Shown piece after piece: positions 1 to 64,000 of a DNA stretch of 64,000 nucleotides (within the stretch, counting starts at the first letter, position 1; every line of letters starts with the position of its first letter). The DNA comes from a bacterium (GTDB lineage: Bacteria > UBA8248). The stretch spans positions 160,001-224,000 of the forward strand of contig CBDCRP010000003.1 of NCBI GenBank assembly GCA_965221165.1, written 5' to 3'. Below the pieces are notes generated by a model that made no database searches, was not told the DNA's origin, and worked only from the letters and a program-made list of their open reading frames with translations. The translations under genes and the position numbers were made by a program.

Positions 1-96
1 GGGAGAGCGGGCAGCCGGGGCCGGACCCATGAAAGCGCGGGCCGGGGAGCGGGAATGCCGGACGACACCCCCTGAAAGGGGGTTTCGATGATGCCG

Positions 97-138
97 GAGC
101 GTATCGCGACTTGACGAGACGCATACGCTCGATAAAAT
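97..138 (+). promoter_or_regulatory. Putative sigma70 promoter (TTGACG-16 bp-TAAAAT) overlapped by an 8-bp inverted repeat
   Basis: TTGACG 111-116, TAAAAT 133-138; GAGCGTAT (97-104)/ATACGCTC (123-130) inverted repeat; upstream of the 175 ORF. Confidence 0.45.
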
Positions 139-174
139 CAGGAGGAATAAAATAATCCGCCCCGGGATTATCTG

Positions 175-624
175 ATGCAAACCATCATCGGCGTCATCGG
201 CGATTCCGATCCCGGCCCGGAGACATCCTCTATGGCCGAGGAGGCAGGAGCCGAAATTGCGCGCGCGGGCGCCGTGCTGGTGTGCGGAGGCCTGGGCGGC
301 GTCATGCAGGCCGCGGCGCGCGGAGCGAAAGAAGCGGGCGGCCTCACGGTGGGCGTCCTGCCCTCGTATGACGCGAAATCCGCCAACCCGTTCATCGACA
401 TCCCCATCGTCACCGGAATGGGCCACGCCCGAAACGTCATCATCGCGGCGACGGCCCATGCGCTCATCGCCATGGCGGGCGCGCACGGCACCCTCTCTGA
501 AATCGCTTTGGGGCTCAAACTCGGCAAGCGGGTCATCTCCCTGGGGCGCGAGAGCAGTCCCGAGGGAGTCATCCCCGCATCCAGCGCCCGCGAAGCCGTG
601 CGGATGGCCCTCGATGTTTCATGA
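175..624 (+). CDS. TIGR00725 family protein (LOG/SLOG Rossmann-like fold)
   Basis: IGVIG, LVCGGLGGVM.AAARGAKEAGG.TVGVLP, TGMGHARN, GTLSE motifs. Confidence 0.9.
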   Translation: MQTIIGVIGDSDPGPETSSMAEEAGAEIARAGAVLVCGGLGGVMQAAARGAKEAGGLTVGVLPSYDAKSANPFIDIPIVTGMGHARNVIIAATAHALIAMAGAHGTLSEIALGLKLGKRVISLGRESSPEGVIPASSAREAVRMALDVS

Positions 625-686
625 GGCATGGCATGGATTTGGAAATAAGTATTTCGCCCGCTTCAGGCTCGGGAGGATGACACGAA

Positions 687-1487
687 ATGTGGCGTAGAGC
701 ATGTGTCCTCTTTCTCTGTTTTCTTACCGGTTGCGCACTCGTCGCGCCGCCATTACCTAGACCGACGAAAATCCGTCGCGATGCGGGCGGGGTTTACCAC
801 ACCGTGCGTCGCGGCGAGAGTCTCTGGCGCATCGGGCACGCCTACGGGGTGGAGGTCGAGCAAATCGCCGTCCTGAACGGCATCGACAATCCCGATCACC
901 TCCGGGCCGGCGCGCGGCTCTACATCCCGGGCGCCAGAAGCGTACGCCTCATACGAAAAAACGTCGGTTCCCGGCCGCCGAAACGCCGCCCGCGCTGGGC
1001 GGCCCCGCCGCGCCGCAGGGCTTCCGCAAAACCAGCCCGGAAACCGCCAAGCGCCGCCCGAACGCACCGCGTGAACAAGAAGAGGTCGGCGTACAGAAAA
1101 ACGTACGGCAAAAGGCCCAGATTCTCCTGGCCCCTGCGCGGGCGCGTGATTCGCCGCTTCGGAACGCGGGGCGGCAAAAAGGCGGACGGCATCCTCATCG
1201 CCGCCCGTGAGCGCGCCGAGATTCGCGCCGCCGCCTCGGGCCGCGTCATCTTCTCGGACTTCGGCCCCGGAAACCTCGGGCGCCTCATCATCCTGCGCCA
1301 CCACGGGGGCGAGTATCACTCCATCTACGCCCACATCTCAAAAAATCTGGTGCGCAAGGGGCAGAGAGTTTCGCGCGGTACGCCCATCGCCCTGGCGGGC
1401 CGCACGGCGCGCTTCAAAACCGCGCGCCTTCATTTCGAGATCCGTCATCGCACGCGGCCCAGAAACCCGCTATCCTACCTGCCGTAG
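687..1487 (+). CDS. LysM / M23 peptidase-family lipoprotein (NlpD-like)
   Basis: Lipobox LTGC; LysM (YHTVRRGESLWRIG...); C-terminal M23 fold (FSWPL.G, IYAH, LHFEIR); first Zn motif degenerate as in NlpD. Confidence 0.88.
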   Translation: MWRRACVLFLCFLTGCALVAPPLPRPTKIRRDAGGVYHTVRRGESLWRIGHAYGVEVEQIAVLNGIDNPDHLRAGARLYIPGARSVRLIRKNVGSRPPKRRPRWAAPPRRRASAKPARKPPSAARTHRVNKKRSAYRKTYGKRPRFSWPLRGRVIRRFGTRGGKKADGILIAARERAEIRAAASGRVIFSDFGPGNLGRLIILRHHGGEYHSIYAHISKNLVRKGQRVSRGTPIALAGRTARFKTARLHFEIRHRTRPRNPLSYLP

Positions 1488-1719
1488 AATTGCATGCGGA
1501 CGGCAGCGGGCCGGCACGACGAGGGCGCGCGTAGAACATCGGGCATTCCTTGATTCGTAAAGAAGAATTTCATGCTTGAATCGTGGTGACATGCCCGGAA
1601 GAGAGTGCTATCCAGGGTACTCTTGTCCGCCGGAGAAGAGTCCGGGGCCGGGGGGCGGCACAACCGGAAGAGAACGACACGAAATACAAAAAATTACGCA
1701 TCCACGAGAGGTAGATTTC

Positions 1720-2247
1720 ATGTCCGACGCCAGTCACCTTCTGCCGCACATTCGGGACGTGCCCGATTTTCCGGAAGAGGGCATCCTATTCAAGGACATC
1801 ACCCCCATGCTCCAGAACGCCAAGGCATTCCGAGCGGCGGTGGACATGGCGGCGGAGCCCTTGATGGGTGAGGGAATCGATGTCGTCCTGGGCGCCGAGG
1901 CGCGCGGCTTCGTCATCGGAGCGCCCCTGGCCTACAAGATAGGCGCGGGCTTCGCGCTGGTGCGAAAACCGGGGAAACTACCGTGGGAGAAGGCCCGGGC
2001 CACCTATGAACTCGAATACGGCACCGATGCGCTCGAGATTCACAAAGACGCCGTCTCGCCCGGCATGAAGGTGCTGATCGCCGACGACGTGCTCGCCACC
2101 GGCGGCACGGCCTCCGCCTGCGTGTCGCTCGTGGAATCTCTGGGCGGGCGCGTCCACGGCCTCTCGTTCTTCATAGAGCTCGCGTTTTTGAACGGACGCG
2201 AGCGCCTCGCTCCACACCCCGTGCGCTCTTTGATACGATACGACTGA
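1720..2247 (+). CDS. apt: Adenine phosphoribosyltransferase
   Basis: [40 protein letters not shown]; start reassigned to ATG 1720 after GAGG. Confidence 0.96.
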
Positions 2248-2264
2248 AACGCCTCACGGCGCGC

Positions 2265-2341
2265 GCCCCCGTAGCTCAGCAGGATAGAGCGCCGGATTCC
2301 TAATCCGTAGGCCGCAGGTTCGAATCCTGCCGGGGGCGCCA
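2265..2341 (+). tRNA. tRNA-Arg (anticodon CCT)
   Basis: Acceptor GCCCCCG/CGGGGGC, D arm GCTC/GAGC, anticodon loop TTCCTAA, T loop TTCGAAT, encoded CCA; top anticodon-stem pair is C/T. Confidence 0.95.
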
Positions 2342-2411
2342 GGATAAGCCGATTGCCTCCATTCGCTTTTCCCGAGAAATCAGCGCGCCGCCACTTGAAA
2401 GCCCTACTTGT

Positions 2412-2441
2412 TTGACAGTGATTCGGCTTTCTTTATATCCT
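2412..2441 (+). promoter_or_regulatory. Putative sigma70 promoter for the 2494 ORF
   Basis: TTGACA 2412-2417, TATCCT 2436-2441 (18-bp spacer). Confidence 0.4.
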
Positions 2442-2493
2442 CTCTTCGACCCAGTCCTACATATTTTACGAACCTTTTACGGGGGAAGGTTTC

Positions 2494-2988
2494 ATGCGCA
2501 CTTTGCTTGCGGTTTGCTGCTTGTTGTTTCTTTCCGGCTGCGCGACTTTGGTTACCGGCACCTCCCAGTCAATTCTCATCGATGTAATTAACGCAAAAGG
2601 GGCTTCATGTACGGGTATCGACAAAAGGGGAAGGCGGTATAACTGGCCCAATACGCCAAGTGCGACGACGGTTCATAAGGGCGATGGGCCAATAGTTTTA
2701 ACGTGCGAGAAAAAAGGATTCAAAAAGACAACACACTTGTTCGATGAAACTTTAGTAGGAGCAACATTGGGGAACATCATACTCGGGGGAGGCATCGGGA
2801 TTTTGATTGACGCCGCAAGTGGCGCGGCGCAAGAATATCCAAGCAAGGTAAGCGTAATCATGGAGCCCGATGATTCGGCTCCCGATACTCTCAAAAAACG
2901 GTACGAGGAGTTAAAGAAAGAATTAGCCGAAAAAATAAAAAAGGAAAAAGAAGCCGAGGAGAAAGAAACCCAAAAAGCAGGACAGTAA
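2494..2988 (+). CDS. Hypothetical lipoprotein with glycine-rich hydrophobic segment and charged helical tail
   Basis: Lipobox LSGC, CAT..TG..Q start, GNIILGGGIG..IDAASGAA..YP segment; RBS GGAAGG; visibly more AT-rich than its neighbours. Confidence 0.8.
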   Translation: MRTLLAVCCLLFLSGCATLVTGTSQSILIDVINAKGASCTGIDKRGRRYNWPNTPSATTVHKGDGPIVLTCEKKGFKKTTHLFDETLVGATLGNIILGGGIGILIDAASGAAQEYPSKVSVIMEPDDSAPDTLKKRYEELKKELAEKIKKEKEAEEKETQKAGQ

Positions 2989-3090
2989 CAACTGTATTTC
3001 CGCTACCCATGGCAAAAAAATGCCTTGGGGCGTTTCGTTTTCGAGAGTCAGGGAGCGTGATTATGCGTGACGCCTTTCTCACCGGCGCAA

Positions 3091-3177
3091 GCAATTCCTT
3101 CATTTCAGTCGGCAATCCCTCCCTCCTCAATCTGCAATCCCTCCCTCCCCGGTCGGCAATTCCTCCCTCCTCGGTCG
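3091..3177. repeat. Imperfect ~22-bp tandem repeat, 4 copies (GCAATYCCTCCCTCCYCRRTCK)
   Basis: Units at 3091-3111 (degenerate, 21 bp), 3112-3133, 3134-3155, 3156-3177. Confidence 0.8.
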
Positions 3178-3419
3178 GGATTGACCCTCACCGGCCGGAA
3201 TCGATCACGCATCTGCCCGCATTTGCCGTCATCGCGCTTCATCTCGAATGCGGAAAATCCCCGCGCGGGCGAGAGGATTGCCGCGGGCGGAGGGGGGTCT
3301 GGAAGAAGTGAAAAATGGTGAAAAATAGTAAATATATCTGAAATATAGTGAAAATATCTGAAAATATTTCTCTTTGTTTTATAAGGAGTTATCGCGTTTT
3401 CAGGGGTATTTCCGGTACA

Positions 3420-3701
3420 TCAGGTCCACCAGTCGAGCGCATAGGAACCGGCGAGCAGAACACCGCCGAGACCCAGCAGGCCGACGGCCGGCTTCGCCGC
3501 GCCGATAGAGAGTGCGCCCAGACCGCCGCAGAGCATCAACGCGCCCGTGCCCCACAAGACTTTTACGACGATCTTCTTGGCGTCGATGACGTTCAGTGGC
3601 CTGTCGTCCAGGGGCCTCGCTTCGAGCGCTCCTCCGCAGGCGGGGCATGCGTCGGCGCCCGAGGTTTCGGCCCCGCACTCAGGACATGGACTACCGGCCA
3701 T
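3420..3701 (-). CDS. Small zinc-ribbon membrane protein
   Basis: CPECG...CPACG followed by two hydrophobic helices; RBS AAGGAA. Confidence 0.75.
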   Translation of the reverse strand: MAGSPCPECGAETSGADACPACGGALEARPLDDRPLNVIDAKKIVVKVLWGTGALMLCGGLGALSIGAAKPAVGLLGLGGVLLAGSYALDWWT

Positions 3702-4133
3702 GGCGTCGTTCCTTCTTCAGAAAACCGATGAGCGGAAAACATGCTTTCATTTCGAAAACGGGATTTTCTCACATCAAGAGGCGAGGGGAAACGGCCCTGA
3801 AATCTCTCCACAGATGAACCCTGGAGGGACGCATCGCTTGCCCGAATGAAGTGCGCCCTTTCCGCCCTCGCGCATCGTGTGGGATGATGGATGGGCTTCA
3901 TCTTGCTCACCAGAGAAAACGAATGAGGAGAGCATCTCTTGCGAAACAGAATCGACCCCGAGCGGGGAGGGGACGGAGAATACGCAGTCGATGCGACCCA
4001 GGAAACGGCCATCGAGACGTGCATCTCCTACCTCGGCAAGCACATGAAAACCTGAGCTATACTATGTCCTGGCGACGCGCCATCGCTTTCGGGCGTTCTT
4101 GAACATCCGCCGACGAGATGGACCCTGAAGCCC

Positions 4134-5591
4134 ATGAAATCTCAGACGAGAATTTTCTCCTGCCTTGTGGATGATTTCCTGAAACCCGATCCGCTGATAT
4201 TCCCGGCCTCGGAGAACGTAAGAAACGTCATCTCCCAAATGGCGGAGAAGAACGCAACCTGCGTCCTTGTCACGGATGAGGAAAACGCCTTGGCCGGCAT
4301 TTTTACGGAAAAAGACGTGATGCGCCGCGTCGCCTTGAGGTCTGACGGCACGGAGACGATCGAGCAGGTCATGACGCCTCGCGTCTACTCTGCGACGCGG
4401 GGGGACTACCTCTATCACACCATCGCGCGCATGCGGCGCCTCGGCCACCGCCACATGCCCGTGGTGGACGAGGCGAACCACCCTCTCGGCCTGCTCGACC
4501 TACAAGACGCCATGACCGTGGCGGCCGAGCAAATGATGGGAAACATCGACGCCCTCACCCAGGATCCCGAATTTTACGGCCTGCGAGAGGTGAAAGCCGT
4601 ACAAGTGGATGTCGCCCAAGGGCTTCTTGAGGACAACCTCCCCGCGCCCGAAATTCAGGCGCTTTTGACGCACGTGAACAACGACATCTACCGGCGGGTG
4701 GCCGAGAAGGCAGTGACGCTCATCGAAGAGGAGAGGGGAGGTGCGCCGCCCGTTCGCTTTGCGGTGATCGTCATGGGCTCGAGCGGTCGGGGGGAGAACT
4801 TCATCAACCCGGATCAGGACAACGGCATCATCCTCGAAGACTACCCCGTGGAGCGGCACGACGAAATAAACGATTACTTCATCCGCTTCTCGGAACTGGT
4901 GACCCGGAATCTCGACGCCATCGGCTTTCCCCTGTGCGAGGGCCACGTCATGGCGACGAACCCGCTGTGGCGCAAATCTATCTCCGAGTGGAAATACCAG
5001 ACCCTGCGCTGGTTCCAGAAGAGGAGCACGTTCCAGGTTCAGTTGAGCGACGTCTTCTTCGACTTCGATACCGTCTGCGGAGCTTTGCCGCTCGGCCGGG
5101 AATTGCGGGAACACGTTACGAAGTTCGTGCAAACGGAACCCACCGTGCTCCAGGCGATGTTTCAAACCGAGGCCGACAGACACGTCGCTCTCGGCCTGTT
5201 CGGCATGCTGCGCACGGAGAGAAGGGGAGAGGGGCTTCTCCCGAGCATAAACCTGAAGCACGGGGGCATCCTGCCTCTGGTCGGGGCCGTGAGACTCCTC
5301 GCCCTGAAAGAAGGACTAGAAACGACCTCCACCTACCAGCGCATCGGACAACTACATGAAGCGGGGATTTTTAGTGATGATGAGGCGGATGATTACACCT
5401 CCGCCTTCAAGCATCTCACGTTCATCCTGCTACGCCAGCAACTACGGGATTTCAGAAGATTCCAAAAGGCGACGCGCTATGTCAGGAAGTCGGCAATGTC
5501 ACGAAGGGAGAAACAGGTTCTCAAGATGTCCCTCAAAGCCATTCGCTCGCTACAGGAGAGGGTGCGAATGGAATTCACCGCCTGGCTTTGA
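4134..5591 (+). CDS. CBS-pair + DUF294 / DUF294_C putative nucleotidyltransferase
   Basis: CBS pair (GIFTEKD, RHMPVVD); pol-beta-like MGSSGRGE...DQDNG; GFPLCEG.VMATNPLWR; INLKHGGILP. Confidence 0.9.
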   Translation: MKSQTRIFSCLVDDFLKPDPLIFPASENVRNVISQMAEKNATCVLVTDEENALAGIFTEKDVMRRVALRSDGTETIEQVMTPRVYSATRGDYLYHTIARMRRLGHRHMPVVDEANHPLGLLDLQDAMTVAAEQMMGNIDALTQDPEFYGLREVKAVQVDVAQGLLEDNLPAPEIQALLTHVNNDIYRRVAEKAVTLIEEERGGAPPVRFAVIVMGSSGRGENFINPDQDNGIILEDYPVERHDEINDYFIRFSELVTRNLDAIGFPLCEGHVMATNPLWRKSISEWKYQTLRWFQKRSTFQVQLSDVFFDFDTVCGALPLGRELREHVTKFVQTEPTVLQAMFQTEADRHVALGLFGMLRTERRGEGLLPSINLKHGGILPLVGAVRLLALKEGLETTSTYQRIGQLHEAGIFSDDEADDYTSAFKHLTFILLRQQLRDFRRFQKATRYVRKSAMSRREKQVLKMSLKAIRSLQERVRMEFTAWL

Positions 5592-5609
5592 AAATGGCTG
5601 CCATGAGAA

Positions 5610-6227
5610 TTACTCCACAGGCGTTTTGAAGCGATCGAACACCCGCCCGAAGCGCCAGGCGTAGAACTCCACGCCCTCATACAGGCCCGCCCGGTGATAA
5701 GGCTCCTCCGCCCAGAACGCGCGCGCCGCCTCGATGTCGGGAAAATCGAGGAGCAACACGCTGCCGTTTCTGGTTTCCCCATCATCGGTGAGCAAGGGGC
5801 CGCGCACCATTACCGAATCGCCATGTTCGGTCAGGTAGGCGCTGTGCGCCTCACCATGCGCCTTGCGAATTACGCCCCCGTCCGCTTTGTCCAAAGCATG
5901 GACATAAAACTGGAGATTCCCTTCTTTTCTAGGGCAGTCGCGCCAGGAGTAGGGCACTGCGCCGCGCCAACGGCGAATCGAAGGCCGCTCCTGAATCCCT
6001 TCGATGATGAACGGCTCATTGGCCACGTGCTCTTCCGCGGCGGCGCGATCGGCCAGGTCCAGAATGCGGAAACTGCCCAGTTCGCGCTTCCCGTCGTCGG
6101 TCAAGAACGGACCCGCTAAGCGGGTGACGTCATCGAAGCCTTTGAGATAATCCAGGTGCGCTTTTCTGTGAACATCCCGTAAGGCATTGGCTTCGGGCCT
6201 GTCGTAAATTTTGATGACGAATTCCAC
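5610..6227 (-). CDS. Tandem (duplicated) YciI family protein
   Basis: Two copies of D....R..H..AH..YL / GP.LTDDG / GS..LD / EP(F/Y). Confidence 0.88.
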   Translation of the reverse strand: MEFVIKIYDRPEANALRDVHRKAHLDYLKGFDDVTRLAGPFLTDDGKRELGSFRILDLADRAAAEEHVANEPFIIEGIQERPSIRRWRGAVPYSWRDCPRKEGNLQFYVHALDKADGGVIRKAHGEAHSAYLTEHGDSVMVRGPLLTDDGETRNGSVLLLDFPDIEAARAFWAEEPYHRAGLYEGVEFYAWRFGRVFDRFKTPVE

Positions 6228-6389
6228 GGTGTTTTCCTTCTGACAAGAACCAAAAAACCGTCTGTTGTGATCCCGGATGGCTGTTATACCGCCCGGATTT
6301 TATGCACGGATGCTCAATGGTGCAATGGACGGAGCGGGCGCGTTACGAAGAAGACGAATGAGCACTCAATCCCATCGGGCAAAAGATAT

Positions 6390-7580
6390 TCAACCGTCGC
6401 ACCGGAACGCCTTCATGGGGAAGGTGTGCAGGGAGCGGAACCCCTCCTGGGTGACGATGCCCATATCGCCCATCTGCACGCCCCGACCTTCCGAGTCCAT
6501 GGGGTTCGGCTGAATGACCATCACCATGTTTTCGAGGTACTTGAAATCGGCCGGCGGAGCGAGATAGTTCGAGCCCCTGATGCCGATGGAGGGCTGAAGC
6601 AAGTCCGTCCCGAAGCCGTGGGCGAGGGAATCGTATATTTGAAATCCCCTCTCGGGCAGCGGGTCGGTGGCCTCGAAAACGGCCTGTGCGGAATTTCCCG
6701 CCTTCATCGTTTTGCCCACGCCCTCGTACACCTCGATGGCGGCGTCGAGCAGCGCCTGATAGGGAGGCGTCGGGTCCGCCCCGATGGTGAAGGTGCGCAA
6801 ACTCTGGCCCGCATAACCATAATACGCCGCGCTGATCTCCATGATGAGCACGTCGCCCGCCTCGAGCTTTCTCCTGGTGGGGTTTTGCCAGGGGACGGGC
6901 GTGCGGGGATTGGCCATCGGCGTGGCCGTCACGAATTGCACCATCTGCTCGCCGCCTTGCTCCCTGAAGGCAGCGGCCATCCGCCCCGAGAGTTCGATTT
7001 CGGGAATTCCCGGTTTCGCGTGGATGGTGGCCGCCTCCATGGCGAGGTCCGTGAGCCGCGCCGCCTCGGTCAGCCATTCAATTTCCTCATCGCTCTTGAT
7101 CAGCCTCAAGTCCCTGAATCTGGCGCTCACGTCCATCCATTGCGCCTCGGGGAAACGCGTCGTCAGATAGTCCATGTGCTCGAAGGGCAGCAGAATCTTG
7201 AAGCGGGGGTTTATGCCCACCAAGCCGATGCGCGCATTTCCGAGCCCCAGAGCGTCGAGTTGATCCGCCATGCGCTCGGGATTGCCGTACGCTCCGTGAC
7301 GCACATCCTCGAAGATGCACTGCATTTGTGCGTTATGCAGATGGTTGTAGAGGCCCGTGAAGAGGGAAGGGGAATCTTCTTTGGGAAAAATCAGATAGCA
7401 GTGGTTGAAATCCCGGTAGCAAGAAAGCCAGTAGATGTTCGCCTGCGCGTTGCGGTTCGTACCGCCTAAGCCAAAAAATAATAGAGCGTCCAGCCCTTCT
7501 TCTTCTATCAGGCCCTTCGCGGCCGCATGACGCCTGCTCATTTCTTTCTCGGAGAAGCGCGGATACCAATCTTCGGACAT
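6390..7580 (-). CDS. M24 (Xaa-Pro peptidase / creatinase) fold hydrolase with degenerate metal site
   Basis: Creatinase-N-like domain, LRLIKSDEEI, GY...RT, HGFG; canonical D/D/E/E ligands replaced. Confidence 0.85.
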   Translation of the reverse strand: MSEDWYPRFSEKEMSRRHAAAKGLIEEEGLDALLFFGLGGTNRNAQANIYWLSCYRDFNHCYLIFPKEDSPSLFTGLYNHLHNAQMQCIFEDVRHGAYGNPERMADQLDALGLGNARIGLVGINPRFKILLPFEHMDYLTTRFPEAQWMDVSARFRDLRLIKSDEEIEWLTEAARLTDLAMEAATIHAKPGIPEIELSGRMAAAFREQGGEQMVQFVTATPMANPRTPVPWQNPTRRKLEAGDVLIMEISAAYYGYAGQSLRTFTIGADPTPPYQALLDAAIEVYEGVGKTMKAGNSAQAVFEATDPLPERGFQIYDSLAHGFGTDLLQPSIGIRGSNYLAPPADFKYLENMVMVIQPNPMDSEGRGVQMGDMGIVTQEGFRSLHTFPMKAFRCDG

Positions 7581-7697
7581 GTCGCCTCCTTGCGCGATAA
7601 TCCCTCGTGGGAGAGAATAAAATTGTCAACGGAAATTTTCAGTTTGCGCGGCGCAGTATAGCGAGCGCATCAAAAATATACGACCGGGAGGAAGCGT

Positions 7698-8792
7698 ATG
7701 AGCATCATCGGCCATGGCGTGATTTCAAGAAAAGCGGGCGAGCGCACGGAAGTGGAAGAAATCGAACTCGACTCCCCGGGCCCCGGCGAAGTGCTGGTGA
7801 AAATCCAGGCCAGCGGCGTCTGCCACACGGACTTACACTACAAACTCGGAAAAATCGGGGATGAATTCCCCTATCTCCTCGGCCATGAGGGCTCGGGCAT
7901 CATTCAGGAAGTGGGGGAGGGCGTATCCGATCTGGCCGTGGGCGACTACGTCGTTCTGGCCTGGCGCGCCCCTTGCGGCGTCTGCCGGTTCTGCTCCATC
8001 GGCCAGCCCAACCTTTGCGCCGCCAGCCTGAACGCGGCCTCCAAGATGCACGTAAAAAAAGACGGTCAAGTTTTAAGTCCCTCCCTCGGCATCGGCACGT
8101 TCTGCACGTACACCATCGTCTCTGCGAAACAGGCGGTGAAAGTACCCACCGCCTGCACGCCGGAGCAGGCTTGCCTCATCGGCTGCGGCGTCATGACGGG
8201 CGTAGGCGCCACACTCTACACGGCGCAGGTGAGGCGCGGGAGCAGCGTGGCGGTGTATGGATGCGGCGGCGTGGGCTGCAGCGTCATCATGGGCGCGAAA
8301 ATGGCGCGCGCATCGAAAATCATCGCTGTCGACATCGCCGACAATAAACTTGACTGGGCCAGGGAATTCGGCGCCACCGACGTCGTCAATGCGTCAGAAA
8401 CCGACCCGGTGGAAGCGATCAAGGACCTCACCGGCGGAAACGGCGTCGATTACTCCTTCGAGGCCGTGGGAACGCCCCAGACGCTTCTCCAGGCGCTGTG
8501 GTCGCGCGACCTGGCCGGCGCCTGCACGCTCATCGGCGTGCCTGCCCCCGACATGATGATGGAATTGCCCATGCTCCAGTTCTTCGGCCTGGGCGGCGCG
8601 CTGCGCGTATCCTGGTACGGGGATTGTCTGCCTTCGAGGGATTTCCCGCTTCTCGCCGACTGGTACGAAAAAGGAGAACTGGACCTCGACCGCATGGTCA
8701 CGAAGGTTATTGGTCTCGAAGACGTGGAACCCGCTTTCGAGGCCATGGAACGCGGCGAAACCCTGCGTTCCGTAATTCGGAATCCGGATTAA
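7698..8792 (+). CDS. Zn-dependent alcohol dehydrogenase, S-(hydroxymethyl)mycothiol dehydrogenase (MscR/AdhE2)-like
   Basis: GVCHTD, GHEG, WRAPCG.CR.C...C, GCGVMTG, GCGGVG, SWYGDCLPSRDFP. Confidence 0.88.
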   Translation: MSIIGHGVISRKAGERTEVEEIELDSPGPGEVLVKIQASGVCHTDLHYKLGKIGDEFPYLLGHEGSGIIQEVGEGVSDLAVGDYVVLAWRAPCGVCRFCSIGQPNLCAASLNAASKMHVKKDGQVLSPSLGIGTFCTYTIVSAKQAVKVPTACTPEQACLIGCGVMTGVGATLYTAQVRRGSSVAVYGCGGVGCSVIMGAKMARASKIIAVDIADNKLDWAREFGATDVVNASETDPVEAIKDLTGGNGVDYSFEAVGTPQTLLQALWSRDLAGACTLIGVPAPDMMMELPMLQFFGLGGALRVSWYGDCLPSRDFPLLADWYEKGELDLDRMVTKVIGLEDVEPAFEAMERGETLRSVIRNPD

Positions 8793-8799
8793 ATAATAT

Positions 8800-8837
8800 A
8801 AACAATGACATGAAGAATATCCTGCATGTTATTGTTT
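8800..8837. terminator. AT-rich hairpin between convergent genes (possible bidirectional terminator)
   Basis: AAACAATGACATG (8800-8812)/CATGTTATTGTTT (8825-8837). Confidence 0.5.
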
Positions 8838-8860
8838 GTAGATGTAATTAAAATTAAAAA

Positions 8861-11752
8861 CTAATCATCCAGCGCGTCGGCGAGCATCTCGGCGATGTGG
8901 AGCGCCTTTTTGCCGACACCGGCGGAGATTTGCTGTCGGCAGGAGACGCCGTTGGCGATAGTCGTGGCGTCTTCTGCGCCAGCTCTGAGAGCAGGGAAGA
9001 GTTTCGTCTCGCCGATGGCGATCGAAATGTCGAAGTGTTCTTTCTCGTAGCCGAACGAACCGGCCATTCCGCAGCAGCCCGAAGGGATCTGAGTCACCTC
9101 CAAATCTGGAATCATTCCCAGAACCCCCAGGGAGGAGCCTGTGCCTACCAGGGCTTTCTGGTGGCAATGGCCATGGAAGAGGGCTTTCTGCTGTCTCGGG
9201 GACTTGAACTTCAGGTCGAGTTCGCCCTTATCGTGCAGACTTTCAAGAAATTCTTCGAGCATGTAGGAATTCTCCGCCAGGCGTTTTGGCTCATCGCCCG
9301 CCACGAGGTCGGGATATTCATCCCGAAAAGTGAGCAGACAACTCGGCTCGACTCCGATAATGGGCAGTCCCGCCTCTATCGCGGGGGTCAGCCTCGCAAT
9401 GTTCTCCTCCGCCAGCTTCTGACCCTCACGCAAGAGTCCGTGCGATATCATGGGGCGCCCGCAGCAGCCCGTCTCCGCGAGCCCGACCTCGAAGCCGGCC
9501 GCCTCCAGCACCTTGACCGCGGCCTTGCCGATTTCGGGGTAATTGAAGTTCGTAAACGTATCGTTTAAGAACAAAACCTTTCCCCGTGCCGTGTCGGCAC
9601 TCCGAGCGGCGGGACGAGCCTCGAACCAATCCTCGAAGGTGGGCGTCACCAGGGGAGGGAGCCTTCTTCGCTTGTCGATGCCCAAAAACCTGTCCAGCAG
9701 GGAGCGCACGAAGCGATTCCCCAGCGTCCAGTTCACGACTGGCGCCAACGGGGCGCTCAGGCGGTTGATGCGCGCGATGCGGCCCATCATCCGTACGCGC
9801 AGGGGCACGCCGTTCTTGTCGTAATAGGCCTGAAGCACCTCGGCCTTGATCTTCGCCATGTCCACGCTCGATGGACACTCCGCCTTGCAACCCTTACACG
9901 ACAGACAAAGGTCCAACACCTCATAGAGGCGCTCGCTGCCCAGATCCTCTCCGGGTATTCCGTTCGCAATGACTTCCCTGAGCGCGTTCGCCCGCCCGCG
10001 CGTGGAGTGTTCTTCTTCCATCGTCGCCTGGTAGGATGGGCACATCGTGCCGTCTCGCTTGCGACACGCGCCCACGCCGTTGCAAAGCTCAACGGCGCGC
10101 GCGAAACCGCCGTCGCTCGAAAAATCCATGATGGTCGGTATCTCGGGCGTCTTGTAAGACCCGTCAAAACGCAGGTTTTGGGTAAAGGGGAGGCCGTTCA
10201 CGATTTTTCCCGGGTTCATCCGGTTCTCCGGGTCGAAGAGCCGTTTCACCTCGACGAACGCCCCATAAAGTTTCTCGCCGAAGAACTTGGGCACCCACTG
10301 GCTTCTCGCCAGACCGTCGCCGTGCTCTCCGCTCATGGCGCCGCCGTATTCGAGCACGAGGTCCGAGACCTCCTCGGCGATGGCGGCCATTTTCTCGATC
10401 TCCGTATCGTCTTTGAGATTGATGAGCGGGCGCAGGTGCAACAGGCCCACACTCGTGTGGCCATAGTAGGAGGTGGCCGTATCGTACTTCTTCATGATGG
10501 CCTCGAAATGCCGGTAATAATCCAGGAGTCGCTCGGGGGCCACCGCGCAATCCTCCACGAAGGCGCAGGGCTTCCAGTCGCCCCGCCGTCCGAGGAGAAA
10601 GCCCAATCCCGCCTTTCGCATATTCAGGCAGTCCTGCTTGTGGGCGGGATCATCCAGCGGAACGCGCGCGTAGCCGATGTTCTTCGCTTCCAGTTCATCA
10701 TGGAGACGCCTGACTTTCTCTTTGGCTTCATCGTCGTTTTCGGCGAAAAACTCAATCGTCAGGAAAGAATCGGGATCGCCCACCACGAAGCTGCTCATGA
10801 GGCGCTGGGCTTCGAGGTTCTGCTTGGCGAGCTCGATGATCACCCTGTCGATGATCTCTATCGCCGCCACGTCGTGGGCCAAAATCGTCGTGCTCGCGGC
10901 GAGAGCCTCTTCGATGCTGTGGAAATGAACCACGAGGACGCCGAGCGCCTTGGGCTTGGGGCACACGCGCACCTTGGCTTCGGTGACCACGGCCAGCGTA
11001 CCCTCGGCGCCCACCATGAGCTTGGCGAGGTTGAAGGGCTGCGTCTCCCTGGCGAGTTCATCGAGGTTGTATCCGCTCACGCGGCGCATGATTTTTGGGT
11101 AGCGGTCTTCAATCTCCCCCCGCTGGTCGTCCACGATATCTTTCAGCGCCTTATGGAGCCTGCCTGTTCTCGAATCCTGACGCATGAGGTCTACGAGAGA
11201 ATCCGTATCCACAGGCCTGAAAGAGAAGGGCTCTCCATCGGCGAAATAACCGGAAACTTCGATGACGTGATCCACCGTCTTCCCGTAGACGATGGAGCGA
11301 GAACCAGAGGAGTTGTTCCCCAACATGCCGCCGATGGTGGCGCGGCTGCTCGTGGAGGTGTTGGGGCCGAAAACGAATCCGCGTGGGCTCAGGTAATCGT
11401 TAAAATGATCCTGAACCAGACCGGGCTGGACACGCGCCCATTCCTCATCGGCGTTTAATTCGAGCACCTGGTTCATGTATTTGGAAAAATCAAGCACCAA
11501 GGCTTCACCCACGGTCTGGCCGGCGAGGCTGGTTCCGCCGCCCCGGGGGAGGATGGCGACGTTGTGTCTTTGGGCGATTCGAAGCGTTTTTTCCACGTCG
11601 GCATCCGTTTTAGGCAGCACGAGGCCCACGGGTTCAATTTCGTACATGCTCGCGTCGGTGCTGTATATTTTTCTGGTGAAAGCATCGAAGCGCACTTCAC
11701 CATCAATAGCTGCGCGTAATTCTTGCTCAAGTGTTGCGCTAACTTTCATCAT
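8861..11752 (-). CDS. FAD-binding and Fe-S-binding oxidoreductase (YdiJ / GlcD-GlcF fusion type)
   Basis: YSTDAS, PRGGGTSLAGQ, GEHGDG, NPGKI, CNGVGAC, CLSCKGC...CP, CCG domains, SCRQQ. Confidence 0.92.
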   Translation of the reverse strand: MMKVSATLEQELRAAIDGEVRFDAFTRKIYSTDASMYEIEPVGLVLPKTDADVEKTLRIAQRHNVAILPRGGGTSLAGQTVGEALVLDFSKYMNQVLELNADEEWARVQPGLVQDHFNDYLSPRGFVFGPNTSTSSRATIGGMLGNNSSGSRSIVYGKTVDHVIEVSGYFADGEPFSFRPVDTDSLVDLMRQDSRTGRLHKALKDIVDDQRGEIEDRYPKIMRRVSGYNLDELARETQPFNLAKLMVGAEGTLAVVTEAKVRVCPKPKALGVLVVHFHSIEEALAASTTILAHDVAAIEIIDRVIIELAKQNLEAQRLMSSFVVGDPDSFLTIEFFAENDDEAKEKVRRLHDELEAKNIGYARVPLDDPAHKQDCLNMRKAGLGFLLGRRGDWKPCAFVEDCAVAPERLLDYYRHFEAIMKKYDTATSYYGHTSVGLLHLRPLINLKDDTEIEKMAAIAEEVSDLVLEYGGAMSGEHGDGLARSQWVPKFFGEKLYGAFVEVKRLFDPENRMNPGKIVNGLPFTQNLRFDGSYKTPEIPTIMDFSSDGGFARAVELCNGVGACRKRDGTMCPSYQATMEEEHSTRGRANALREVIANGIPGEDLGSERLYEVLDLCLSCKGCKAECPSSVDMAKIKAEVLQAYYDKNGVPLRVRMMGRIARINRLSAPLAPVVNWTLGNRFVRSLLDRFLGIDKRRRLPPLVTPTFEDWFEARPAARSADTARGKVLFLNDTFTNFNYPEIGKAAVKVLEAAGFEVGLAETGCCGRPMISHGLLREGQKLAEENIARLTPAIEAGLPIIGVEPSCLLTFRDEYPDLVAGDEPKRLAENSYMLEEFLESLHDKGELDLKFKSPRQQKALFHGHCHQKALVGTGSSLGVLGMIPDLEVTQIPSGCCGMAGSFGYEKEHFDISIAIGETKLFPALRAGAEDATTIANGVSCRQQISAGVGKKALHIAEMLADALDD

Positions 11753-11956
11753 TTACCTCGTTGATTTAAAATATAATGATACAATAATATAATAAATTAC
11801 TTTAAGTTTATAAAAAGCAAATTCATCATAGGTCAGACGAACATTAGAGACAAGAGAAGTATTGGCCATTTTGTCTATCTTCGCCACGCTCGTTTGCCAA
11901 AGAGTGGGGCGGCGCGCTAAGTTTCGCTCAAGACGCCCAATAGAAGGAACGATGCT

Positions 11957-12958
11957 TTGAATTACCACGAATTGGCGCGGCGCACCCTTGAAGATGAAAG
12001 ACCCGAACGAGAAGAGGCGCTCTCGATCGTCAACGCGCCGGATGATGAGATCCTTCAGCTTCTCGACGCCGCCTTTTCGGTGCGGCAAGCCTATTTCGGA
12101 AAAAAAGTGCAGATTCACTACCTCATCAACGCCAAAAGCGGCATCTGCCCGGAGGATTGTGGATATTGCTCTCAATCCGCCGTCTCCAGCACTCAAATCA
12201 ACAGATACGAGCTTGTGGATGAAGAACAGCTCCTCGAAGGAGCTTCTCGGGCCGAGGCGGCCGGTTCAAGACGCTATTGCATCGTCATCAGCGCACGAGG
12301 GCCGTCGGATACGGAAATTGAAAAACTCTGCCGCGCCGTCTCCAGAATCAAATCACACCATCGCCTTTCCGTGTGCTGTTCTCTCGGCCTGGTGGAAGCC
12401 TCCCAGGCCGCCAGGCTCAACGAGGCGGGCGTTGATCGCCTGAACCACAACCTCAATACGAGCGCGCGCTATTATCCCCAAATCTGCTCCACGCACACCT
12501 ATGACGACCGCATGGACACCCTGAGTGCGGCGCGTGGAGCCGGCCTTGAATTGTGCTCCGGGGTAATTTTCGGGCAAGGGGAGAACACCGACGACGTCAT
12601 CGCCGTTTGTGAAGCGCTGAGTGAACTCGCGCCCGAATCCATACCGGTCAACTTTCTCAACCCCATCGGCGGCACACCGCTCGAGGGAAAGCCCTTGTTA
12701 GGTCCAACTACCTGTCTCAAGCTATTGTGTCTGATGCGCTTCTATAATCCCCGTTCAGAAATTCGCGTCGCCGGGGGAAGGGAAGTCCAACTGAGAGAAT
12801 TGCAGCCTCTGGCGCTCTTTCCCGCCAACTCCATCTTCGTCGACGGCTACCTCACCACATCCGGCCAGGAGTCGGCCGCAGCACACAGCATGATTCGCGA
12901 TGCGGGATTTGAACTCGACGTAGAAGGCCATGCCGACCCGGTTCTCCCGGAACGATAA
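11957..12958 (+). CDS. bioB: Biotin synthase
   Basis: NAKSG.CPEDCGYC.QS radical-SAM motif, NHNLNT, PVNFL.PI.GTPL, ANSIF..GYLTT. Confidence 0.96.
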   Translation: MNYHELARRTLEDERPEREEALSIVNAPDDEILQLLDAAFSVRQAYFGKKVQIHYLINAKSGICPEDCGYCSQSAVSSTQINRYELVDEEQLLEGASRAEAAGSRRYCIVISARGPSDTEIEKLCRAVSRIKSHHRLSVCCSLGLVEASQAARLNEAGVDRLNHNLNTSARYYPQICSTHTYDDRMDTLSAARGAGLELCSGVIFGQGENTDDVIAVCEALSELAPESIPVNFLNPIGGTPLEGKPLLGPTTCLKLLCLMRFYNPRSEIRVAGGREVQLRELQPLALFPANSIFVDGYLTTSGQESAAAHSMIRDAGFELDVEGHADPVLPER

Positions 12959-13168
12959 GCATCGCTCCTGATTTTTTCGTTCATGTTCGCACTTTTCACA
13001 TAGATCCTAAGCGAAGAGCAAGACGTTGAAGTGGCTCGGCATAACAGACGTGTCTTGAGAAATTCGTGTATCAGAAGAAGGTTTATTAGTGTAAAATAAT
13101 AATGTGAAATATATAAATCATTTATTTATAATATAATATTAGATATTCTTAAAGTACTACATTTCATA

Positions 13169-13181
13169 AATCAAACTTTTA
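13169..13181 (+). promoter_or_regulatory. IHF consensus match in AT-rich tract
   Basis: AATCAAACTTTTA fits WATCAANNNNTTR. Confidence 0.35.
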
Positions 13182-13315
13182 CATATTGACGAAAACATTC
13201 CTTCACCAACAGGAATGTCCGTTAATTGGGGGGTAGATCCTGGGGGTAGTTCGTCATAGCCTTGTCTGTCATGCAGGGAAGTTCTAGCAAATGCCTAAAA
13301 AAGCCCAGAGATATA

Positions 13316-13343
13316 ATTTTACATAATATATCTTATCGTCGCT
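13316..13343 (-). other. dif: dif-like XerC/XerD recombination site (probable chromosomal dif)
   Basis: Minus strand AGCGACGATAA-GATATA-TTATGTAAAAT vs E. coli dif GGTGCGCATAA-TGTATA-TTATGTTAAAT; intergenic; gene orientation converges here. Confidence 0.85.
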
Positions 13344-13368
13344 ATATCAGGGCTTTTTCGGGCACCCT

Positions 13369-14040
13369 CTATTTGAGGGCTTTCGCGTTGCTCAGTTTCG
13401 AGCGGATTTGTTCAGGCAAAAACGGACTCTCCGGGTGTTTTTTGCTCAACTCTTCATACGTCTTTCGTGCATCCTCCGCTCGGCCGAGCTTCTCCTGGCA
13501 ATCGGCGATGGATACATACAAATCCTCGGACGTGAAAAGGCTCCCTTTGCCCAGAATCGACTCCCACAGCGGGATAGCTTCGGTGCAGGCACCCTGCAGC
13601 ATCAAGACGGAGGCCACCCCCCGTTTGGCTAGTTCCTTGTCGGTCTCTGAGGAAATGCTGCTCTTGGCCACGAGCTCATACTGGGCTCGCGCGCCTTGGT
13701 ATTCTTTTCTTTCGCGCAGCAAGGCCGCCAGATGTAATCGCGCCAAAAGACCCGGACGCGAGCGTGGATAATTGTCCGACACCTGTTGAAGCGCGGCTTC
13801 CACGGCCTCTCCTTTTCCGTCCGGGGACGCGATTTTGGCCAAACCATACGCCAAGGACGCTTTTTCCCGCGCACGTTCATCCCACATACGGTATCCCACG
13901 AAAATGGCCGCCACCAAAACGACGGCCGCTAACCCCGCATAGAAAATCTTCTGATTCTCGATGAACCAGACGAGCGCCTTTCTTCCGTAGGTCTGCAAAG
14001 CATCCGGCTGCCGAATTTCTTTTCTGAAAGTTCTAGCCAT
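13369..14040 (-). CDS. Membrane-anchored TPR protein (YfgM-like)
   Basis: RKEIRQPD N-terminus, one TM helix, TPR-like helices; start set at ATG 14040. Confidence 0.8.
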   Translation of the reverse strand: MARTFRKEIRQPDALQTYGRKALVWFIENQKIFYAGLAAVVLVAAIFVGYRMWDERAREKASLAYGLAKIASPDGKGEAVEAALQQVSDNYPRSRPGLLARLHLAALLRERKEYQGARAQYELVAKSSISSETDKELAKRGVASVLMLQGACTEAIPLWESILGKGSLFTSEDLYVSIADCQEKLGRAEDARKTYEELSKKHPESPFLPEQIRSKLSNAKALK

Positions 14041-14413
14041 CGCACCACCATCCTTTGTCACTGAAGCCCCGCGCCAGCACCAATAATTTCACCGGGAACG
14101 CTCCCAACCATTCCCGAGCCACCCCTTTCACATACCAAGTCTCTCGCGTCGTTTACCGCATCGGAAATGACCGGAGGGCACGATAAGTGGAACGGACCGA
14201 GCCGTCAATCGCTCTCCGAAATATCGTCCGTGATGAGGCACCCGAAGAAATCGCGTTTCTCCTTGCCACTACACCGATGCCCCGCGAGAGATCCAAAACC
14301 CGAACACACACCTGTGAGCACCATACGCGCACATCTCAAGTACGCATAAGGTGATAGTTTTGATATCACTCCCGGAGAATTGTATGCGTTCGAGAAACAC
14401 GTCCAGGCGAGTC

Positions 14414-14839
14414 TCAACGTTTCCCATTGAGAATTTCGAGTATTTCCCTGAGTTCTTTCCGAATCCACGCCAGATCGATGCTCTTCTCGCTTTGGGTCTC
14501 TAACGGCAACAAAGGGGCAATTCCCGGCTCGGCCCCGACAGGCTTTTTCGCCGCCTTGTTTGCTTCGGACCGCGCAGCTCTTTGCTTTTGAAGTTGTTTC
14601 TTGGCTCCGGCAATGGTGAAGTTCTCTTCGTACAATAATTGCTTGATCGAAAAAACGAGTTCCACATCCTTGCGGCGGTATACCCGTTGTCCAGAGTCAC
14701 CTTTTGCGGGCCGGAGCATTCGAAACTCGCTCTCCCAGTAGCGAAGCACATGGGGCTTCGTACCCGTCAACTCCGCTACTTCACCGATCTTAAAGAACAA
14801 CTTGTCGGGTATATGCTGATCTCGAGCGATTTGAGCCAT
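14414..14839 (-). CDS. MerR family transcriptional regulator
   Basis: [13 protein letters not shown]...[14 protein letters not shown]...QR.YRRKD...FTIAGA. Confidence 0.92.
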
Positions 14840-14849
14840 AGCTGACTCC

Positions 14850-15995
14850 CTATTTTTTCGACCTTCGACGCACTACGATGGCATCAGAAAATCCTGCAAG
14901 ACGAATTTTTTTTCTGTAAACCAACGCATCACGATGGGTCTTGAATTTCCCCGTCCTTATTGTGTAAAGCCTCCTTTTGGTTCTGCTCTGAAGCCGGGAG
15001 GCAAGCTCGCCACGAAAACCAGAATCCTCCGCACGATCCAGGAGAATGGCGGCATCTTCCAAATTCCTGAAACTTCCCGCGGCCACTCTCCATTGATTGG
15101 CATATCGATATACCCTGGCTCCGATCTTGTTCTTCCTGGCCTCGCTCGCCAGCGCCCGCGCTTCAGCAAGGCTCGAAAACGAGCCGAGGCGCACTTCCGT
15201 CATTTGACCACCACGTACCTTCGCACGGCCTGTGCTCGCCACCTTGAAGACGGAAAACCCCTTGCCCAGCAAACGTTTCGAAAATGATTCCGCGCAACGA
15301 TTTGTACTACAGGAAGCCACCTGAACGCTGTAATAAAAACCACGAGGCAACTTGCGAACGCCCGCCCCTTCTGGCCTTTTCGCTTTCACCTTTTCGGTCT
15401 TTTTTTCAACGACCTGTTTTCTCATGAGATTCGGGCGACTGGCTCCCGTTTTTTTCTCGGAGATTTTCCCGGCCATCGCCATTTCACGCTTTGGCTTTGC
15501 TTTCGTAATCTGTGATGCGGCAGGCTTTTCCGTTATCGAAGCCGTAGGGAGGAGCGGCGGCTTTTCAGCCGGCTTCAAGGGTGCGGGTCGCTCAGGTCGT
15601 ATGGTCCGATTCGGCGGCCCGAGCGCTCTTTTTTGACTCTGAGCGGCGCTATCGGAGGCCTTCTGAGACCGCCCAGGAAAGCCAGGAGCCCGTTTTGCGC
15701 TCTCAGCTTCACTTCTCAATTTCGCCAAATGCATTCTTCTTTGCTGTTCTTGCTTCATGCGGGTTCTTTTGAGTTGCGCCGTTTTCTTGACCTTGGGGAG
15801 CCACCAAAACTGATATCCCGCCCATGCCACTCCGCCCAGCATGACACAGACGAACAGGATGACCATCAAGACATCGACGAAGCCACCCCTACGCCGCTCA
15901 TAACTTCCCCCGTCGTCTCCGAAATCTTCCTCGGGATCGCCTTCCCTTTCCTCCTCATCATCGCCTTCGAGAAGATTCACACCTTTTCTCGCCAT
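14850..15995 (-). CDS. Membrane-anchored SPOR domain protein
   Basis: Acidic N-terminus, TM helix, low-complexity linker, four SPOR half-repeats ([29 protein letters not shown]). Confidence 0.8.
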
Positions 15996-16020
15996 GATAA
16001 GAATCCTCTATATGCGAAAA

Positions 16021-18108
16021 TCACTCGCTCTCACGGGCAAGCACCGTTTCGGATACGATTTTCTCAGAGATCTGTCCCGGCACTTCCTCATAGTGTGAAA
16101 ACTCGATGGAGAAATCACCCCGATCCGCAGTAATCGACCGCAGCGCGGGCGCATAGTTCAACACTTCCGCCATGGGAACCTGGGATTTGATGACCTGCTT
16201 GCCTCCAACGCCGGGGTCCATGCCCAGCACCCTGCCCCTGCGCGAATTCATGTCCCCGATGATGTCGCCCATATATTCTTCTGGAACGATGATGTCTATG
16301 TTCATGATGGGCTCCAGGAGAGTCGGCTTGCATTCCTGCACACCCTTTTTGAAGCCGAGCGAACCGGCTATCTTGAATGCCATCTCGGAGCTGTCGACAT
16401 TGTGAAAACTACCGTCATAAAGCGTGATTCTCAGATCCGTCACCGGATAGCCGGCCAAGGTTCCGGAGTCCATAGCTTCTACAATTCCCTTCTCCACGGC
16501 CGGAATAAATGTTTTTGGAATCGCTCCGCCTACAATCTTGTCCACGAATTCGAACCCGCTTCCGCGCTGCAACGGTTCAATCTCGAGCCAGGTGTCCCCA
16601 AACTGCCCTCGGCCACCCGTTTGTTTCTTATAGCGGCCCTGCACCTTGGTTCTGCCCTTGATCGTTTCCTTATAGGGCACGCGCGGGGTCTTCATTTCCA
16701 CTTCCACTCCATATTTGCGTTTGATGCGCTCCACCATCACCTCGATGTGCAAAACACCCAGACCCGAAAGAAGCATCTCTTTCGTTTGGGGATCACGGCT
16801 GATGGTGAGCGCGGGGTCCTCATCGCGCAGGCGCGCGAGGGCCGTACTGAGTTTCTCCTCATCTCCCTTACTCTTCGGCGCTACGGCGTAGGAGATGACT
16901 GGCGAAGGAAAGTTGATGGGCTCCATCACGACTGCACCGGCCTCGTCGCAAAGCGTATCCCCCGTTCTCGTAGTTTTCAGTTTAGCGAGCGCGGCGATGT
17001 CTCCGGGCACAAGCCTGTCGGAGACGGGTGACTGCCCTTTCCCCTGAATGAAGAGCAAAGAACCGATTCTCTCTTTTTCCGATTGCGTCGTGTTGAGAAC
17101 ACCGATATCAGAAGAAACCTCGCCCGAGACTACGCGGAAGTAATTCAACTTACCGGCGAAAGCGTCCACAACCGTCTTGAACACCAAGGCGCGGAAAGGC
17201 TCGCTCGCCTCCGCTTTGACGCTCACCTCCTCGCCGCTATTGTTCTTCGCCTTGAATTCATGCGCAAAAGGCGAAGCGCCGAACTGCTCAATCGCTTTGA
17301 GCAAAAGATCCGTACCTACGTTTTTCAAACCACACCCGCATAAAACCGGGAAGAAGGAACCCTCCTGAATGCCTTGGCGCAATCCCTGAACGATCTCCTC
17401 CGGCGAGAGTTCCTCTCCCTCCAAATACTTCTCGAGCACTTCTTCGTTCGTCTCTGCGGCAAACTCGACAAGCTGCCCGCGATACTCTTCGTAGGCATCG
17501 GCAAGTTCCGGCGGAACGTCGCTCTCCACACCCTTTCCATTGCCCTCCACCTCGTAGGTGTAAGCTTTGCCGGAGATGAGATCGACGACCCCATTAAAAT
17601 CGGCGCCCGGATTCATGGGTAGCTGCAATACTACGAGACGCTTGTCGATCGTTTTGCCCGCATATTCCATCGCGCGGCTCAAATCAGCTTGCTCATGATC
17701 CATCTGGTTCAGATATATGAATGAGCACAAACCTTCTTCCTCGGCCCAGCCCAGAACTTTTTCGGTAATTACCTTCGGCTCTGAGTGAGAATTCAGCACG
17801 ACGACTGCGTTGTCAGATGCGCGGATGGCTGCGACGGTATCCGATATGAAATTCGAATACCCCGGGGTATCGAGAAGATTGAAACGATGCTTGTTCCAAT
17901 CGGCGTAGGCCACTGCTCCCAAGATGGAGGAGTTTCTCTTCACTTCTTCGGGTTCCGAATCGAGTATTGTGCTGCCCGCATCAACTTTTCCTTGCCTGTC
18001 CGTGCTTCCCGCAGTGAAGAGGCAGGCTTCCACGAGAGAAGTTTTTCCATTCCCTCCTTCTCCCACAAAAGCGATGTTTCGAATTTTATCTGTTTCGTGC
18101 GCCGCCAT
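16021..18108 (-). CDS. fusA: Elongation factor G paralogue (EF-G2 type)
   Basis: IRNIA..G...GKTSL, DTPGY, KKQTGGRGQFG, DGSFH.VDSSEMAF; stands apart from rpsL/rpsG/tuf. Confidence 0.92.
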   Translation of the reverse strand: MAAHETDKIRNIAFVGEGGNGKTSLVEACLFTAGSTDRQGKVDAGSTILDSEPEEVKRNSSILGAVAYADWNKHRFNLLDTPGYSNFISDTVAAIRASDNAVVVLNSHSEPKVITEKVLGWAEEEGLCSFIYLNQMDHEQADLSRAMEYAGKTIDKRLVVLQLPMNPGADFNGVVDLISGKAYTYEVEGNGKGVESDVPPELADAYEEYRGQLVEFAAETNEEVLEKYLEGEELSPEEIVQGLRQGIQEGSFFPVLCGCGLKNVGTDLLLKAIEQFGASPFAHEFKAKNNSGEEVSVKAEASEPFRALVFKTVVDAFAGKLNYFRVVSGEVSSDIGVLNTTQSEKERIGSLLFIQGKGQSPVSDRLVPGDIAALAKLKTTRTGDTLCDEAGAVVMEPINFPSPVISYAVAPKSKGDEEKLSTALARLRDEDPALTISRDPQTKEMLLSGLGVLHIEVMVERIKRKYGVEVEMKTPRVPYKETIKGRTKVQGRYKKQTGGRGQFGDTWLEIEPLQRGSGFEFVDKIVGGAIPKTFIPAVEKGIVEAMDSGTLAGYPVTDLRITLYDGSFHNVDSSEMAFKIAGSLGFKKGVQECKPTLLEPIMNIDIIVPEEYMGDIIGDMNSRRGRVLGMDPGVGGKQVIKSQVPMAEVLNYAPALRSITADRGDFSIEFSHYEEVPGQISEKIVSETVLARESE

Positions 18109-18326
18109 CTACCTCAACTCCTCTGATATCAGTCTCTTGGCAACGTGACGTTTCATAAGTGTCTCGTGCCCGACTCGGTGATGAGTGCGAAAAACATGTA
18201 TTCATAGAATCCTGCCATCAAGAGGCCGCTTTGTCAATCAGAATGAATTACTTGCGGGGTATCATTAAAGCTAGGCATGAACTATGGAGCGATGCGTTTA
18301 CTCCAAACTCTCGAAATTCCTTGAAG

Positions 18327-19694
18327 TTATCGCCTTGCTTTTCTGCTTTGCCTTCGTGGAGCGCTCGTCCCCCTTTGGCGGAAGCTGACCCGAAGCGGCG
18401 TACCCTCAAAATTAAACCGCTCTCTCAATCTGTTTTCCACGTACCTCCCGTATTGCTCCACGGGAATTTTGCTTGTGAGACTCGTGAAGAGTATGACATG
18501 AGGCGGAGAAACAGCGCTTTGCGTGGCATAATACACCTTGGGGCGTCGCCCCCCCGAAATGCTGGGCGGGGGGTGCGCATGAATGATTTCCGAAATCGCC
18601 CGATTCAGTTGTCCGGTGGGCACACGCCTGACATGAGACGCATATATCTTCTCCACCACATCAAAAACACGCTCACATCTCTGCCCCGTCAGGGCGGACA
18701 CCGAAAGAACCGGCGCGAAATGGATGTGGACCAGTTTGTCTTTGATCTCACGTACTTTCTCGTCAAAGGTTTTGCCCTCTTTCGCCAGCAGATCCCATTT
18801 GTTCAACAAAATCGCGCAGGCGCGGCCGGATTCCTTGATGTGGCGGGCTATCTGCGCGTCCATTGTTCTCGGACCTTCCGTCGCATCGATGAGAAGCACA
18901 GCGATCTGGGCGCGCTCTATGCTGCGGTAAGCCATAATCATGCTCACCGCTTCCACCTGGCGCTTGCCAATCTTTCCTCTTCTCCTGATGCCGGCCGTAT
19001 CCACGAGGCGATAAGATTTTCCCTCTCTCACACAAAGGGAATCGACCGGGTCTCGCGTCGTACCTGGCACAGGACTCACCAGAGTTCGCTCGCTTCCTAG
19101 AATTTGATTCACAAAAGAGGATTTTCCCACATTCGGGCGACCGACGACGGCGATGCGACGCTCATCCGCGCCCTCGGCCTCCTCGGTCTCGGTTGCACTC
19201 GATGCGATGCGAATCGCCTCATCCATCACATCGGACACGCCCGATCCATGCTCCGCAGAAACGGGCCAAACTTCCCCAAGACCCAGTTGGTAAAAATCCC
19301 ATTCCGTCTCACGCGTGCGCTTGGAATCGGATTTGTTCACGATGAGAAGCACCGGTTTTTGTGAGATGCGGATCATTTGCGCGACTTCATGATCCCCGGG
19401 AAGGAGACCCTCGATTCCATCAACCAGGAACAAAACGACATCGCTTTCCTCCATGGCGGCCGCCGTCTGCTCCTGAATTTTCGGTAAGAACGGATCGCCT
19501 TCCGATGCAACGATGCCACCCGTGTCGACGGCGAGAAATTTCTTGCCCTCCCAGTCGCCCTCGCCGTAACGCCTGTCCCGGGTTACTCCTGGCTCTGCCT
19601 GCACGATAGCGTCGCGTCTGCCTATGAGACGATTGAAGAACGTGGATTTCCCCACATTCGGGCGACCGACGATGACGAAGACGGGAGAAGCCAT
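18327..19694 (-). CDS. der: Ribosome biogenesis GTPase Der
   Basis: Two GRPNVGKS G-domains, GVTRDR, DTAGIRR, KH-like C-terminus. Confidence 0.97.
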   Translation of the reverse strand: MASPVFVIVGRPNVGKSTFFNRLIGRRDAIVQAEPGVTRDRRYGEGDWEGKKFLAVDTGGIVASEGDPFLPKIQEQTAAAMEESDVVLFLVDGIEGLLPGDHEVAQMIRISQKPVLLIVNKSDSKRTRETEWDFYQLGLGEVWPVSAEHGSGVSDVMDEAIRIASSATETEEAEGADERRIAVVGRPNVGKSSFVNQILGSERTLVSPVPGTTRDPVDSLCVREGKSYRLVDTAGIRRRGKIGKRQVEAVSMIMAYRSIERAQIAVLLIDATEGPRTMDAQIARHIKESGRACAILLNKWDLLAKEGKTFDEKVREIKDKLVHIHFAPVLSVSALTGQRCERVFDVVEKIYASHVRRVPTGQLNRAISEIIHAHPPPSISGGRRPKVYYATQSAVSPPHVILFTSLTSKIPVEQYGRYVENRLRERFNFEGTPLRVSFRQRGTSAPRRQSRKARR

Positions 19695-19724
19695 GGAAGT
19701 GTTTCCAGATGAGAAAAATGCGCT

Positions 19725-21047
19725 TCAGCGCTTCAGGGCGCTCGTTCCGGCTTTTCTGGAGCCGATACCCACAAACTGCATCATACCTTTTGCAATCCCT
19801 TCCGCAAGCGCTTGGCGATATTTCGGGCTGCGCATTCGTCGCACTTCTCTGCGGTTCGACATGAAGGCGACCTCGACCAATATGCTCGGCATCTGAGCAC
19901 CGAGGAGCACATAAAACGGCCCCCGCTTCACGCCCAAATCCCGGACGCCGAGATAGCCCGGCCTGAGACGCGAAAGCATCGCTTGCTGAACCTGTTGCGC
20001 CAACTCCCGCGACTCCTTGACCTTCGACCTCAACCCGAGGTCATGCAGTATCTTTTGCAAATCGCTCATCCGCGCGAGGGTCGTCCCGCTTTCTCTGGCC
20101 GCTAACCTAAGCGCCCTTTTCGATGAGGCCTCACTCAGAAGGTAGGTTTCGATTCCATGGATGCGCCGCGAACGTGCGCTGTTTGCATGGATCGACACAA
20201 AGATATCCGCATCATGATCGTTGGCAAACGATGTCCTGCGGTGAAGGGAAATATATCGATCAGAAGTTCTGGTGAGATAGATTCGGTTTCCGGGCAGGAT
20301 TCGCCTCAGCACTCGTTTCATACGAAGCGCAATGTCCAAGGCGATACTTTTTTCTTTCAGGCCGGACCGACCGACTGCGCCCGGGTCCTTGCCACCATGC
20401 CCTGGGTCCAAGACGATTCTGCCAAGGCCGTGGCGAAACCTTTGGGCCGAGTTCATCTCACGGCGCTTCAACCTCCCGGAGAGTTTTCCGCGGGGAGGCA
20501 CCCTGCGCGCGCGGTCGGATTTTCCCGGTTTCGAACGCCTGGGCCCTTCCCTCTTTGCAAGTTTCGAGGTGACCGTGCTTTTCGCCCATACGTCAATTAC
20601 GATGCGTTGCGGACTCGGGAGAGTGAAAATTCGGTGTTTGATATCATGTTTTTTCGCAATATCAACCACGAGGCGCAAGCTGTTCTTCTTCGGTTTGCCG
20701 AACCTAAGCCGAGATACGATACTTCTTCCTGGTTGAAATTTCGGAATTTGAGCGCCTCGTTCAATGCGCCCGCGAGGGATGTCAATAAAAATTCGCGTGG
20801 GCCCCTTCAAGACGCCCGATTTAAAACCAAATATTTCTTGGTTCACTATCAAGACTATCCGTGCATAACTTGTGGTGGAGAATTGCCGAACCCCAAGAAT
20901 GCGCGCGTCCAATTCGCGCGCGGCAAGCGCGGTACCCCCACCCTCCGCCCAAAAGACAAGAAGAAAAACGAAGATGAGAAATAAATTCCCCGACTGCGGT
21001 TCGGTCTTTTTTCTGCTACACAACGTGGCGACCAAATTTCCGGCCAC
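19725..21047 (-). CDS. N-acetylmuramoyl-L-alanine amidase (AMIN + Amidase_3, AmiC-like)
   Basis: LDPGHGGKDPGA, EK, SIHAN, ILVEVAF; start uncertain. Confidence 0.92.
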   Translation of the reverse strand: MAGNLVATLCSRKKTEPQSGNLFLIFVFLLVFWAEGGGTALAARELDARILGVRQFSTTSYARIVLIVNQEIFGFKSGVLKGPTRIFIDIPRGRIERGAQIPKFQPGRSIVSRLRFGKPKKNSLRLVVDIAKKHDIKHRIFTLPSPQRIVIDVWAKSTVTSKLAKREGPRRSKPGKSDRARRVPPRGKLSGRLKRREMNSAQRFRHGLGRIVLDPGHGGKDPGAVGRSGLKEKSIALDIALRMKRVLRRILPGNRIYLTRTSDRYISLHRRTSFANDHDADIFVSIHANSARSRRIHGIETYLLSEASSKRALRLAARESGTTLARMSDLQKILHDLGLRSKVKESRELAQQVQQAMLSRLRPGYLGVRDLGVKRGPFYVLLGAQMPSILVEVAFMSNRREVRRMRSPKYRQALAEGIAKGMMQFVGIGSRKAGTSALKR

Positions 21048-21092
21048 AGAAACTTCCCCCGCAGCGGGCGGCGTATTGAATGCGGAGCAGCT

Positions 21093-22382
<1,290 letters not shown>

Positions 22383-22402
22383 TTATTTCGCGTTACGATA
22401 TT

Positions 22403-23581
22403 TTACGCTCCGACAGCAGTATTCAAATCGGCTATCTTATCCGTTTTCTCCCAGGTGAACTCAGGTTCATCACGGCCAAAGTGGCCATAAGCCGCCGTGT
22501 TTTTGAAGATGGGGCGGCGCAAGTCGAGTTGTTCGATAATTTCCCTGGGTTTGAGGCCGAATACGTCGCGGATGGCTCTTGAGAGATCATTCGGATCCAC
22601 ATGGCCCGTTCCAAAATCATCCACCAAAACGGAAACGGGGTCCGCCACGCCAATGGCGTAAGCGAGTTGCACTTCCGCTTTCTCCGCAAGTCCTGCGGCA
22701 ACGATGTTCTTGGCGATATATCTCCCCATGTAGGCGGCTGAGCGGTCCACCTTCGAGGGGTCTTTCCCTGAAAATGCGCCACCTCCGTGTCTACTATATC
22801 CTCCATAAGTATCCACGATGATTTTCCGGCCCGTAAGCCCCGTATCGCACATCGGCCCGCCAATGACGAAAAGCCCGGTTGGATTCACATAAAATTCAGT
22901 ATCCTCTGTCGTCATACCATCCGGGAGTATGGGACGTATCACCTCCTGAATGATGTCCTCGCGTATCTGCTCGAGGCTCACGTCCGGAGAATGCTGAGCG
23001 GAGATGACAACATTGTCGATTGCCACAGGTTTGTCGTCTTCATAGCGGACGGACACCTGGCTTTTACTGTCAGGCCTCAGGTAGTCCAAAGCGCCACTTC
23101 TTCTCACTTCCGATGTTCTGCGAACCAACTTATGGGCCAACATGATGGGCAGGGGCATCAATTCCTCTGATTCCCGGCAAGCGAATCCAAACATCATCCC
23201 TTGATCGCCCGCGCCTTGTTCCTGGAAAAGGCCCTCTCCTTCCGTCACCCCTTGAGAGATGTTGGGAGATTGCTTGTCTATCGCCGTGACGACCGAACAT
23301 GTATTGCAATCAAAACCATATGCCGAATTGTCGTAGCCGATTTGCCGTATCGTCTCGCGTGCGATCTCGCGCGCATCATAATTCGCCACCGTCGTAATCT
23401 CACCGGCCACGAATACAATACCCGTCGTGATGAGCGTTTCACATGCAACGCGACCGTTAGGGTCGTCATGAAAAATGGCGTCTAAAACAGAATCGCTAAC
23501 TTGATCGGCAATTTTGTCAGGATGTCCTTCCGAGACGGACTCGGAAGTAAAAATGTAATTTCTCCCATGATTGGAACCCAT
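22403..23581 (-). CDS. metK: S-adenosylmethionine synthase
   Basis: [27 protein letters not shown]. Confidence 0.98.
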
Positions 23582-23878
23582 CTACAATCTCCCAGGAATT
23601 GGAGGTCGCCATTGAATCGAACAAGAACGCCTCACTAGACTATATCCATTTTCTGGCGTCTTTTATCATTTCTTGAATTTGGACGGAAGTGCCCGGGGAA
23701 AATGTTGTTTATTCGTAAAACTACCTATGAGGAAATCGCCGGATTCGCGCCGAGACGAAAATTTCTTCACGCAAAATATCTATATTAAAGTATTATTTAT
23801 CAATACTTTAAACGTAGTTTCATATAATTCACATCAAAATAATGTGTTTTTGCATATCCTGCGCGTTTTCAGTAAACT

Positions 23879-24160
23879 CTATTCCATCTCTCCAAAGCCA
23901 GACCGGATCAAGTCCGCCAATTCGGCCACCGCCGCATCTTCATCCGAACCGTACGCGCTTATGAGGAGTTCCGATCCGGGAGTTGCGGCAAGCATCATGA
24001 CGCCCATAATGCTTTTCCCATCTACCTCCATATCACGGAATCGAACGAAAATTTCACTCTCGAATTTGCTCGATAGCCTCACGAATTTGGCCGCTGCCCT
24101 GGCATGAAGCCCCATTTGATTGCTAATGCCGACTCTTTCTTCCGCCATAACGGCGTTCAT
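23879..24160 (-). CDS. ptsH: Phosphocarrier protein HPr/NPr
   Basis: GLHARAA and DGKSIMG motifs. Confidence 0.93.
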   Translation of the reverse strand: MNAVMAEERVGISNQMGLHARAAAKFVRLSSKFESEIFVRFRDMEVDGKSIMGVMMLAATPGSELLISAYGSDEDAAVAELADLIRSGFGEME

Positions 24161-24579
24161 TCCTCCTTGGCTGGGCGTTGTTTCACGGAATTGATCATTT
24201 CGCTCGGTTGGGCCAGGTTCCGCCTCCCATACTCCACCAAAAAACGCGCCGCTTCGGAGACGGTCTTTCCCTTGATGAACGACAATTTCAAAAGCATCGG
24301 CAAATTCACTCCCGTCACTACTTCTACCCCAGGATGGTTCAGCATGGCGAGGGCCGCATTCGTAGGAGCACCCCCCATCATATCCGTCATAATAATCACC
24401 CCCTCGCCCGATTCTACCTCAGTAACTGCTTTTTCAATTTTTTCCGTGAATCCGGCGGGGTCGGCGTCAGGTTTCAAGGACAGTGCCTTCATTTGGGTTG
24501 CGCCGGACAATACGGACTCGGCCGCATGCAGCAACGCATCCGGATAATCCCCATGACCGACTATCACCAAACCTATCAT
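24157..24579 (-). CDS. PTS EIIA mannose/fructose-type component
   Basis: MIGLVIVGHG, DMMGGAP.N, TGVNLPML; start reassigned to ATG 24579. Confidence 0.9.
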   Translation of the reverse strand: MIGLVIVGHGDYPDALLHAAESVLSGATQMKALSLKPDADPAGFTEKIEKAVTEVESGEGVIIMTDMMGGAPTNAALAMLNHPGVEVVTGVNLPMLLKLSFIKGKTVSEAARFLVEYGRRNLAQPSEMINSVKQRPAKEE

Positions 24580-24607
24580 GCGAAACCTCTTCTTTTCCCC
24601 CGTCCGT

Positions 24608-25561
24608 CTAGCTCGTCGATTCGAGCGCAATCCGGGCGGAGAGAGCACGGCTGAATTCTTCTGCCGAGAAATAGCCCATTCTTTGCAACAAAAGGTTCCT
24701 GGCCGCTACCTCAATGAGCGTGGGGATATTCCTCCCTGGAGCAACGGGAATTTTCACGTGCGGCAAGTATTTGTCCAAGATGTTTTGAGTCTCGATGTCG
24801 ATTCCGAGACGTTCGAAAGACAAGTCCGGGCTCCAGGGGATCAACTCAACGATGATGTCGACATTTTTTTCATATCGAATCGCCACGACGCCGAAAAGAT
24901 CTTTCAGGTTCAGGATTCCAAGCCCTCTCACCTCGATATGGTGTTTGAGCAGTTCCGTGCTTTTTCCGACCAACTCATTCCCGCGCAACTGGATATCCAC
25001 CACATCGTCGGCGACGAGCCGATGTCCTCGTGTGACGAGATGGAGCGCACACTCACTTTTCCCGATGCCGCTTTTCCCTTGAATAAGTACGCCGACACCA
25101 TACAAATCCACAAGAACGCCATGCAGCCGCGCATGCTGGGAAAGGTGTTCCTCGAGATATCCCGACAATTTCGGCATCAACTCCTTGCCGTGCAATCCCG
25201 AGAGCATAATCGGCACACCGTATTGATCGGATGCCTCCTTGATGCTCGGGACAATGTATTTCCCACCCGTAACCAGCACGGCGCACAGCGGCATACGAAA
25301 ATATTTGCGCACCGCTTCGATTCGCTCCTCCTCCTTCAGGTCTTCCAAAAAACCGACCTCGGTGTTGCCCCACACCTGAACCCTGTCCGGATGCACGGCT
25401 TTCAAAAATCCGGCAAGAGGCAAACCATTTTTCTGAAAGTGCGTATGATTAATCTGGCGGCCCATACCGGATTCGCCCGAGAGTATGGATAACCTCAACT
25501 CTTCACGCAGGTCTTCGTACAATTGAGATACCGAAAGCTTACTCATCACGTTCCTCGACAA
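24608..25561 (-). CDS. hprK: HPr kinase/phosphorylase
   Basis: HGVLVD.YGVG.LI.GKSGIGKSE.AL.L..RGHRLVADD, E.RGLGI; start may be ATG 25546. Confidence 0.95.
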   Translation of the reverse strand: MSRNVMSKLSVSQLYEDLREELRLSILSGESGMGRQINHTHFQKNGLPLAGFLKAVHPDRVQVWGNTEVGFLEDLKEEERIEAVRKYFRMPLCAVLVTGGKYIVPSIKEASDQYGVPIMLSGLHGKELMPKLSGYLEEHLSQHARLHGVLVDLYGVGVLIQGKSGIGKSECALHLVTRGHRLVADDVVDIQLRGNELVGKSTELLKHHIEVRGLGILNLKDLFGVVAIRYEKNVDIIVELIPWSPDLSFERLGIDIETQNILDKYLPHVKIPVAPGRNIPTLIEVAARNLLLQRMGYFSAEEFSRALSARIALESTS

Positions 25562-25799
25562 TCAATACGCCTCATGGAATGCAATGTCCGCCCTCGGGGA
25601 TGAGAGTGAATTTCCCTAGCAAACCTCCGAGCACCATGCTACTTACCAGATGTTGGAACGCCCAGCCTTCGTGGATGATAACAAACATCTTCGAGTTTTT
25701 CAGATAAACCACTAGCCATGAGGCTTCGTGCCCCGCCCCTGTGAACCACGGAGTGCGTGGGGGCGAAATGCGAATCAACGCACAAGCCACACTTGGGCG

Positions 25800-27242
25800 T
25801 CATTTATATACTTTGCGTCTTTTACTAGTGGGAGAGATACGCAGTTCTTTGCGATATTTAGTCACCGTGCGCCTCGCTATCGCCACGTCATCCTGTTTGA
25901 GCCTGTCCACGATTTGTTGGTCGGTGAGCGGCTTTTGAGGGTTTTCCTGTTGCACCATTTTCCTGATGATTTCCTTAACAGCCACAGAAGAGGCGCTCCC
26001 TCCCGCACTCGATTCCAATCCGCTGTGGAAAAAATATTTGAAGCTCAAAACACCCTGCGGCGTATCCATGTACTTGCCCGTCGTTACACGACTTACGGTC
26101 GATTCATGCATCCCGATGTCTTGTGCCACATCTCTCAAAACCAGGGGTTTTAAACAACTCACGCCACGGTCCAGGAAATCCTTTTGGAAACGGACAATGC
26201 TCCGGGAAACTTTCAGAATCGTCTGCCTTCTTTGTTCTATACTTTTAACAAACCAGGTCGCGCTCCTAAGCCTTTCCTCCAAATATTTCCGCGTATCGGG
26301 AGAAGTTCCCGCTTTGTCGGCAACCATGGCCGCGTAAAGAGAATTGACGCGCAGGAACGGCAGGCCATCATCATTGAGCGTCACCTCATAATCATCTCCT
26401 CTTCTGGTGACGCTCACATCCGGGACCACTACCTCTACTCTTTCCTCGAAAAACTGTAAACCCGGACAAGGATCGAGGCTTCGAATAATGTGGATGGCCT
26501 CAATGATGTCACCCACATCGACGCTATTGGCCTTGGCGAGTTTCGCGTACTGCGCCTCACCTATCTTCTCGATATCCTTAAGCACCAAGACTCGCGCCAA
26601 ATCCAAGAAATGGCTATTTCCATTAACCGATAAAGCAGAATTTTTCAATTGTATAAGTAGGCATTCTTGAAGTGTTCTCGCAGCAACGCCGGGCGGGTTG
26701 AATCCCTGCACCAGCGCCAATGCCCTATCAGCCTCGAGAGGGCCCAAATCCACGCCGGTCGCCAATTCCTCCACTTCAGCCTCAAGGTAACCCTCATCGT
26801 TTATATTCCCAATAATTTGCTCGGCGACTCTAGCTACCGGCTCAGGAACTACCGAAAGACTCAATTGCCACTCCAGGTGTTCATGCAACGTATCGGGCCG
26901 CGTCAGGGTCTGCTCATGAGAAGGAAAATCATCATCAGAGGACGGGGGCGAGAAATCATCATAATTGTCTTGGACAATGTTTTCCCAATCGATTTCCACC
27001 TCGCCTCTTTCATCATTTGGACTCTCGGGAACATCATCCCTCAACTCTGGCATCTCCCCATCAGCCACTTCTCTCATTTCGTCCTGAAGTTCTTCCAGCA
27101 AGGGATTGTCCAGCATTTCCTGTTGAACGGCTTGTTGCATTTCCATGCGACTCAGAGACAAAAGGCCAATCGCCTGCCGCAACATGGCCGTCATGACGAG
27201 ACGCTGCTCCGCCCTCGTTGCCATCCTATGCTGCAAAGCCAT
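25800..27242 (-). CDS. rpoN: RNA polymerase sigma-54 factor
   Basis: HESTVSRVT and RpoN box ARRTVTKYR. Confidence 0.97.
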   Translation of the reverse strand: MALQHRMATRAEQRLVMTAMLRQAIGLLSLSRMEMQQAVQQEMLDNPLLEELQDEMREVADGEMPELRDDVPESPNDERGEVEIDWENIVQDNYDDFSPPSSDDDFPSHEQTLTRPDTLHEHLEWQLSLSVVPEPVARVAEQIIGNINDEGYLEAEVEELATGVDLGPLEADRALALVQGFNPPGVAARTLQECLLIQLKNSALSVNGNSHFLDLARVLVLKDIEKIGEAQYAKLAKANSVDVGDIIEAIHIIRSLDPCPGLQFFEERVEVVVPDVSVTRRGDDYEVTLNDDGLPFLRVNSLYAAMVADKAGTSPDTRKYLEERLRSATWFVKSIEQRRQTILKVSRSIVRFQKDFLDRGVSCLKPLVLRDVAQDIGMHESTVSRVTTGKYMDTPQGVLSFKYFFHSGLESSAGGSASSVAVKEIIRKMVQQENPQKPLTDQQIVDRLKQDDVAIARRTVTKYRKELRISPTSKRRKVYK

Positions 27243-27260
27243 TGTCTTATTCCTCTCGCC

Positions 27261-28025
27261 TCAGAGACGAAATTTTTCGCCCAGATAGACATCCCGGGTC
27301 TTATCGCTTACGGCAATTTCCTCTGGGAGGCCAGACTCCAGTATCCGACCCTCGTTGATAATGTACACCCTGTCGGATATCTGAAGGGTCTCGCGCACGT
27401 TATGGTCCGTGATGATGACTCCGATTCCCCGATCCTTTAAGCCCACCACAATGTCCTGGATATCGTGAACCACGATAGGGTCGATGCCTGCGAAAGGCTC
27501 ATCAAGGAGCATAAAAGTAGGCTCTGTGGCCAATGCCCGGGCAATTTCCACACGCCTTCGTTCGCCACCGGAGAGGGCATATCCCTTCACGGATTGAATG
27601 TGTTGAATATCCAAATCCTCTAAAATCTCATTCAATCGCCTTTCGCGCTGGCTTGAATCACGTAAAACCAGTTCAAGCACCGCCATGATGTTTTCCCTCA
27701 CTGAAAGACGTCGGAACACAGACGCCTCCTGAGGCAAATAACTAATTCCCAGCTTGGCGCGCATATACATGGGCTGGTCGGTGATTTCTCTGCCATTTAA
27801 AAAAATTTCCCCTGCATCCGGAACGATCAACCCGACAATCATATAAAATATCGTCGTCTTGCCGGCTCCGTTTGGTCCGAGCAAACCTACAATTTCGCCA
27901 GGATGCGCTTCGAGCTCCACACCGGAGACGACCTTACGGCCAGAATAGCTTTTCGTTAAACCTATGGCGCGTACAGAAACAACCCCTGCACGTCCTGTAA
28001 CATTGCCATTGGTTCTCGTAGCCAT
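27261..28025 (-). CDS. lptB: LPS export ABC transporter ATPase
   Basis: [42 protein letters not shown]; start set at ATG 28025. Confidence 0.95.
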
Positions 28026-28029
28026 GAGT

Positions 28030-28623
28030 TTAGTTGGATTTCTTGCGGCGGGTCGTCTCGCTGGAAGGGAAAAGGGTAACGCTGACTCTCTGGCGACGCG
28101 AGCCATGAACTATCGTTTTATCTTCTCTCAAATTCAACTCTATTTTGGCGCCAACTAACTGATTCTTTCCTTCCCATACGCGAGGGCTGCCCGTCAAAAT
28201 GGCGATGCCGGTGGATTCTCGATATTCAAGCCGAGCAGCAGTGGCAAACCTTCTTTTCGCTTGATTCACTTTCACGTTTCCGATGGCCACAATTCTATCG
28301 ACTTCCCCCGCCCTGCCCTCGGGAATTGCTCTACGCTTCGCTCCCGTTCGTTTGACTTCCAGCGTATACACCTCGAGGCGATTCGCATTTATGCGCATGT
28401 TCCCTTGGTTTGCCTTTACACCCCCGATGAAGACGATGAGATTCTTCTGGCTGTTCACTTCCATCTTATCGGAGGTAATATGGATCGGAGCTTTGCGGTT
28501 TAATCGGCTTTTCTTGTTTTTTTCCTGTGCTGATGAATAAGCGTCACCCCATAACGAAAAAACCAAGCACAACCCCAAACCAATGAGGCCAAGACGCTTC
28601 AGGCGGTAGTTTTTCGATTTCAA
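28030..28623 (-). CDS. lptA: LPS transport periplasmic protein
   Basis: Signal peptide, PI.ITSD.M, OstA-like beta repeats; between lptC and lptB. Confidence 0.88.
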
Positions 28624-28658
28624 GACAGTCCTCCATTCGGGGTCAGCCGCATACTGCC

Positions 28659-29273
28659 TTAGTTGGCACGGATAAGTTTATTTCCTCTCCCCTGCTCGAG
28701 AGAATCCTCGCTCGCACCGTATATCGTCGCGCTCACTTTCTCCTTCAGCCTGTAATTCCCTATATCCGTTTGTCCCTGTAGACCCGTGCCCATAAGGCGA
28801 AAACGAGCCCCCTCCATCAAAACCCGCGAATCCGAATCAATGCGTTTTTCCTTCGATCGAAAATACAAAGAGTCTGTTTTCATTGAAACGCCATTTGACG
28901 CCAAGATGGTGACGTCGCCGCTAATTCTAATGTTCCGACTCTTGTTCTGCATGGTTCCTTGCTGGGCAGTCACATGTGCCGGCTCACCTTCTTTCGGATA
29001 AAAACGAAGGCGCAGGTTCTTCAAAATGGTCAAACCTTTTTTGCGGTACACCTTGGCAGAGTCCGCCCATAACTCCCACTCCCTCACACCCTCAGTGTTT
29101 TGAACGACATGCATCTTATCTATATCAAGATCCGCATCCGATCCTCTGAACGAAATATCTCCTATACGGAGATGATGAGAATCTGGAGATCCCAGAATAA
29201 AATAGGCAATTGTCCCGCCAATCGCGAGCAGAAAGCCCAGCAACACTATTCTCAACACCTTGCGGAAAAGCAT
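28659..29273 (-). CDS. lptC: LPS export protein LptC
   Basis: Single N-terminal TM, WEL.A.SA motif, position in lptCAB. Confidence 0.85.
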   Translation of the reverse strand: MLFRKVLRIVLLGFLLAIGGTIAYFILGSPDSHHLRIGDISFRGSDADLDIDKMHVVQNTEGVREWELWADSAKVYRKKGLTILKNLRLRFYPKEGEPAHVTAQQGTMQNKSRNIRISGDVTILASNGVSMKTDSLYFRSKEKRIDSDSRVLMEGARFRLMGTGLQGQTDIGNYRLKEKVSATIYGASEDSLEQGRGNKLIRAN

Positions 29274-29465
29274 CGCAAACCTTCTGAAACACAGGCGGTA
29301 TTTAACGCTCAGTACATGCCATATCTGCTACAAAAAGCTGATTCCCCCAAGTACCGCGAAATATATCTTCCGCTCCCACCTCTTTACCCAGAGGAGAAAA
29401 TATACGCAAAAACAATGCCCTATTAGCTTGCCACCCTTTTCTTTCTTTGTAAAGAAAAATTTATC

Positions 29466-29879
29466 TCATTGCCGGCAAATGGAAAGGCGTCGATTTTCTT
29501 CTCCCAAAATCTCAAACTTGACGTGAGTGGATACAGGGAAACGCCATTTTTCCACATGGTTCGGCCATTCAATCAATACGAAATCATTCTCTCCAACATG
29601 ATCCCACAAACCCATTCCCTCAAGGTCAGAATCTTTTGGAAGCCGATACAGGTCGATATGGTGAACAGGTGGCATGGTCGGATAATGGTGAACATAGATG
29701 AAAGTAGGGCTCCTGACGATTCGTCCTTCTCCCCCGGGCAACGATTCGATAAAACCTTTTGCAAATACGGTTTTCCCGGCGCCCAGGTCACCATCCAGCA
29801 AGATGGCCTCGCCGGGTCTTGAAGCTTTCGCTAACAGAGCGCCCAACTCGGCCGTTTGCTCAATTGAATTACTTTGCAT
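29466..29879 (-). CDS. tsaE: tRNA threonylcarbamoyladenosine biosynthesis ATPase
   Basis: GDLGAGKT, SPTF, H.DLYRL, IEWP; start reassigned. Confidence 0.93.
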   Translation of the reverse strand: MQSNSIEQTAELGALLAKASRPGEAILLDGDLGAGKTVFAKGFIESLPGGEGRIVRSPTFIYVHHYPTMPPVHHIDLYRLPKDSDLEGMGLWDHVGENDFVLIEWPNHVEKWRFPVSTHVKFEILGEENRRLSICRQ

Positions 29880-29880
29880 T

Positions 29881-31467
29881 TCAAAGGGAAACTCGAGCAG
29901 CGTCGGAACCTCCTGCGTCCATGAGAATTTTCCTTCTGGCCTTGGGAAGGGCCTGTAAAATATCGGTTGCCGTGATACCGAGCCCGCCCACCTCCAAAGA
30001 GGCCAACTCTCCGGATAAGCCATGAAGATAAACCCCGCATACCAATGCCCACTTTCGGGAAAGCCCCTGGGCGAGCAAGGCCCCAATGACGCCCGCCAAC
30101 ACATCTCCGCTACCGGCGGTAGCCATATTAGAGTTTCCGGTAGGGTTGTACCAGGTTTCCCCCTCCGGTGTGGCGACTATCGTTCCCCACCCCTTTAAGG
30201 CGATATCCAGGTGATGATGTGTGGCGAACTGGCTTGCGTGCGTAATGCGATCTTCTTGCACATCTCTCGTCGAGATTCCCAGGAGTCTCGCCATCTCGCC
30301 CGGATGAGGCGTCAGTATCAGTTGAGCGAGCCTGCCATCCAAGATGGTCAAGTCTTGAGAAAGCGCATTCAGCCCATCGGCATCCAAGACGATGGGGCCA
30401 TCGAAATGCTGGATAAGGAGATGGACAAGTTCAATCGTTCTAGGATTCGTCATGAGTCCAGGGCCTACGACCAAAGCACTCATGTTTTCTGAATGCTCGA
30501 CGATAAAATCGAAAGCCGAGGCGTCGACAGAGCCGGATTCCGTGGCCGGCAAGGATAACGTCATGACTTCGGGATACTTGCTCTCCACAAGGGGATAAAT
30601 ACTTTCCGGCACGGCAAGCGTCACCCGGCCTGCACCTGAGCGAAGGGCCGACATGGCCGTCATCAAGGCAGCACCCGACATGCCCGGCGCACCGGCTATC
30701 AGCAAAAGGTGGCCGGCATCTCCTTTGTGGGCATCGGGGCGTCTTTCCGGCAAGTTTTCAGCCACATCAGAAGGCTCCGTGACGTGTAGCGAAATGTTTT
30801 CTTCATGCAGACATTTTTTCGGAATCCCGATATCAAGCGATATTACCTCCCCCACATGCTCTGCAGCCGGCATGAGAAGATGTCCCCGCTTCAACGCGCC
30901 TAGCGCCAACGTGATTTTTGCATCGATATGTGGAGGTTCGACCCTGCCGGAAGTGGAATCGAGCCCGGACGGCATATCGATAGCCACTATCGGGGTCTCA
31001 CAGGCGGACAGGATACGGATTACCTCCTCCGGAAGGCCTCGGGCAGGCGGACGAAATCCGGTTCCCAGAATGGCATCTACTAACAAATCTGCGTTTTTCG
31101 TCATCGTCTCCAGCAATGAGACGTTTTTCTCCTCCACCTCCAGGACGGAAATTTCCATCTTGTCGAGCGTTTTCAGAAAAACGGCGGGCTCACCCGTGAC
31201 TTCACTCAGGGGAAACAAAGCCGCGACATCAATATCGGCCCCAGAATTGAATAAATGCCTGGCAATGACGAAACCATCTCCACCGTTGTTCCCACTCCCG
31301 CAAACAATCAGCACACGGAGACCGGCTCTCCCATATTTTTCCCAGATCTTTTGAGCGGATTTTGCCCCTGCTGTTTCCATCAAGCATGTAGAGGGAATGC
31401 CGTATTCATGAATCGCCCGGTTGTCGATGTTCGACATTTCCTGGGCTGTAACGACCGGAATCGGCAT
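29881..31467 (-). CDS. nnr: Bifunctional NAD(P)H-hydrate epimerase/dehydratase
   Basis: GSGNNGGDG, DAILGTG, HKGD.G, LTPHPGEM.RL, MATAGSGDVL. Confidence 0.95.
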   Translation of the reverse strand: MPIPVVTAQEMSNIDNRAIHEYGIPSTCLMETAGAKSAQKIWEKYGRAGLRVLIVCGSGNNGGDGFVIARHLFNSGADIDVAALFPLSEVTGEPAVFLKTLDKMEISVLEVEEKNVSLLETMTKNADLLVDAILGTGFRPPARGLPEEVIRILSACETPIVAIDMPSGLDSTSGRVEPPHIDAKITLALGALKRGHLLMPAAEHVGEVISLDIGIPKKCLHEENISLHVTEPSDVAENLPERRPDAHKGDAGHLLLIAGAPGMSGAALMTAMSALRSGAGRVTLAVPESIYPLVESKYPEVMTLSLPATESGSVDASAFDFIVEHSENMSALVVGPGLMTNPRTIELVHLLIQHFDGPIVLDADGLNALSQDLTILDGRLAQLILTPHPGEMARLLGISTRDVQEDRITHASQFATHHHLDIALKGWGTIVATPEGETWYNPTGNSNMATAGSGDVLAGVIGALLAQGLSRKWALVCGVYLHGLSGELASLEVGGLGITATDILQALPKARRKILMDAGGSDAARVSL

Positions 31468-31469
31468 GC

Positions 31470-32198
31470 TCAGGCGGCGCCTACTCGTTCGATGATATCC
31501 GACATCTCGCGCACGGCTCTTTCAAAACCGACAAAAACAGAATGCGAGACAATGCTGTGGCCAATGTTCAATTCTTGCAGATGGGGAAGAGAGGCCACGG
31601 CGTGCACGTTTAGATAGGTGAGGCCGTGGCCTGCGTGAACGCCAATGTCGAGGTCGTGGGCCAGCAGGGACGCATCGCGAAGTGAAACCAACTCTTTTTC
31701 GTGAGAGACGGAATCTTTCGCCTCAGAATAAGCCGCCGTGTTCAATTCCACGAAATCCGTGTTTAATATCTTTGCGGCTTCAATTTGCGCAGGATGGGGA
31801 TCGATGAAAAGGCTCAAAAGGATCCCTGCGTCTCGCAGCGGTTTCATCAAACCGGCTATCTGTTCGACGTTGCCCGCCACGTCCAAGCCGCCCTCGGTCG
31901 TTATCTCTTGGCGCCGCTCCGGAACCAAGGTGACCTGCTCCGGCTTCACATCGAGCGCGATGCCCTGCATCTCGGGTACAGGCGCCATCTCCAGGTTGAG
32001 CTTGCCCCGAACCACTTGGCGCATCAACGTGAGGTCCCTATCCTGGATATGCCTGCGGTCTTCACGCAGATGAATGGTGATGCCTATCGCGCCCGCACGT
32101 TCAGCGATGAGCGCGGCCGCCACCGGATCGGGCTCGTTCGTCTTTCGCGCTTCGCGGATGGTGGCAACGTGGTCCACATTCACGCATAGCTTGGCCAT
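31470..32198 (-). CDS. pdxJ: Pyridoxine 5'-phosphate synthase
   Basis: [34 protein letters not shown]. Confidence 0.97.
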
Positions 32199-32312
32199 TC
32201 TTCTCCTCAAAACGCATATGCAACATCATGGCATTTGAACGTTCACGTACGATGCGCCCAAGAATTCAAGGGTACTCCTGAGGAACATCATAAATCGAAA
32301 TGTTGGGAGAAA

Positions 32313-34232
32313 CTAGGCTTGGCCGGGCGCCAAGTCCGTCGGCGACGCCTGTGGGTCCTGACGAGGGGTTTCCCCCGGTTGCGGAGAGAGCGGGGCGTTT
32401 CCTTCGCCAACCTCGTCTTTTTGCTTACGATTCCTGGAAATCTCCCCGGTTTCCATCAAAGACTCGATATCCTTGAGATCGATGGTTTCATATTCAAGCA
32501 GCGCATTGGCGAGCAAGTCGAGCTTATCCCGATTTTCCTCGAGCAATTTATACGCTCTCTCATAACTCGACGAGACCATGTTTTTCACTTCATTATCAAT
32601 TTCCAGGGCCACCTGGTCGCTATAATCCCTGTGCTGGGAGATTTCACGCCCCAGGAAGATTTGCTCATGCTTTTTCCCGTAGGCCAAAGGACCAAGCTTC
32701 TCGCTCATCCCCCATTCACAAACCATGCTTCTCGCCAGATCAGTCGACGTCTGGATGTCGGCTTTCGCACCCGTCGTTAATTCTTGAAAAACCAGCATCT
32801 CCGCTGCTCGTCCACCCATCAGACAAGCAAGCTGGTTCGTCAAAAATGTTTTGTCGTTGCTATAGCGATCCTCAACAGGCGAAGACCATGTACTTCCCAA
32901 CGAAAAACCTCGCGGGATAATCGTCACCTTCTCCACGGGGTCCGTCCCCGGTATCAGCAATGAAACAAGGGCGTGTCCCGCCTCATGGAAAGCTGTGTTC
33001 TTCTTTTCTTTTTCACTGAGCGCCATACTGCGCCGCTCTTTGCCCATCAATACTTTATCTTTCGCTTCCATCAGGTCGTCATTTTCGACCGATTGTTTAC
33101 CCCGGCGCGCCGCGAGGAGAGCGGATTCATTCAAAAGGTTCGCCAAATCAGCGCCCGCAAATCGCGGAGTTCCCCGCGCTATCAGATTCAAGTCGACGGA
33201 TTCGTTGAGCGGCACCTTCGCGGCATGCACCTTCAAAATCGCCAAGCGTCCTTTGATGTCGGGCAAGGAAACAACTATCTGGCGGTCAAAGCGGCCAGGC
33301 CTGAGGAGAGCCGGATCCAACACGTCGGGCCGGTTCGTCGCCGCTATCAAGATGACCCCATCATTCGATTCAAAACCATCCATTTCGACAAGAAGTTGAT
33401 TGAGCGTCTGCTCACGCTCATCGTGGCCGCCACCGAGGCCGGCGCCCCTATGTCGCCCGACAGCATCAATCTCATCGATGAAAATGATACACGGCGCATT
33501 CGACTTGCCCTGCTCGAATAAATCCCGGACCCTTGACGCACCGACCCCGACAAACATCTCCACAAAACTCGAACCACTTATAGAAAAAAACGGCACGTCC
33601 GCCTCGCCCGCGATAGCGCGCGCCAGCAGGGTTTTACCCGTGCCCGGAGGACCGACCATGAGGACACCCTTCGGGATGCGCGCACCCAAACGTGTGAATT
33701 TTTGCGGGTCACGGAGAAAATCAACAAGTTCTTCGAGTTCTTCCTTTGCTTCTTCAATGCCGGCCACATCCGCGAATGTAATTTTTTTCTTTGCGGACTC
33801 AGGCATCATTCGCGCTTTGCTTTTTCCGAAAGACAGGGCTTTGGAACCGCCCATCTGCATCTGGCGCATGAAGAAAATCCATACACCCAGCATCACCAAC
33901 ATGGGCAGCCAACTCAACAACATATTCATGTACCAGGCGTTCTGCTCCACGGGCTGCGCCGTGATGCGGACGCCCTTGGACCTGAGGGTGTCGATAAGTT
34001 TGGGATCTTTCGGAGCATAGGTATGGAAAGACCTGCCACTGAGGTAGCGGCCCCGAATGTTGTCTCCCTGGACAACCACTTCACTCACCTGCCCATCGGC
34101 CACCGCTTTCAGAAAATCGCTGTAGACGACCGTTCTGTCCATCGAGCGTGGGCTATTGAAGGCCTGAAACAAGCCCACCATTATCAAGCCAATAATCAGC
34201 CAAAGCGCCAAATTTTTGTAAAATTGGTTCAA
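32313..34232 (-). CDS. ftsH: ATP-dependent zinc metalloprotease FtsH
   Basis: Two TM helices, [16 protein letters not shown]; start reassigned to TTG 34232 after AAGGA. Confidence 0.97.
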
Positions 34233-34328
34233 GATACATTCCTTTTCTTTCGGGTAAACATCTCCCTGAGTTCTACAAAAACAAGTTATCAGGATTTTTC
34301 TCATCCGTCCACGAGTCAAAACCCCCAA

Positions 34329-35816
34329 TCACCGGCCCAACGAATCCCAGAGCTTAGTGTCTTCATTTTCAAGCATCGCTTTAAGGGTAATCCCCTTCTT
34401 CACATTCCCGCCAAGCGTGAATTCCGCCGAAACCTGATGGCCGATAATCCACGCCACTTTCTCCCCCACGGCAAGCAGCGGTATCCGGTTTCTCAAGGAT
34501 TTCGGTATTTTTTGCTCTATGAAGTAATCCTTGAGCTTCTTCTCCTTTTTGCGGTCCACAGGATGGAAGCGATCTCCATCGCGCCGGGTTCGGATGCGGG
34601 CATCAGCACCCAGTTTTTCCGCATCGAGACACACTTCCCACCCCCCTTTCAGGGGATGTGCAAAATCCAGCGAAGTTTCCATTTCAAGGCCTAATGAGCG
34701 ATGAACCGTCTCTCCAGGAATCCGTAGCTTTTGCTCCTCAAGTAATTTCGAATCAAAATCGGGATGCCCGAAGATGAGCCTGTCATATTCCCTTCTCGCC
34801 TCCAAACTACCCGGCAAACTCAAAACTCCCGAAGGATTATCCCCCATCGCGAGGTCATCGAGGTCTTCAATCCACTTCCGAAGAGCGCGCCTGCGGGTGC
34901 GGACGGGCGATTCTTCCCTAAGCGTATCCAGCGCCGTGCGCCAAACCCCGGCTCTGAGCGCTTGAGTGAGTTTCCTCACTTTCCGCAAAGGAAAAATCGT
35001 GATCTTCCCCTCGTCCTCACGAATGAACTTCACACACGCATCCATGGTCATTTCATCAACGAGAGAAACAAGCGGCGCCGAGATTTCCGCGCTCTTGGCG
35101 ATTCCGCTGATGGCGGCATCACCCAAATACTCTCGAACCACCGGCATGATTTTTTTGCGTATCCGGTTTCTGAGGCGGCTTTCATCTTCATTTGTTTCAT
35201 CTTCGACCCAGGAAACGCCCCGCACTTCCAGATATTCCAAAATTTCCGTGCGCGACGCATCCAGCAAGGGCCGGATGATCTGAAGCCCATCTCCTCTTTT
35301 CGACGAAAGCGGGGTCCGCCATTTGATGCCCGATATGCCCTTCACGCCCGCTCCTTCGAATAAACGCATGAGTACGGTCTCGGCCTGATCATCTTTGTTG
35401 TGCGCCAACGCGAGAGTATCGGCCCCCATCTCCCGGGTGACGGATAGGAAGGCCGAGCGTCTTGATTCGCGCGCAGCTCCCTCAAGGCCCCTTTGCGCTA
35501 TTTGAGACACCCGAACACGCTCGCAACGGAAATCGATATCGTATCGTCGACACACACGCTCGGCATGCTCAGCGTCTTTTCTCGAAAGAGCGCCCCGGAG
35601 CCCGTGCTCGACATGAACAGCGCAGAGGAGTTGTGATTCCGGCAAGAGCGACTGTAAGGACAATAAAAGGGCGGTGGAATCCGCGCCACCCGAAAAGCCG
35701 ACGAGCAAAGGGACAGGCTTCGCCTCATAAGCGCATTTTTTGAGGCCTTTTCTCACCTTGGCCTCAAACGTTTTTTTTATCTTCAAGGAAGATGTTTGCG
35801 GGGCGTCCGGAGTCAT
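34329..35816 (-). CDS. tilS: tRNA(Ile)-lysidine synthase
   Basis: SGGADS, HGLRG, AH..DDQAET, RPLL, RNRIR, TilS_C. Confidence 0.95.
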   Translation of the reverse strand: MTPDAPQTSSLKIKKTFEAKVRKGLKKCAYEAKPVPLLVGFSGGADSTALLLSLQSLLPESQLLCAVHVEHGLRGALSRKDAEHAERVCRRYDIDFRCERVRVSQIAQRGLEGAARESRRSAFLSVTREMGADTLALAHNKDDQAETVLMRLFEGAGVKGISGIKWRTPLSSKRGDGLQIIRPLLDASRTEILEYLEVRGVSWVEDETNEDESRLRNRIRKKIMPVVREYLGDAAISGIAKSAEISAPLVSLVDEMTMDACVKFIREDEGKITIFPLRKVRKLTQALRAGVWRTALDTLREESPVRTRRRALRKWIEDLDDLAMGDNPSGVLSLPGSLEARREYDRLIFGHPDFDSKLLEEQKLRIPGETVHRSLGLEMETSLDFAHPLKGGWEVCLDAEKLGADARIRTRRDGDRFHPVDRKKEKKLKDYFIEQKIPKSLRNRIPLLAVGEKVAWIIGHQVSAEFTLGGNVKKGITLKAMLENEDTKLWDSLGR

Positions 35817-35847
35817 TGAGAATATCCTCCCCTAGACGGCGAGGAAG

Positions 35848-35924
35848 TGGTAGCGGCGGAGGGACTTGAACCCCCAACACTACGGATATGAGCCGTATGC
35901 TCTAACCGGTTGAGCTACGCCGCC
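35848..35924 (-). tRNA. tRNA with CAT anticodon, most likely elongator tRNA-Met
   Basis: Reverse complement GGCGGCGTAGCTCAACCGGTTAGAGCATACGGCTCATATCCGTAGTGTTGGGGGTTCAAGTCCCTCCGCCGCTACCA. Confidence 0.93.
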
Positions 35925-35937
35925 AGAATGCACTCCG

Positions 35938-36093
35938 TCAGGGGGACTGCTTGGGTCGGAATATTGCGAAAAAAAACATGACCGAGAGAATATAGAAAAA
36001 AACCTGTAAGCCAACGTCTTCCATACGGAAGCCTACCATCAAGCACAAATATCCCAAAAAGAGCAAGATCATAATTTCGATTTCACGTCTCAT
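35938..36093 (-). CDS. Small two-TM membrane protein (51 aa)
   Basis: ATG 36093 overlaps the stop of the upstream ORF (ATGA); two hydrophobic stretches. Confidence 0.6.
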   Translation of the reverse strand: MRREIEIMILLFLGYLCLMVGFRMEDVGLQVFFYILSVMFFFAIFRPKQSP

Positions 36094-36287
36094 TTGTCGT
36101 TTACTCCCCGCTCTAAACTTTCGGAAGAAGGTGACGGATCGTTCGATTTCTCCCGTTTTAATCTCAAGTCCGGAGAAAATTCCGGACAAAAAATCGCTCC
36201 ATTCGGCTCGTTACGATACTTTAGACGGCAATTCTCTCGCCAAGCGCAAACAGCACATTCACGAACTCCCTCGTAGGCCACGCTCAA
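36090..36287 (-). CDS. Small Cys-rich hypothetical protein
   Basis: CAVCAWRENC...CPEF four-Cys pattern; RBS GAGGAG before TTG. Confidence 0.7.
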   Translation of the reverse strand: MSVAYEGVRECAVCAWRENCRLKYRNEPNGAIFCPEFSPDLRLKREKSNDPSPSSESLERGVNDK

Positions 36288-36464
36288 ATACTCTCCTCTC
36301 GAGACTCCGCCTCACTACAGGAGCAGAATATAAATGCCCAGGGGCGAAAACGTCAAGTTTTCTATTTTTCCGTTTTCCCTTTCCTCGACACCTCCAGTAC
36401 CGATGAGCGCTTCACAGAGAGAATGCACCAGTCACTTTGCAAATGAATCCGAGAACCTCATGAA

Positions 36465-38177
36465 TCATCCGGCGCGTTTGATCTCTTCGGAAATCAGGTT
36501 TTCCAGAAAAGATGCCGCATCGTTTACCGCTACAAACTGCGTCTCCCCGGTTCTTCGCGATTTGATCTCGATTTTATTTTCCTTGAGACCCCTCGGTCCG
36601 ATGACCGCCTTATAGGGAAACCCCATCAGGTCGGCGTCCTTGAATTTCACGCCAGGGCGCTCATCCCTGTCATCCAGCACGACATCCAGCCCTGCGGATT
36701 CGAGCGAGTCATACATGCGAGTGCAAACCTCCATGGTTTCATCATCCAGTTTCACCGGAATGATATCCACGTGATATGGAGCGATGGGAGTCGGCCAGAT
36801 GATGCCGTCTTCATCATGGTTCTGCTCTATGGCCGCCGCCACCGTGCGGCCCACGCCAATGCCATAACAACCCATGACGATGGTGTGGGTCTCGCTATTT
36901 TCATCCTGGTAGGTAGCGCTCAGAGACTCAGAATACTTGCAACCCAGCTTAAAGACATGCCCCACCTCGATACCGCGCCTGATACCAAGCGCCGCCTCAC
37001 ATTTGGGGCAGGCATCTCCTTCGTGTGCAACGGTGAGGTCCGCAAATTTGCTTGCCGTAAAGTCACGACCCTCACGCGCGCCCGTATAGTGATGATCCGT
37101 TTGATTCGCCCCGACGATAAGCCCGCCGCTACTCTCAATGGCGAAATCGGCGATGAGCCTGACGTCCGCCAAACCGACAGGGCCTGCAAAACCCACTTCA
37201 GAGCGGGTAAGTTCCTCCACCATCTCGGGGCCGGCAAGCTCGATATCCACCACATCAAGCGCATTTTTCAATTTGATTTCATTCAACTCTCTGTGGCCTG
37301 GAATCAGCGCGGCCACCGGCTCGCCGTCCGCAACATACAAAAGGGTCTTGACCATCCTGTGCGGAGGTAAAGAGAAAAATTCCGCCACCTCTGCTATCGT
37401 ATGGGCGCCCGGGGTGTGGACTTTCTCGAGATCACCTCCCTCATTCTCAGGCAGCTTCAGACGAACCGGCGATTTTTCCACATTCGCCGCGTAGCCACAT
37501 GAATCGCAGGCGGTGATTGCCTCTTCGCCCGTATCGGCCATGACCATGAACTCGTGCGAAAAACTCCCGCCAATGGCTCCTGAATCCGCCTCCACGGCAC
37601 TGAACTTCAGTCCACAGCGCTGAAATATCCGTGTATAGGCCTGCACCATCTCATCATAGCTCCGCTCAGCGCCCGCCTCGTCACGATCAAAGCTGTAGCC
37701 GTCCTTCATCGTAAACTCCCGCCCCCGCATCACGCCAAACCGCGGCCTGATCTCGTCTCTAAACTTCGTTTGAATCTGATAGAGATTAAGCGGCAGGTCC
37801 CGGTAGCTCCTCACCTCGCGCGCCACCAGATCGGTAACTACCTCTTCATGCGTGGGACCCAGGCAAAAATCGCGCTCATGGCGATCTTTTAAGCGGATCA
37901 ATTCTTTGCCATATACTTCCCATCGTCCCGTTTTTTGCCAGAGTTCGGCGGGATTCAGCGTAGGAAGGAAAACCTCTTGCGCACCTGCGTGATTCAACTC
38001 TTCGCGCAGTATCTGCTCCACTTTGCGCTGCACGCGCACACCCAGTGGCAAAAGCGTATACACGCCCGCCGCCAAGCGACGAATCATTCCCGAACGCACC
38101 ATGAGCTTGTGGCTGACGACTTCCGCCTCGGCGGGCGCTTCTTTTAATGTGGGCAAAAATCCTCGTGAGAATCGCAT
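36465..38177 (-). CDS. proS: Proline--tRNA ligase
   Basis: GPTHEE, KFRDEIRPRFG, INS editing domain, MGCYGIG. Confidence 0.98.
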   Translation of the reverse strand: MRFSRGFLPTLKEAPAEAEVVSHKLMVRSGMIRRLAAGVYTLLPLGVRVQRKVEQILREELNHAGAQEVFLPTLNPAELWQKTGRWEVYGKELIRLKDRHERDFCLGPTHEEVVTDLVAREVRSYRDLPLNLYQIQTKFRDEIRPRFGVMRGREFTMKDGYSFDRDEAGAERSYDEMVQAYTRIFQRCGLKFSAVEADSGAIGGSFSHEFMVMADTGEEAITACDSCGYAANVEKSPVRLKLPENEGGDLEKVHTPGAHTIAEVAEFFSLPPHRMVKTLLYVADGEPVAALIPGHRELNEIKLKNALDVVDIELAGPEMVEELTRSEVGFAGPVGLADVRLIADFAIESSGGLIVGANQTDHHYTGAREGRDFTASKFADLTVAHEGDACPKCEAALGIRRGIEVGHVFKLGCKYSESLSATYQDENSETHTIVMGCYGIGVGRTVAAAIEQNHDEDGIIWPTPIAPYHVDIIPVKLDDETMEVCTRMYDSLESAGLDVVLDDRDERPGVKFKDADLMGFPYKAVIGPRGLKENKIEIKSRRTGETQFVAVNDAASFLENLISEEIKRAG

Positions 38178-38191
38178 GAATCAGAATTTTC

Positions 38192-39442
38192 TTAGGAGTG
38201 GGCCGTCTCGAATTGGCCTTTTTCATATTGTTCCGCGAGTTGTTCTACGCGTTCGACCAAGTTTTTCTTGATGTCTTCGTAAGATACCAGACCAGCCTTT
38301 TCGCCTTTCATGAAAATCAGAGCGCGCTTGTGTCCGCCGGCGACGCCGATGTCGGCATCCTTCGCTTCACCGGGCCCGTTCACTTCGCAACCCATGACGG
38401 CCACCGTAATGGGGGCACTGATATGGGCGAGTTCCTGCTCTACTTCCATGGTGAGCTTATCCACATCAATCTGAACGCGGCCGCATGATGGGCACGCGAC
38501 GACATTCACGCCCTTTTGGCGCAGCTTCATACTTTTCAGAATTTCGTAACCCACACGCACCTCTTCCACCGGATCCGCCGCCAAAGAAACACGGATGGTG
38601 TCGCCAATACCCTCAGAGAGCAGAATTCCTAAACCGACGGCGCTTTTTATACTCCCCGTCTGGAGGCTTCCGCTCTCCGTGATGCCCAGGTGAAGAGGAT
38701 ACTCAACACGTTTCGCCATCAACCGATAGGCTTTTACCGTCCTCGCGACATCAGAAGCTTTCAGGGAAATTTTCGTGTCATAAAAGTTGCGCTTCTCCAG
38801 CATGGCGACATGGCGCAATCCGCTTTCCACTATCGCCTCGGGCGTGGCGCCCCCAAAGCGATCAAGCAGATGTTTTTCCAGGGAACCGGCGTTCACACCC
38901 ACACGGATGGGCAAGCCGTGGTCTTTCGCCGCGGCGACCACCTCGCTCACCCTTTCTTCTCCATTGATGTTGCCGGGGTTGATGCGCAGGCAATCAATCC
39001 CTGCATCCGCCGCCATCAAGGCATAGCGATAGTCGAAATGAATATCCGCCACCAATGGTATTTCGGTGCGTTTTCTGATTTCAGGCAGCGCCTCGGCCGA
39101 CTTCTCATCGGGAACAGCCAGGCGCACGATTTCACATCCAGCGGCTTCCAGGCGTTCGATTTGGTCGATGGTTCCCTCCACATCGTGCGTGTAGGTGTTG
39201 CACATCGACTGCACCACAATGGGAGCGCCGCCGCCAATCTTGACGCCGCGTACTTCGACTTGGGAGCTTTTTCGCCGATTCAAAGGAAACAATGAGGGGT
39301 CTGCGCAAGGCAGCGCCTCGTCGGCTGCACCCCCACCCACCATCGGAAGAGCGGAACCGTGTTGCTCTTCGGGAGGCAGACCGACTCCCGGAATGGGTTT
39401 CTTGTAAAATATATCGTCTGTAAATGGCTCAAACATAATCAA
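38192..39442 (-). CDS. ispG: HMBPP synthase
   Basis: VQSM.NT, ADIHF, RINPGN, CPSCGR, MGC.VNGPGE. Confidence 0.97.
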   Translation of the reverse strand: MIMFEPFTDDIFYKKPIPGVGLPPEEQHGSALPMVGGGAADEALPCADPSLFPLNRRKSSQVEVRGVKIGGGAPIVVQSMCNTYTHDVEGTIDQIERLEAAGCEIVRLAVPDEKSAEALPEIRKRTEIPLVADIHFDYRYALMAADAGIDCLRINPGNINGEERVSEVVAAAKDHGLPIRVGVNAGSLEKHLLDRFGGATPEAIVESGLRHVAMLEKRNFYDTKISLKASDVARTVKAYRLMAKRVEYPLHLGITESGSLQTGSIKSAVGLGILLSEGIGDTIRVSLAADPVEEVRVGYEILKSMKLRQKGVNVVACPSCGRVQIDVDKLTMEVEQELAHISAPITVAVMGCEVNGPGEAKDADIGVAGGHKRALIFMKGEKAGLVSYEDIKKNLVERVEQLAEQYEKGQFETAHS

Positions 39443-39447
39443 AGCCC

Positions 39448-40641
39448 CTACTCATTTTTTTTCTTTTCAGGAGATAATTTCTTTATGTTCTTGCCTTTCC
39501 GCTCTTGTTTCTGTTTCGTGATGGATGGCGTTTCACTCCCAAGAAGATAATACACGCTATCCTTGTAGGTGGCAAAGATCATCAAACCGATGAGCAAGAC
39601 GGTGCCCACTTGCATGGCCATCTCCCGGATTCTCAAACTAATGGGCCTACCTCTCAAACCTTCAATGAGCAAGAAAAGAATGTGCCCTCCATCGAGAACC
39701 GGGATTGGCAACAGGTTCAGAATCGCCAAATTCACGCTGAGCAAAATCGTGAACATGATGAGGTAGCGGAACCCGCGTTGCGCTTGTTCCGCAGCCACTA
39801 CGGAAATACGAATCGGCCCGCCGATATCCGCAGGAATCGTTTTCGTGAGCATCGAATATAGTGTAAAGACCGTTAAGCTGACGATGCGGTAGTTTTGCTC
39901 GAATCCCTTCCCCAAGGACTCAATGAATCCAAAACGCTCGGTATGGGTGCCTTGGCCGATACTGATGCCAATGCGACCGTAACCCAACTCCTGGCCCGTC
40001 GCGCTCTTCGATGTCGGGATAATGGGCGTTTCAAAAGATTTGCGGCCGCGCTCCACTTTCAACACGAGTTTTCTATCAGCATTTTTTCGTACAATTTCGA
40101 CAAGCTCGGACCATTTTTGAATCGGCCTCCCGTCAATAGCCACGATATGATCGCCGGTTTGCAGGTTCGCCTTTTGCGCCGGCGTGCCAGGCAAAACACC
40201 GCCCACCCACGTTCCCGGCACGGGAATGCCACCCAGGTGCAGTCCCCAACTCAGGAGTATCGCCAGGACGATATTAAAGAAAGGCCCTGCCGAAATGACC
40301 GCCAATCTATGGCTCACGGGGCGCAGATAAAAAGATTTTTCCGGTTCATCCGGCTCTTTGGGCACATCGGGATCATCAGGTTGCGCTTCGGGGTCTTCGC
40401 CTACGAGCTTCACATAGCCACCCAAAGGGATGAGCGACACGCGATACTCCGTCTCTCCGCGCTCAAAACCCCAGATGCGACGGCCAAAACCTAAAGAAAA
40501 CGTAGTGACGCCGATTTTGAGCCATTTGGCCACGAGATGGTGACCCAATTCGTGGATGAAAATGAGTAAACCCAAGACAAGCACGGCCCAGAAAATCGTC
40601 TGTCCGAAACCCATCACCCAGTTTATGATTTGCATCGTCAT
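39448..40641 (-). CDS. rseP: RIP metalloprotease RseP
   Basis: HELGH, PDZ domain, NLLPIPVLDGG. Confidence 0.95.
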   Translation of the reverse strand: MTMQIINWVMGFGQTIFWAVLVLGLLIFIHELGHHLVAKWLKIGVTTFSLGFGRRIWGFERGETEYRVSLIPLGGYVKLVGEDPEAQPDDPDVPKEPDEPEKSFYLRPVSHRLAVISAGPFFNIVLAILLSWGLHLGGIPVPGTWVGGVLPGTPAQKANLQTGDHIVAIDGRPIQKWSELVEIVRKNADRKLVLKVERGRKSFETPIIPTSKSATGQELGYGRIGISIGQGTHTERFGFIESLGKGFEQNYRIVSLTVFTLYSMLTKTIPADIGGPIRISVVAAEQAQRGFRYLIMFTILLSVNLAILNLLPIPVLDGGHILFLLIEGLRGRPISLRIREMAMQVGTVLLIGLMIFATYKDSVYYLLGSETPSITKQKQERKGKNIKKLSPEKKKNE

Positions 40642-40659
40642 TCTCGAATGAATCCTTAT

Positions 40660-41403
40660 TTATTGCCGGTCGCTGTGGGCCGGCATTTGGATAACTTCCA
40701 CATTCGGCGGCACGACAAACTCAAATTCCTCTTCTGCAATTCTGACGTCTTCTCGCACATCTGAAAAACGCAAATGACTCTTGTTGCCGACGTTATCAAT
40801 ATACGCCAACGTGAGGATTGTGAAATTCTCAGGCTCCACTTCTATCCACATTCGGCGAAAAGAGGGCCCTGGAGACTTGGGCTCCAAGCGAATGCGGTGG
40901 GGCTGACCAGCCCGCCAGATTCCTCCGCTTCGTCTCGCAATTCCAACTTCTTCCACCAAAACATGAAAATTCTCCTTCAGATCCCCCTTGCCTGCCAAGA
41001 ATAACAAAGGAGTGGCACTAAACCCAAGGCGCCCGGTTTTGGAAACCATCACTTGTTTGAAGCGGGCCGTGTAGATCCAAAACGTACGACCATCAGAAAC
41101 CAGAACCTGATTTTCGGGCTTCAGATACTCCATGCGCAATTTGCCCGGTTTCTTCAACAGGAGGCTCCCGCTCGACGTCGTTGTTCGCCCAAGGGATTTC
41201 AATTCATTTTTTTGCTCGAAAGAGGCTTGCAGGGATTCCAGGGCCTCATATTTTTTCTGGAGAGCCGTGATTATTCTCCCCGTCTTCAGACGTGATTCTT
41301 CCTCCACCGGCGCACAAAAAACGGTGGCTTCAAAAAACGCGAAAAACGAAAACCCGAATACCAGCATCAAAAAAATCGATTTGCTCAAAACTCTGGTTAT
41401 CAT
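40660..41403 (-). CDS. lolA: Outer-membrane lipoprotein carrier LolA
   Basis: ASFEQ, KPGKLR.EY..P..Q..VSDG, F.F..P motifs. Confidence 0.88.
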   Translation of the reverse strand: MITRVLSKSIFLMLVFGFSFFAFFEATVFCAPVEEESRLKTGRIITALQKKYEALESLQASFEQKNELKSLGRTTTSSGSLLLKKPGKLRMEYLKPENQVLVSDGRTFWIYTARFKQVMVSKTGRLGFSATPLLFLAGKGDLKENFHVLVEEVGIARRSGGIWRAGQPHRIRLEPKSPGPSFRRMWIEVEPENFTILTLAYIDNVGNKSHLRFSDVREDVRIAEEEFEFVVPPNVEVIQMPAHSDRQ

Positions 41404-41412
41404 TATGAATTA

Positions 41413-42066
41413 CTACTCCGAAACGGGCGAGATGAAACCGCTATTACCCCCAAAAACGTCTCCTGCATATTCCACAACGCCACCAATGCAGCGAACGCTC
41501 CCCTCGGCAATGAGACGCACCGCAAGCGGGTATATGCGGTGTTCATAACCGAGAATTCTCTCCGAAAGTTTTTTTTCATCATCATGGGGAAACACCGGCA
41601 CGGCGGCTTGTAAAATGACTGGCCCTGTATCCACCCCCTCGTCCACAAAGTGGACCGTGCAGCCCGTCACCCTCACGCCGGCATCCAAGGCCTTTTTTTG
41701 CGCGTGAAGACCAGGAAAACTCGGCAAAAGCGAAGGATGAATGTTGATGATTCTTCCCGAGAAACGGCTCACGAACTTTGGGGGTAAAATGCGCATGAAA
41801 CCAGCGCAACAGATGAGCTCGATTCCACAACTTTCGAGCTCATCACCCATCTTCAGATAAAAACCATCCTCTTCGGGCGCTACGTGCCGATGTTCTATTC
41901 CCGCCGCCGAAGCGCGCTCGAGCGCATACGCCTTTTTTTTGTCGCTCAACACCAGTGCGACTTCCGCCGGGAAATCCGGATTCCCTCCCGCATCAATGAG
42001 GGCTTGTAAGTTCGAGCCACGTCCCGACGCCAAAACACCCACGCGCAATCGTGTTCTTCGAGACAA
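41413..42066 (-). CDS. purN: Phosphoribosylglycinamide formyltransferase
   Basis: SGRGSNL, NIHPSLLP.F.G, GCTVHFVD...D.GP; start reassigned to TTG 42066. Confidence 0.96.
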   Translation of the reverse strand: MSRRTRLRVGVLASGRGSNLQALIDAGGNPDFPAEVALVLSDKKKAYALERASAAGIEHRHVAPEEDGFYLKMGDELESCGIELICCAGFMRILPPKFVSRFSGRIINIHPSLLPSFPGLHAQKKALDAGVRVTGCTVHFVDEGVDTGPVILQAAVPVFPHDDEKKLSERILGYEHRIYPLAVRLIAEGSVRCIGGVVEYAGDVFGGNSGFISPVSE

Positions 42067-42068
42067 TG

Positions 42069-43121
42069 TTATACGCCCTCGATGACGACGGAGTGGCCAC
42101 CTTTCGGTCCCTTGGTGACCTCGCCGACAACCATGGCTTCTTCGCCCGTATTTTTCAAACATTCAAGCAAAGATTCGGCCCGCTCCTCTCTCACGAGAAA
42201 GACAAGGCCCAAACCCATATTGAAAGTGCGATACATCTCCGCGCTCTCAACCGGGCCAATCTCTTGAATCAATGGAAAAATTTTCGGCACAGGCCATTTC
42301 CCGGGATACAATTTGGCTTGCAAATCATCCGGAACCAGACGGCTCACATTTCCTGGAAGACCGCCTCCCGTGATGTGCGCGATTCCGCTTAGCCCCTCTT
42401 CCCCTCTGGCGGAGCGCACCGCTTTGGCGTAAATCCGGGTCGGCTCCAATAAAACATCTTCAATGGGAGCGCCCAGCCTTCGCGCCGCTGCATCTCGTTT
42501 TTCTTTTGATTCAAATATCTTCCGCACGAGGGAATAGCCGTTGCTATGGATTCCCGAGGAAGGCAGCGCGAGAATAATATCGCCTGCTTCCACAGGTGTT
42601 CTATCGTTCAATCGCTTTCGTTCAACCACACCCACTGCGAATCCCGCGAGGTCATATGCGCCCGAGCCGTACATGTCGGGCATCTCGGCCGTCTCGCCCC
42701 CGAGGAGGGCGCACCCAGCCTCCCGACAACCCCGGGCAATGCCGGATACGACATCCGTCAGTACGTTTTGGTCAATCTTGCCCGTTGCAATGTAGTCCAG
42801 GAAAAAAAGAGGTTCCGCTCCCGTGGTCAAGATGTCGTTGACGCACATGGCCACCAAGTCAACACCAACGGAACCATGACGCCGGAACTCCTGGGCCAGG
42901 AGCAATTTCGTGCCGACGCCGTCGGCGCCTGAAACGAGTACAGGGTCTTTATAATCCCCGCCGAGGCGGAACAAACCCGCAAAATCCCCCGTCCCTTTCA
43001 GGATACGGCCACTTTGACTCTCATGGGTGGATCTTACGGCTTGGGCAATGGAGCGAACGAAACTCTCGCCCAAATCCACATCGACGCCCGCTCCGCTATA
43101 TGTCAAACGATGGTCACTCAA
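42069..43121 (-). CDS. purM: AIR synthase
   Basis: Y..AGVD, DGVGTK, GGETAEMP, HSNGYSL, HITGGG, TFNMG. Confidence 0.97.
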   Translation of the reverse strand: MSDHRLTYSGAGVDVDLGESFVRSIAQAVRSTHESQSGRILKGTGDFAGLFRLGGDYKDPVLVSGADGVGTKLLLAQEFRRHGSVGVDLVAMCVNDILTTGAEPLFFLDYIATGKIDQNVLTDVVSGIARGCREAGCALLGGETAEMPDMYGSGAYDLAGFAVGVVERKRLNDRTPVEAGDIILALPSSGIHSNGYSLVRKIFESKEKRDAAARRLGAPIEDVLLEPTRIYAKAVRSARGEEGLSGIAHITGGGLPGNVSRLVPDDLQAKLYPGKWPVPKIFPLIQEIGPVESAEMYRTFNMGLGLVFLVREERAESLLECLKNTGEEAMVVGEVTKGPKGGHSVVIEGV

Positions 43122-43172
43122 AAGCGATGTTCCATGATCTAGTAGGCGGAATCACTCGGAAAGAATTTAAAA

Positions 43173-45305
43173 TCAGGCATGGACTTCCATCAATTTTTTG
43201 ACCAAGGCGACATTATGCCGGTGACCGCTTCTCTCGGCGGTCACTTTTCCTCGAACAGGACGACCGGTTAGATACAGGTCCCCTATCACGTCAAGAATTT
43301 TATGGCGAACGAACTCGTTGGGAAACCGCAATTGGGTATTCACGATACGCGCCTTGTCCACAAGAATGACGTTGTCCCAACGACCGCCCTCGGCCAGGCC
43401 CATTTCCTCGAGCGACTCCAATTCAGAGACAAAGCCAAACGTACGGGCCGGCGCGATTTCTTCCTGAAAACTCAACGCATTTTTATGTTCATACAAGTAG
43501 GATTGCTTCCCGATCGGCCGGGGATAATCGATGAGGTATGAAACCGAAAAAGAATCCGACGGCTCAATGCGAATATAACCCCTTTCATCGCCTGGCTCAC
43601 CTACTTCATAAATTTTATCTACCCATAATTCCTCGCGTTTTTCCTTTTGATCCTCGATTCCCGCTTCTTCAAGCAAGCGACAAAATTCCACCGCCGAACC
43701 ATCCATGACGGGTACTTCCTCACTTATTTTAACGAGGGCATTACTTATCTTATATGCGTGCAAAGCGCTCATGAGATGTTCTATCGTTCGGGCTGTCACT
43801 GCCCCATTGCGCAAGTTCGTCGCATGATTGGTACTATCCACGAAATCGACATTCGCCCTCACGGTCTCGGAACTCGTCAAGCTGCCGAAATGAATCCCGC
43901 TCCCCGGCGGCAAGGGCTCAATTATCATTCCGGTTTTCAGGCCGGAATGAAGCCCCCGTCCATACAACACGACACTCTTCGAGATACTCCGTTGATTTGA
44001 TTCCTTGAGGGTCGCCGGCGCCGGTGATACGGGCTCTATCTTGTATGTTTGAATTTTTCGGTTTAAGGCGGATTCCGTCATACCCACGGCTTGAGCCGTC
44101 TTGCCAATATCCCAACCATGTTCCTCCAAATGGAAAGAAAGATACTGTCTCTCCCATTGGGTTCTGGCCGCATTAAAATTCGAAGGTGCGTCGTTTCCGG
44201 ATGCGTCCGCCTCGAAGGCAGAAACTTCGCGTATCGCATATGGCAAGTGACCGATGCGAATCTCCGCTCCAGGCGACGTATCGGCGGCTTTGGTTACCAC
44301 GCCTTTTAGTTCAGCGATATTGCCTGGCCAGTCGTATTCCTCCAGAAGCGCAATGACATCTTCTGAGAATTCCTTTTTGTTCCTGCTGGCTTCAATGTAT
44401 TCATTCAAAAATTTGTTCGCCAGCGGCGAAATATCTTCTTTGCGTTCGCGCAAAGGTGGCAGGTGTAATACATCGGCATCTATTTTTCCGGACAGAGATC
44501 GCACGTAGGCCTTGTCTTTCGGAGTTCCCATATGATCAACGGATACCATCAATCGTGTCGAATCCTTTGTATGCTTCAGGAATAGAGCAAGAAATTCCTC
44601 GCGCTCCACGATGGGCAACTGCTCCAGGCCATCAAGGTATACCGTCCCCAGAAAAGCAGGGGGGACCAACCGCTCCAGCGTCTCTTCCCATTCGTTTTTT
44701 CGCAGCATCGGGAACAAGGGGCGACAATGAACCGGCCTGAAGCCTCCTTCTTTTCTGGTACCGTTCTCGTGAATCACCCTTGCAATGAAACGCTTGCCGG
44801 TTCCCCTTTCACCTGCAATCATCAAGGGACCAAGATTTTTCGCCGTTCTCCTGATGGCTCGTTGAACCTTTTGAATGCTTTTACTCGCGCCATCAAGCAT
44901 CACATCAACGACATCATTCCCCTGTAGTTCCTTGGCCCTTCGCGCTTGAACAGCAGAGCCGACTATGCGCAAAACCGTGTCAATGGAGAGGGGTTTTTCA
45001 ATAAAATTGAAAGCGCCCAGCTTTGTTGCGGCGACGGCGGTTTCAATATTGCCATGGCCCGACATCAGGACGACTTCGATATCCGCGTTGGACTCTTTCA
45101 CCGCTTGCAAGGTTTTGATTCCATCAATTCCCGGCATCCATACATCGACCAAGACCACATCCGGGGTTTCGGTTCGAACCAACTGAAGCGCAGTTTCTCC
45201 GGACTCGGCTCGCTCCACACGATACCCCTCATCGTGCAAAACATCTTCCAGGCTCGTGAGTATTTCGCGCTCATCATCGACGATGAGGACATGTCCCTTA
45301 TCCAA
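43173..45305 (-). CDS. lpxC: Fusion: NtrX-type receiver + degenerate sigma54 AAA+ + Fis-like HTH + LpxC (UDP-3-O-acyl-GlcNAc deacetylase)
   Basis: Single 710-aa ORF. REC (DDE, D54 in DVWMP, KP), GERGTGK, PPLRER.EDI, WPGN, HTH; from ~aa 438 LpxC motifs QRSI...GLHSG, TIEHLMSAL, P.MDGSA, ARTFGF, HKILD.IGDL, SGH. Confidence 0.93.
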   Translation of the reverse strand: MDKGHVLIVDDEREILTSLEDVLHDEGYRVERAESGETALQLVRTETPDVVLVDVWMPGIDGIKTLQAVKESNADIEVVLMSGHGNIETAVAATKLGAFNFIEKPLSIDTVLRIVGSAVQARRAKELQGNDVVDVMLDGASKSIQKVQRAIRRTAKNLGPLMIAGERGTGKRFIARVIHENGTRKEGGFRPVHCRPLFPMLRKNEWEETLERLVPPAFLGTVYLDGLEQLPIVEREEFLALFLKHTKDSTRLMVSVDHMGTPKDKAYVRSLSGKIDADVLHLPPLRERKEDISPLANKFLNEYIEASRNKKEFSEDVIALLEEYDWPGNIAELKGVVTKAADTSPGAEIRIGHLPYAIREVSAFEADASGNDAPSNFNAARTQWERQYLSFHLEEHGWDIGKTAQAVGMTESALNRKIQTYKIEPVSPAPATLKESNQRSISKSVVLYGRGLHSGLKTGMIIEPLPPGSGIHFGSLTSSETVRANVDFVDSTNHATNLRNGAVTARTIEHLMSALHAYKISNALVKISEEVPVMDGSAVEFCRLLEEAGIEDQKEKREELWVDKIYEVGEPGDERGYIRIEPSDSFSVSYLIDYPRPIGKQSYLYEHKNALSFQEEIAPARTFGFVSELESLEEMGLAEGGRWDNVILVDKARIVNTQLRFPNEFVRHKILDVIGDLYLTGRPVRGKVTAERSGHRHNVALVKKLMEVHA

Positions 45306-47562
45306 TGGAGGCCGTCCTTTGCTTTCCAGGCGTAATGTCCGCAGTACCTGCCAGTGGCAACGTTACGCGAAAAACAGAACCCGCCGGGTGGTTGTCTCGC
45401 ACGCCTATCGTTCCATTATGGTCTGCCACAATGCGATGACATATAGCCAAACCCAAACCGGAGCCCCTGTTTTTCGTGGAAAAGTAAGGCGAGAATATAT
45501 GGCCTTTCATATCTTCCGATATACCCTGCCCTTGGTCGGCAACTTCAACAAGTATCATGTTTCTGTCCTTATCGCTCCATGCTTGTAAATCTATCTCACC
45601 TTCAACCTCTTGGGATTCGAAAGCGTTTTCCAGCAAATTGATGAATACGCGCTGCAACTGCTCGGGATCCGCCATTACAGCCGCATTCTCCGCATCGATG
45701 TGAATGGAAAATTTCATATTCCCCTTCCTGCCGCGATATAAATTCACAACATCCTCAATGAGAGCAACAAAACCGCAAAGCCTTAAGCGGGGTTCCGGCA
45801 TTCGCGCGAAGCTACTGAATTCATTTACCATTTCAATCAGACTCGTCACTTGATTGATGATGGTATCCGTGCAAGATTCAAATACATCTGCAAAATCATA
45901 TGCGTCACTTTCGAATTTCCTTCTCATCCTCTGTGCGGAGAGTTGAATAGGTGTCAGCGGATTTTTGATCTCATGCGCGATGCCCCGGGCCACTTCCTGC
46001 CATGCGGCCACTTTTTGAGCCCGTATCAGAGCCGTCATATCGTCAAATACGATGACAGCGCCGAGCCTGCCGCCATCCCCGCTTCTCAGTAGAGTCAAAC
46101 TGGCTCGTAGCGTCAGTACGCGGCCATCAATCATTACCTCCACCTGCTCCGAAGCGCTTTGATTCTCTCGGCCTCTCATAGAGCGCATCAACTGGCGAAT
46201 GGGCTCGAGCTGCGCACTGTCAAAAACCTCGCTGAACATTCGCCCAATGGCGTTCTGTGGTTCAGCGTTCAACAGTTCTCCAGCCGCTTTGTTGAGGATG
46301 GTGACGCGTCCCCGGCGGTTGATGGATATCACGCCGGCGCCGATATTTTCGAGCATCGCTTCCATATATCTGCGTCTTCTGTCAATTTCCAAGTTGGTGC
46401 GGCGCAGAGTCTCGGAGGACTCTTCGATTTTCTCCTTGTTGGCCGACAATTCTTCCGTCATGCTGTTGAATGCGCTAACCAATATCCCGACCTCGCCATC
46501 CGCTTGCGCGTCCACGCGATGTTCGAGATCGCCATCCGATACCGCTCTGGTGGCTTCCGCCAATTTTTCGATGGGAACCGTGATCCCGCGAGCCAGGTAG
46601 AGGCCAAACCATATGGCGGCGAACAGGATGAGCAGCGTAACCACCAGAAAAGTGATGATATAGTTGGCTTTGATGGGATTTTTCGAGAGTTCCAGTTCTT
46701 TATAACTCACAAAGGAATCCGATATGCCTCTTATCTTCTCAACGAGCCGATAAGACACATTTTTGGATACGACGATGAACCCCACTATTTTTTTTCCAAC
46801 CTTCAAGGGCGCTACACCATGTATGACATCGCCTTTTTCCCAATTCTCCACGCTTGAGCGCGATTCCCCGTCAATCACCTGATCTATGTATCCCACCAAA
46901 GGCGAGAACTTCACGGCCTCCGCCAAACCCGGACGCTTGACCGATACGATCTCCTTTCGATCCTTATCGTAGAGTAGGATGAAATCTACGCCCAAACTCT
47001 TTCGCTCCGCCTCCAATGTTTTTTCAATCGTTTTGGGGTTTTCCGAAATACCGGGGTACTTCTTTTCCAGCATAAGCGCCAGTCGGCTTGCACTGAACAG
47101 CGCGTTTCTCTCCACCTCGCGATAATAGGTCTGGGCTACTTCGAACGATCCCTTGAGCGCGCGCTCCACATTCATGTTGAACAAGGCGTTAAAACTTTGG
47201 TTAATCAAGCCGCTGGCCACCACAAAAAGAGCCACAACCGGGATCAGCGTAAATCCGACAAAAGCCAATATGAGTTTTAATTGCAAGCGTGAACGACCGA
47301 TGCCCGCTCTTCCCTCGTAATAAAGGCGCGCCAGGTTCTTCGCCACCAGGAGGATAACCACCATGAGGAGAATGATGCTCAGGTTCACGAGCGCAAATAC
47401 AACCACATTGTTCAGCAGAGGGACTCCCGGCTCGAGTTCCTTGAAGTAAATCCAAGCCGTAAACGAAAGAGTCGCAATGGCGATCAAAGCGATAAAAGAG
47501 CGCAGGAGTGTCTTTCGTCGGCGTGCAGAAATTTCTTCCTGGTTCAGGTGCTTTGGATACAC
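45298..47562 (-). CDS. NtrY-type sensor histidine kinase (TM, periplasmic, HAMP, PAS, HisKA, HATPase)
   Basis: AWQEVARGIAHEIKNPLTPIQLSAQR H-box, N/G1/F/G2 boxes; overlaps the regulator start. Confidence 0.92.
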   Translation of the reverse strand: MYPKHLNQEEISARRRKTLLRSFIALIAIATLSFTAWIYFKELEPGVPLLNNVVVFALVNLSIILLMVVILLVAKNLARLYYEGRAGIGRSRLQLKLILAFVGFTLIPVVALFVVASGLINQSFNALFNMNVERALKGSFEVAQTYYREVERNALFSASRLALMLEKKYPGISENPKTIEKTLEAERKSLGVDFILLYDKDRKEIVSVKRPGLAEAVKFSPLVGYIDQVIDGESRSSVENWEKGDVIHGVAPLKVGKKIVGFIVVSKNVSYRLVEKIRGISDSFVSYKELELSKNPIKANYIITFLVVTLLILFAAIWFGLYLARGITVPIEKLAEATRAVSDGDLEHRVDAQADGEVGILVSAFNSMTEELSANKEKIEESSETLRRTNLEIDRRRRYMEAMLENIGAGVISINRRGRVTILNKAAGELLNAEPQNAIGRMFSEVFDSAQLEPIRQLMRSMRGRENQSASEQVEVMIDGRVLTLRASLTLLRSGDGGRLGAVIVFDDMTALIRAQKVAAWQEVARGIAHEIKNPLTPIQLSAQRMRRKFESDAYDFADVFESCTDTIINQVTSLIEMVNEFSSFARMPEPRLRLCGFVALIEDVVNLYRGRKGNMKFSIHIDAENAAVMADPEQLQRVFINLLENAFESQEVEGEIDLQAWSDKDRNMILVEVADQGQGISEDMKGHIFSPYFSTKNRGSGLGLAICHRIVADHNGTIGVRDNHPAGSVFRVTLPLAGTADITPGKQRTASIG

Positions 47563-47565
47563 GAC

Positions 47566-48171
47566 TCACATTCCTTTAGAACCAAATGTGTCCGAATGGC
47601 TCCAATCAGAGTTTTCCCCCCAAAAAGCGAGTAAGTAATTGAAGGGAAAAACAAAATCCACATGATTCAACCGCGCTCTGATTTTGACATAATATTCACT
47701 GTTTTGGGACAACGCTTTGCCGGAAACAATGGGCGCGCCGTTCAATTCGCGCATCCAGTCCATCATCTCACCTTCGCTCTTGGTCACTTTTCTCTCAATG
47801 TCTTTCGCATCTTCTTTGATAAGAAAAGTGTAGGTTTTTTTCAGCGCGCTATATTTCACCTGGTGATGAAATTGCCGTGAGGAGACTTCCAAGTCATAGA
47901 TCAGCTTGCGGGAACGGAGGAGACTTACATCAAAGATGAACTTGGTCGTCACACCACTATGGATGGCTTCCAACAGTTTTGGCGAAAACGCACCCAATAG
48001 TGAACCAAAAACAAGCAACTCTCCATTCTTCTCAACAACGATGACATCTTTTATTCGAATTTCATCCGGGTCGTCCGTTGCGGAGAGCGCCGGACCCGCC
48101 AGAACGAAGAACCCGCAGATGGCTATGATTAACTTCCTCAGAACAAATGTTTTCTTGGCGTCAGATAACAT
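47566..48171 (-). CDS. DUF4390-like periplasmic protein
   Basis: Signal peptide, EAI.SGV...F motif, typical position upstream of NtrY-like kinases. Confidence 0.75.
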   Translation of the reverse strand: MLSDAKKTFVLRKLIIAICGFFVLAGPALSATDDPDEIRIKDVIVVEKNGELLVFGSLLGAFSPKLLEAIHSGVTTKFIFDVSLLRSRKLIYDLEVSSRQFHHQVKYSALKKTYTFLIKEDAKDIERKVTKSEGEMMDWMRELNGAPIVSGKALSQNSEYYVKIRARLNHVDFVFPFNYLLAFWGENSDWSHSDTFGSKGM

Positions 48172-48305
48172 AAGTTCCCCTCATCCTTTAAGCTCAATGC
48201 TACCGGATAAGATAAAAGCCCTCAATCCCTCTTTTGCTTCCCTGTCCTCTCGCTTTTATTCACCAAACGCAACCAGATGCACGCCGGGGTCTCCAGGCGT
48301 CTTTC

Positions 48306-50987
48306 TTACTCTTCTCCACTCTCCATGAGCTTTCGTAGTTCATATAGAGCTTCGAGGGCTTGGCGAGGCGTCATGGCATTCGGGTCGAGATTTTTCAACG
48401 CTTCTTCGACCTGCGATTTCGCACGTGAAAACAAGGGCAATTGTCCATTTCCCCGGTTATTTTCCAAAAAAGATTTTTCCCCGCCAGAGCGGGACATAGT
48501 CTCCACATTCTCGAACTTGGACAATAGGGTCTTCGCCCGGTCTATGACCTCTCCGGGAAGTCCCGCTAGCCTTCCTACGTGAATGCCGTAGCTTCTATCG
48601 CAACTGCCATCGGTCACCTTTCGCAAAAAAACGATTTCATCGCCCCATTCACGAACTTCGACCGTCAAGTTTTTTACACAGGCGAGTTCTTTCGAGAGTT
48701 CGGCCAACTCATGGTAATGGGTCGCGAACAAGGTCCTCGCCCGGTGGCGAACCTGATTATGAAGATACTCCACAACCGACCAAGCGATGCTTACTCCATC
48801 GTAAGTGCTAGTGCCGCGTCCCACCTCATCCAACACAATAAAACTGCTCTGCGTCGCCTCTCTCAATATAGTGGCCGTCTCCACCATCTCCACCATGAAA
48901 GTGCTTTGACCCTCCAAAAGTCGGTCATGCGCGCCCACACGTGTGAACACCCTGTCGACCAAACCGATTTTCGCGCTCTTCGCGGGCACGAAGCTGCCAA
49001 TTTGCGCCATTAAAATGATGAGCGCCGATTGACGCAGGTAAGTGGATTTTCCGGCCATATTCGGCCCTGTGATGATGAGTATTTGGCGATCATCGTGAAT
49101 GAACAAATCATTCGGTACGAAGGGGACGCCAGGGTGCTGCGCCTCCATGACGGGATGCCTGCCTTCAATGATTTCCAGATCCGTAGAATCTGTTATTTCT
49201 GGTCTGACGTATCCATATTTGCGCGCAACGAGCGCCAGGGACAAAACCGCATCGAGAAGCGCTATCTTCTCCGCAGCGGCGAGTATACGCCTGGCATGTT
49301 TCGATATTTCCGCTCTCAAGCGTCCAAAGAGCATGAACTCGAGATGATGGGCTTTCTCTTCCGCGCCAAGAATATCTTCTTCCATCTTCTTCAACTCGGA
49401 AGTGATGTATCGCTCTGCGGAAACGAGGGTCTGTTTACGCGTATATTCTATCGGCACCTGCTCACTGAAGCGTTTGGTGATTTCGAGATAATACCCAAAA
49501 ACGCGATTAAAACCGATTTTCAGAGGCAGCCCGGTTCTTTCTTTTTCCTTGCTTTCATAATTCTTCAGCCACGTATCGCCCTCCCGCTGCGCCTTTCTCA
49601 ATTGAGCGAGTTCCTGGTCATATTCAGCACGAAAAATTCCACCCTCTCGAATCGAAAGTGGCGGCTCATCCACTATCGCGTTCTTCAGTTTCAACGCCAC
49701 ATCTTCGAGAGAATCCCACCCCGTCAAGACGGAGCGAAACAACCCTGAATCCGTTCCCTTTATCGCCTCACAAACCCCTGGCAACATGGCCAAAGACGCG
49801 CCGAGCCCCGCCAGGTCCCGGGCATTCGCAGTTTGAGAACCGACGCGACCGAGGAGGCGCTCGATATCCTGTATGGGCCCAATGGTGTCTTTGAGCATTG
49901 TCAGGATCTCGGAATTATCCACGAGTTCCTCTACGGATTCGGCGCGATAATCGACGGCCTCTTTTTGAATCAAAGGCGAAAGGACCCATTTTTTCAGCAG
50001 ACGTCCCCCCATGCCCGTCAGCGTCTCATCCAACAAGCCCAGCAAAGTACCCTTTTTCCCGCGAGCCACGGCAGAACGGGTGAGTTCTAAATTGCGCAAC
50101 GTGGCCGCATCGAGAATCATCGTGTCCGAGAGGCGGGAGAAAAACACCGGTTTGAGATGGGGAAAATCACCAGGCTGATTTTCTTTGAGATACGTCACGA
50201 CCCCCACGGCGGAATCCACCGCCGCCGGATTCGCCAGGAGATTCGCCTCGTCGGGAAATATGGCGTCCATGCCTTTGAAATCAAGCGGCTCATAAAAAGT
50301 AGCAGCCGGTCTTTTTTCAACATGAATGCCCAGTTCATCAAATTTGCTTTTCAACGCATCGGACGGAGAAAACGCATCCGGCAAGACGAGTTCGTGAGGA
50401 GAAAGTCTCTCCAATTGGTTGCAAATGAGCGTCTCGGCGGCGTCGCCCTCCGCCTGGGTTGCAGAAAATTCACCGGTGGAACTATCGAGCCATGCCATCC
50501 CCCAAAGCGCCTCTCCTTCTCGCATCGACACGGTGATCCCCGCCAGGTACTGGGATTCCTTGCTGTCAAGCAGTTCGAGATCGGCAATCGAGGTGCCCGG
50601 GGTCAGGACGCGCGTCACCTCTCGCCTCACAACTCCCCTGCTTTCTCCCGCATCTTCCACCTGCTCGCATATGGCGACTTTATGGCCCGCTTGCAGCAAT
50701 CGGCCGCAATAAGAGGATGCCGAATGACAAGGCACGCCGCACATCGGGATAGGCCCTTTGTCATCGCTCTGGCGCGACGTCAACGTGAGCTCCAGTATTT
50801 TCGCCCCGAGCTTTGCGTCTTCGTAGAACATCTCGAAAAAATCACCCAGTTGAAAAAACAGCATCGCATCCGGGTAGCGTCTCTTCATTTCCAGATATTG
50901 GCGCATTGCAGGAGATGGACCACGGGCCTTGGCCCCTGATGTATTTTTTTCTTTTCCGGCTCTAAGGGTGCTTCTGGGGGGAGACAT
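48306..50987 (-). CDS. mutS: DNA mismatch repair protein MutS
   Basis: GDFFEMF, GPNMAGKST, STFMVEM, DEVGRGTST, ATHYHEL. Confidence 0.97.
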   Translation of the reverse strand: MSPPRSTLRAGKEKNTSGAKARGPSPAMRQYLEMKRRYPDAMLFFQLGDFFEMFYEDAKLGAKILELTLTSRQSDDKGPIPMCGVPCHSASSYCGRLLQAGHKVAICEQVEDAGESRGVVRREVTRVLTPGTSIADLELLDSKESQYLAGITVSMREGEALWGMAWLDSSTGEFSATQAEGDAAETLICNQLERLSPHELVLPDAFSPSDALKSKFDELGIHVEKRPAATFYEPLDFKGMDAIFPDEANLLANPAAVDSAVGVVTYLKENQPGDFPHLKPVFFSRLSDTMILDAATLRNLELTRSAVARGKKGTLLGLLDETLTGMGGRLLKKWVLSPLIQKEAVDYRAESVEELVDNSEILTMLKDTIGPIQDIERLLGRVGSQTANARDLAGLGASLAMLPGVCEAIKGTDSGLFRSVLTGWDSLEDVALKLKNAIVDEPPLSIREGGIFRAEYDQELAQLRKAQREGDTWLKNYESKEKERTGLPLKIGFNRVFGYYLEITKRFSEQVPIEYTRKQTLVSAERYITSELKKMEEDILGAEEKAHHLEFMLFGRLRAEISKHARRILAAAEKIALLDAVLSLALVARKYGYVRPEITDSTDLEIIEGRHPVMEAQHPGVPFVPNDLFIHDDRQILIITGPNMAGKSTYLRQSALIILMAQIGSFVPAKSAKIGLVDRVFTRVGAHDRLLEGQSTFMVEMVETATILREATQSSFIVLDEVGRGTSTYDGVSIAWSVVEYLHNQVRHRARTLFATHYHELAELSKELACVKNLTVEVREWGDEIVFLRKVTDGSCDRSYGIHVGRLAGLPGEVIDRAKTLLSKFENVETMSRSGGEKSFLENNRGNGQLPLFSRAKSQVEEALKNLDPNAMTPRQALEALYELRKLMESGEE

Positions 50988-50989
50988 GT

Positions 50990-51388
50990 TTACTCTGCCT
51001 TGGATTCGCGGGGAGATAGGCTCGTCTGAGGCTTGGGGTCAGTTTGCGGCGCGCGCTCATCACGCATGGATGTGGGTTCAATGGTTTCTGGATTTCCCAT
51101 CGGCAGGAGCTTGCCGCTATTCTCCCGCGCCTCATCCAGATTGCTCTCCAACGTCTTTGCTTCGCGCTTCAATTTTCCGATTTGGCTCCTGAACTTCAAG
51201 CGGTCTAATGCCCCGCCAATCCATGCCACCATGAACCCGAATGCAAACACGGCCAACAGAATGTAAAAAAGAGGCAAGTTTATGCTGCCCTGATAATAGG
51301 CAACAGTCACCGGATTCATGTTGATGACACCGAAGCTCGAAATCGCCAATGCCAGTATCAAGCCGACGATGAGTCGAAAACTGCCCAT
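50990..51388 (-). CDS. LapA (DUF1049) family membrane protein
   Basis: Two TM helices with F...N...V.V / PL pattern followed by a coiled coil. Confidence 0.7.
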   Translation of the reverse strand: MGSFRLIVGLILALAISSFGVINMNPVTVAYYQGSINLPLFYILLAVFAFGFMVAWIGGALDRLKFRSQIGKLKREAKTLESNLDEARENSGKLLPMGNPETIEPTSMRDERAPQTDPKPQTSLSPRESKAE

Positions 51389-51411
51389 ATCACCACCAAT
51401 TCTAACGGGTT

Positions 51412-51918
51412 TTAGATTTCAAAATCAGGGCGGAATTGATTGTAGGTTGTCTCTAAACTCTCGGGAATCACCCGCACGCCGCCGAGGACGGGCATCAGAT
51501 TATGATCCCCCTCCCAGCGAGGAACGATATGCATGTGCAGATGGCCGACAATTCCTGCGCCCGCGCTTCTCCCGAGATTAAAACCCACGTTGAAGCCATC
51601 GGCATTCAAGCGCTTCTTCAGTATCCCTACACATTTTTGCGATATCAAAAAAATCTCCCGGCTCTCCCCCTCATCCAAACTTTCGTAGTCCTCGAGATGG
51701 CGAATCGGCACCACCATAAGATGCCCGTTCGTATAGGGGTATTTGTTCATCACAACATACGAGCGCTCGCTCCTGTGAAGAATCAAATTCTCCTTCCCGT
51801 CTTCTTTATCCAGCAAATCACAAAAAACACAGGCCGATTCCGCCTTCCCCTCCACTTCCCCGGAATCAGAATGACTCACCACATATTCCCTGCGCCATGG
51901 CGCCCATAATCTTTCCAC
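51412..51918 (-). CDS. HIT family hydrolase
   Basis: LWAPWR, CVFC, YPY..GH, HLHMHIVPRW.GD. Confidence 0.93.
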   Translation of the reverse strand: MERLWAPWRREYVVSHSDSGEVEGKAESACVFCDLLDKEDGKENLILHRSERSYVVMNKYPYTNGHLMVVPIRHLEDYESLDEGESREIFLISQKCVGILKKRLNADGFNVGFNLGRSAGAGIVGHLHMHIVPRWEGDHNLMPVLGGVRVIPESLETTYNQFRPDFEI

Positions 51919-52398
51919 TCAACGATTCCCCGGCTTTTGCCGCGACAACCATCCCCCCTCAAGCAGAGAGGCTATCCTGTTTTCTTCCTTTCTCATCCGG
52001 ACGGATTCCGCCTTCGTGTAATGATCATATCCCTTTAGATGTAAAAGGCCGTGGACAAGCAGACGATCCGCCAAGACTCCGCAATCAACCGACTCCTCCT
52101 GCGCCTGGCGAAATACCTCATCGACGGAGATGACCACCTCACCCCGAAATGTCTTCCTCTCTTCTTTCTCTCCCGTCAATGCAAAAGAATCCGCCGGCGG
52201 AAAAGCCAGGACATCCGTTGTTTCGTCTTCGCCTCGATACCGGGAATTCAACGCTCGCATCCCCTCGTCTCGAATGAATGCGATGCTGAACCAGTCATCT
52301 TCGGATCGGAGAGCCTTCCGTATGACCTCCAAGCGCCGCCTCAGCGCCTTGTGATCCAGAGCGAACAGTTCTTGCTCGTTTTTGATCAGAACTTCCAT
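51919..52398 (-). CDS. ybeY: rRNA maturation endoribonuclease YbeY
   Basis: LN..YR, TDVLAF, HGLLHL.GYDH; start reassigned to ATG 52398. Confidence 0.93.
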   Translation of the reverse strand: MEVLIKNEQELFALDHKALRRRLEVIRKALRSEDDWFSIAFIRDEGMRALNSRYRGEDETTDVLAFPPADSFALTGEKEERKTFRGEVVISVDEVFRQAQEESVDCGVLADRLLVHGLLHLKGYDHYTKAESVRMRKEENRIASLLEGGWLSRQKPGNR

Positions 52399-54781
52399 TC
52401 GCAGCGCCTTTCCTAGGAGCGTCTTCTTGTCCTGGATAATGAATCCGGTGATGATGAATACCAACCAGAACGCGCATGAAAGCATCCTGAATGTTGCTCA
52501 AATCCCTGAGCGTGAGGCTGCAATTATCCAGTTGCCCCTCCACAAAAGCACTCTGGACGATTCTATCCACCAAAGCGCTCAGACGTCCAAGGGAATGGTC
52601 CGAAAGCGAGTGCGTGGATGCCTCCACCATATCGGCCAACATCAGGATGCCTGCCTCTCTCGTCTGCGGCCTCGGCCCCGGATAGCGAAAAATCTCTTCT
52701 CTCACGTCATCCCCGTCCAGGCTCTTCGCTTTCTCGTAAAAAAATCGAATCAGGGATGTGCCATGATGTTGCTGGATTAAATCGATAATCTCTTTTGGCA
52801 GTTTGTGGCTTCTGGCGAGTTCAATACCTTCTTTCACATGGCTGACCAGGACGAGCGCGCTCATGTTGGGTTTGAGTCTGTCGTGGCGGTTTTTCGGCCC
52901 CTGGTTTTCGATAAAATACTCCGGCTTCATCATCTTGCCGATATCATGGAAATACGCACCCACGCGGGTGAGGAGCGGATTTGCCCCGATCGCCTCGGAC
53001 GCCTCCTCCGCCAGGTTCCCCACGAGGAGGCTATGGTGGTAAGTGCCCGGCGCGTTGACGACCATCTTCCTCAACAACGGATGGTTCTGGTCGGCCAGTT
53101 CCAGGAGCCGCATATCGGTCGTGAGCTTGAAAACCGACTCGAGCAGGGGCATGGCCCCCGCCACAATGATGACGTTCGAGAGACCGCCGAGCAAGGCGAT
53201 GGGAACATCGGTCCACTTCATAACCGCGGCGCCGAAACCCTCCTGCATGTTGAAACCCAGCGCGAGCGCGGCACCCAGCAGACCCAGCATGAGCGCTACT
53301 ATGAGCACGGAAGTCCTGCGCCGATATTCTTTCCAGCGAATGGCTGCGAGCACGCCGCCGGCCAGGGCGACGAGGCTGAAGTTCATGTGATTCGGCAAAA
53401 TCAATCCGGTGAGAACGGCGGAGAAAATCGCCATCAATACCGCAGATGATCGCCCCTGCAAAACGGCTGTGAGAAGAGAGGCGGAACAAAAAGGAATGAC
53501 ATAGTAAAACGAATGCAACGGGATTCCCCGGAAAGTTTCATGCAGCACCTGGGAGAAGAGAATCCCCATTTTCAGTAAAACGGCTTGGCTCAAGAGCAGT
53601 ATCATAAAAAGGGTTACGTTTTTGGGCGACGACAAAAAAGTCACGTCATACTTCTGCACGCAGACCCACGCCAAGACGAGCAGAATGAACACCACAAACG
53701 CCGTTCCCACGAAGTTGTCGAGCACGTGGCTTTGGCGGTAGATTTTCTCCAAACTTTTGAGTTTAGTGATTTGTCCTTCGTTCACCCGTTCACCCTCGCG
53801 AACGATCATCTCCCCTTGCTTGAGAATCTCGGAGACGGGCGGGACAGAGGCCGCGACTTTCTCTCTACTCTCGAGCGTCGCCCTGTTGTTGAACGTCAGC
53901 GTGGGTTGAACCATCTTCCGGACCTGGGAGATCAGCAAATCACCAATGCGCCGAGGTACTCTGCGGGATATCTTCCGGGTTTCTTGCTTGAGTAATTTAT
54001 CGACCTGTCTGAGCTCCAGGGGATTCATGGATCGGCTGACGGAGACGCGATTCCCCGTTCTAATGTCACGCGCCGTAATCCCCTTGGCCGCATGGGTGGC
54101 GTATAAGCGCTTATCACTCACGATTTGGCGCGAAAATGCCGCCTTCAACAACTTGGCGATATCCCCCCGAATCCAGTTCGCGAATCTCTCACTTCTCAGC
54201 CAGGCCGCCAGTTCCTTTGGAAGCGCGCCACCCACCAGCTTATGAAACGCGCTCTCCGCCTTGATGAAGGCAGGGGTAGCGTACATTTCCCGATAAACTT
54301 CCGACTCCGAAAAAAGCGTCCGGCTCTTTTGCTTGGCCCGTTTATTGAACTGCTCGGCTTTCACCTTCTCGAGTTCTTTGTCTATCGTCCGTTGAATGGA
54401 TTCAAATGCGCCATTCAACCTGTTGATGACAACTTGCGAGAGTTGGGTGTCGATATCGTAACGCGGCAAGACTTTTTCTCTCGCTGCCTGGCGTTTCGCG
54501 TTCGTGGCAATGGGGTCGACCACGCGCATGTCCTCAGGGGCTTTGATATCCCTGGGAACGACATCGCCCACCTCAAAAGACACGCGAGGGGCCGAAATAT
54601 CCGTTGTGAGCAGAAATGAAAGCACGGCGGCGAGCGTTCCGCCCAGAATCCACGGATAGGCCCTTGTGTTGGTAAACGCCAAGGCAGAATCCGCAATCCA
54701 TCGCCCCATCGACACACATAGACGCAAAAGGATGTTTTTGGGTTTTCCGGCCGTTTTCCCGGCGCCGGCTCGATGAATCAC
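52295..54781 (-). CDS. 7TM-HD / HDIG phosphohydrolase (PgpH-like)
   Basis: Large extracellular domain, multi-TM region, APGTYHHS, HDIGK, HHGT, FRYPGP.P, LAD. Confidence 0.92.
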   Translation of the reverse strand: MIHRAGAGKTAGKPKNILLRLCVSMGRWIADSALAFTNTRAYPWILGGTLAAVLSFLLTTDISAPRVSFEVGDVVPRDIKAPEDMRVVDPIATNAKRQAAREKVLPRYDIDTQLSQVVINRLNGAFESIQRTIDKELEKVKAEQFNKRAKQKSRTLFSESEVYREMYATPAFIKAESAFHKLVGGALPKELAAWLRSERFANWIRGDIAKLLKAAFSRQIVSDKRLYATHAAKGITARDIRTGNRVSVSRSMNPLELRQVDKLLKQETRKISRRVPRRIGDLLISQVRKMVQPTLTFNNRATLESREKVAASVPPVSEILKQGEMIVREGERVNEGQITKLKSLEKIYRQSHVLDNFVGTAFVVFILLVLAWVCVQKYDVTFLSSPKNVTLFMILLLSQAVLLKMGILFSQVLHETFRGIPLHSFYYVIPFCSASLLTAVLQGRSSAVLMAIFSAVLTGLILPNHMNFSLVALAGGVLAAIRWKEYRRRTSVLIVALMLGLLGAALALGFNMQEGFGAAVMKWTDVPIALLGGLSNVIIVAGAMPLLESVFKLTTDMRLLELADQNHPLLRKMVVNAPGTYHHSLLVGNLAEEASEAIGANPLLTRVGAYFHDIGKMMKPEYFIENQGPKNRHDRLKPNMSALVLVSHVKEGIELARSHKLPKEIIDLIQQHHGTSLIRFFYEKAKSLDGDDVREEIFRYPGPRPQTREAGILMLADMVEASTHSLSDHSLGRLSALVDRIVQSAFVEGQLDNCSLTLRDLSNIQDAFMRVLVGIHHHRIHYPGQEDAPRKGAANGSSDQKRARTVRSGSQGAEAALGGHTEGSPIRR

Positions 54782-54881
54782 GCGATCAACCTCCAGAATC
54801 CTTCAGCGACGAAGAGATCGTGGACGTATCGGCTATATGTGAACGCCCCCGGCAATCCAAGCACTCTTTTCGAGAACTCGC

Positions 54882-55901
54882 TTACAAATTGTGGGCCTCG
54901 TATGCAGAAACGATTTTTCTCACCAACTGCGTGCGAACCACATCGCGTTCACTGAAATAGACGAAACGAACTTCTTCTAGATCTCCCAAGACATCCTGAG
55001 CGTGAATCAGCCCGCATCCAGAGGTTCCGGGCAAGTCGATTTGCGTAATGTCCCCCGTGACGATCGCCTTGCTCCGGGCGCCGATGCGGGTGAGGAACAT
55101 TTTCATCTGCTCGGGCGTCGTATTCTGCGCCTCATCCAATATGATGAAGGAATCATTCAGCGAACGACCCCTCATATATGCGAGCGGGGCTATCTCGATT
55201 TCACCCCTTTGAATGAAACGCTCCACCCGCTCGAATTCCACCATATCGTTCAGGGCGTCAAACAACGGCCTGAGATATGGATTCACCTTCTCCTGCAAAT
55301 CGCCGGGCAAAAACCCGAGCTTCTCGCCCGCCTCCACCACGGGCCTCGTCAACACGATGCGGGCGTATGCCTTCTGCAACAATCCGGAAACCGCCATGGC
55401 CATGGCCAGATAGGTTTTCCCCGTACCGGCTGGTCCGATTCCGAATGTCACTCCCTTTTCACGAATCGCCCTTATGTATTCACTCTGAACCGGGCCTTTG
55501 GGAACGATGTATCGTTTCTTCGATAAAACCGATATCCGATTCATCACCAAAGAACGAAGCGTGACGTCGCGTTCCGCCGCCACGGTCTGAGCCAGTGTCT
55601 TGACGTTCAGCGGATCGAAACGAAATCCTTCGTCCACACATTCGGTCAACTCATCGAGGAAAAGTCCGGCTTTCTCGGCAGCATCCGGTGCGCCTTCTAC
55701 CACGAACCCCTCTGATGCGATTCTGATTTTTACGTCAAACGCCCTCTCCACCGCCTTGAGAGATTCATCCCGGTTTCCAATAATATGAACCAACCTATCC
55801 GGCCCGGCGAGCGGGCTTGCAGACGTCCTCGTCGCCAAAAGATTCAGGCTCCTCGTATCTCCATGCGTTCGGCTTTCTTCAATGGATACCCCATGCGCCA
55901 C
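54882..55901 (-). CDS. phoH: PhoH family ATPase
   Basis: GPAGTGKTYLA, RP.VEAGEKLGFLPGD, YMRGR, DEAQN, GD.TQIDLP. Confidence 0.95.
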   Translation of the reverse strand: MAHGVSIEESRTHGDTRSLNLLATRTSASPLAGPDRLVHIIGNRDESLKAVERAFDVKIRIASEGFVVEGAPDAAEKAGLFLDELTECVDEGFRFDPLNVKTLAQTVAAERDVTLRSLVMNRISVLSKKRYIVPKGPVQSEYIRAIREKGVTFGIGPAGTGKTYLAMAMAVSGLLQKAYARIVLTRPVVEAGEKLGFLPGDLQEKVNPYLRPLFDALNDMVEFERVERFIQRGEIEIAPLAYMRGRSLNDSFIILDEAQNTTPEQMKMFLTRIGARSKAIVTGDITQIDLPGTSGCGLIHAQDVLGDLEEVRFVYFSERDVVRTQLVRKIVSAYEAHNL

Positions 55902-55968
55902 CAGATCGTACGCCCCAGAATTTCAGTCGTCAACAAAAGAACTCTATTTTCCTTTCGCTTTTTATTCC

Positions 55969-56922
55969 CTATCCTCTCGGATGACTTTTGTCCAAAAGCC
56001 GCCGCAGCTTCTCCCGATCCACATGCGTATACACCTCGGTGGTGGAAATATCGGAATGTCCGAGCATCGCCTGGACAGCCCGCAAGTCCGCCCCATGATT
56101 AAGCAAATGGGTCGCGAAGCTGTGACGAAACATATGCGGGCTCACACTTTTGCCCACGCCCGCTTCTTTTGCCCATCGTTTCACCCGCGCCCAAAAGGCT
56201 TGACGCGTCATGGGCTCTCCCCTGCCCGTGAGAAATACATAATCCGACTTACGGGCGCGCAACAGACTCAGCCGAGCGGCATCCAGATAATCCGCAAGCA
56301 CGTCTTTTGCTCCGTCCCCTATCGGAACAAGGCGGGATTTATCCCCCTTTCCATGAACGATGCAAAAACCCGATTCAAGCTCAATTTGGTTGAGTTTGAG
56401 TTGAATGATCTCGCTGACGCGCATTCCGGTGGCATACAAAAGCTCGAACATGGCCCTGTCCCGAACCGCCTGCGGCGTCTTGTCATCGGGCGCCAGCAGA
56501 ATTTTGGACATCTCTTCTTGCGAGAGAGTCTTGGGCAGGCGCTTCCATTTCGAAGGCTGCGCGATGTCCGCCGTAAAATCCTCCTTTACGTACCCATCAC
56601 GGACCAACAGCTTGGCGAGCGCACGAATAGACGCCAGATGCCGGCGCAGCGTAGTGTCTGATTTTCCCTTCTCCCTCTTGCCCTTGAGATAAGAGACGAT
56701 GGTGGTCTTCGACCAATTCGCCGGTGATGCTTCTTCGTTTTCTTGCGCCCAGAAGAAAAATGATTCGATGTCGTGGCTGTAACTCTCCACGGTATTCACC
56801 GCGCGGCGGCGTTCGATGAGAAGAAAATCCCGAAACGTCCTTAAAATGTCGGCCAGGCGCGCATCAAGCGAAACTCCGCTATTTTTTTGATCGCCTTGAG
56901 TCGAAACTTTTTCCTTCACCAT
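55969..56922 (-). CDS. xerD: Site-specific tyrosine recombinase XerD
   Basis: RDRAM.ELLYATG.RVSE, GKG.K.R.VP, TRQ.FW, PH.FRHSFATHLL.HGADLR.VQ.MLGH..ISTT..Y. Confidence 0.93.
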   Translation of the reverse strand: MVKEKVSTQGDQKNSGVSLDARLADILRTFRDFLLIERRRAVNTVESYSHDIESFFFWAQENEEASPANWSKTTIVSYLKGKREKGKSDTTLRRHLASIRALAKLLVRDGYVKEDFTADIAQPSKWKRLPKTLSQEEMSKILLAPDDKTPQAVRDRAMFELLYATGMRVSEIIQLKLNQIELESGFCIVHGKGDKSRLVPIGDGAKDVLADYLDAARLSLLRARKSDYVFLTGRGEPMTRQAFWARVKRWAKEAGVGKSVSPHMFRHSFATHLLNHGADLRAVQAMLGHSDISTTEVYTHVDREKLRRLLDKSHPRG

Positions 56923-56938
56923 TGTTCGAACCTCATTT

Positions 56939-58618
56939 TCAGGATTTTCTCCATGCGAGGCGGGTGAAACGGCGCCAGGATTCGTAGGAGGAAACATCGA
57001 TTTTTTTCGCCATGAAGATATAGAAACAGGCGGCCAGGCAAACTTCGAGCATCATCATCAACAATTTCAGCACAGACGACACTTGCGCATCCCATAATTG
57101 CAGATGAACGAGTTGCAGATGAACGAAATACGCGAGCAGTCCCGTCAAGATTCCAAGCACCAGAAGCCTGTTCAGGGAATGGGCCAACTCTTTTTTCGGA
57201 AAATCGCTCCACTCCCGTATGATGCCTCTCAACAGCAATCCCGCGTTCAAGGCGCTCGAGCAAGACGTGGCGAGCGCGAGCCCGACAAACCCGAGAGGGA
57301 ACATCAAGGCGACGCTGAGCACCACGTTCGCGAGAACGGTGATATTGGCGCACCGCACAGGAAAGCTCGTGTTCAATCGAGCATGAAACACCCCCGCCAG
57401 AAGTCTCGTGACCCCGAAAAACATCAACCCCGCCGCATACGCCCGCAGGGCGGCCGCGCTCGCAACCGTATGGTTTTGCGTAAAAGCGCCCCGCTCGAAA
57501 ATGACTTCCATGGTCGGGTGGGCGAGAGCTATGAGCCCGAATGTCGCGGGAAGCGTGATGAACAGCGTCAGACGTCCCGCTTCGAGCATGGTGTTGCGCT
57601 CGGAATCTCCGGATTCGGAATTGCCTCTGTTTTTCGCCGCATAATCAGACAAAACCGGCAAAACGGCGGATACCACCGCGAGGCTCAATATCCCATGAGG
57701 AAGTTGCACCAATCGATTCGCATAGTAGAGATAGGAAATCGAGCCTTCGGCCAGGAACGAAGCCAGCCATCTATCAACGAGAATGTTGATCTGAAAAATA
57801 GCGCCTCCAAGAGCCGCCGGACCCATCAGCGCCAGGCATCTGCCGACGCCCTCCACCCGCCAGGGGATGGAGAGAACGGGCAATATCCGCAATTTCCTCA
57901 TGAAAGGAAGCTGGAAGAAAAACTGCGTGGCCCCACCGATTACGACGGCCCAGGCGAGCCAACGGATGGTCTCCGCCCTGCTCGCCAAAAAATCCGCCAG
58001 CAAAAGGGCGAAGATGATGACCACATTCTGGAGCGCGGGCGCGAAAGCGGGCACGAAAAAGCGGCGCGCCGCATTCAACATACCGGCCGCAACCGCCCAC
58101 AAGCCGATAAAAATAATGAACGGGAACATGAGCCTGGTGAGTTGCGCCGCGAGACGCAGTTTTTCCGGGTTACTCGAAAACCCGGGCGCCAGAGCTCTCA
58201 TCAAAGGCTCTGCGAACCAAATCCCAATCGCGCAGCCCGCGCTTCCCGCGAAGACGAGAAAGACCAACATGCCGCCGGCGAATTTTTGGGCCTCCCTGGC
58301 GCCGGATTTTTCACGCACGTCGGAGTAGACAGGAAGAAACGAGGAACTCAACGCCCCTTCCATGAACATGCGCCTGAAAAGATTGGGAATCGCGAATGCG
58401 ACGAAAAAAGCGTCGGCCATCATCGCGGCGCCAAAAAATTTGGCGATGAGCAAATCACGGAAAAAACCCGCAACCCGACTGATGAGAGTCGCCAGACTGA
58501 CGGGACCCGCAAACCTGGAGATGCTCTCCTCCGCCGGGGAATCGCCATTTTCTACTGGCGCAGCAGCAGATACATCTTCTTTTTGTCCTGGATTCGAGGA
58601 TTCAGGTGGCGTGGTCAC
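56939..58618 (-). CDS. murJ: Lipid II flippase MurJ
   Basis: SR..GF.RD, DAF..AF.IPN.FRR...EGA, LYYANRL.QLP. Confidence 0.95.
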   Translation of the reverse strand: MTTPPESSNPGQKEDVSAAAPVENGDSPAEESISRFAGPVSLATLISRVAGFFRDLLIAKFFGAAMMADAFFVAFAIPNLFRRMFMEGALSSSFLPVYSDVREKSGAREAQKFAGGMLVFLVFAGSAGCAIGIWFAEPLMRALAPGFSSNPEKLRLAAQLTRLMFPFIIFIGLWAVAAGMLNAARRFFVPAFAPALQNVVIIFALLLADFLASRAETIRWLAWAVVIGGATQFFFQLPFMRKLRILPVLSIPWRVEGVGRCLALMGPAALGGAIFQINILVDRWLASFLAEGSISYLYYANRLVQLPHGILSLAVVSAVLPVLSDYAAKNRGNSESGDSERNTMLEAGRLTLFITLPATFGLIALAHPTMEVIFERGAFTQNHTVASAAALRAYAAGLMFFGVTRLLAGVFHARLNTSFPVRCANITVLANVVLSVALMFPLGFVGLALATSCSSALNAGLLLRGIIREWSDFPKKELAHSLNRLLVLGILTGLLAYFVHLQLVHLQLWDAQVSSVLKLLMMMLEVCLAACFYIFMAKKIDVSSYESWRRFTRLAWRKS

Positions 58619-58645
58619 AAAATTCCTGACACCGGGGCGGTGAGC

Positions 58646-58673
58646 TTGACAACCCTTTGTTCCGTGGTATTTT
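58646..58673 (+). promoter_or_regulatory. Putative sigma70 promoter of rpsT
   Basis: TTGACA 58646-58651 and extended -10 TGGTATTTT 58665-58673. Confidence 0.55.
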
Positions 58674-58736
58674 ACCCGTGCTGCGAAGCGGCCTCAAGAG
58701 GAACATTTTAACCATATTCACGGAGAGTCAAACAAA

Positions 58737-58991
58737 TTGCCACATATTCGTTCGGCCAAAAAGCGCAATCGCCAGAACATCGTGCGCCGCGCCAAAAACC
58801 GCGCTATTCGATCCCAGTTTCGCAACACCATCAAAGAGGTTTTGAATAGCGAGGAAAACCCCGAAGAGTTGCTGAAAAAAGCCCAATCGCAATTGGACCG
58901 CGCAGCCACGAAAAGGATTATTCACAAGAAAACGGCATCGAGGCACGCGGGAAGATTGGCCAAGCGGGTTCACGCGGCATCTTCCAAATAA
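58737..58991 (+). CDS. rpsT: 30S ribosomal protein S20
   Basis: SAKKR.RQ...R...N, D.A..K.IIHK..ASR; TTG start after GGAG. Confidence 0.96.
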   Translation: MPHIRSAKKRNRQNIVRRAKNRAIRSQFRNTIKEVLNSEENPEELLKKAQSQLDRAATKRIIHKKTASRHAGRLAKRVHAASSK

Positions 58992-60035
58992 CTAGGCAAC
59001 CTTGTGCGTCCCGCTTCTTGAGGAACGCATATCCACCAAAAACAACTCGAGCGCCTGTCGGGCGACCTTTGTGTCGCTCGTCCGCTTCAGCTTGCGATCC
59101 ACCTGAAGCAGTTTCCCGTACAATTCGCGCAAGTAGGCGGAACGCAAACCCCTGACCTGCCCTTCGAGCCTTTTCGCCACAAAGGGCGGCAGACCCAGCA
59201 CTTCCGAAATCCCCTGGGCGCCTCGGCCGCTTCGAATCAAGGCTTTTGAAATCGCCCAGCGCCGAATCAAATTGCGCAACACTCCGATGAACACGACAGG
59301 GTGTTCGGTTTCCATCATCCGCCGCAAGAGAACGAGCGTTCCTCCCAAACTCCCCTGGCTGAGCGAATCACCCAGCTTGTAGAGCAACTCCTCTTTGGAA
59401 TGGCCGACGATTTCACGAATCTCCTCCGCACCGGCAAGCGTTCCGGGCATCAGGTATGCGGCAATCTTCTCGAGTTCCGTGTTGAGTCTCATCATCGAGG
59501 GCTTGACCATTTCCAGCAGTATGTCGGCGGCCTCCGGCCGCAATTCGAATCCCAGTTCCACCGCGCGCCCACGAAGCCACTGCTTTAGTTCCTGCTCCTC
59601 CAGGATATCCACCCGACAAACCTCGCTCGCCTTCACCAGGCGCTGGAAGAAAGTCGTTCGCATATCGGCGTTCTCCACACAAAAAACCGCCACCGTGGAC
59701 TCGGAGGGCTGCTCGAGATAGGAGAGGAAGATGGATTCCTCCCTCTCGGCCGGCCTGGCGAAATGGAGGATTTCGATGAGGCGCTTTTCCGCCAGGAACG
59801 GCAGCGTCTGTGCGATGGTGATGATTCCCGGCGCATCGGCCTCGGGCCAGTCGAAACGATCATGGTTGAAATCATCCGGCCCGTCGCCAAAAACCTTGCG
59901 ACGAATTACGCGCAAGTATTCATCGCGCAAAAAAGAGTCCTTGCCTTGCAAAAGGTATATGGGCCGAATCGGCGCGTTTTGCAGATCGGAGATCGCCGCC
60001 AGGGAACTCTTCGGCTTCCTGCGGCTCGGGGCCAA
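58992..60035 (-). CDS. holA: DNA polymerase III delta subunit
   Basis: PIYLL.G, A.TLPF...RL, ELEK; follows lptE; start reassigned to TTG 60035. Confidence 0.9.
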   Translation of the reverse strand: MAPSRRKPKSSLAAISDLQNAPIRPIYLLQGKDSFLRDEYLRVIRRKVFGDGPDDFNHDRFDWPEADAPGIITIAQTLPFLAEKRLIEILHFARPAEREESIFLSYLEQPSESTVAVFCVENADMRTTFFQRLVKASEVCRVDILEEQELKQWLRGRAVELGFELRPEAADILLEMVKPSMMRLNTELEKIAAYLMPGTLAGAEEIREIVGHSKEELLYKLGDSLSQGSLGGTLVLLRRMMETEHPVVFIGVLRNLIRRWAISKALIRSGRGAQGISEVLGLPPFVAKRLEGQVRGLRSAYLRELYGKLLQVDRKLKRTSDTKVARQALELFLVDMRSSRSGTHKVA

Positions 60036-60036
60036 T

Positions 60037-60573
60037 CTAAAAACCCTCCAGCACGAGGCTGACGACATCTTCCGAGAGAGAATCGGCCACTTTCTGATTC
60101 GCGCTCGAGCGGCTCGCGTCGCTTCGTGCAATGGATGAGGAAACCGCGAACTCGGCATAGGACTCCACATCCTGATTGACGAGCAATCTTCCCCGCTCCT
60201 TGTCGCGCAGCCGTATTCGGGTACGCACGACGACGCGGTATCGCCGAACCCTGTCGGCCCGCGTGAAGCCAATCGGAGAAAGGCGGTACTCGCGCAAAAC
60301 ACCTTCGAGCGCGATGTCCGCATCGGGAGAGTCGGAAAGCCGAAGGCGGCCGTCTCGCAAGAATCTTCCTCTCACCGTTTTCGTGACGGTGCGCCCAAGG
60401 CCCGGTTCGTTCGTCTGGTTCAGGAATGGAGGTATCGAAATCGTCCGCGCACCTTTCAGGTGCTCGGGGCGCCGGGTTCCCTCGAGATCGTAGCCGCAGC
60501 CCGCCACCAGGAGAACGCCCAGCAACAGTGCGAAACGCAATTTGTGAATCGTCCTTCGAAGAGCCCCGCTCAA
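60037..60573 (-). CDS. lptE: LPS assembly lipoprotein LptE
   Basis: Lipobox VAGCGY, F.N.T.EP; directly upstream of holA. Confidence 0.85.
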   Translation of the reverse strand: MSGALRRTIHKLRFALLLGVLLVAGCGYDLEGTRRPEHLKGARTISIPPFLNQTNEPGLGRTVTKTVRGRFLRDGRLRLSDSPDADIALEGVLREYRLSPIGFTRADRVRRYRVVVRTRIRLRDKERGRLLVNQDVESYAEFAVSSSIARSDASRSSANQKVADSLSEDVVSLVLEGF

Positions 60574-61124
60574 ATGAAAACCTCCAGGGAGAGTTCGCGG
60601 TTCTTCACGCTGCTGAAAGCAATTTGCTCGCTCAGCGCAATCAACTCGTCATATTTCTCTCCATCGGGTTCGCAAACAAGAATATCGACATCCCAAGGGG
60701 TTCCGATGACACCCCGTATCGCACCGTTCATGATCTCCGTGGCCGTGGGAGCGAAGCCGTCGGGAAGCTGCACAAAACCAGAAACCTGCATCGATAAATT
60801 CTGCGCCGACGCCCGCATCATTCTCCCGAAAATATCCTTTGCGCGCCGGTAGAGCCTCGTCAGGGTCAAATCCTCCCAGGAGCCGAGTCCTGCGAACAAT
60901 ACATATTCAGGCGCCAGTCGTCCCTTTGAGGCCAGCATGGCCTGCGACTCCCATGCGCCGCTCAATTTGCCCTGCCTCACCAGGCGGCTCGCCTCGCTCT
61001 CCAACAAGCGATCGATTTCTCCCAGTTGCCCCTGAAACGGAAAATCCTCCACTGCGAACATGGAAACGGCCGCGAAACTTTTCACTTCATCCAGTCCCTG
61101 GGGAAACAGGCGAATGCGTATCAC
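60570..61124 (-). CDS. Stand-alone M17 aminopeptidase N-terminal-like domain protein
   Basis: D..P..G..G.ID..L, G..SG, VLFAGLG pattern; no catalytic M17 domain. Confidence 0.6.
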   Translation of the reverse strand: MIRIRLFPQGLDEVKSFAAVSMFAVEDFPFQGQLGEIDRLLESEASRLVRQGKLSGAWESQAMLASKGRLAPEYVLFAGLGSWEDLTLTRLYRRAKDIFGRMMRASAQNLSMQVSGFVQLPDGFAPTATEIMNGAIRGVIGTPWDVDILVCEPDGEKYDELIALSEQIAFSSVKNRELSLEVFI

Positions 61125-61125
61125 C

Positions 61126-61548
61126 CTAGACCACCGTTTTCTCTTGGTGGAGACGATCCAGGATACCGTTCACGAAACCTGGAGCATTCTCCGGGCCATA
61201 TCGTTTGGCCAGACGAATCGCTTCATCCATCGTGACCGCGGGCGGGATATCCGGAATAAAATACATTTCGCAAACGCCGAGGCGCAGTATGCTTCTGGAT
61301 ACGGCGTCCATGCGTTCGAGAGACCAACTCGCGCTCGCCGCGGCGAGCAAATCGTTAATCTGGCGTTCTTTCTCCACGATGATCGACATCAACCTGTCGG
61401 CGAATATTCTTGCACTCTCATCCGCGGGATGCAGTCGCCAATAACGATCCACCTCCTCCCCCGTGAGATTTCCGGTGCGATCCGTATGGTAAAGGATTTG
61501 AAACGCAAGCTCTCGTCCCGCCTTTCTGTTCTCTCTGTTCTCCACCAT
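61126..61548 (-). CDS. nusB: Transcription antitermination factor NusB
   Basis: R..RE.A.Q.LY, W..ERM, EAI.LAK.YG, FVNGILD. Confidence 0.95.
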   Translation of the reverse strand: MVENRENRKAGRELAFQILYHTDRTGNLTGEEVDRYWRLHPADESARIFADRLMSIIVEKERQINDLLAAASASWSLERMDAVSRSILRLGVCEMYFIPDIPPAVTMDEAIRLAKRYGPENAPGFVNGILDRLHQEKTVV

Positions 61549-62048
61549 TACTTTCCCTCTGCGGGAGCGTCTTTCCCATCCTCATCCATTCTCGAAAATA
61601 AATTCGCCATCTCGACGGCCGCCAAGGCGCCCTCGTATCCCTTGTTTCCCATCTTCGTTCCCGCACGCTCGACGGCCTGTTCGATCGTATCCGTCGTCAC
61701 GACGGCGAAAATAGTCGGCACCCCCGTCTGGGCGCCCACCTGGGCGATGCCCTTCGTCGCCTCGGCGCACACCAGATCATAGTGAGAGGTCGCGCCCCGT
61801 ATCACGCAGCCCAGGCAAATGATGGCGTCGTATTTGTGCGATTTCGCCATCTTCATCGCGGCCGCCGGAAGCTCGAAGGACCCCGGCACCTGCACGTGCG
61901 CAACATCGGATGTGGACACGCCGCATTGCCGCAAGGCCGTCTGGGCCCCTCGAACGAGGTGCGTGACGATAAAATCGTTAAAGCGCGACGACACGAGGCC
62001 GACCCGCAAACCCTGTCCATTCAGGTTGCCTTCCACCGGATTATCCAT
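61548..62048 (-). CDS. ribH: Lumazine synthase
   Basis: [32 protein letters not shown]. Confidence 0.97.
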
Positions 62049-62066
62049 CCCCTCTCCACATGCGTT

Positions 62067-63299
62067 TTATGGACGTTGCAAGTAGGATTCCTTGCCATCC
62101 TTTCTCTTTTTTTGCATAGACGGCAAGCGTGGCTCCATGCCCACCGCCACCCTGTCCTCGAGTTCCAGGCCATAACCTTCGAGCGCCACGATTCTGCGCT
62201 CGTCATTCGTCAGTATCCGAATCCGCCGCAAACCCAAATCCACCAGTATCTGGGCGCCTATGCCGTAATCGCGCAACCCTTCAAACGGAGCGCTCTTGAT
62301 CCCAATCCTCTCAGCCACGTCACGCGGGACTGCGGCCATCTTCTCTTTTCTCGAGGTTTCCTCTCCCATCGAATCGGGCTGCAAAAACACCAGCACCCCC
62401 TTGCCCGCTTCCTGAATCTTGGCCAGCGCGTTTCTGGTCCTGTCCGGACAATCCGAGCGCAAAAGCGCCAACAAATCCCAGATGGCATTCACCGGCTGCA
62501 CCCGAATGTGGGTGGGTTCATCCGGGTCCAACTCGCCCATCACCAAAGCGGCGTGCATCCTTCCGCTGCTTTGGTTGTGGTACGCATAGACCTTGAAAGT
62601 GCCGTACGCCGTCGGCAGTTCGGCCTCCTCCACACGCTCCACCAAGCGATCGTGCCGCATGCGATACGCAATGAGATCCTTGATGGTCACGAGGGAGAGA
62701 TTGTTTTTTTTCGCGATTTTCCACAAGTTGGGGAGGCGCGCCATCGAGCCGTCTTCATTCAAAACCTCACAAAGAACGCCCGCGGGCCGAAGCCCGGCCA
62801 GACGGGCCAGATCCACCGTGCCCTCCGTGTGGCCCGCTCGCCTGAGCACGCCGCCCGGCTGCGCCCGCAGCGGGAAAATGTGGCCGGGCGTCACCAGGTC
62901 CGACGGCCTGGCGTCTTCCTGTATCGCGGTTTGTATGGTGTGGGCCCTGTCGAAGGCGCTGATGCCCGTCGTGACGCCTTCGCGCGCTTCGATGGAAACC
63001 GTAAAAGCCGTGCCGAAAGCCGAGCCGTTCTGGCCGCTCGGCACCATCATGGGAAGGCCCAGAGATTCCACCTTCTCGGGCGTGAGCGCGAGGCAGACCA
63101 GACCGCGCGCGTACTTGGTCATGAAGTTGATCGACTCGGGCGTCACCCTCTCGGCCGCCAGGATAAAATCGCCCTCGTTCTCGCGGTCCTCATCATCCAC
63201 GAGGACGACGATGCGTCCCTCGCGAATATCGCCAATCGCCTCATCGATCGTGGAGAATGGACTTTCGTCGAAATCCTTCTCCTCCCTCGGCTCAGGCAT
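62067..63299 (-). CDS. ribB: DHBP synthase fused to degenerate GTP cyclohydrolase II (RibBX type)
   Basis: DDEDRENEGD, TAFTVS, R.GHTE intact; C-terminal domain keeps RDYGIGAQIL but lacks the Cys zinc motif. Confidence 0.92.
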   Translation of the reverse strand: MPEPREEKDFDESPFSTIDEAIGDIREGRIVVLVDDEDRENEGDFILAAERVTPESINFMTKYARGLVCLALTPEKVESLGLPMMVPSGQNGSAFGTAFTVSIEAREGVTTGISAFDRAHTIQTAIQEDARPSDLVTPGHIFPLRAQPGGVLRRAGHTEGTVDLARLAGLRPAGVLCEVLNEDGSMARLPNLWKIAKKNNLSLVTIKDLIAYRMRHDRLVERVEEAELPTAYGTFKVYAYHNQSSGRMHAALVMGELDPDEPTHIRVQPVNAIWDLLALLRSDCPDRTRNALAKIQEAGKGVLVFLQPDSMGEETSRKEKMAAVPRDVAERIGIKSAPFEGLRDYGIGAQILVDLGLRRIRILTNDERRIVALEGYGLELEDRVAVGMEPRLPSMQKKRKDGKESYLQRP

Positions 63300-63942
63300 A
63301 GCCCCGCTCCTTCAGCTTCTCCATGGTGACGCCGTCTCGGGACCGCGATTCCGCGTGGGGAGTGAGCAGCTTCTCCACATATTTCCCGATCAAATCCGCC
63401 TCCAGATTCACGACTCCGCCGTCTTTCTTCTCCGTGAGAGTCGTTTGCTCACTCGTATGCGGGATGACGGAAACCGAAAAAGTCTCGTCATCACACGCCG
63501 CTACCGTCAAGCTGATTCCATCCACCGCGATAGAACCTTTATAGACGACATAGCGCATCACCTCCACCGGGGCCTCGAATGTGAGCCAAATGGAGTCGCC
63601 CTCGTTTTTTCTGCTCTTGATCCTGCCCACGCCATCCACGTGGCCGCTCACCAGGTGGCCGCCCAAGCGCTCTCCCAGCGCCATGGCGCGCTCCAGATTG
63701 CATCCGTCACCGACGGCCAGTTCCCCCAAATTCGTACGCCTCAGCGTCTCGATGGACAAATCGGCTTCGAAATTTCTTTCATCACAATCGACCACCGTGA
63801 CACAGACGCCATTGAGCGCTATGGAATCCCCCAACCGCACCCCACTCAAAACACCCGGCGCCTCGATGGCGATTCGCGCACCTTTGGCGTCTTTTCTCAG
63901 TGAGTGAATCGCGCCGATGGTCTCGATGATCCCGCTAAACAC
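63292..63942 (-). CDS. ribE: Riboflavin synthase
   Basis: MFSGIIE, GDSIA.NGVC.TV, GGH.VSGHVD, KGSIAVDG.SLT. Confidence 0.96.
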   Translation of the reverse strand: MFSGIIETIGAIHSLRKDAKGARIAIEAPGVLSGVRLGDSIALNGVCVTVVDCDERNFEADLSIETLRRTNLGELAVGDGCNLERAMALGERLGGHLVSGHVDGVGRIKSRKNEGDSIWLTFEAPVEVMRYVVYKGSIAVDGISLTVAACDDETFSVSVIPHTSEQTTLTEKKDGGVVNLEADLIGKYVEKLLTPHAESRSRDGVTMEKLKERGYA

Positions 63943-64000
63943 CCGCCCAGTCCCCCATGTCTTTCCATACTGGTTTTTTGAAATATCCTTGAATCAACAA
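63935..64000 (-). CDS. C-terminal fragment of upstream gene, probably RibD (truncated by window edge)
   Basis: Frame LLIQGYFKKPVWKDMGDWAGV* resembles the RibD C-terminal strand and overlaps the ribE start. Confidence 0.5.
   Translation of the reverse strand: MLIQGYFKKPVWKDMGDWAGV

Follow-up and report, generated by a model that had tools for sequence, protein, structure and literature searches.

An NtrY/NtrX-like operon whose response regulator is fused to LpxC, with possible receiver-based control of lipid A synthesis

LpxC catalyses the committed step in making lipid A and is both the point where lipopolysaccharide synthesis is controlled and a target for antibiotics. In enterobacteria this same step is the aim of FtsH/LapB(YciM) proteolysis, and LpxC regulation outside the enterobacteria is described as largely open in a 2025 review (PMC12444477, in excerpt). 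Among two-component systems, NtrY/NtrX of Brucella abortus (NtrX structures 5m7n, 5m7o and 5m7p), Rhodobacter sphaeroides and Caulobacter crescentus has the same kinase and regulator domain layout as the locus analysed here, and NtrYX is linked to the envelope and affects lpxC transcripts, by 8.8-fold in R. sphaeroides, where the effect is reported as indirect (PMC7240162, in excerpt), and also in Caulobacter (PMC12444477, in excerpt). This alphaproteobacterial effect is transcriptional, unlike the post-translational control that we propose below. The Bordetella PlrS/PlrR system with PlrP shares with our locus a DUF4390 gene, its product likely exported, directly 5' of the gene for an NtrY-like kinase. 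Genetic evidence from Bordetella indicates that PlrP restrains the phosphatase activity of the kinase; in the accessible part of that paper (PMC13001219) the survey covers proteobacteria only, and LpxC, lipid A and fusion have no occurrence. Another two-component system tied to lpxC is DVU2931/DVU2934 of Desulfovibrio vulgaris, in which lpxC is the one target mapped for the regulator DVU2934, and in Syntrophobacter fumaroxidans lpxC lies directly upstream of the orthologous regulator operon (PMC3333781, in excerpt); control there is transcriptional, through an NtrC-type regulator. LpxC has also been found within a larger fusion to a functionally linked partner, namely LpxC-FabZ of Chlorobium (PMC516016, in excerpt; NCBIfam NF009667).

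The window analysed here (64,000 nucleotides; GenBank assembly GCA_965221165.1, contig CBDCRP010000003.1, positions 160,001 to 224,000) carries, with mutS upstream, three minus-strand genes, the last of which encodes a response regulator continued by LpxC. The features are as follows.

48197..48225, minus strand: promoter-like block from the upstream alignment (TTGAGG at 48225-48220, 17 nt, TAGCAT at 48202-48197)
47566..48171, minus strand: DUF4390 protein, 201 aa (Pfam DUF4390, PF14334, residues 36-191, 92 bits)
45298..47562, minus strand: NtrY-like sensor histidine kinase, 754 aa (Pfam NtrY_N, HAMP, PAS, HisKA, HATPase_c)
43173..45305, minus strand: gene of the response regulator-LpxC fusion, 710 aa, starting at TTG, 8-nt overlap with the kinase stop
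44967..45290, minus strand: receiver domain (REC), aa 6-113 (Pfam Response_reg, PF00072, 103 bits)
45144-45146, minus strand: codon of the phospho-acceptor D54, within VDVWMPG
44211..44891, minus strand: degenerate AAA+ module with lid, aa 139-365 (Pfam and motif comparison)
44043..44159, minus strand: Fis-type HTH_8, aa 383-421 (Pfam, borderline)
43995..44042, minus strand: linker from HTH to LpxC, aa 422-437, variable in sequence and constant in length
43188..43994, minus strand: LpxC domain, aa 438-706 (Pfam PF03331); the protein ends at aa 710, with no C-terminal tail

Relative to NtrY/NtrX, LpxC is here covalently attached to the regulator and the AAA+ module is more decayed (Walker B reads D-G, no arginine-finger motif, core about 22 aa shorter); relative to PlrSR, mutS rather than rsmB stands upstream and the regulator carries LpxC. 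The partner of LpxC in the LpxC-FabZ fusion is a competing fatty-acid pathway enzyme located C-terminal to it, whereas here it is a signalling module on the N-terminal side.

The 710-aa frame contains no internal stop and recurs in relatives. Its receiver has the complete phospho-acceptor set (D10, D11, D54, S82 and K104). The AAA+ region is matched by Sigma54_activat (PF00158) at residues 139-196 (37 bits, model positions 3-60 of 168 only), Sigma54_activ_2 at 139-285 and AAA_lid_14 at 286-365. The HTH_8 call is borderline because its 22.9 bits barely exceed the cut-off of 22; this segment aligns to the HTH of Brucella NtrX 5m7n, which is also the best solved match to residues 5-420 (E 2e-47), and its recognition helix is variable across the family. 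The best NCBIfam regulator model, NtrX NF051870, scores 251 bits, below its cut-off of 600, and we therefore use the label NtrX-like rather than NtrX. The LpxC part scores 281 bits with PF03331 (cut-off 27), spanning model positions 1-267 of 268, and 233 bits with TIGR00325 of NCBIfam (cut-off 187). It aligns to Pseudomonas aeruginosa LpxC (E 1e-47) with matching catalytic and zinc residues, the motifs kept being E509-H510, T622-F623, H668-K669-x-x-D672, D676 and G694-H695, whose E. coli counterparts we take to be E78, H79, T191, H238, K239, D242, D246 and H265. No in-frame ATG lies in the HTH-LpxC linker to serve as an internal start for free LpxC, and the only in-frame GTG/TTG nearby are codons 446-447, within the first LpxC strand.

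These results bear out in full the observations in the preliminary description of this DNA, which had claimed an uninterrupted 710-aa frame, a receiver with D54 and the conserved DD, S and K, a Fis-like HTH, a complete LpxC from about aa 438 (nt ~43994; aa 438 does fall at nt 43994) with its zinc and catalytic motifs, and overlap with an NtrY-type kinase gene preceded by a DUF4390-like gene, under the label of an NtrY/NtrX-like system with its regulator fused to LpxC. Its term sigma54-AAA+-like calls for a qualifier, the AAA+ module being without GAFTGA, the Walker B glutamate and the RxDLYYRL arginine-finger motif.

The fusion is real, as confirmed by sequences from two studies. A short-read contig from run X1, which may be the sample from which the window was assembled, covers 43173-45287 with 0 differences, and in a second study a contig (X3) spans 43173-45261, differing by 132 substitutions and 0 gaps; both cross the HTH-LpxC junction with 0 gaps. 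PF00072 and PF03331 are both listed for 116 of the 120 best database homologues, the other four being shorter pieces, and homologue P0020 belongs to a protein-atlas cluster of 381 members, all with LpxC and Sigma54_activat. That a lost stop, a frameshift or a chimeric assembly joined two separate genes has nothing in its favour, one relative, G015 (= L031), having its LpxC part split over two frames; set against the unbroken frame in both studies, in those 116 homologues and in all 43 complete cases of the phylum survey below, this reading has next to no probability and is already refuted. The fusion is also the sole LpxC, with one PF03331 match in a 96%-complete genome that encodes LpxB and LpxK, and for this reason we infer that the fused domain has deacetylase activity.

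E. coli LpxC has 305 aa; the fused protein ends 6 residues past the point that aligns to its residue 274, and the degron-bearing C-terminal tail of the E. coli enzyme is missing. FtsH is encoded at 32313-34328 of the window, and no match to the LapB zinc ribbon was found in the genome with a 28-position model that also matches Gram-positive controls and is a weak test. Judged from these sequences, E. coli-type LpxC control looks absent.

To place the fusion in its phylum, we surveyed 49 genomes, each at least 80% complete, and found one LpxC in 48 of them. Where the LpxC match is complete (43 genomes), it lies in a frame of fused size (432-755 aa) in every case, 34 long and nine short, with no frame of stand-alone size among the 43; domain content was checked in 10 of the 34 long frames, and REC plus LpxC in all nine short ones. 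Across the family four architectures occur, REC-AAA-HTH-LpxC, REC-AAA-LpxC (without HTH; L295 and L297; Nitrospina sp. 32_T5 carries this form), REC-HTH-LpxC (P0184 and P0185) and REC-LpxC, which leaves REC and LpxC as the only parts common to all. Among response regulators with an enzyme as output, CheB, PleD/WspR and RpfG consist of an N-terminal receiver, a linker and a C-terminal enzyme. The short REC-LpxC forms share exactly that layout, but their output would be a biosynthetic zinc amidase and not a chemotaxis or second-messenger enzyme.

The short forms are of multiple origin. They need four changes on the trees, at least three of which are forced by well-supported branches, and on this reconstruction the middle part is lost at least three times; the hypothesis that the 12 short forms make up a single clade is rejected by the AU test (delta lnL 150.7, p-AU 1e-5). 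In an unrooted FastTree tree of the regulator part the 34 fused rows and two cut fused forms group together with support 99, these rows being related sequences and not independent samples. The short form in the window's own genus retains a trace of the final HTH helix, and between different short-form clades the spacers are unrelated. Spacer length in short forms varies between 19 and 109 aa and the spacers share no character, an observation that speaks against a fixed geometry. A basic linker acting as membrane anchor was considered and rejected, as only 31 of 48 spacers have a positive net charge (median +1).

Conservation in the fused proteins falls on both constant parts. Among 235 unique fused proteins, 233 have D at position 54 (49 of 50 short, 184 of 185 long) and 234 have K at position 104 (50 of 50 short, 184 of 185 long), and the acceptor set D10, D11, D54, S/T82 and K104 is strictly retained. 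The LpxC catalytic and zinc residues are kept in 235 of 235, with the exception of T622 (234 of 235). As estimated over pairs that are related sequences rather than independent samples, dN/dS is 0.047 for REC and 0.065 for LpxC in short forms (23 pairs) and 0.069 and 0.074, respectively, in long forms (172 pairs); the receiver is as constrained as LpxC (0.05-0.07). Within the genus the AAA+ core (0.255), lid (0.173) and HTH (0.125) are likewise under purifying selection. The HTH-LpxC linker has a top-residue frequency of 0.26, and the distance from the RK of the HTH to Q438 is 17-22 residues in 174 of 185 long forms. From the purifying selection on AAA+, lid and HTH, together with this tight linker length, the long form probably has a second role, possibly DNA binding. 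No receiver position is fusion-specific when defined as present in at least 85% of 216 fused and at most 25% of 158 unfused receivers, and thus nothing points to a dedicated surface for contact between REC and LpxC. Nineteen LpxC positions are specific to fused forms and may simply mark one clade.

The AAA+ module tells of decay. In the window Walker A (GERGTGK) is intact and Walker B reads D-G, and the core falls about 22 aa short of that in other fused lineages. As GAFTGA, the arginine-finger motif and the glutamate of Walker B are all missing, the window module cannot be a sigma-54 activator; it lacks what defines the sigma-54 enhancer-binding NtrC family (GAFTGA, Walker B D-E, arginine finger) and has instead the NtrX layout of a receiver, an AAA+ domain without GAFTGA and a Fis-type HTH after an NtrY-type kinase. 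Throughout the 186 long forms neither a GAFTGA-like motif nor the RxDLYYRL arginine-finger motif occurs (0 of 186 each), and Walker B D-E is found in five. A different picture is given by 10 Thermodesulfobacteriota-type loci, one of them from Syntrophobacteraceae, in which lpxC is unfused and sits directly 5' of the DUF4390, kinase and regulator genes on the same strand, the arrangement noted in S. fumaroxidans: of their regulators, all 10 have Walker B FLDEI, six have GAFTGA or GSFTGA and eight have the arginine finger. A search for a sigma-54 -24/-12 promoter upstream of the unfused lpxC, over 6 of the 10 loci, gave no strict and one relaxed match. Searching with the unfused L048 regulator returned 80 generic NtrC-family loci, with neither D. 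vulgaris nor S. fumaroxidans among the matches listed.

The kinase has an NtrY_N domain (Pfam, 29 bits against a cut-off of 23), four predicted membrane segments, the third and fourth of them about 180 aa apart, H535 in HisKA, and locatable H, N, G1 and G2 boxes. Separated from it by a 3-nt gap is the DUF4390 gene, whose product has one N-terminal hydrophobic segment (aa 14-32, by hydropathy) and is likely an exported, PlrP-like partner of the kinase. About 25 nt before its start codon stands the promoter-like block, kept in an alignment of the window with 19 related loci; it scores 8/12, below the threshold of the consensus scan, and its function is presumed. That consensus scan for promoters and terminators gave 3 and 9 sites across the locus, not above shuffles. 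Where there is upstream room, 26 of 29 long-form loci have a kinase gene that ends at most 150 nt from the fusion, two of the three misses do have a kinase by other locus inspections, and 12 of 31 short-form loci have no adjacent kinase.

We propose that the locus is a three-gene envelope-signalling operon of an exported DUF4390 (PlrP-like) protein, an NtrY-like membrane kinase and an NtrX-like regulator-LpxC, in which the kinase would phosphorylate receiver D54 and this phosphorylation would set the output of the attached LpxC post-translationally, through its catalytic activity, assembly state or stability. Control of LpxC by D54 phosphorylation after translation seems to us probable because REC and LpxC are the sole constant parts, the acceptor residues persist in forms that have lost DNA binding, and the genome has no other LpxC; the pairing of kinase and regulator is suggested by adjacency and the 8-nt gene overlap with an intact-looking kinase. 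Further support comes from the repeated loss of the middle part, from the missing activator motifs in every long form and, independently of the fusion, from the functional link to lpxC seen in the 10 loci with unfused lpxC, in the NtrYX effect on lpxC transcripts and in the DVU2934 target. The AAA+ module is a decayed, non-hydrolysing remnant incapable of sigma-54 activation, and AAA+ and HTH in the genus probably still act, in dimerisation, nucleotide binding or autoregulation, while being dispensable for the core function; a transcriptional role for them is possible. A broader reading, in which LpxC has become a response-regulator output domain and a direct switch replaced an older NtrC/NtrX-type transcriptional control of lpxC, whose ATPase and DNA-binding parts decay and were discarded several times independently, we hold to be evenly balanced between right and wrong. 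The preliminary claim that the kinase sets LPS synthesis by phosphorylating the enzyme-bearing protein has gained strong comparative support. The sequences show the fusion and its conservation, intact phospho-acceptor and catalytic residues, a middle part that decays and was repeatedly lost, and the synteny; phosphotransfer, what it does to LpxC and which signal is sensed are what we infer from these comparisons. LpxC is a monomer in solved structures and is not known to have an allosteric site. Also against a switch are the purifying selection on AAA+ core, lid and HTH in the genus and the tightly kept linker length, with co-expression alone able to explain the long-form fusion, as well as the lack of fusion-specific receiver positions, the variable short-form spacers and the 12 of 31 short-form loci with no adjacent kinase.

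The chain might instead combine two independent functions, with the NtrX-like part acting only as a transcription factor, for example an autoregulator, LpxC only as an enzyme, and fusion merely fixing co-expression and stoichiometry; phosphorylation would then alter DNA binding and leave the enzyme as it is. Such a division of labour would suit the purifying selection on AAA+, lid and HTH in the genus, the conserved linker length, the conserved promoter-like block upstream of the operon and the lack of fusion-specific receiver residues, as well as the presence of lpxC within the same gene cluster where it is unfused and the transcript-level action of NtrYX on lpxC in alphaproteobacteria (per the excerpted sources above). 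However, it cannot explain REC-LpxC (50 unique proteins; 9 of the 43 phylum genomes) or the HTH-less REC-AAA-LpxC, receivers with no DNA-binding output nevertheless keep D54, K104 and a dN/dS of 0.047, and the window HTH itself has a score of just 22.9 bits and a recognition helix that varies in the family; we consider this division unlikely.

Further removed is the idea of a trigger enzyme, where LpxC would be the input and occupancy of its active site by substrate or product would modulate the regulator part and so report lipid A precursor flux to transcription. The short, constant-length linker joining HTH to LpxC and the invariant catalytic residues, which imply retained ligand binding, agree with it, but HTH-less forms have no transcriptional output through which to report, and catalysis is needed anyway from a sole LpxC; we give the idea a slim chance. 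We rate equally low the possibility that the unphosphorylated receiver docks LpxC at the membrane kinase or in a complex, letting the enzyme work close to the inner membrane, with the kinase serving to anchor and not to switch. Most loci do have the kinase gene next door, and a membrane-localising LpxC partner has been proposed for Neisseria Ght/LapB (PMC12444477, in excerpt); yet docking has no need of the whole acceptor set D10, D11, D54, S/T82 and K104, and those 12 of 31 short-form loci have no kinase alongside to dock at.

In the literature searchable outside subscription journals and supplementary files, we found no paper describing a response regulator-LpxC fusion, which suggests that direct phosphorylation control is not yet described for LpxC. 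If the receiver does control the enzyme to which it is attached, LpxC would be regulated by an on-enzyme receiver throughout a phylum of marine nitrite oxidisers and in several further lineages. Two-component signalling would then have a new class of output, and LpxC a new way of being controlled. The architecture series offers natural constructs for biochemistry, REC-LpxC being about 440 aa. The fusion is moreover a 'Rosetta stone' by which NtrYX-type systems, together with the DUF4390 partner, are tied to lipid A synthesis, a tie that helps to interpret the envelope phenotypes of proteobacterial ntrYX and plrSR mutants.

The fused reading frame lies in a set of three genes packed tightly head to tail (DUF4390, kinase, fusion), and it encodes the following domains in a 710-aa translation that is stop-free throughout.

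Genes and domains of the locus and its neighbours
47566-48171, minus strand: DUF4390 protein, 201 aa, with one N-terminal hydrophobic segment
45298-47562, minus strand: histidine kinase, 754 aa, with NtrY_N, HAMP, PAS, HisKA and HATPase_c (Pfam)
43173-45305, minus strand: fused receiver-LpxC frame, 710 aa, TTG start
aa 6-113 of the fusion: receiver (Pfam)
aa 139-285: sigma-54-type AAA+ core, weak and partial (PF00158 matches model positions 3-60 only)
aa 286-365: AAA+ lid (Pfam)
aa 383-421: Fis-type HTH, borderline (Pfam, 22.9 bits)
aa 438-706: full LpxC (Pfam, 281 bits)
48197-48225, minus strand: promoter-like block (TTGAGG, 17 nt, TAGCAT) 5' of the DUF4390 gene
32313-43121, minus strand: purM, purN, LolA, RseP-type site-2 protease, ispG, proS, tilS and ftsH, downstream on the strand of the fusion
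35848-35924, minus strand: tRNA with anticodon CAT (ARAGORN call, tRNA-Met)
52295-54781, minus strand: 828-aa 7TM receptor with an extracellular 7TMR-HDED and an intracellular HD hydrolase domain

Three nucleotides separate the DUF4390 stop codon from the kinase gene, and the TTG start of the fusion overlaps the end of the kinase gene by 8 nt. A dedicated promoter for the operon is probable. The hydrophobic segment of the DUF4390 protein is what an exported protein would be expected to have, while the kinase has four predicted membrane segments, about 180 residues separating the third from the fourth, and intact H, N, G1 and G2 boxes. All sequence details listed in the preliminary description were recovered (D54 in DVWMP and the DD, S and K of the receiver; the EH, HKxxD and GH motifs of LpxC), as were Pfam matches to all four domains. 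The LpxC part exceeds its NCBIfam equivalog cut-off and finds P. aeruginosa LpxC as its top solved structure (E 1e-47); for residues 5-420 the top structure is Brucella NtrX (5m7n, E 2e-47), and NtrX is also the nearest NCBIfam model for the regulator part, with a score far under its cut-off.

Among the neighbours, the 134-nt spacer after mutS varies between the window and 19 related loci except in two conserved stretches, the promoter-like block and the ribosome-binding region preceding the DUF4390 gene. LolA, RseP and FtsH are the envelope-related products downstream. The CAT tRNA, 32 nt upstream of tilS (34329-35816), could be tRNA-Ile2, the substrate of TilS modification, and the 7TM receptor gene is lined up, operon-like, with genes for PhoH, YbeY and a HIT protein.

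The fusion itself is confirmed. The host genome (3.69 Mb in 3 contigs, 96% complete, the window on the largest) holds exactly one LpxC match, the fused frame, with LpxB and LpxK encoded elsewhere. Contigs from two studies span the junction with no gap: a short-read contig from run X1, which may be the window's source sample, covers 43173-45287 with zero differences, and one from X3, a different study, shows 132 substitutions across 43173-45261. Both the receiver and LpxC families are listed for 116 of the best 120 database homologues, the other four being shorter pieces; public databases name the fused proteins just LpxC or NtrX, and related loci carry the labels Nitrospinota, Nitrospinaceae and Tectomicrobia. 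At one related locus, L031, the LpxC part is divided between two overlapping frames of 662 and 293 aa; at 8.0 Mb the assembly is roughly double the size of related ones, so the split may be a frameshift error or reflect a mixed bin.

A census of 49 phylum genomes with a completeness of at least 80%, including the window's own, found a single LpxC in 48 and no match in one, with no LpxC of stand-alone size in any. All 43 genomes with a complete LpxC match carry it in an open frame of 432-755 aa; in the remaining five, LpxC is fragmentary at contig ends or its frame is split. Long frames (646-755 aa) account for 34 of the 43, with domain content confirmed for 10, and short frames (432-538 aa) for nine, all nine confirmed as receiver plus LpxC with an upstream kinase gene. 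Among 1.84 billion cluster representatives, the best 150 comprise 15 REC-AAA-LpxC proteins, 30 REC-LpxC proteins (21 with complete LpxC), five AAA-LpxC pieces lacking a receiver, and 100 unfused LpxC or unfused regulators. Short forms were also found in genomes bearing the labels Thermodesulfobacteriota, Syntrophobacterales, Thermodesulfovibrionia and Binatia. A second deep lineage of long forms (40-44% identity) is labelled Nitrospina or Nitrospinales at NCBI. One member of this lineage, the long form at L093 (G036:C5, 757-aa frame), departs from nearly all other long forms in that the 5.4 kb upstream contain neither a kinase nor a DUF4390 gene. Twelve short genes of Thermodesulfobacteriota type (L096, L098, L101, L104, L108, L112, L120, L124, L125, L140, L151 and L160) lack both an NtrY-like kinase and a DUF4390 gene over the 0.7-4 kb of upstream sequence; these are orphan receiver-LpxC genes, any kinase being encoded elsewhere.

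Four architectures emerge: REC-AAA-HTH-LpxC (the window), REC-AAA-LpxC (locus L295 and locus L297, the second labelled Nitrospina sp. 32_T5, with about 10 residues from lid to LpxC), REC-HTH-LpxC (proteins P0184, HTH_8 at 25.7 bits, and P0185) and REC-LpxC (the short forms). The receiver and LpxC alone are constant. In a FastTree tree of concatenated receiver and LpxC parts (152 rows), the fused proteins lie on one side of a branch and seven unfused pairs on the other, and the short forms require four changes; IQ-TREE (51 rows) likewise gives four, three of them forced by well-supported branches, and for the 12 short forms an AU test rejects a single clade (delta lnL 150.7, p 1e-5). In the window's own genus, the short form of genome G008 still contains a vestige of the final HTH helix; spacers from the remaining short-form clades are mutually unrelated. 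Together these lines indicate that the middle part was lost repeatedly, the receiver and LpxC remaining joined each time.

Where the AAA+ module persists, it is a remnant. A GAFTGA-like loop and the RxDLYYRL arginine-finger motif are both absent from all 186 long forms, and Walker B reads D-E in only 5 (D-G in 73, including the window, D-D in 36 and D-S in 18), while Walker A is retained; Nitrospinota forms additionally lack two segments (11 and 12 residues) present in other fused forms and have a core about 22 residues shorter. In contrast, the ten unfused regulators adjoining lpxC all have Walker B FLDEI, six have GAFTGA or GSFTGA and eight the arginine finger. Two canonical sigma-54 activators are encoded elsewhere in the window's genome.

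The 235 unique fused proteins comprise 185 long and 50 short ones. Asp occupies the D54 position in 233 of them and Lys the K104 position in 234, and the seven zinc/catalytic residues of LpxC are invariant. Nei-Gojobori dN/dS values, descriptive because the pairs are related sequences, are 0.069 for the receiver and 0.074 for LpxC across 26 long forms (172 pairs), rising to 0.125 for the HTH, 0.173 for the lid and 0.255 for the AAA+ core; in 17 short forms (23 pairs) the receiver and LpxC give 0.047 and 0.065. Thus, the receiver is as constrained as the essential enzyme whether the DNA-binding part is present or absent, and the middle part in the window's genus is relaxed, yet not neutral. Nineteen LpxC positions (P0001 residues 444-461, 516-526, 542-546, 595-601 and 678) reach 90% conservation or more in 160 fused LpxC domains but do not exceed 20% in 13 unfused ones; six lie in the first two strands, adjoining the junction, but the set may merely mark the clade.

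Unfused relatives place the same genes together. Ten Thermodesulfobacteriota-type loci carry lpxC, DUF4390 (undetected in one), an NtrY-like kinase and a regulator in that order on a single strand, with 74-143 nt from the lpxC stop to the next open frame. Since lpxC lies at the opposite end of the operon in the fused order, fusion required rearrangement, not merely stop-codon loss; we infer that this order would arise if the genes were duplicated in tandem and the outer copies then lost. According to published work, NtrYX reduces lpxC transcription in R. sphaeroides and C. crescentus (PMC12444477), with lpxC transcripts up 8.8-fold in an R. sphaeroides mutant and no NtrX site found at lpxC (PMC7240162); lpxC is the sole mapped target of D. 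vulgaris DVU2934 and lies directly upstream of the orthologous operon in S. fumaroxidans (PMC3333781). Genetic evidence from 2026 describes PlrP (DUF4390) as a periplasmic third component curbing the phosphatase activity of the NtrY-like PlrS, in a paper that does not mention LpxC (PMC13001219). LpxC-FabZ is a known fusion (PMC516016); the words "fused" and "fusion" do not occur in the 2025 lipid A regulation review (PMC12444477), and no description of a receiver-LpxC fusion was found in the openly accessible literature searched.

The suggestion that the kinase sets LPS synthesis by phosphorylating this protein is partly supported, with strong comparative evidence from sequence. On balance we favour a route in which the exported DUF4390 protein and the periplasmic domain of the kinase would sense an envelope condition, the kinase would phosphorylate D54, and the phosphorylated receiver would alter the output of the attached LpxC, whether by CheB-like active-site occlusion, receiver-driven dimerisation or exposure of a degradation signal. 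The main rival, plain co-expression of LpxC with a still-active transcription factor, is compatible with the long form but incompatible with forms lacking the HTH, and we consider it unlikely. As to how phosphorylation would reach LpxC, the comparison yielded no fusion-specific receiver residues and short-form spacers are highly variable, which argues against a specialised, rigid contact; the constant length of the HTH-LpxC linker, which measures 17-22 residues in 174 of the 185 long forms, suggests that geometry matters there.

The fusion is a variant both of response regulators with enzymatic outputs and of NtrYX envelope systems. New here are the phylum census, the four-architecture series, the repeated-loss test, the domain-wise constraint, and the contrast between decayed motifs in the fused regulators and intact motifs in their unfused lpxC-adjacent counterparts.
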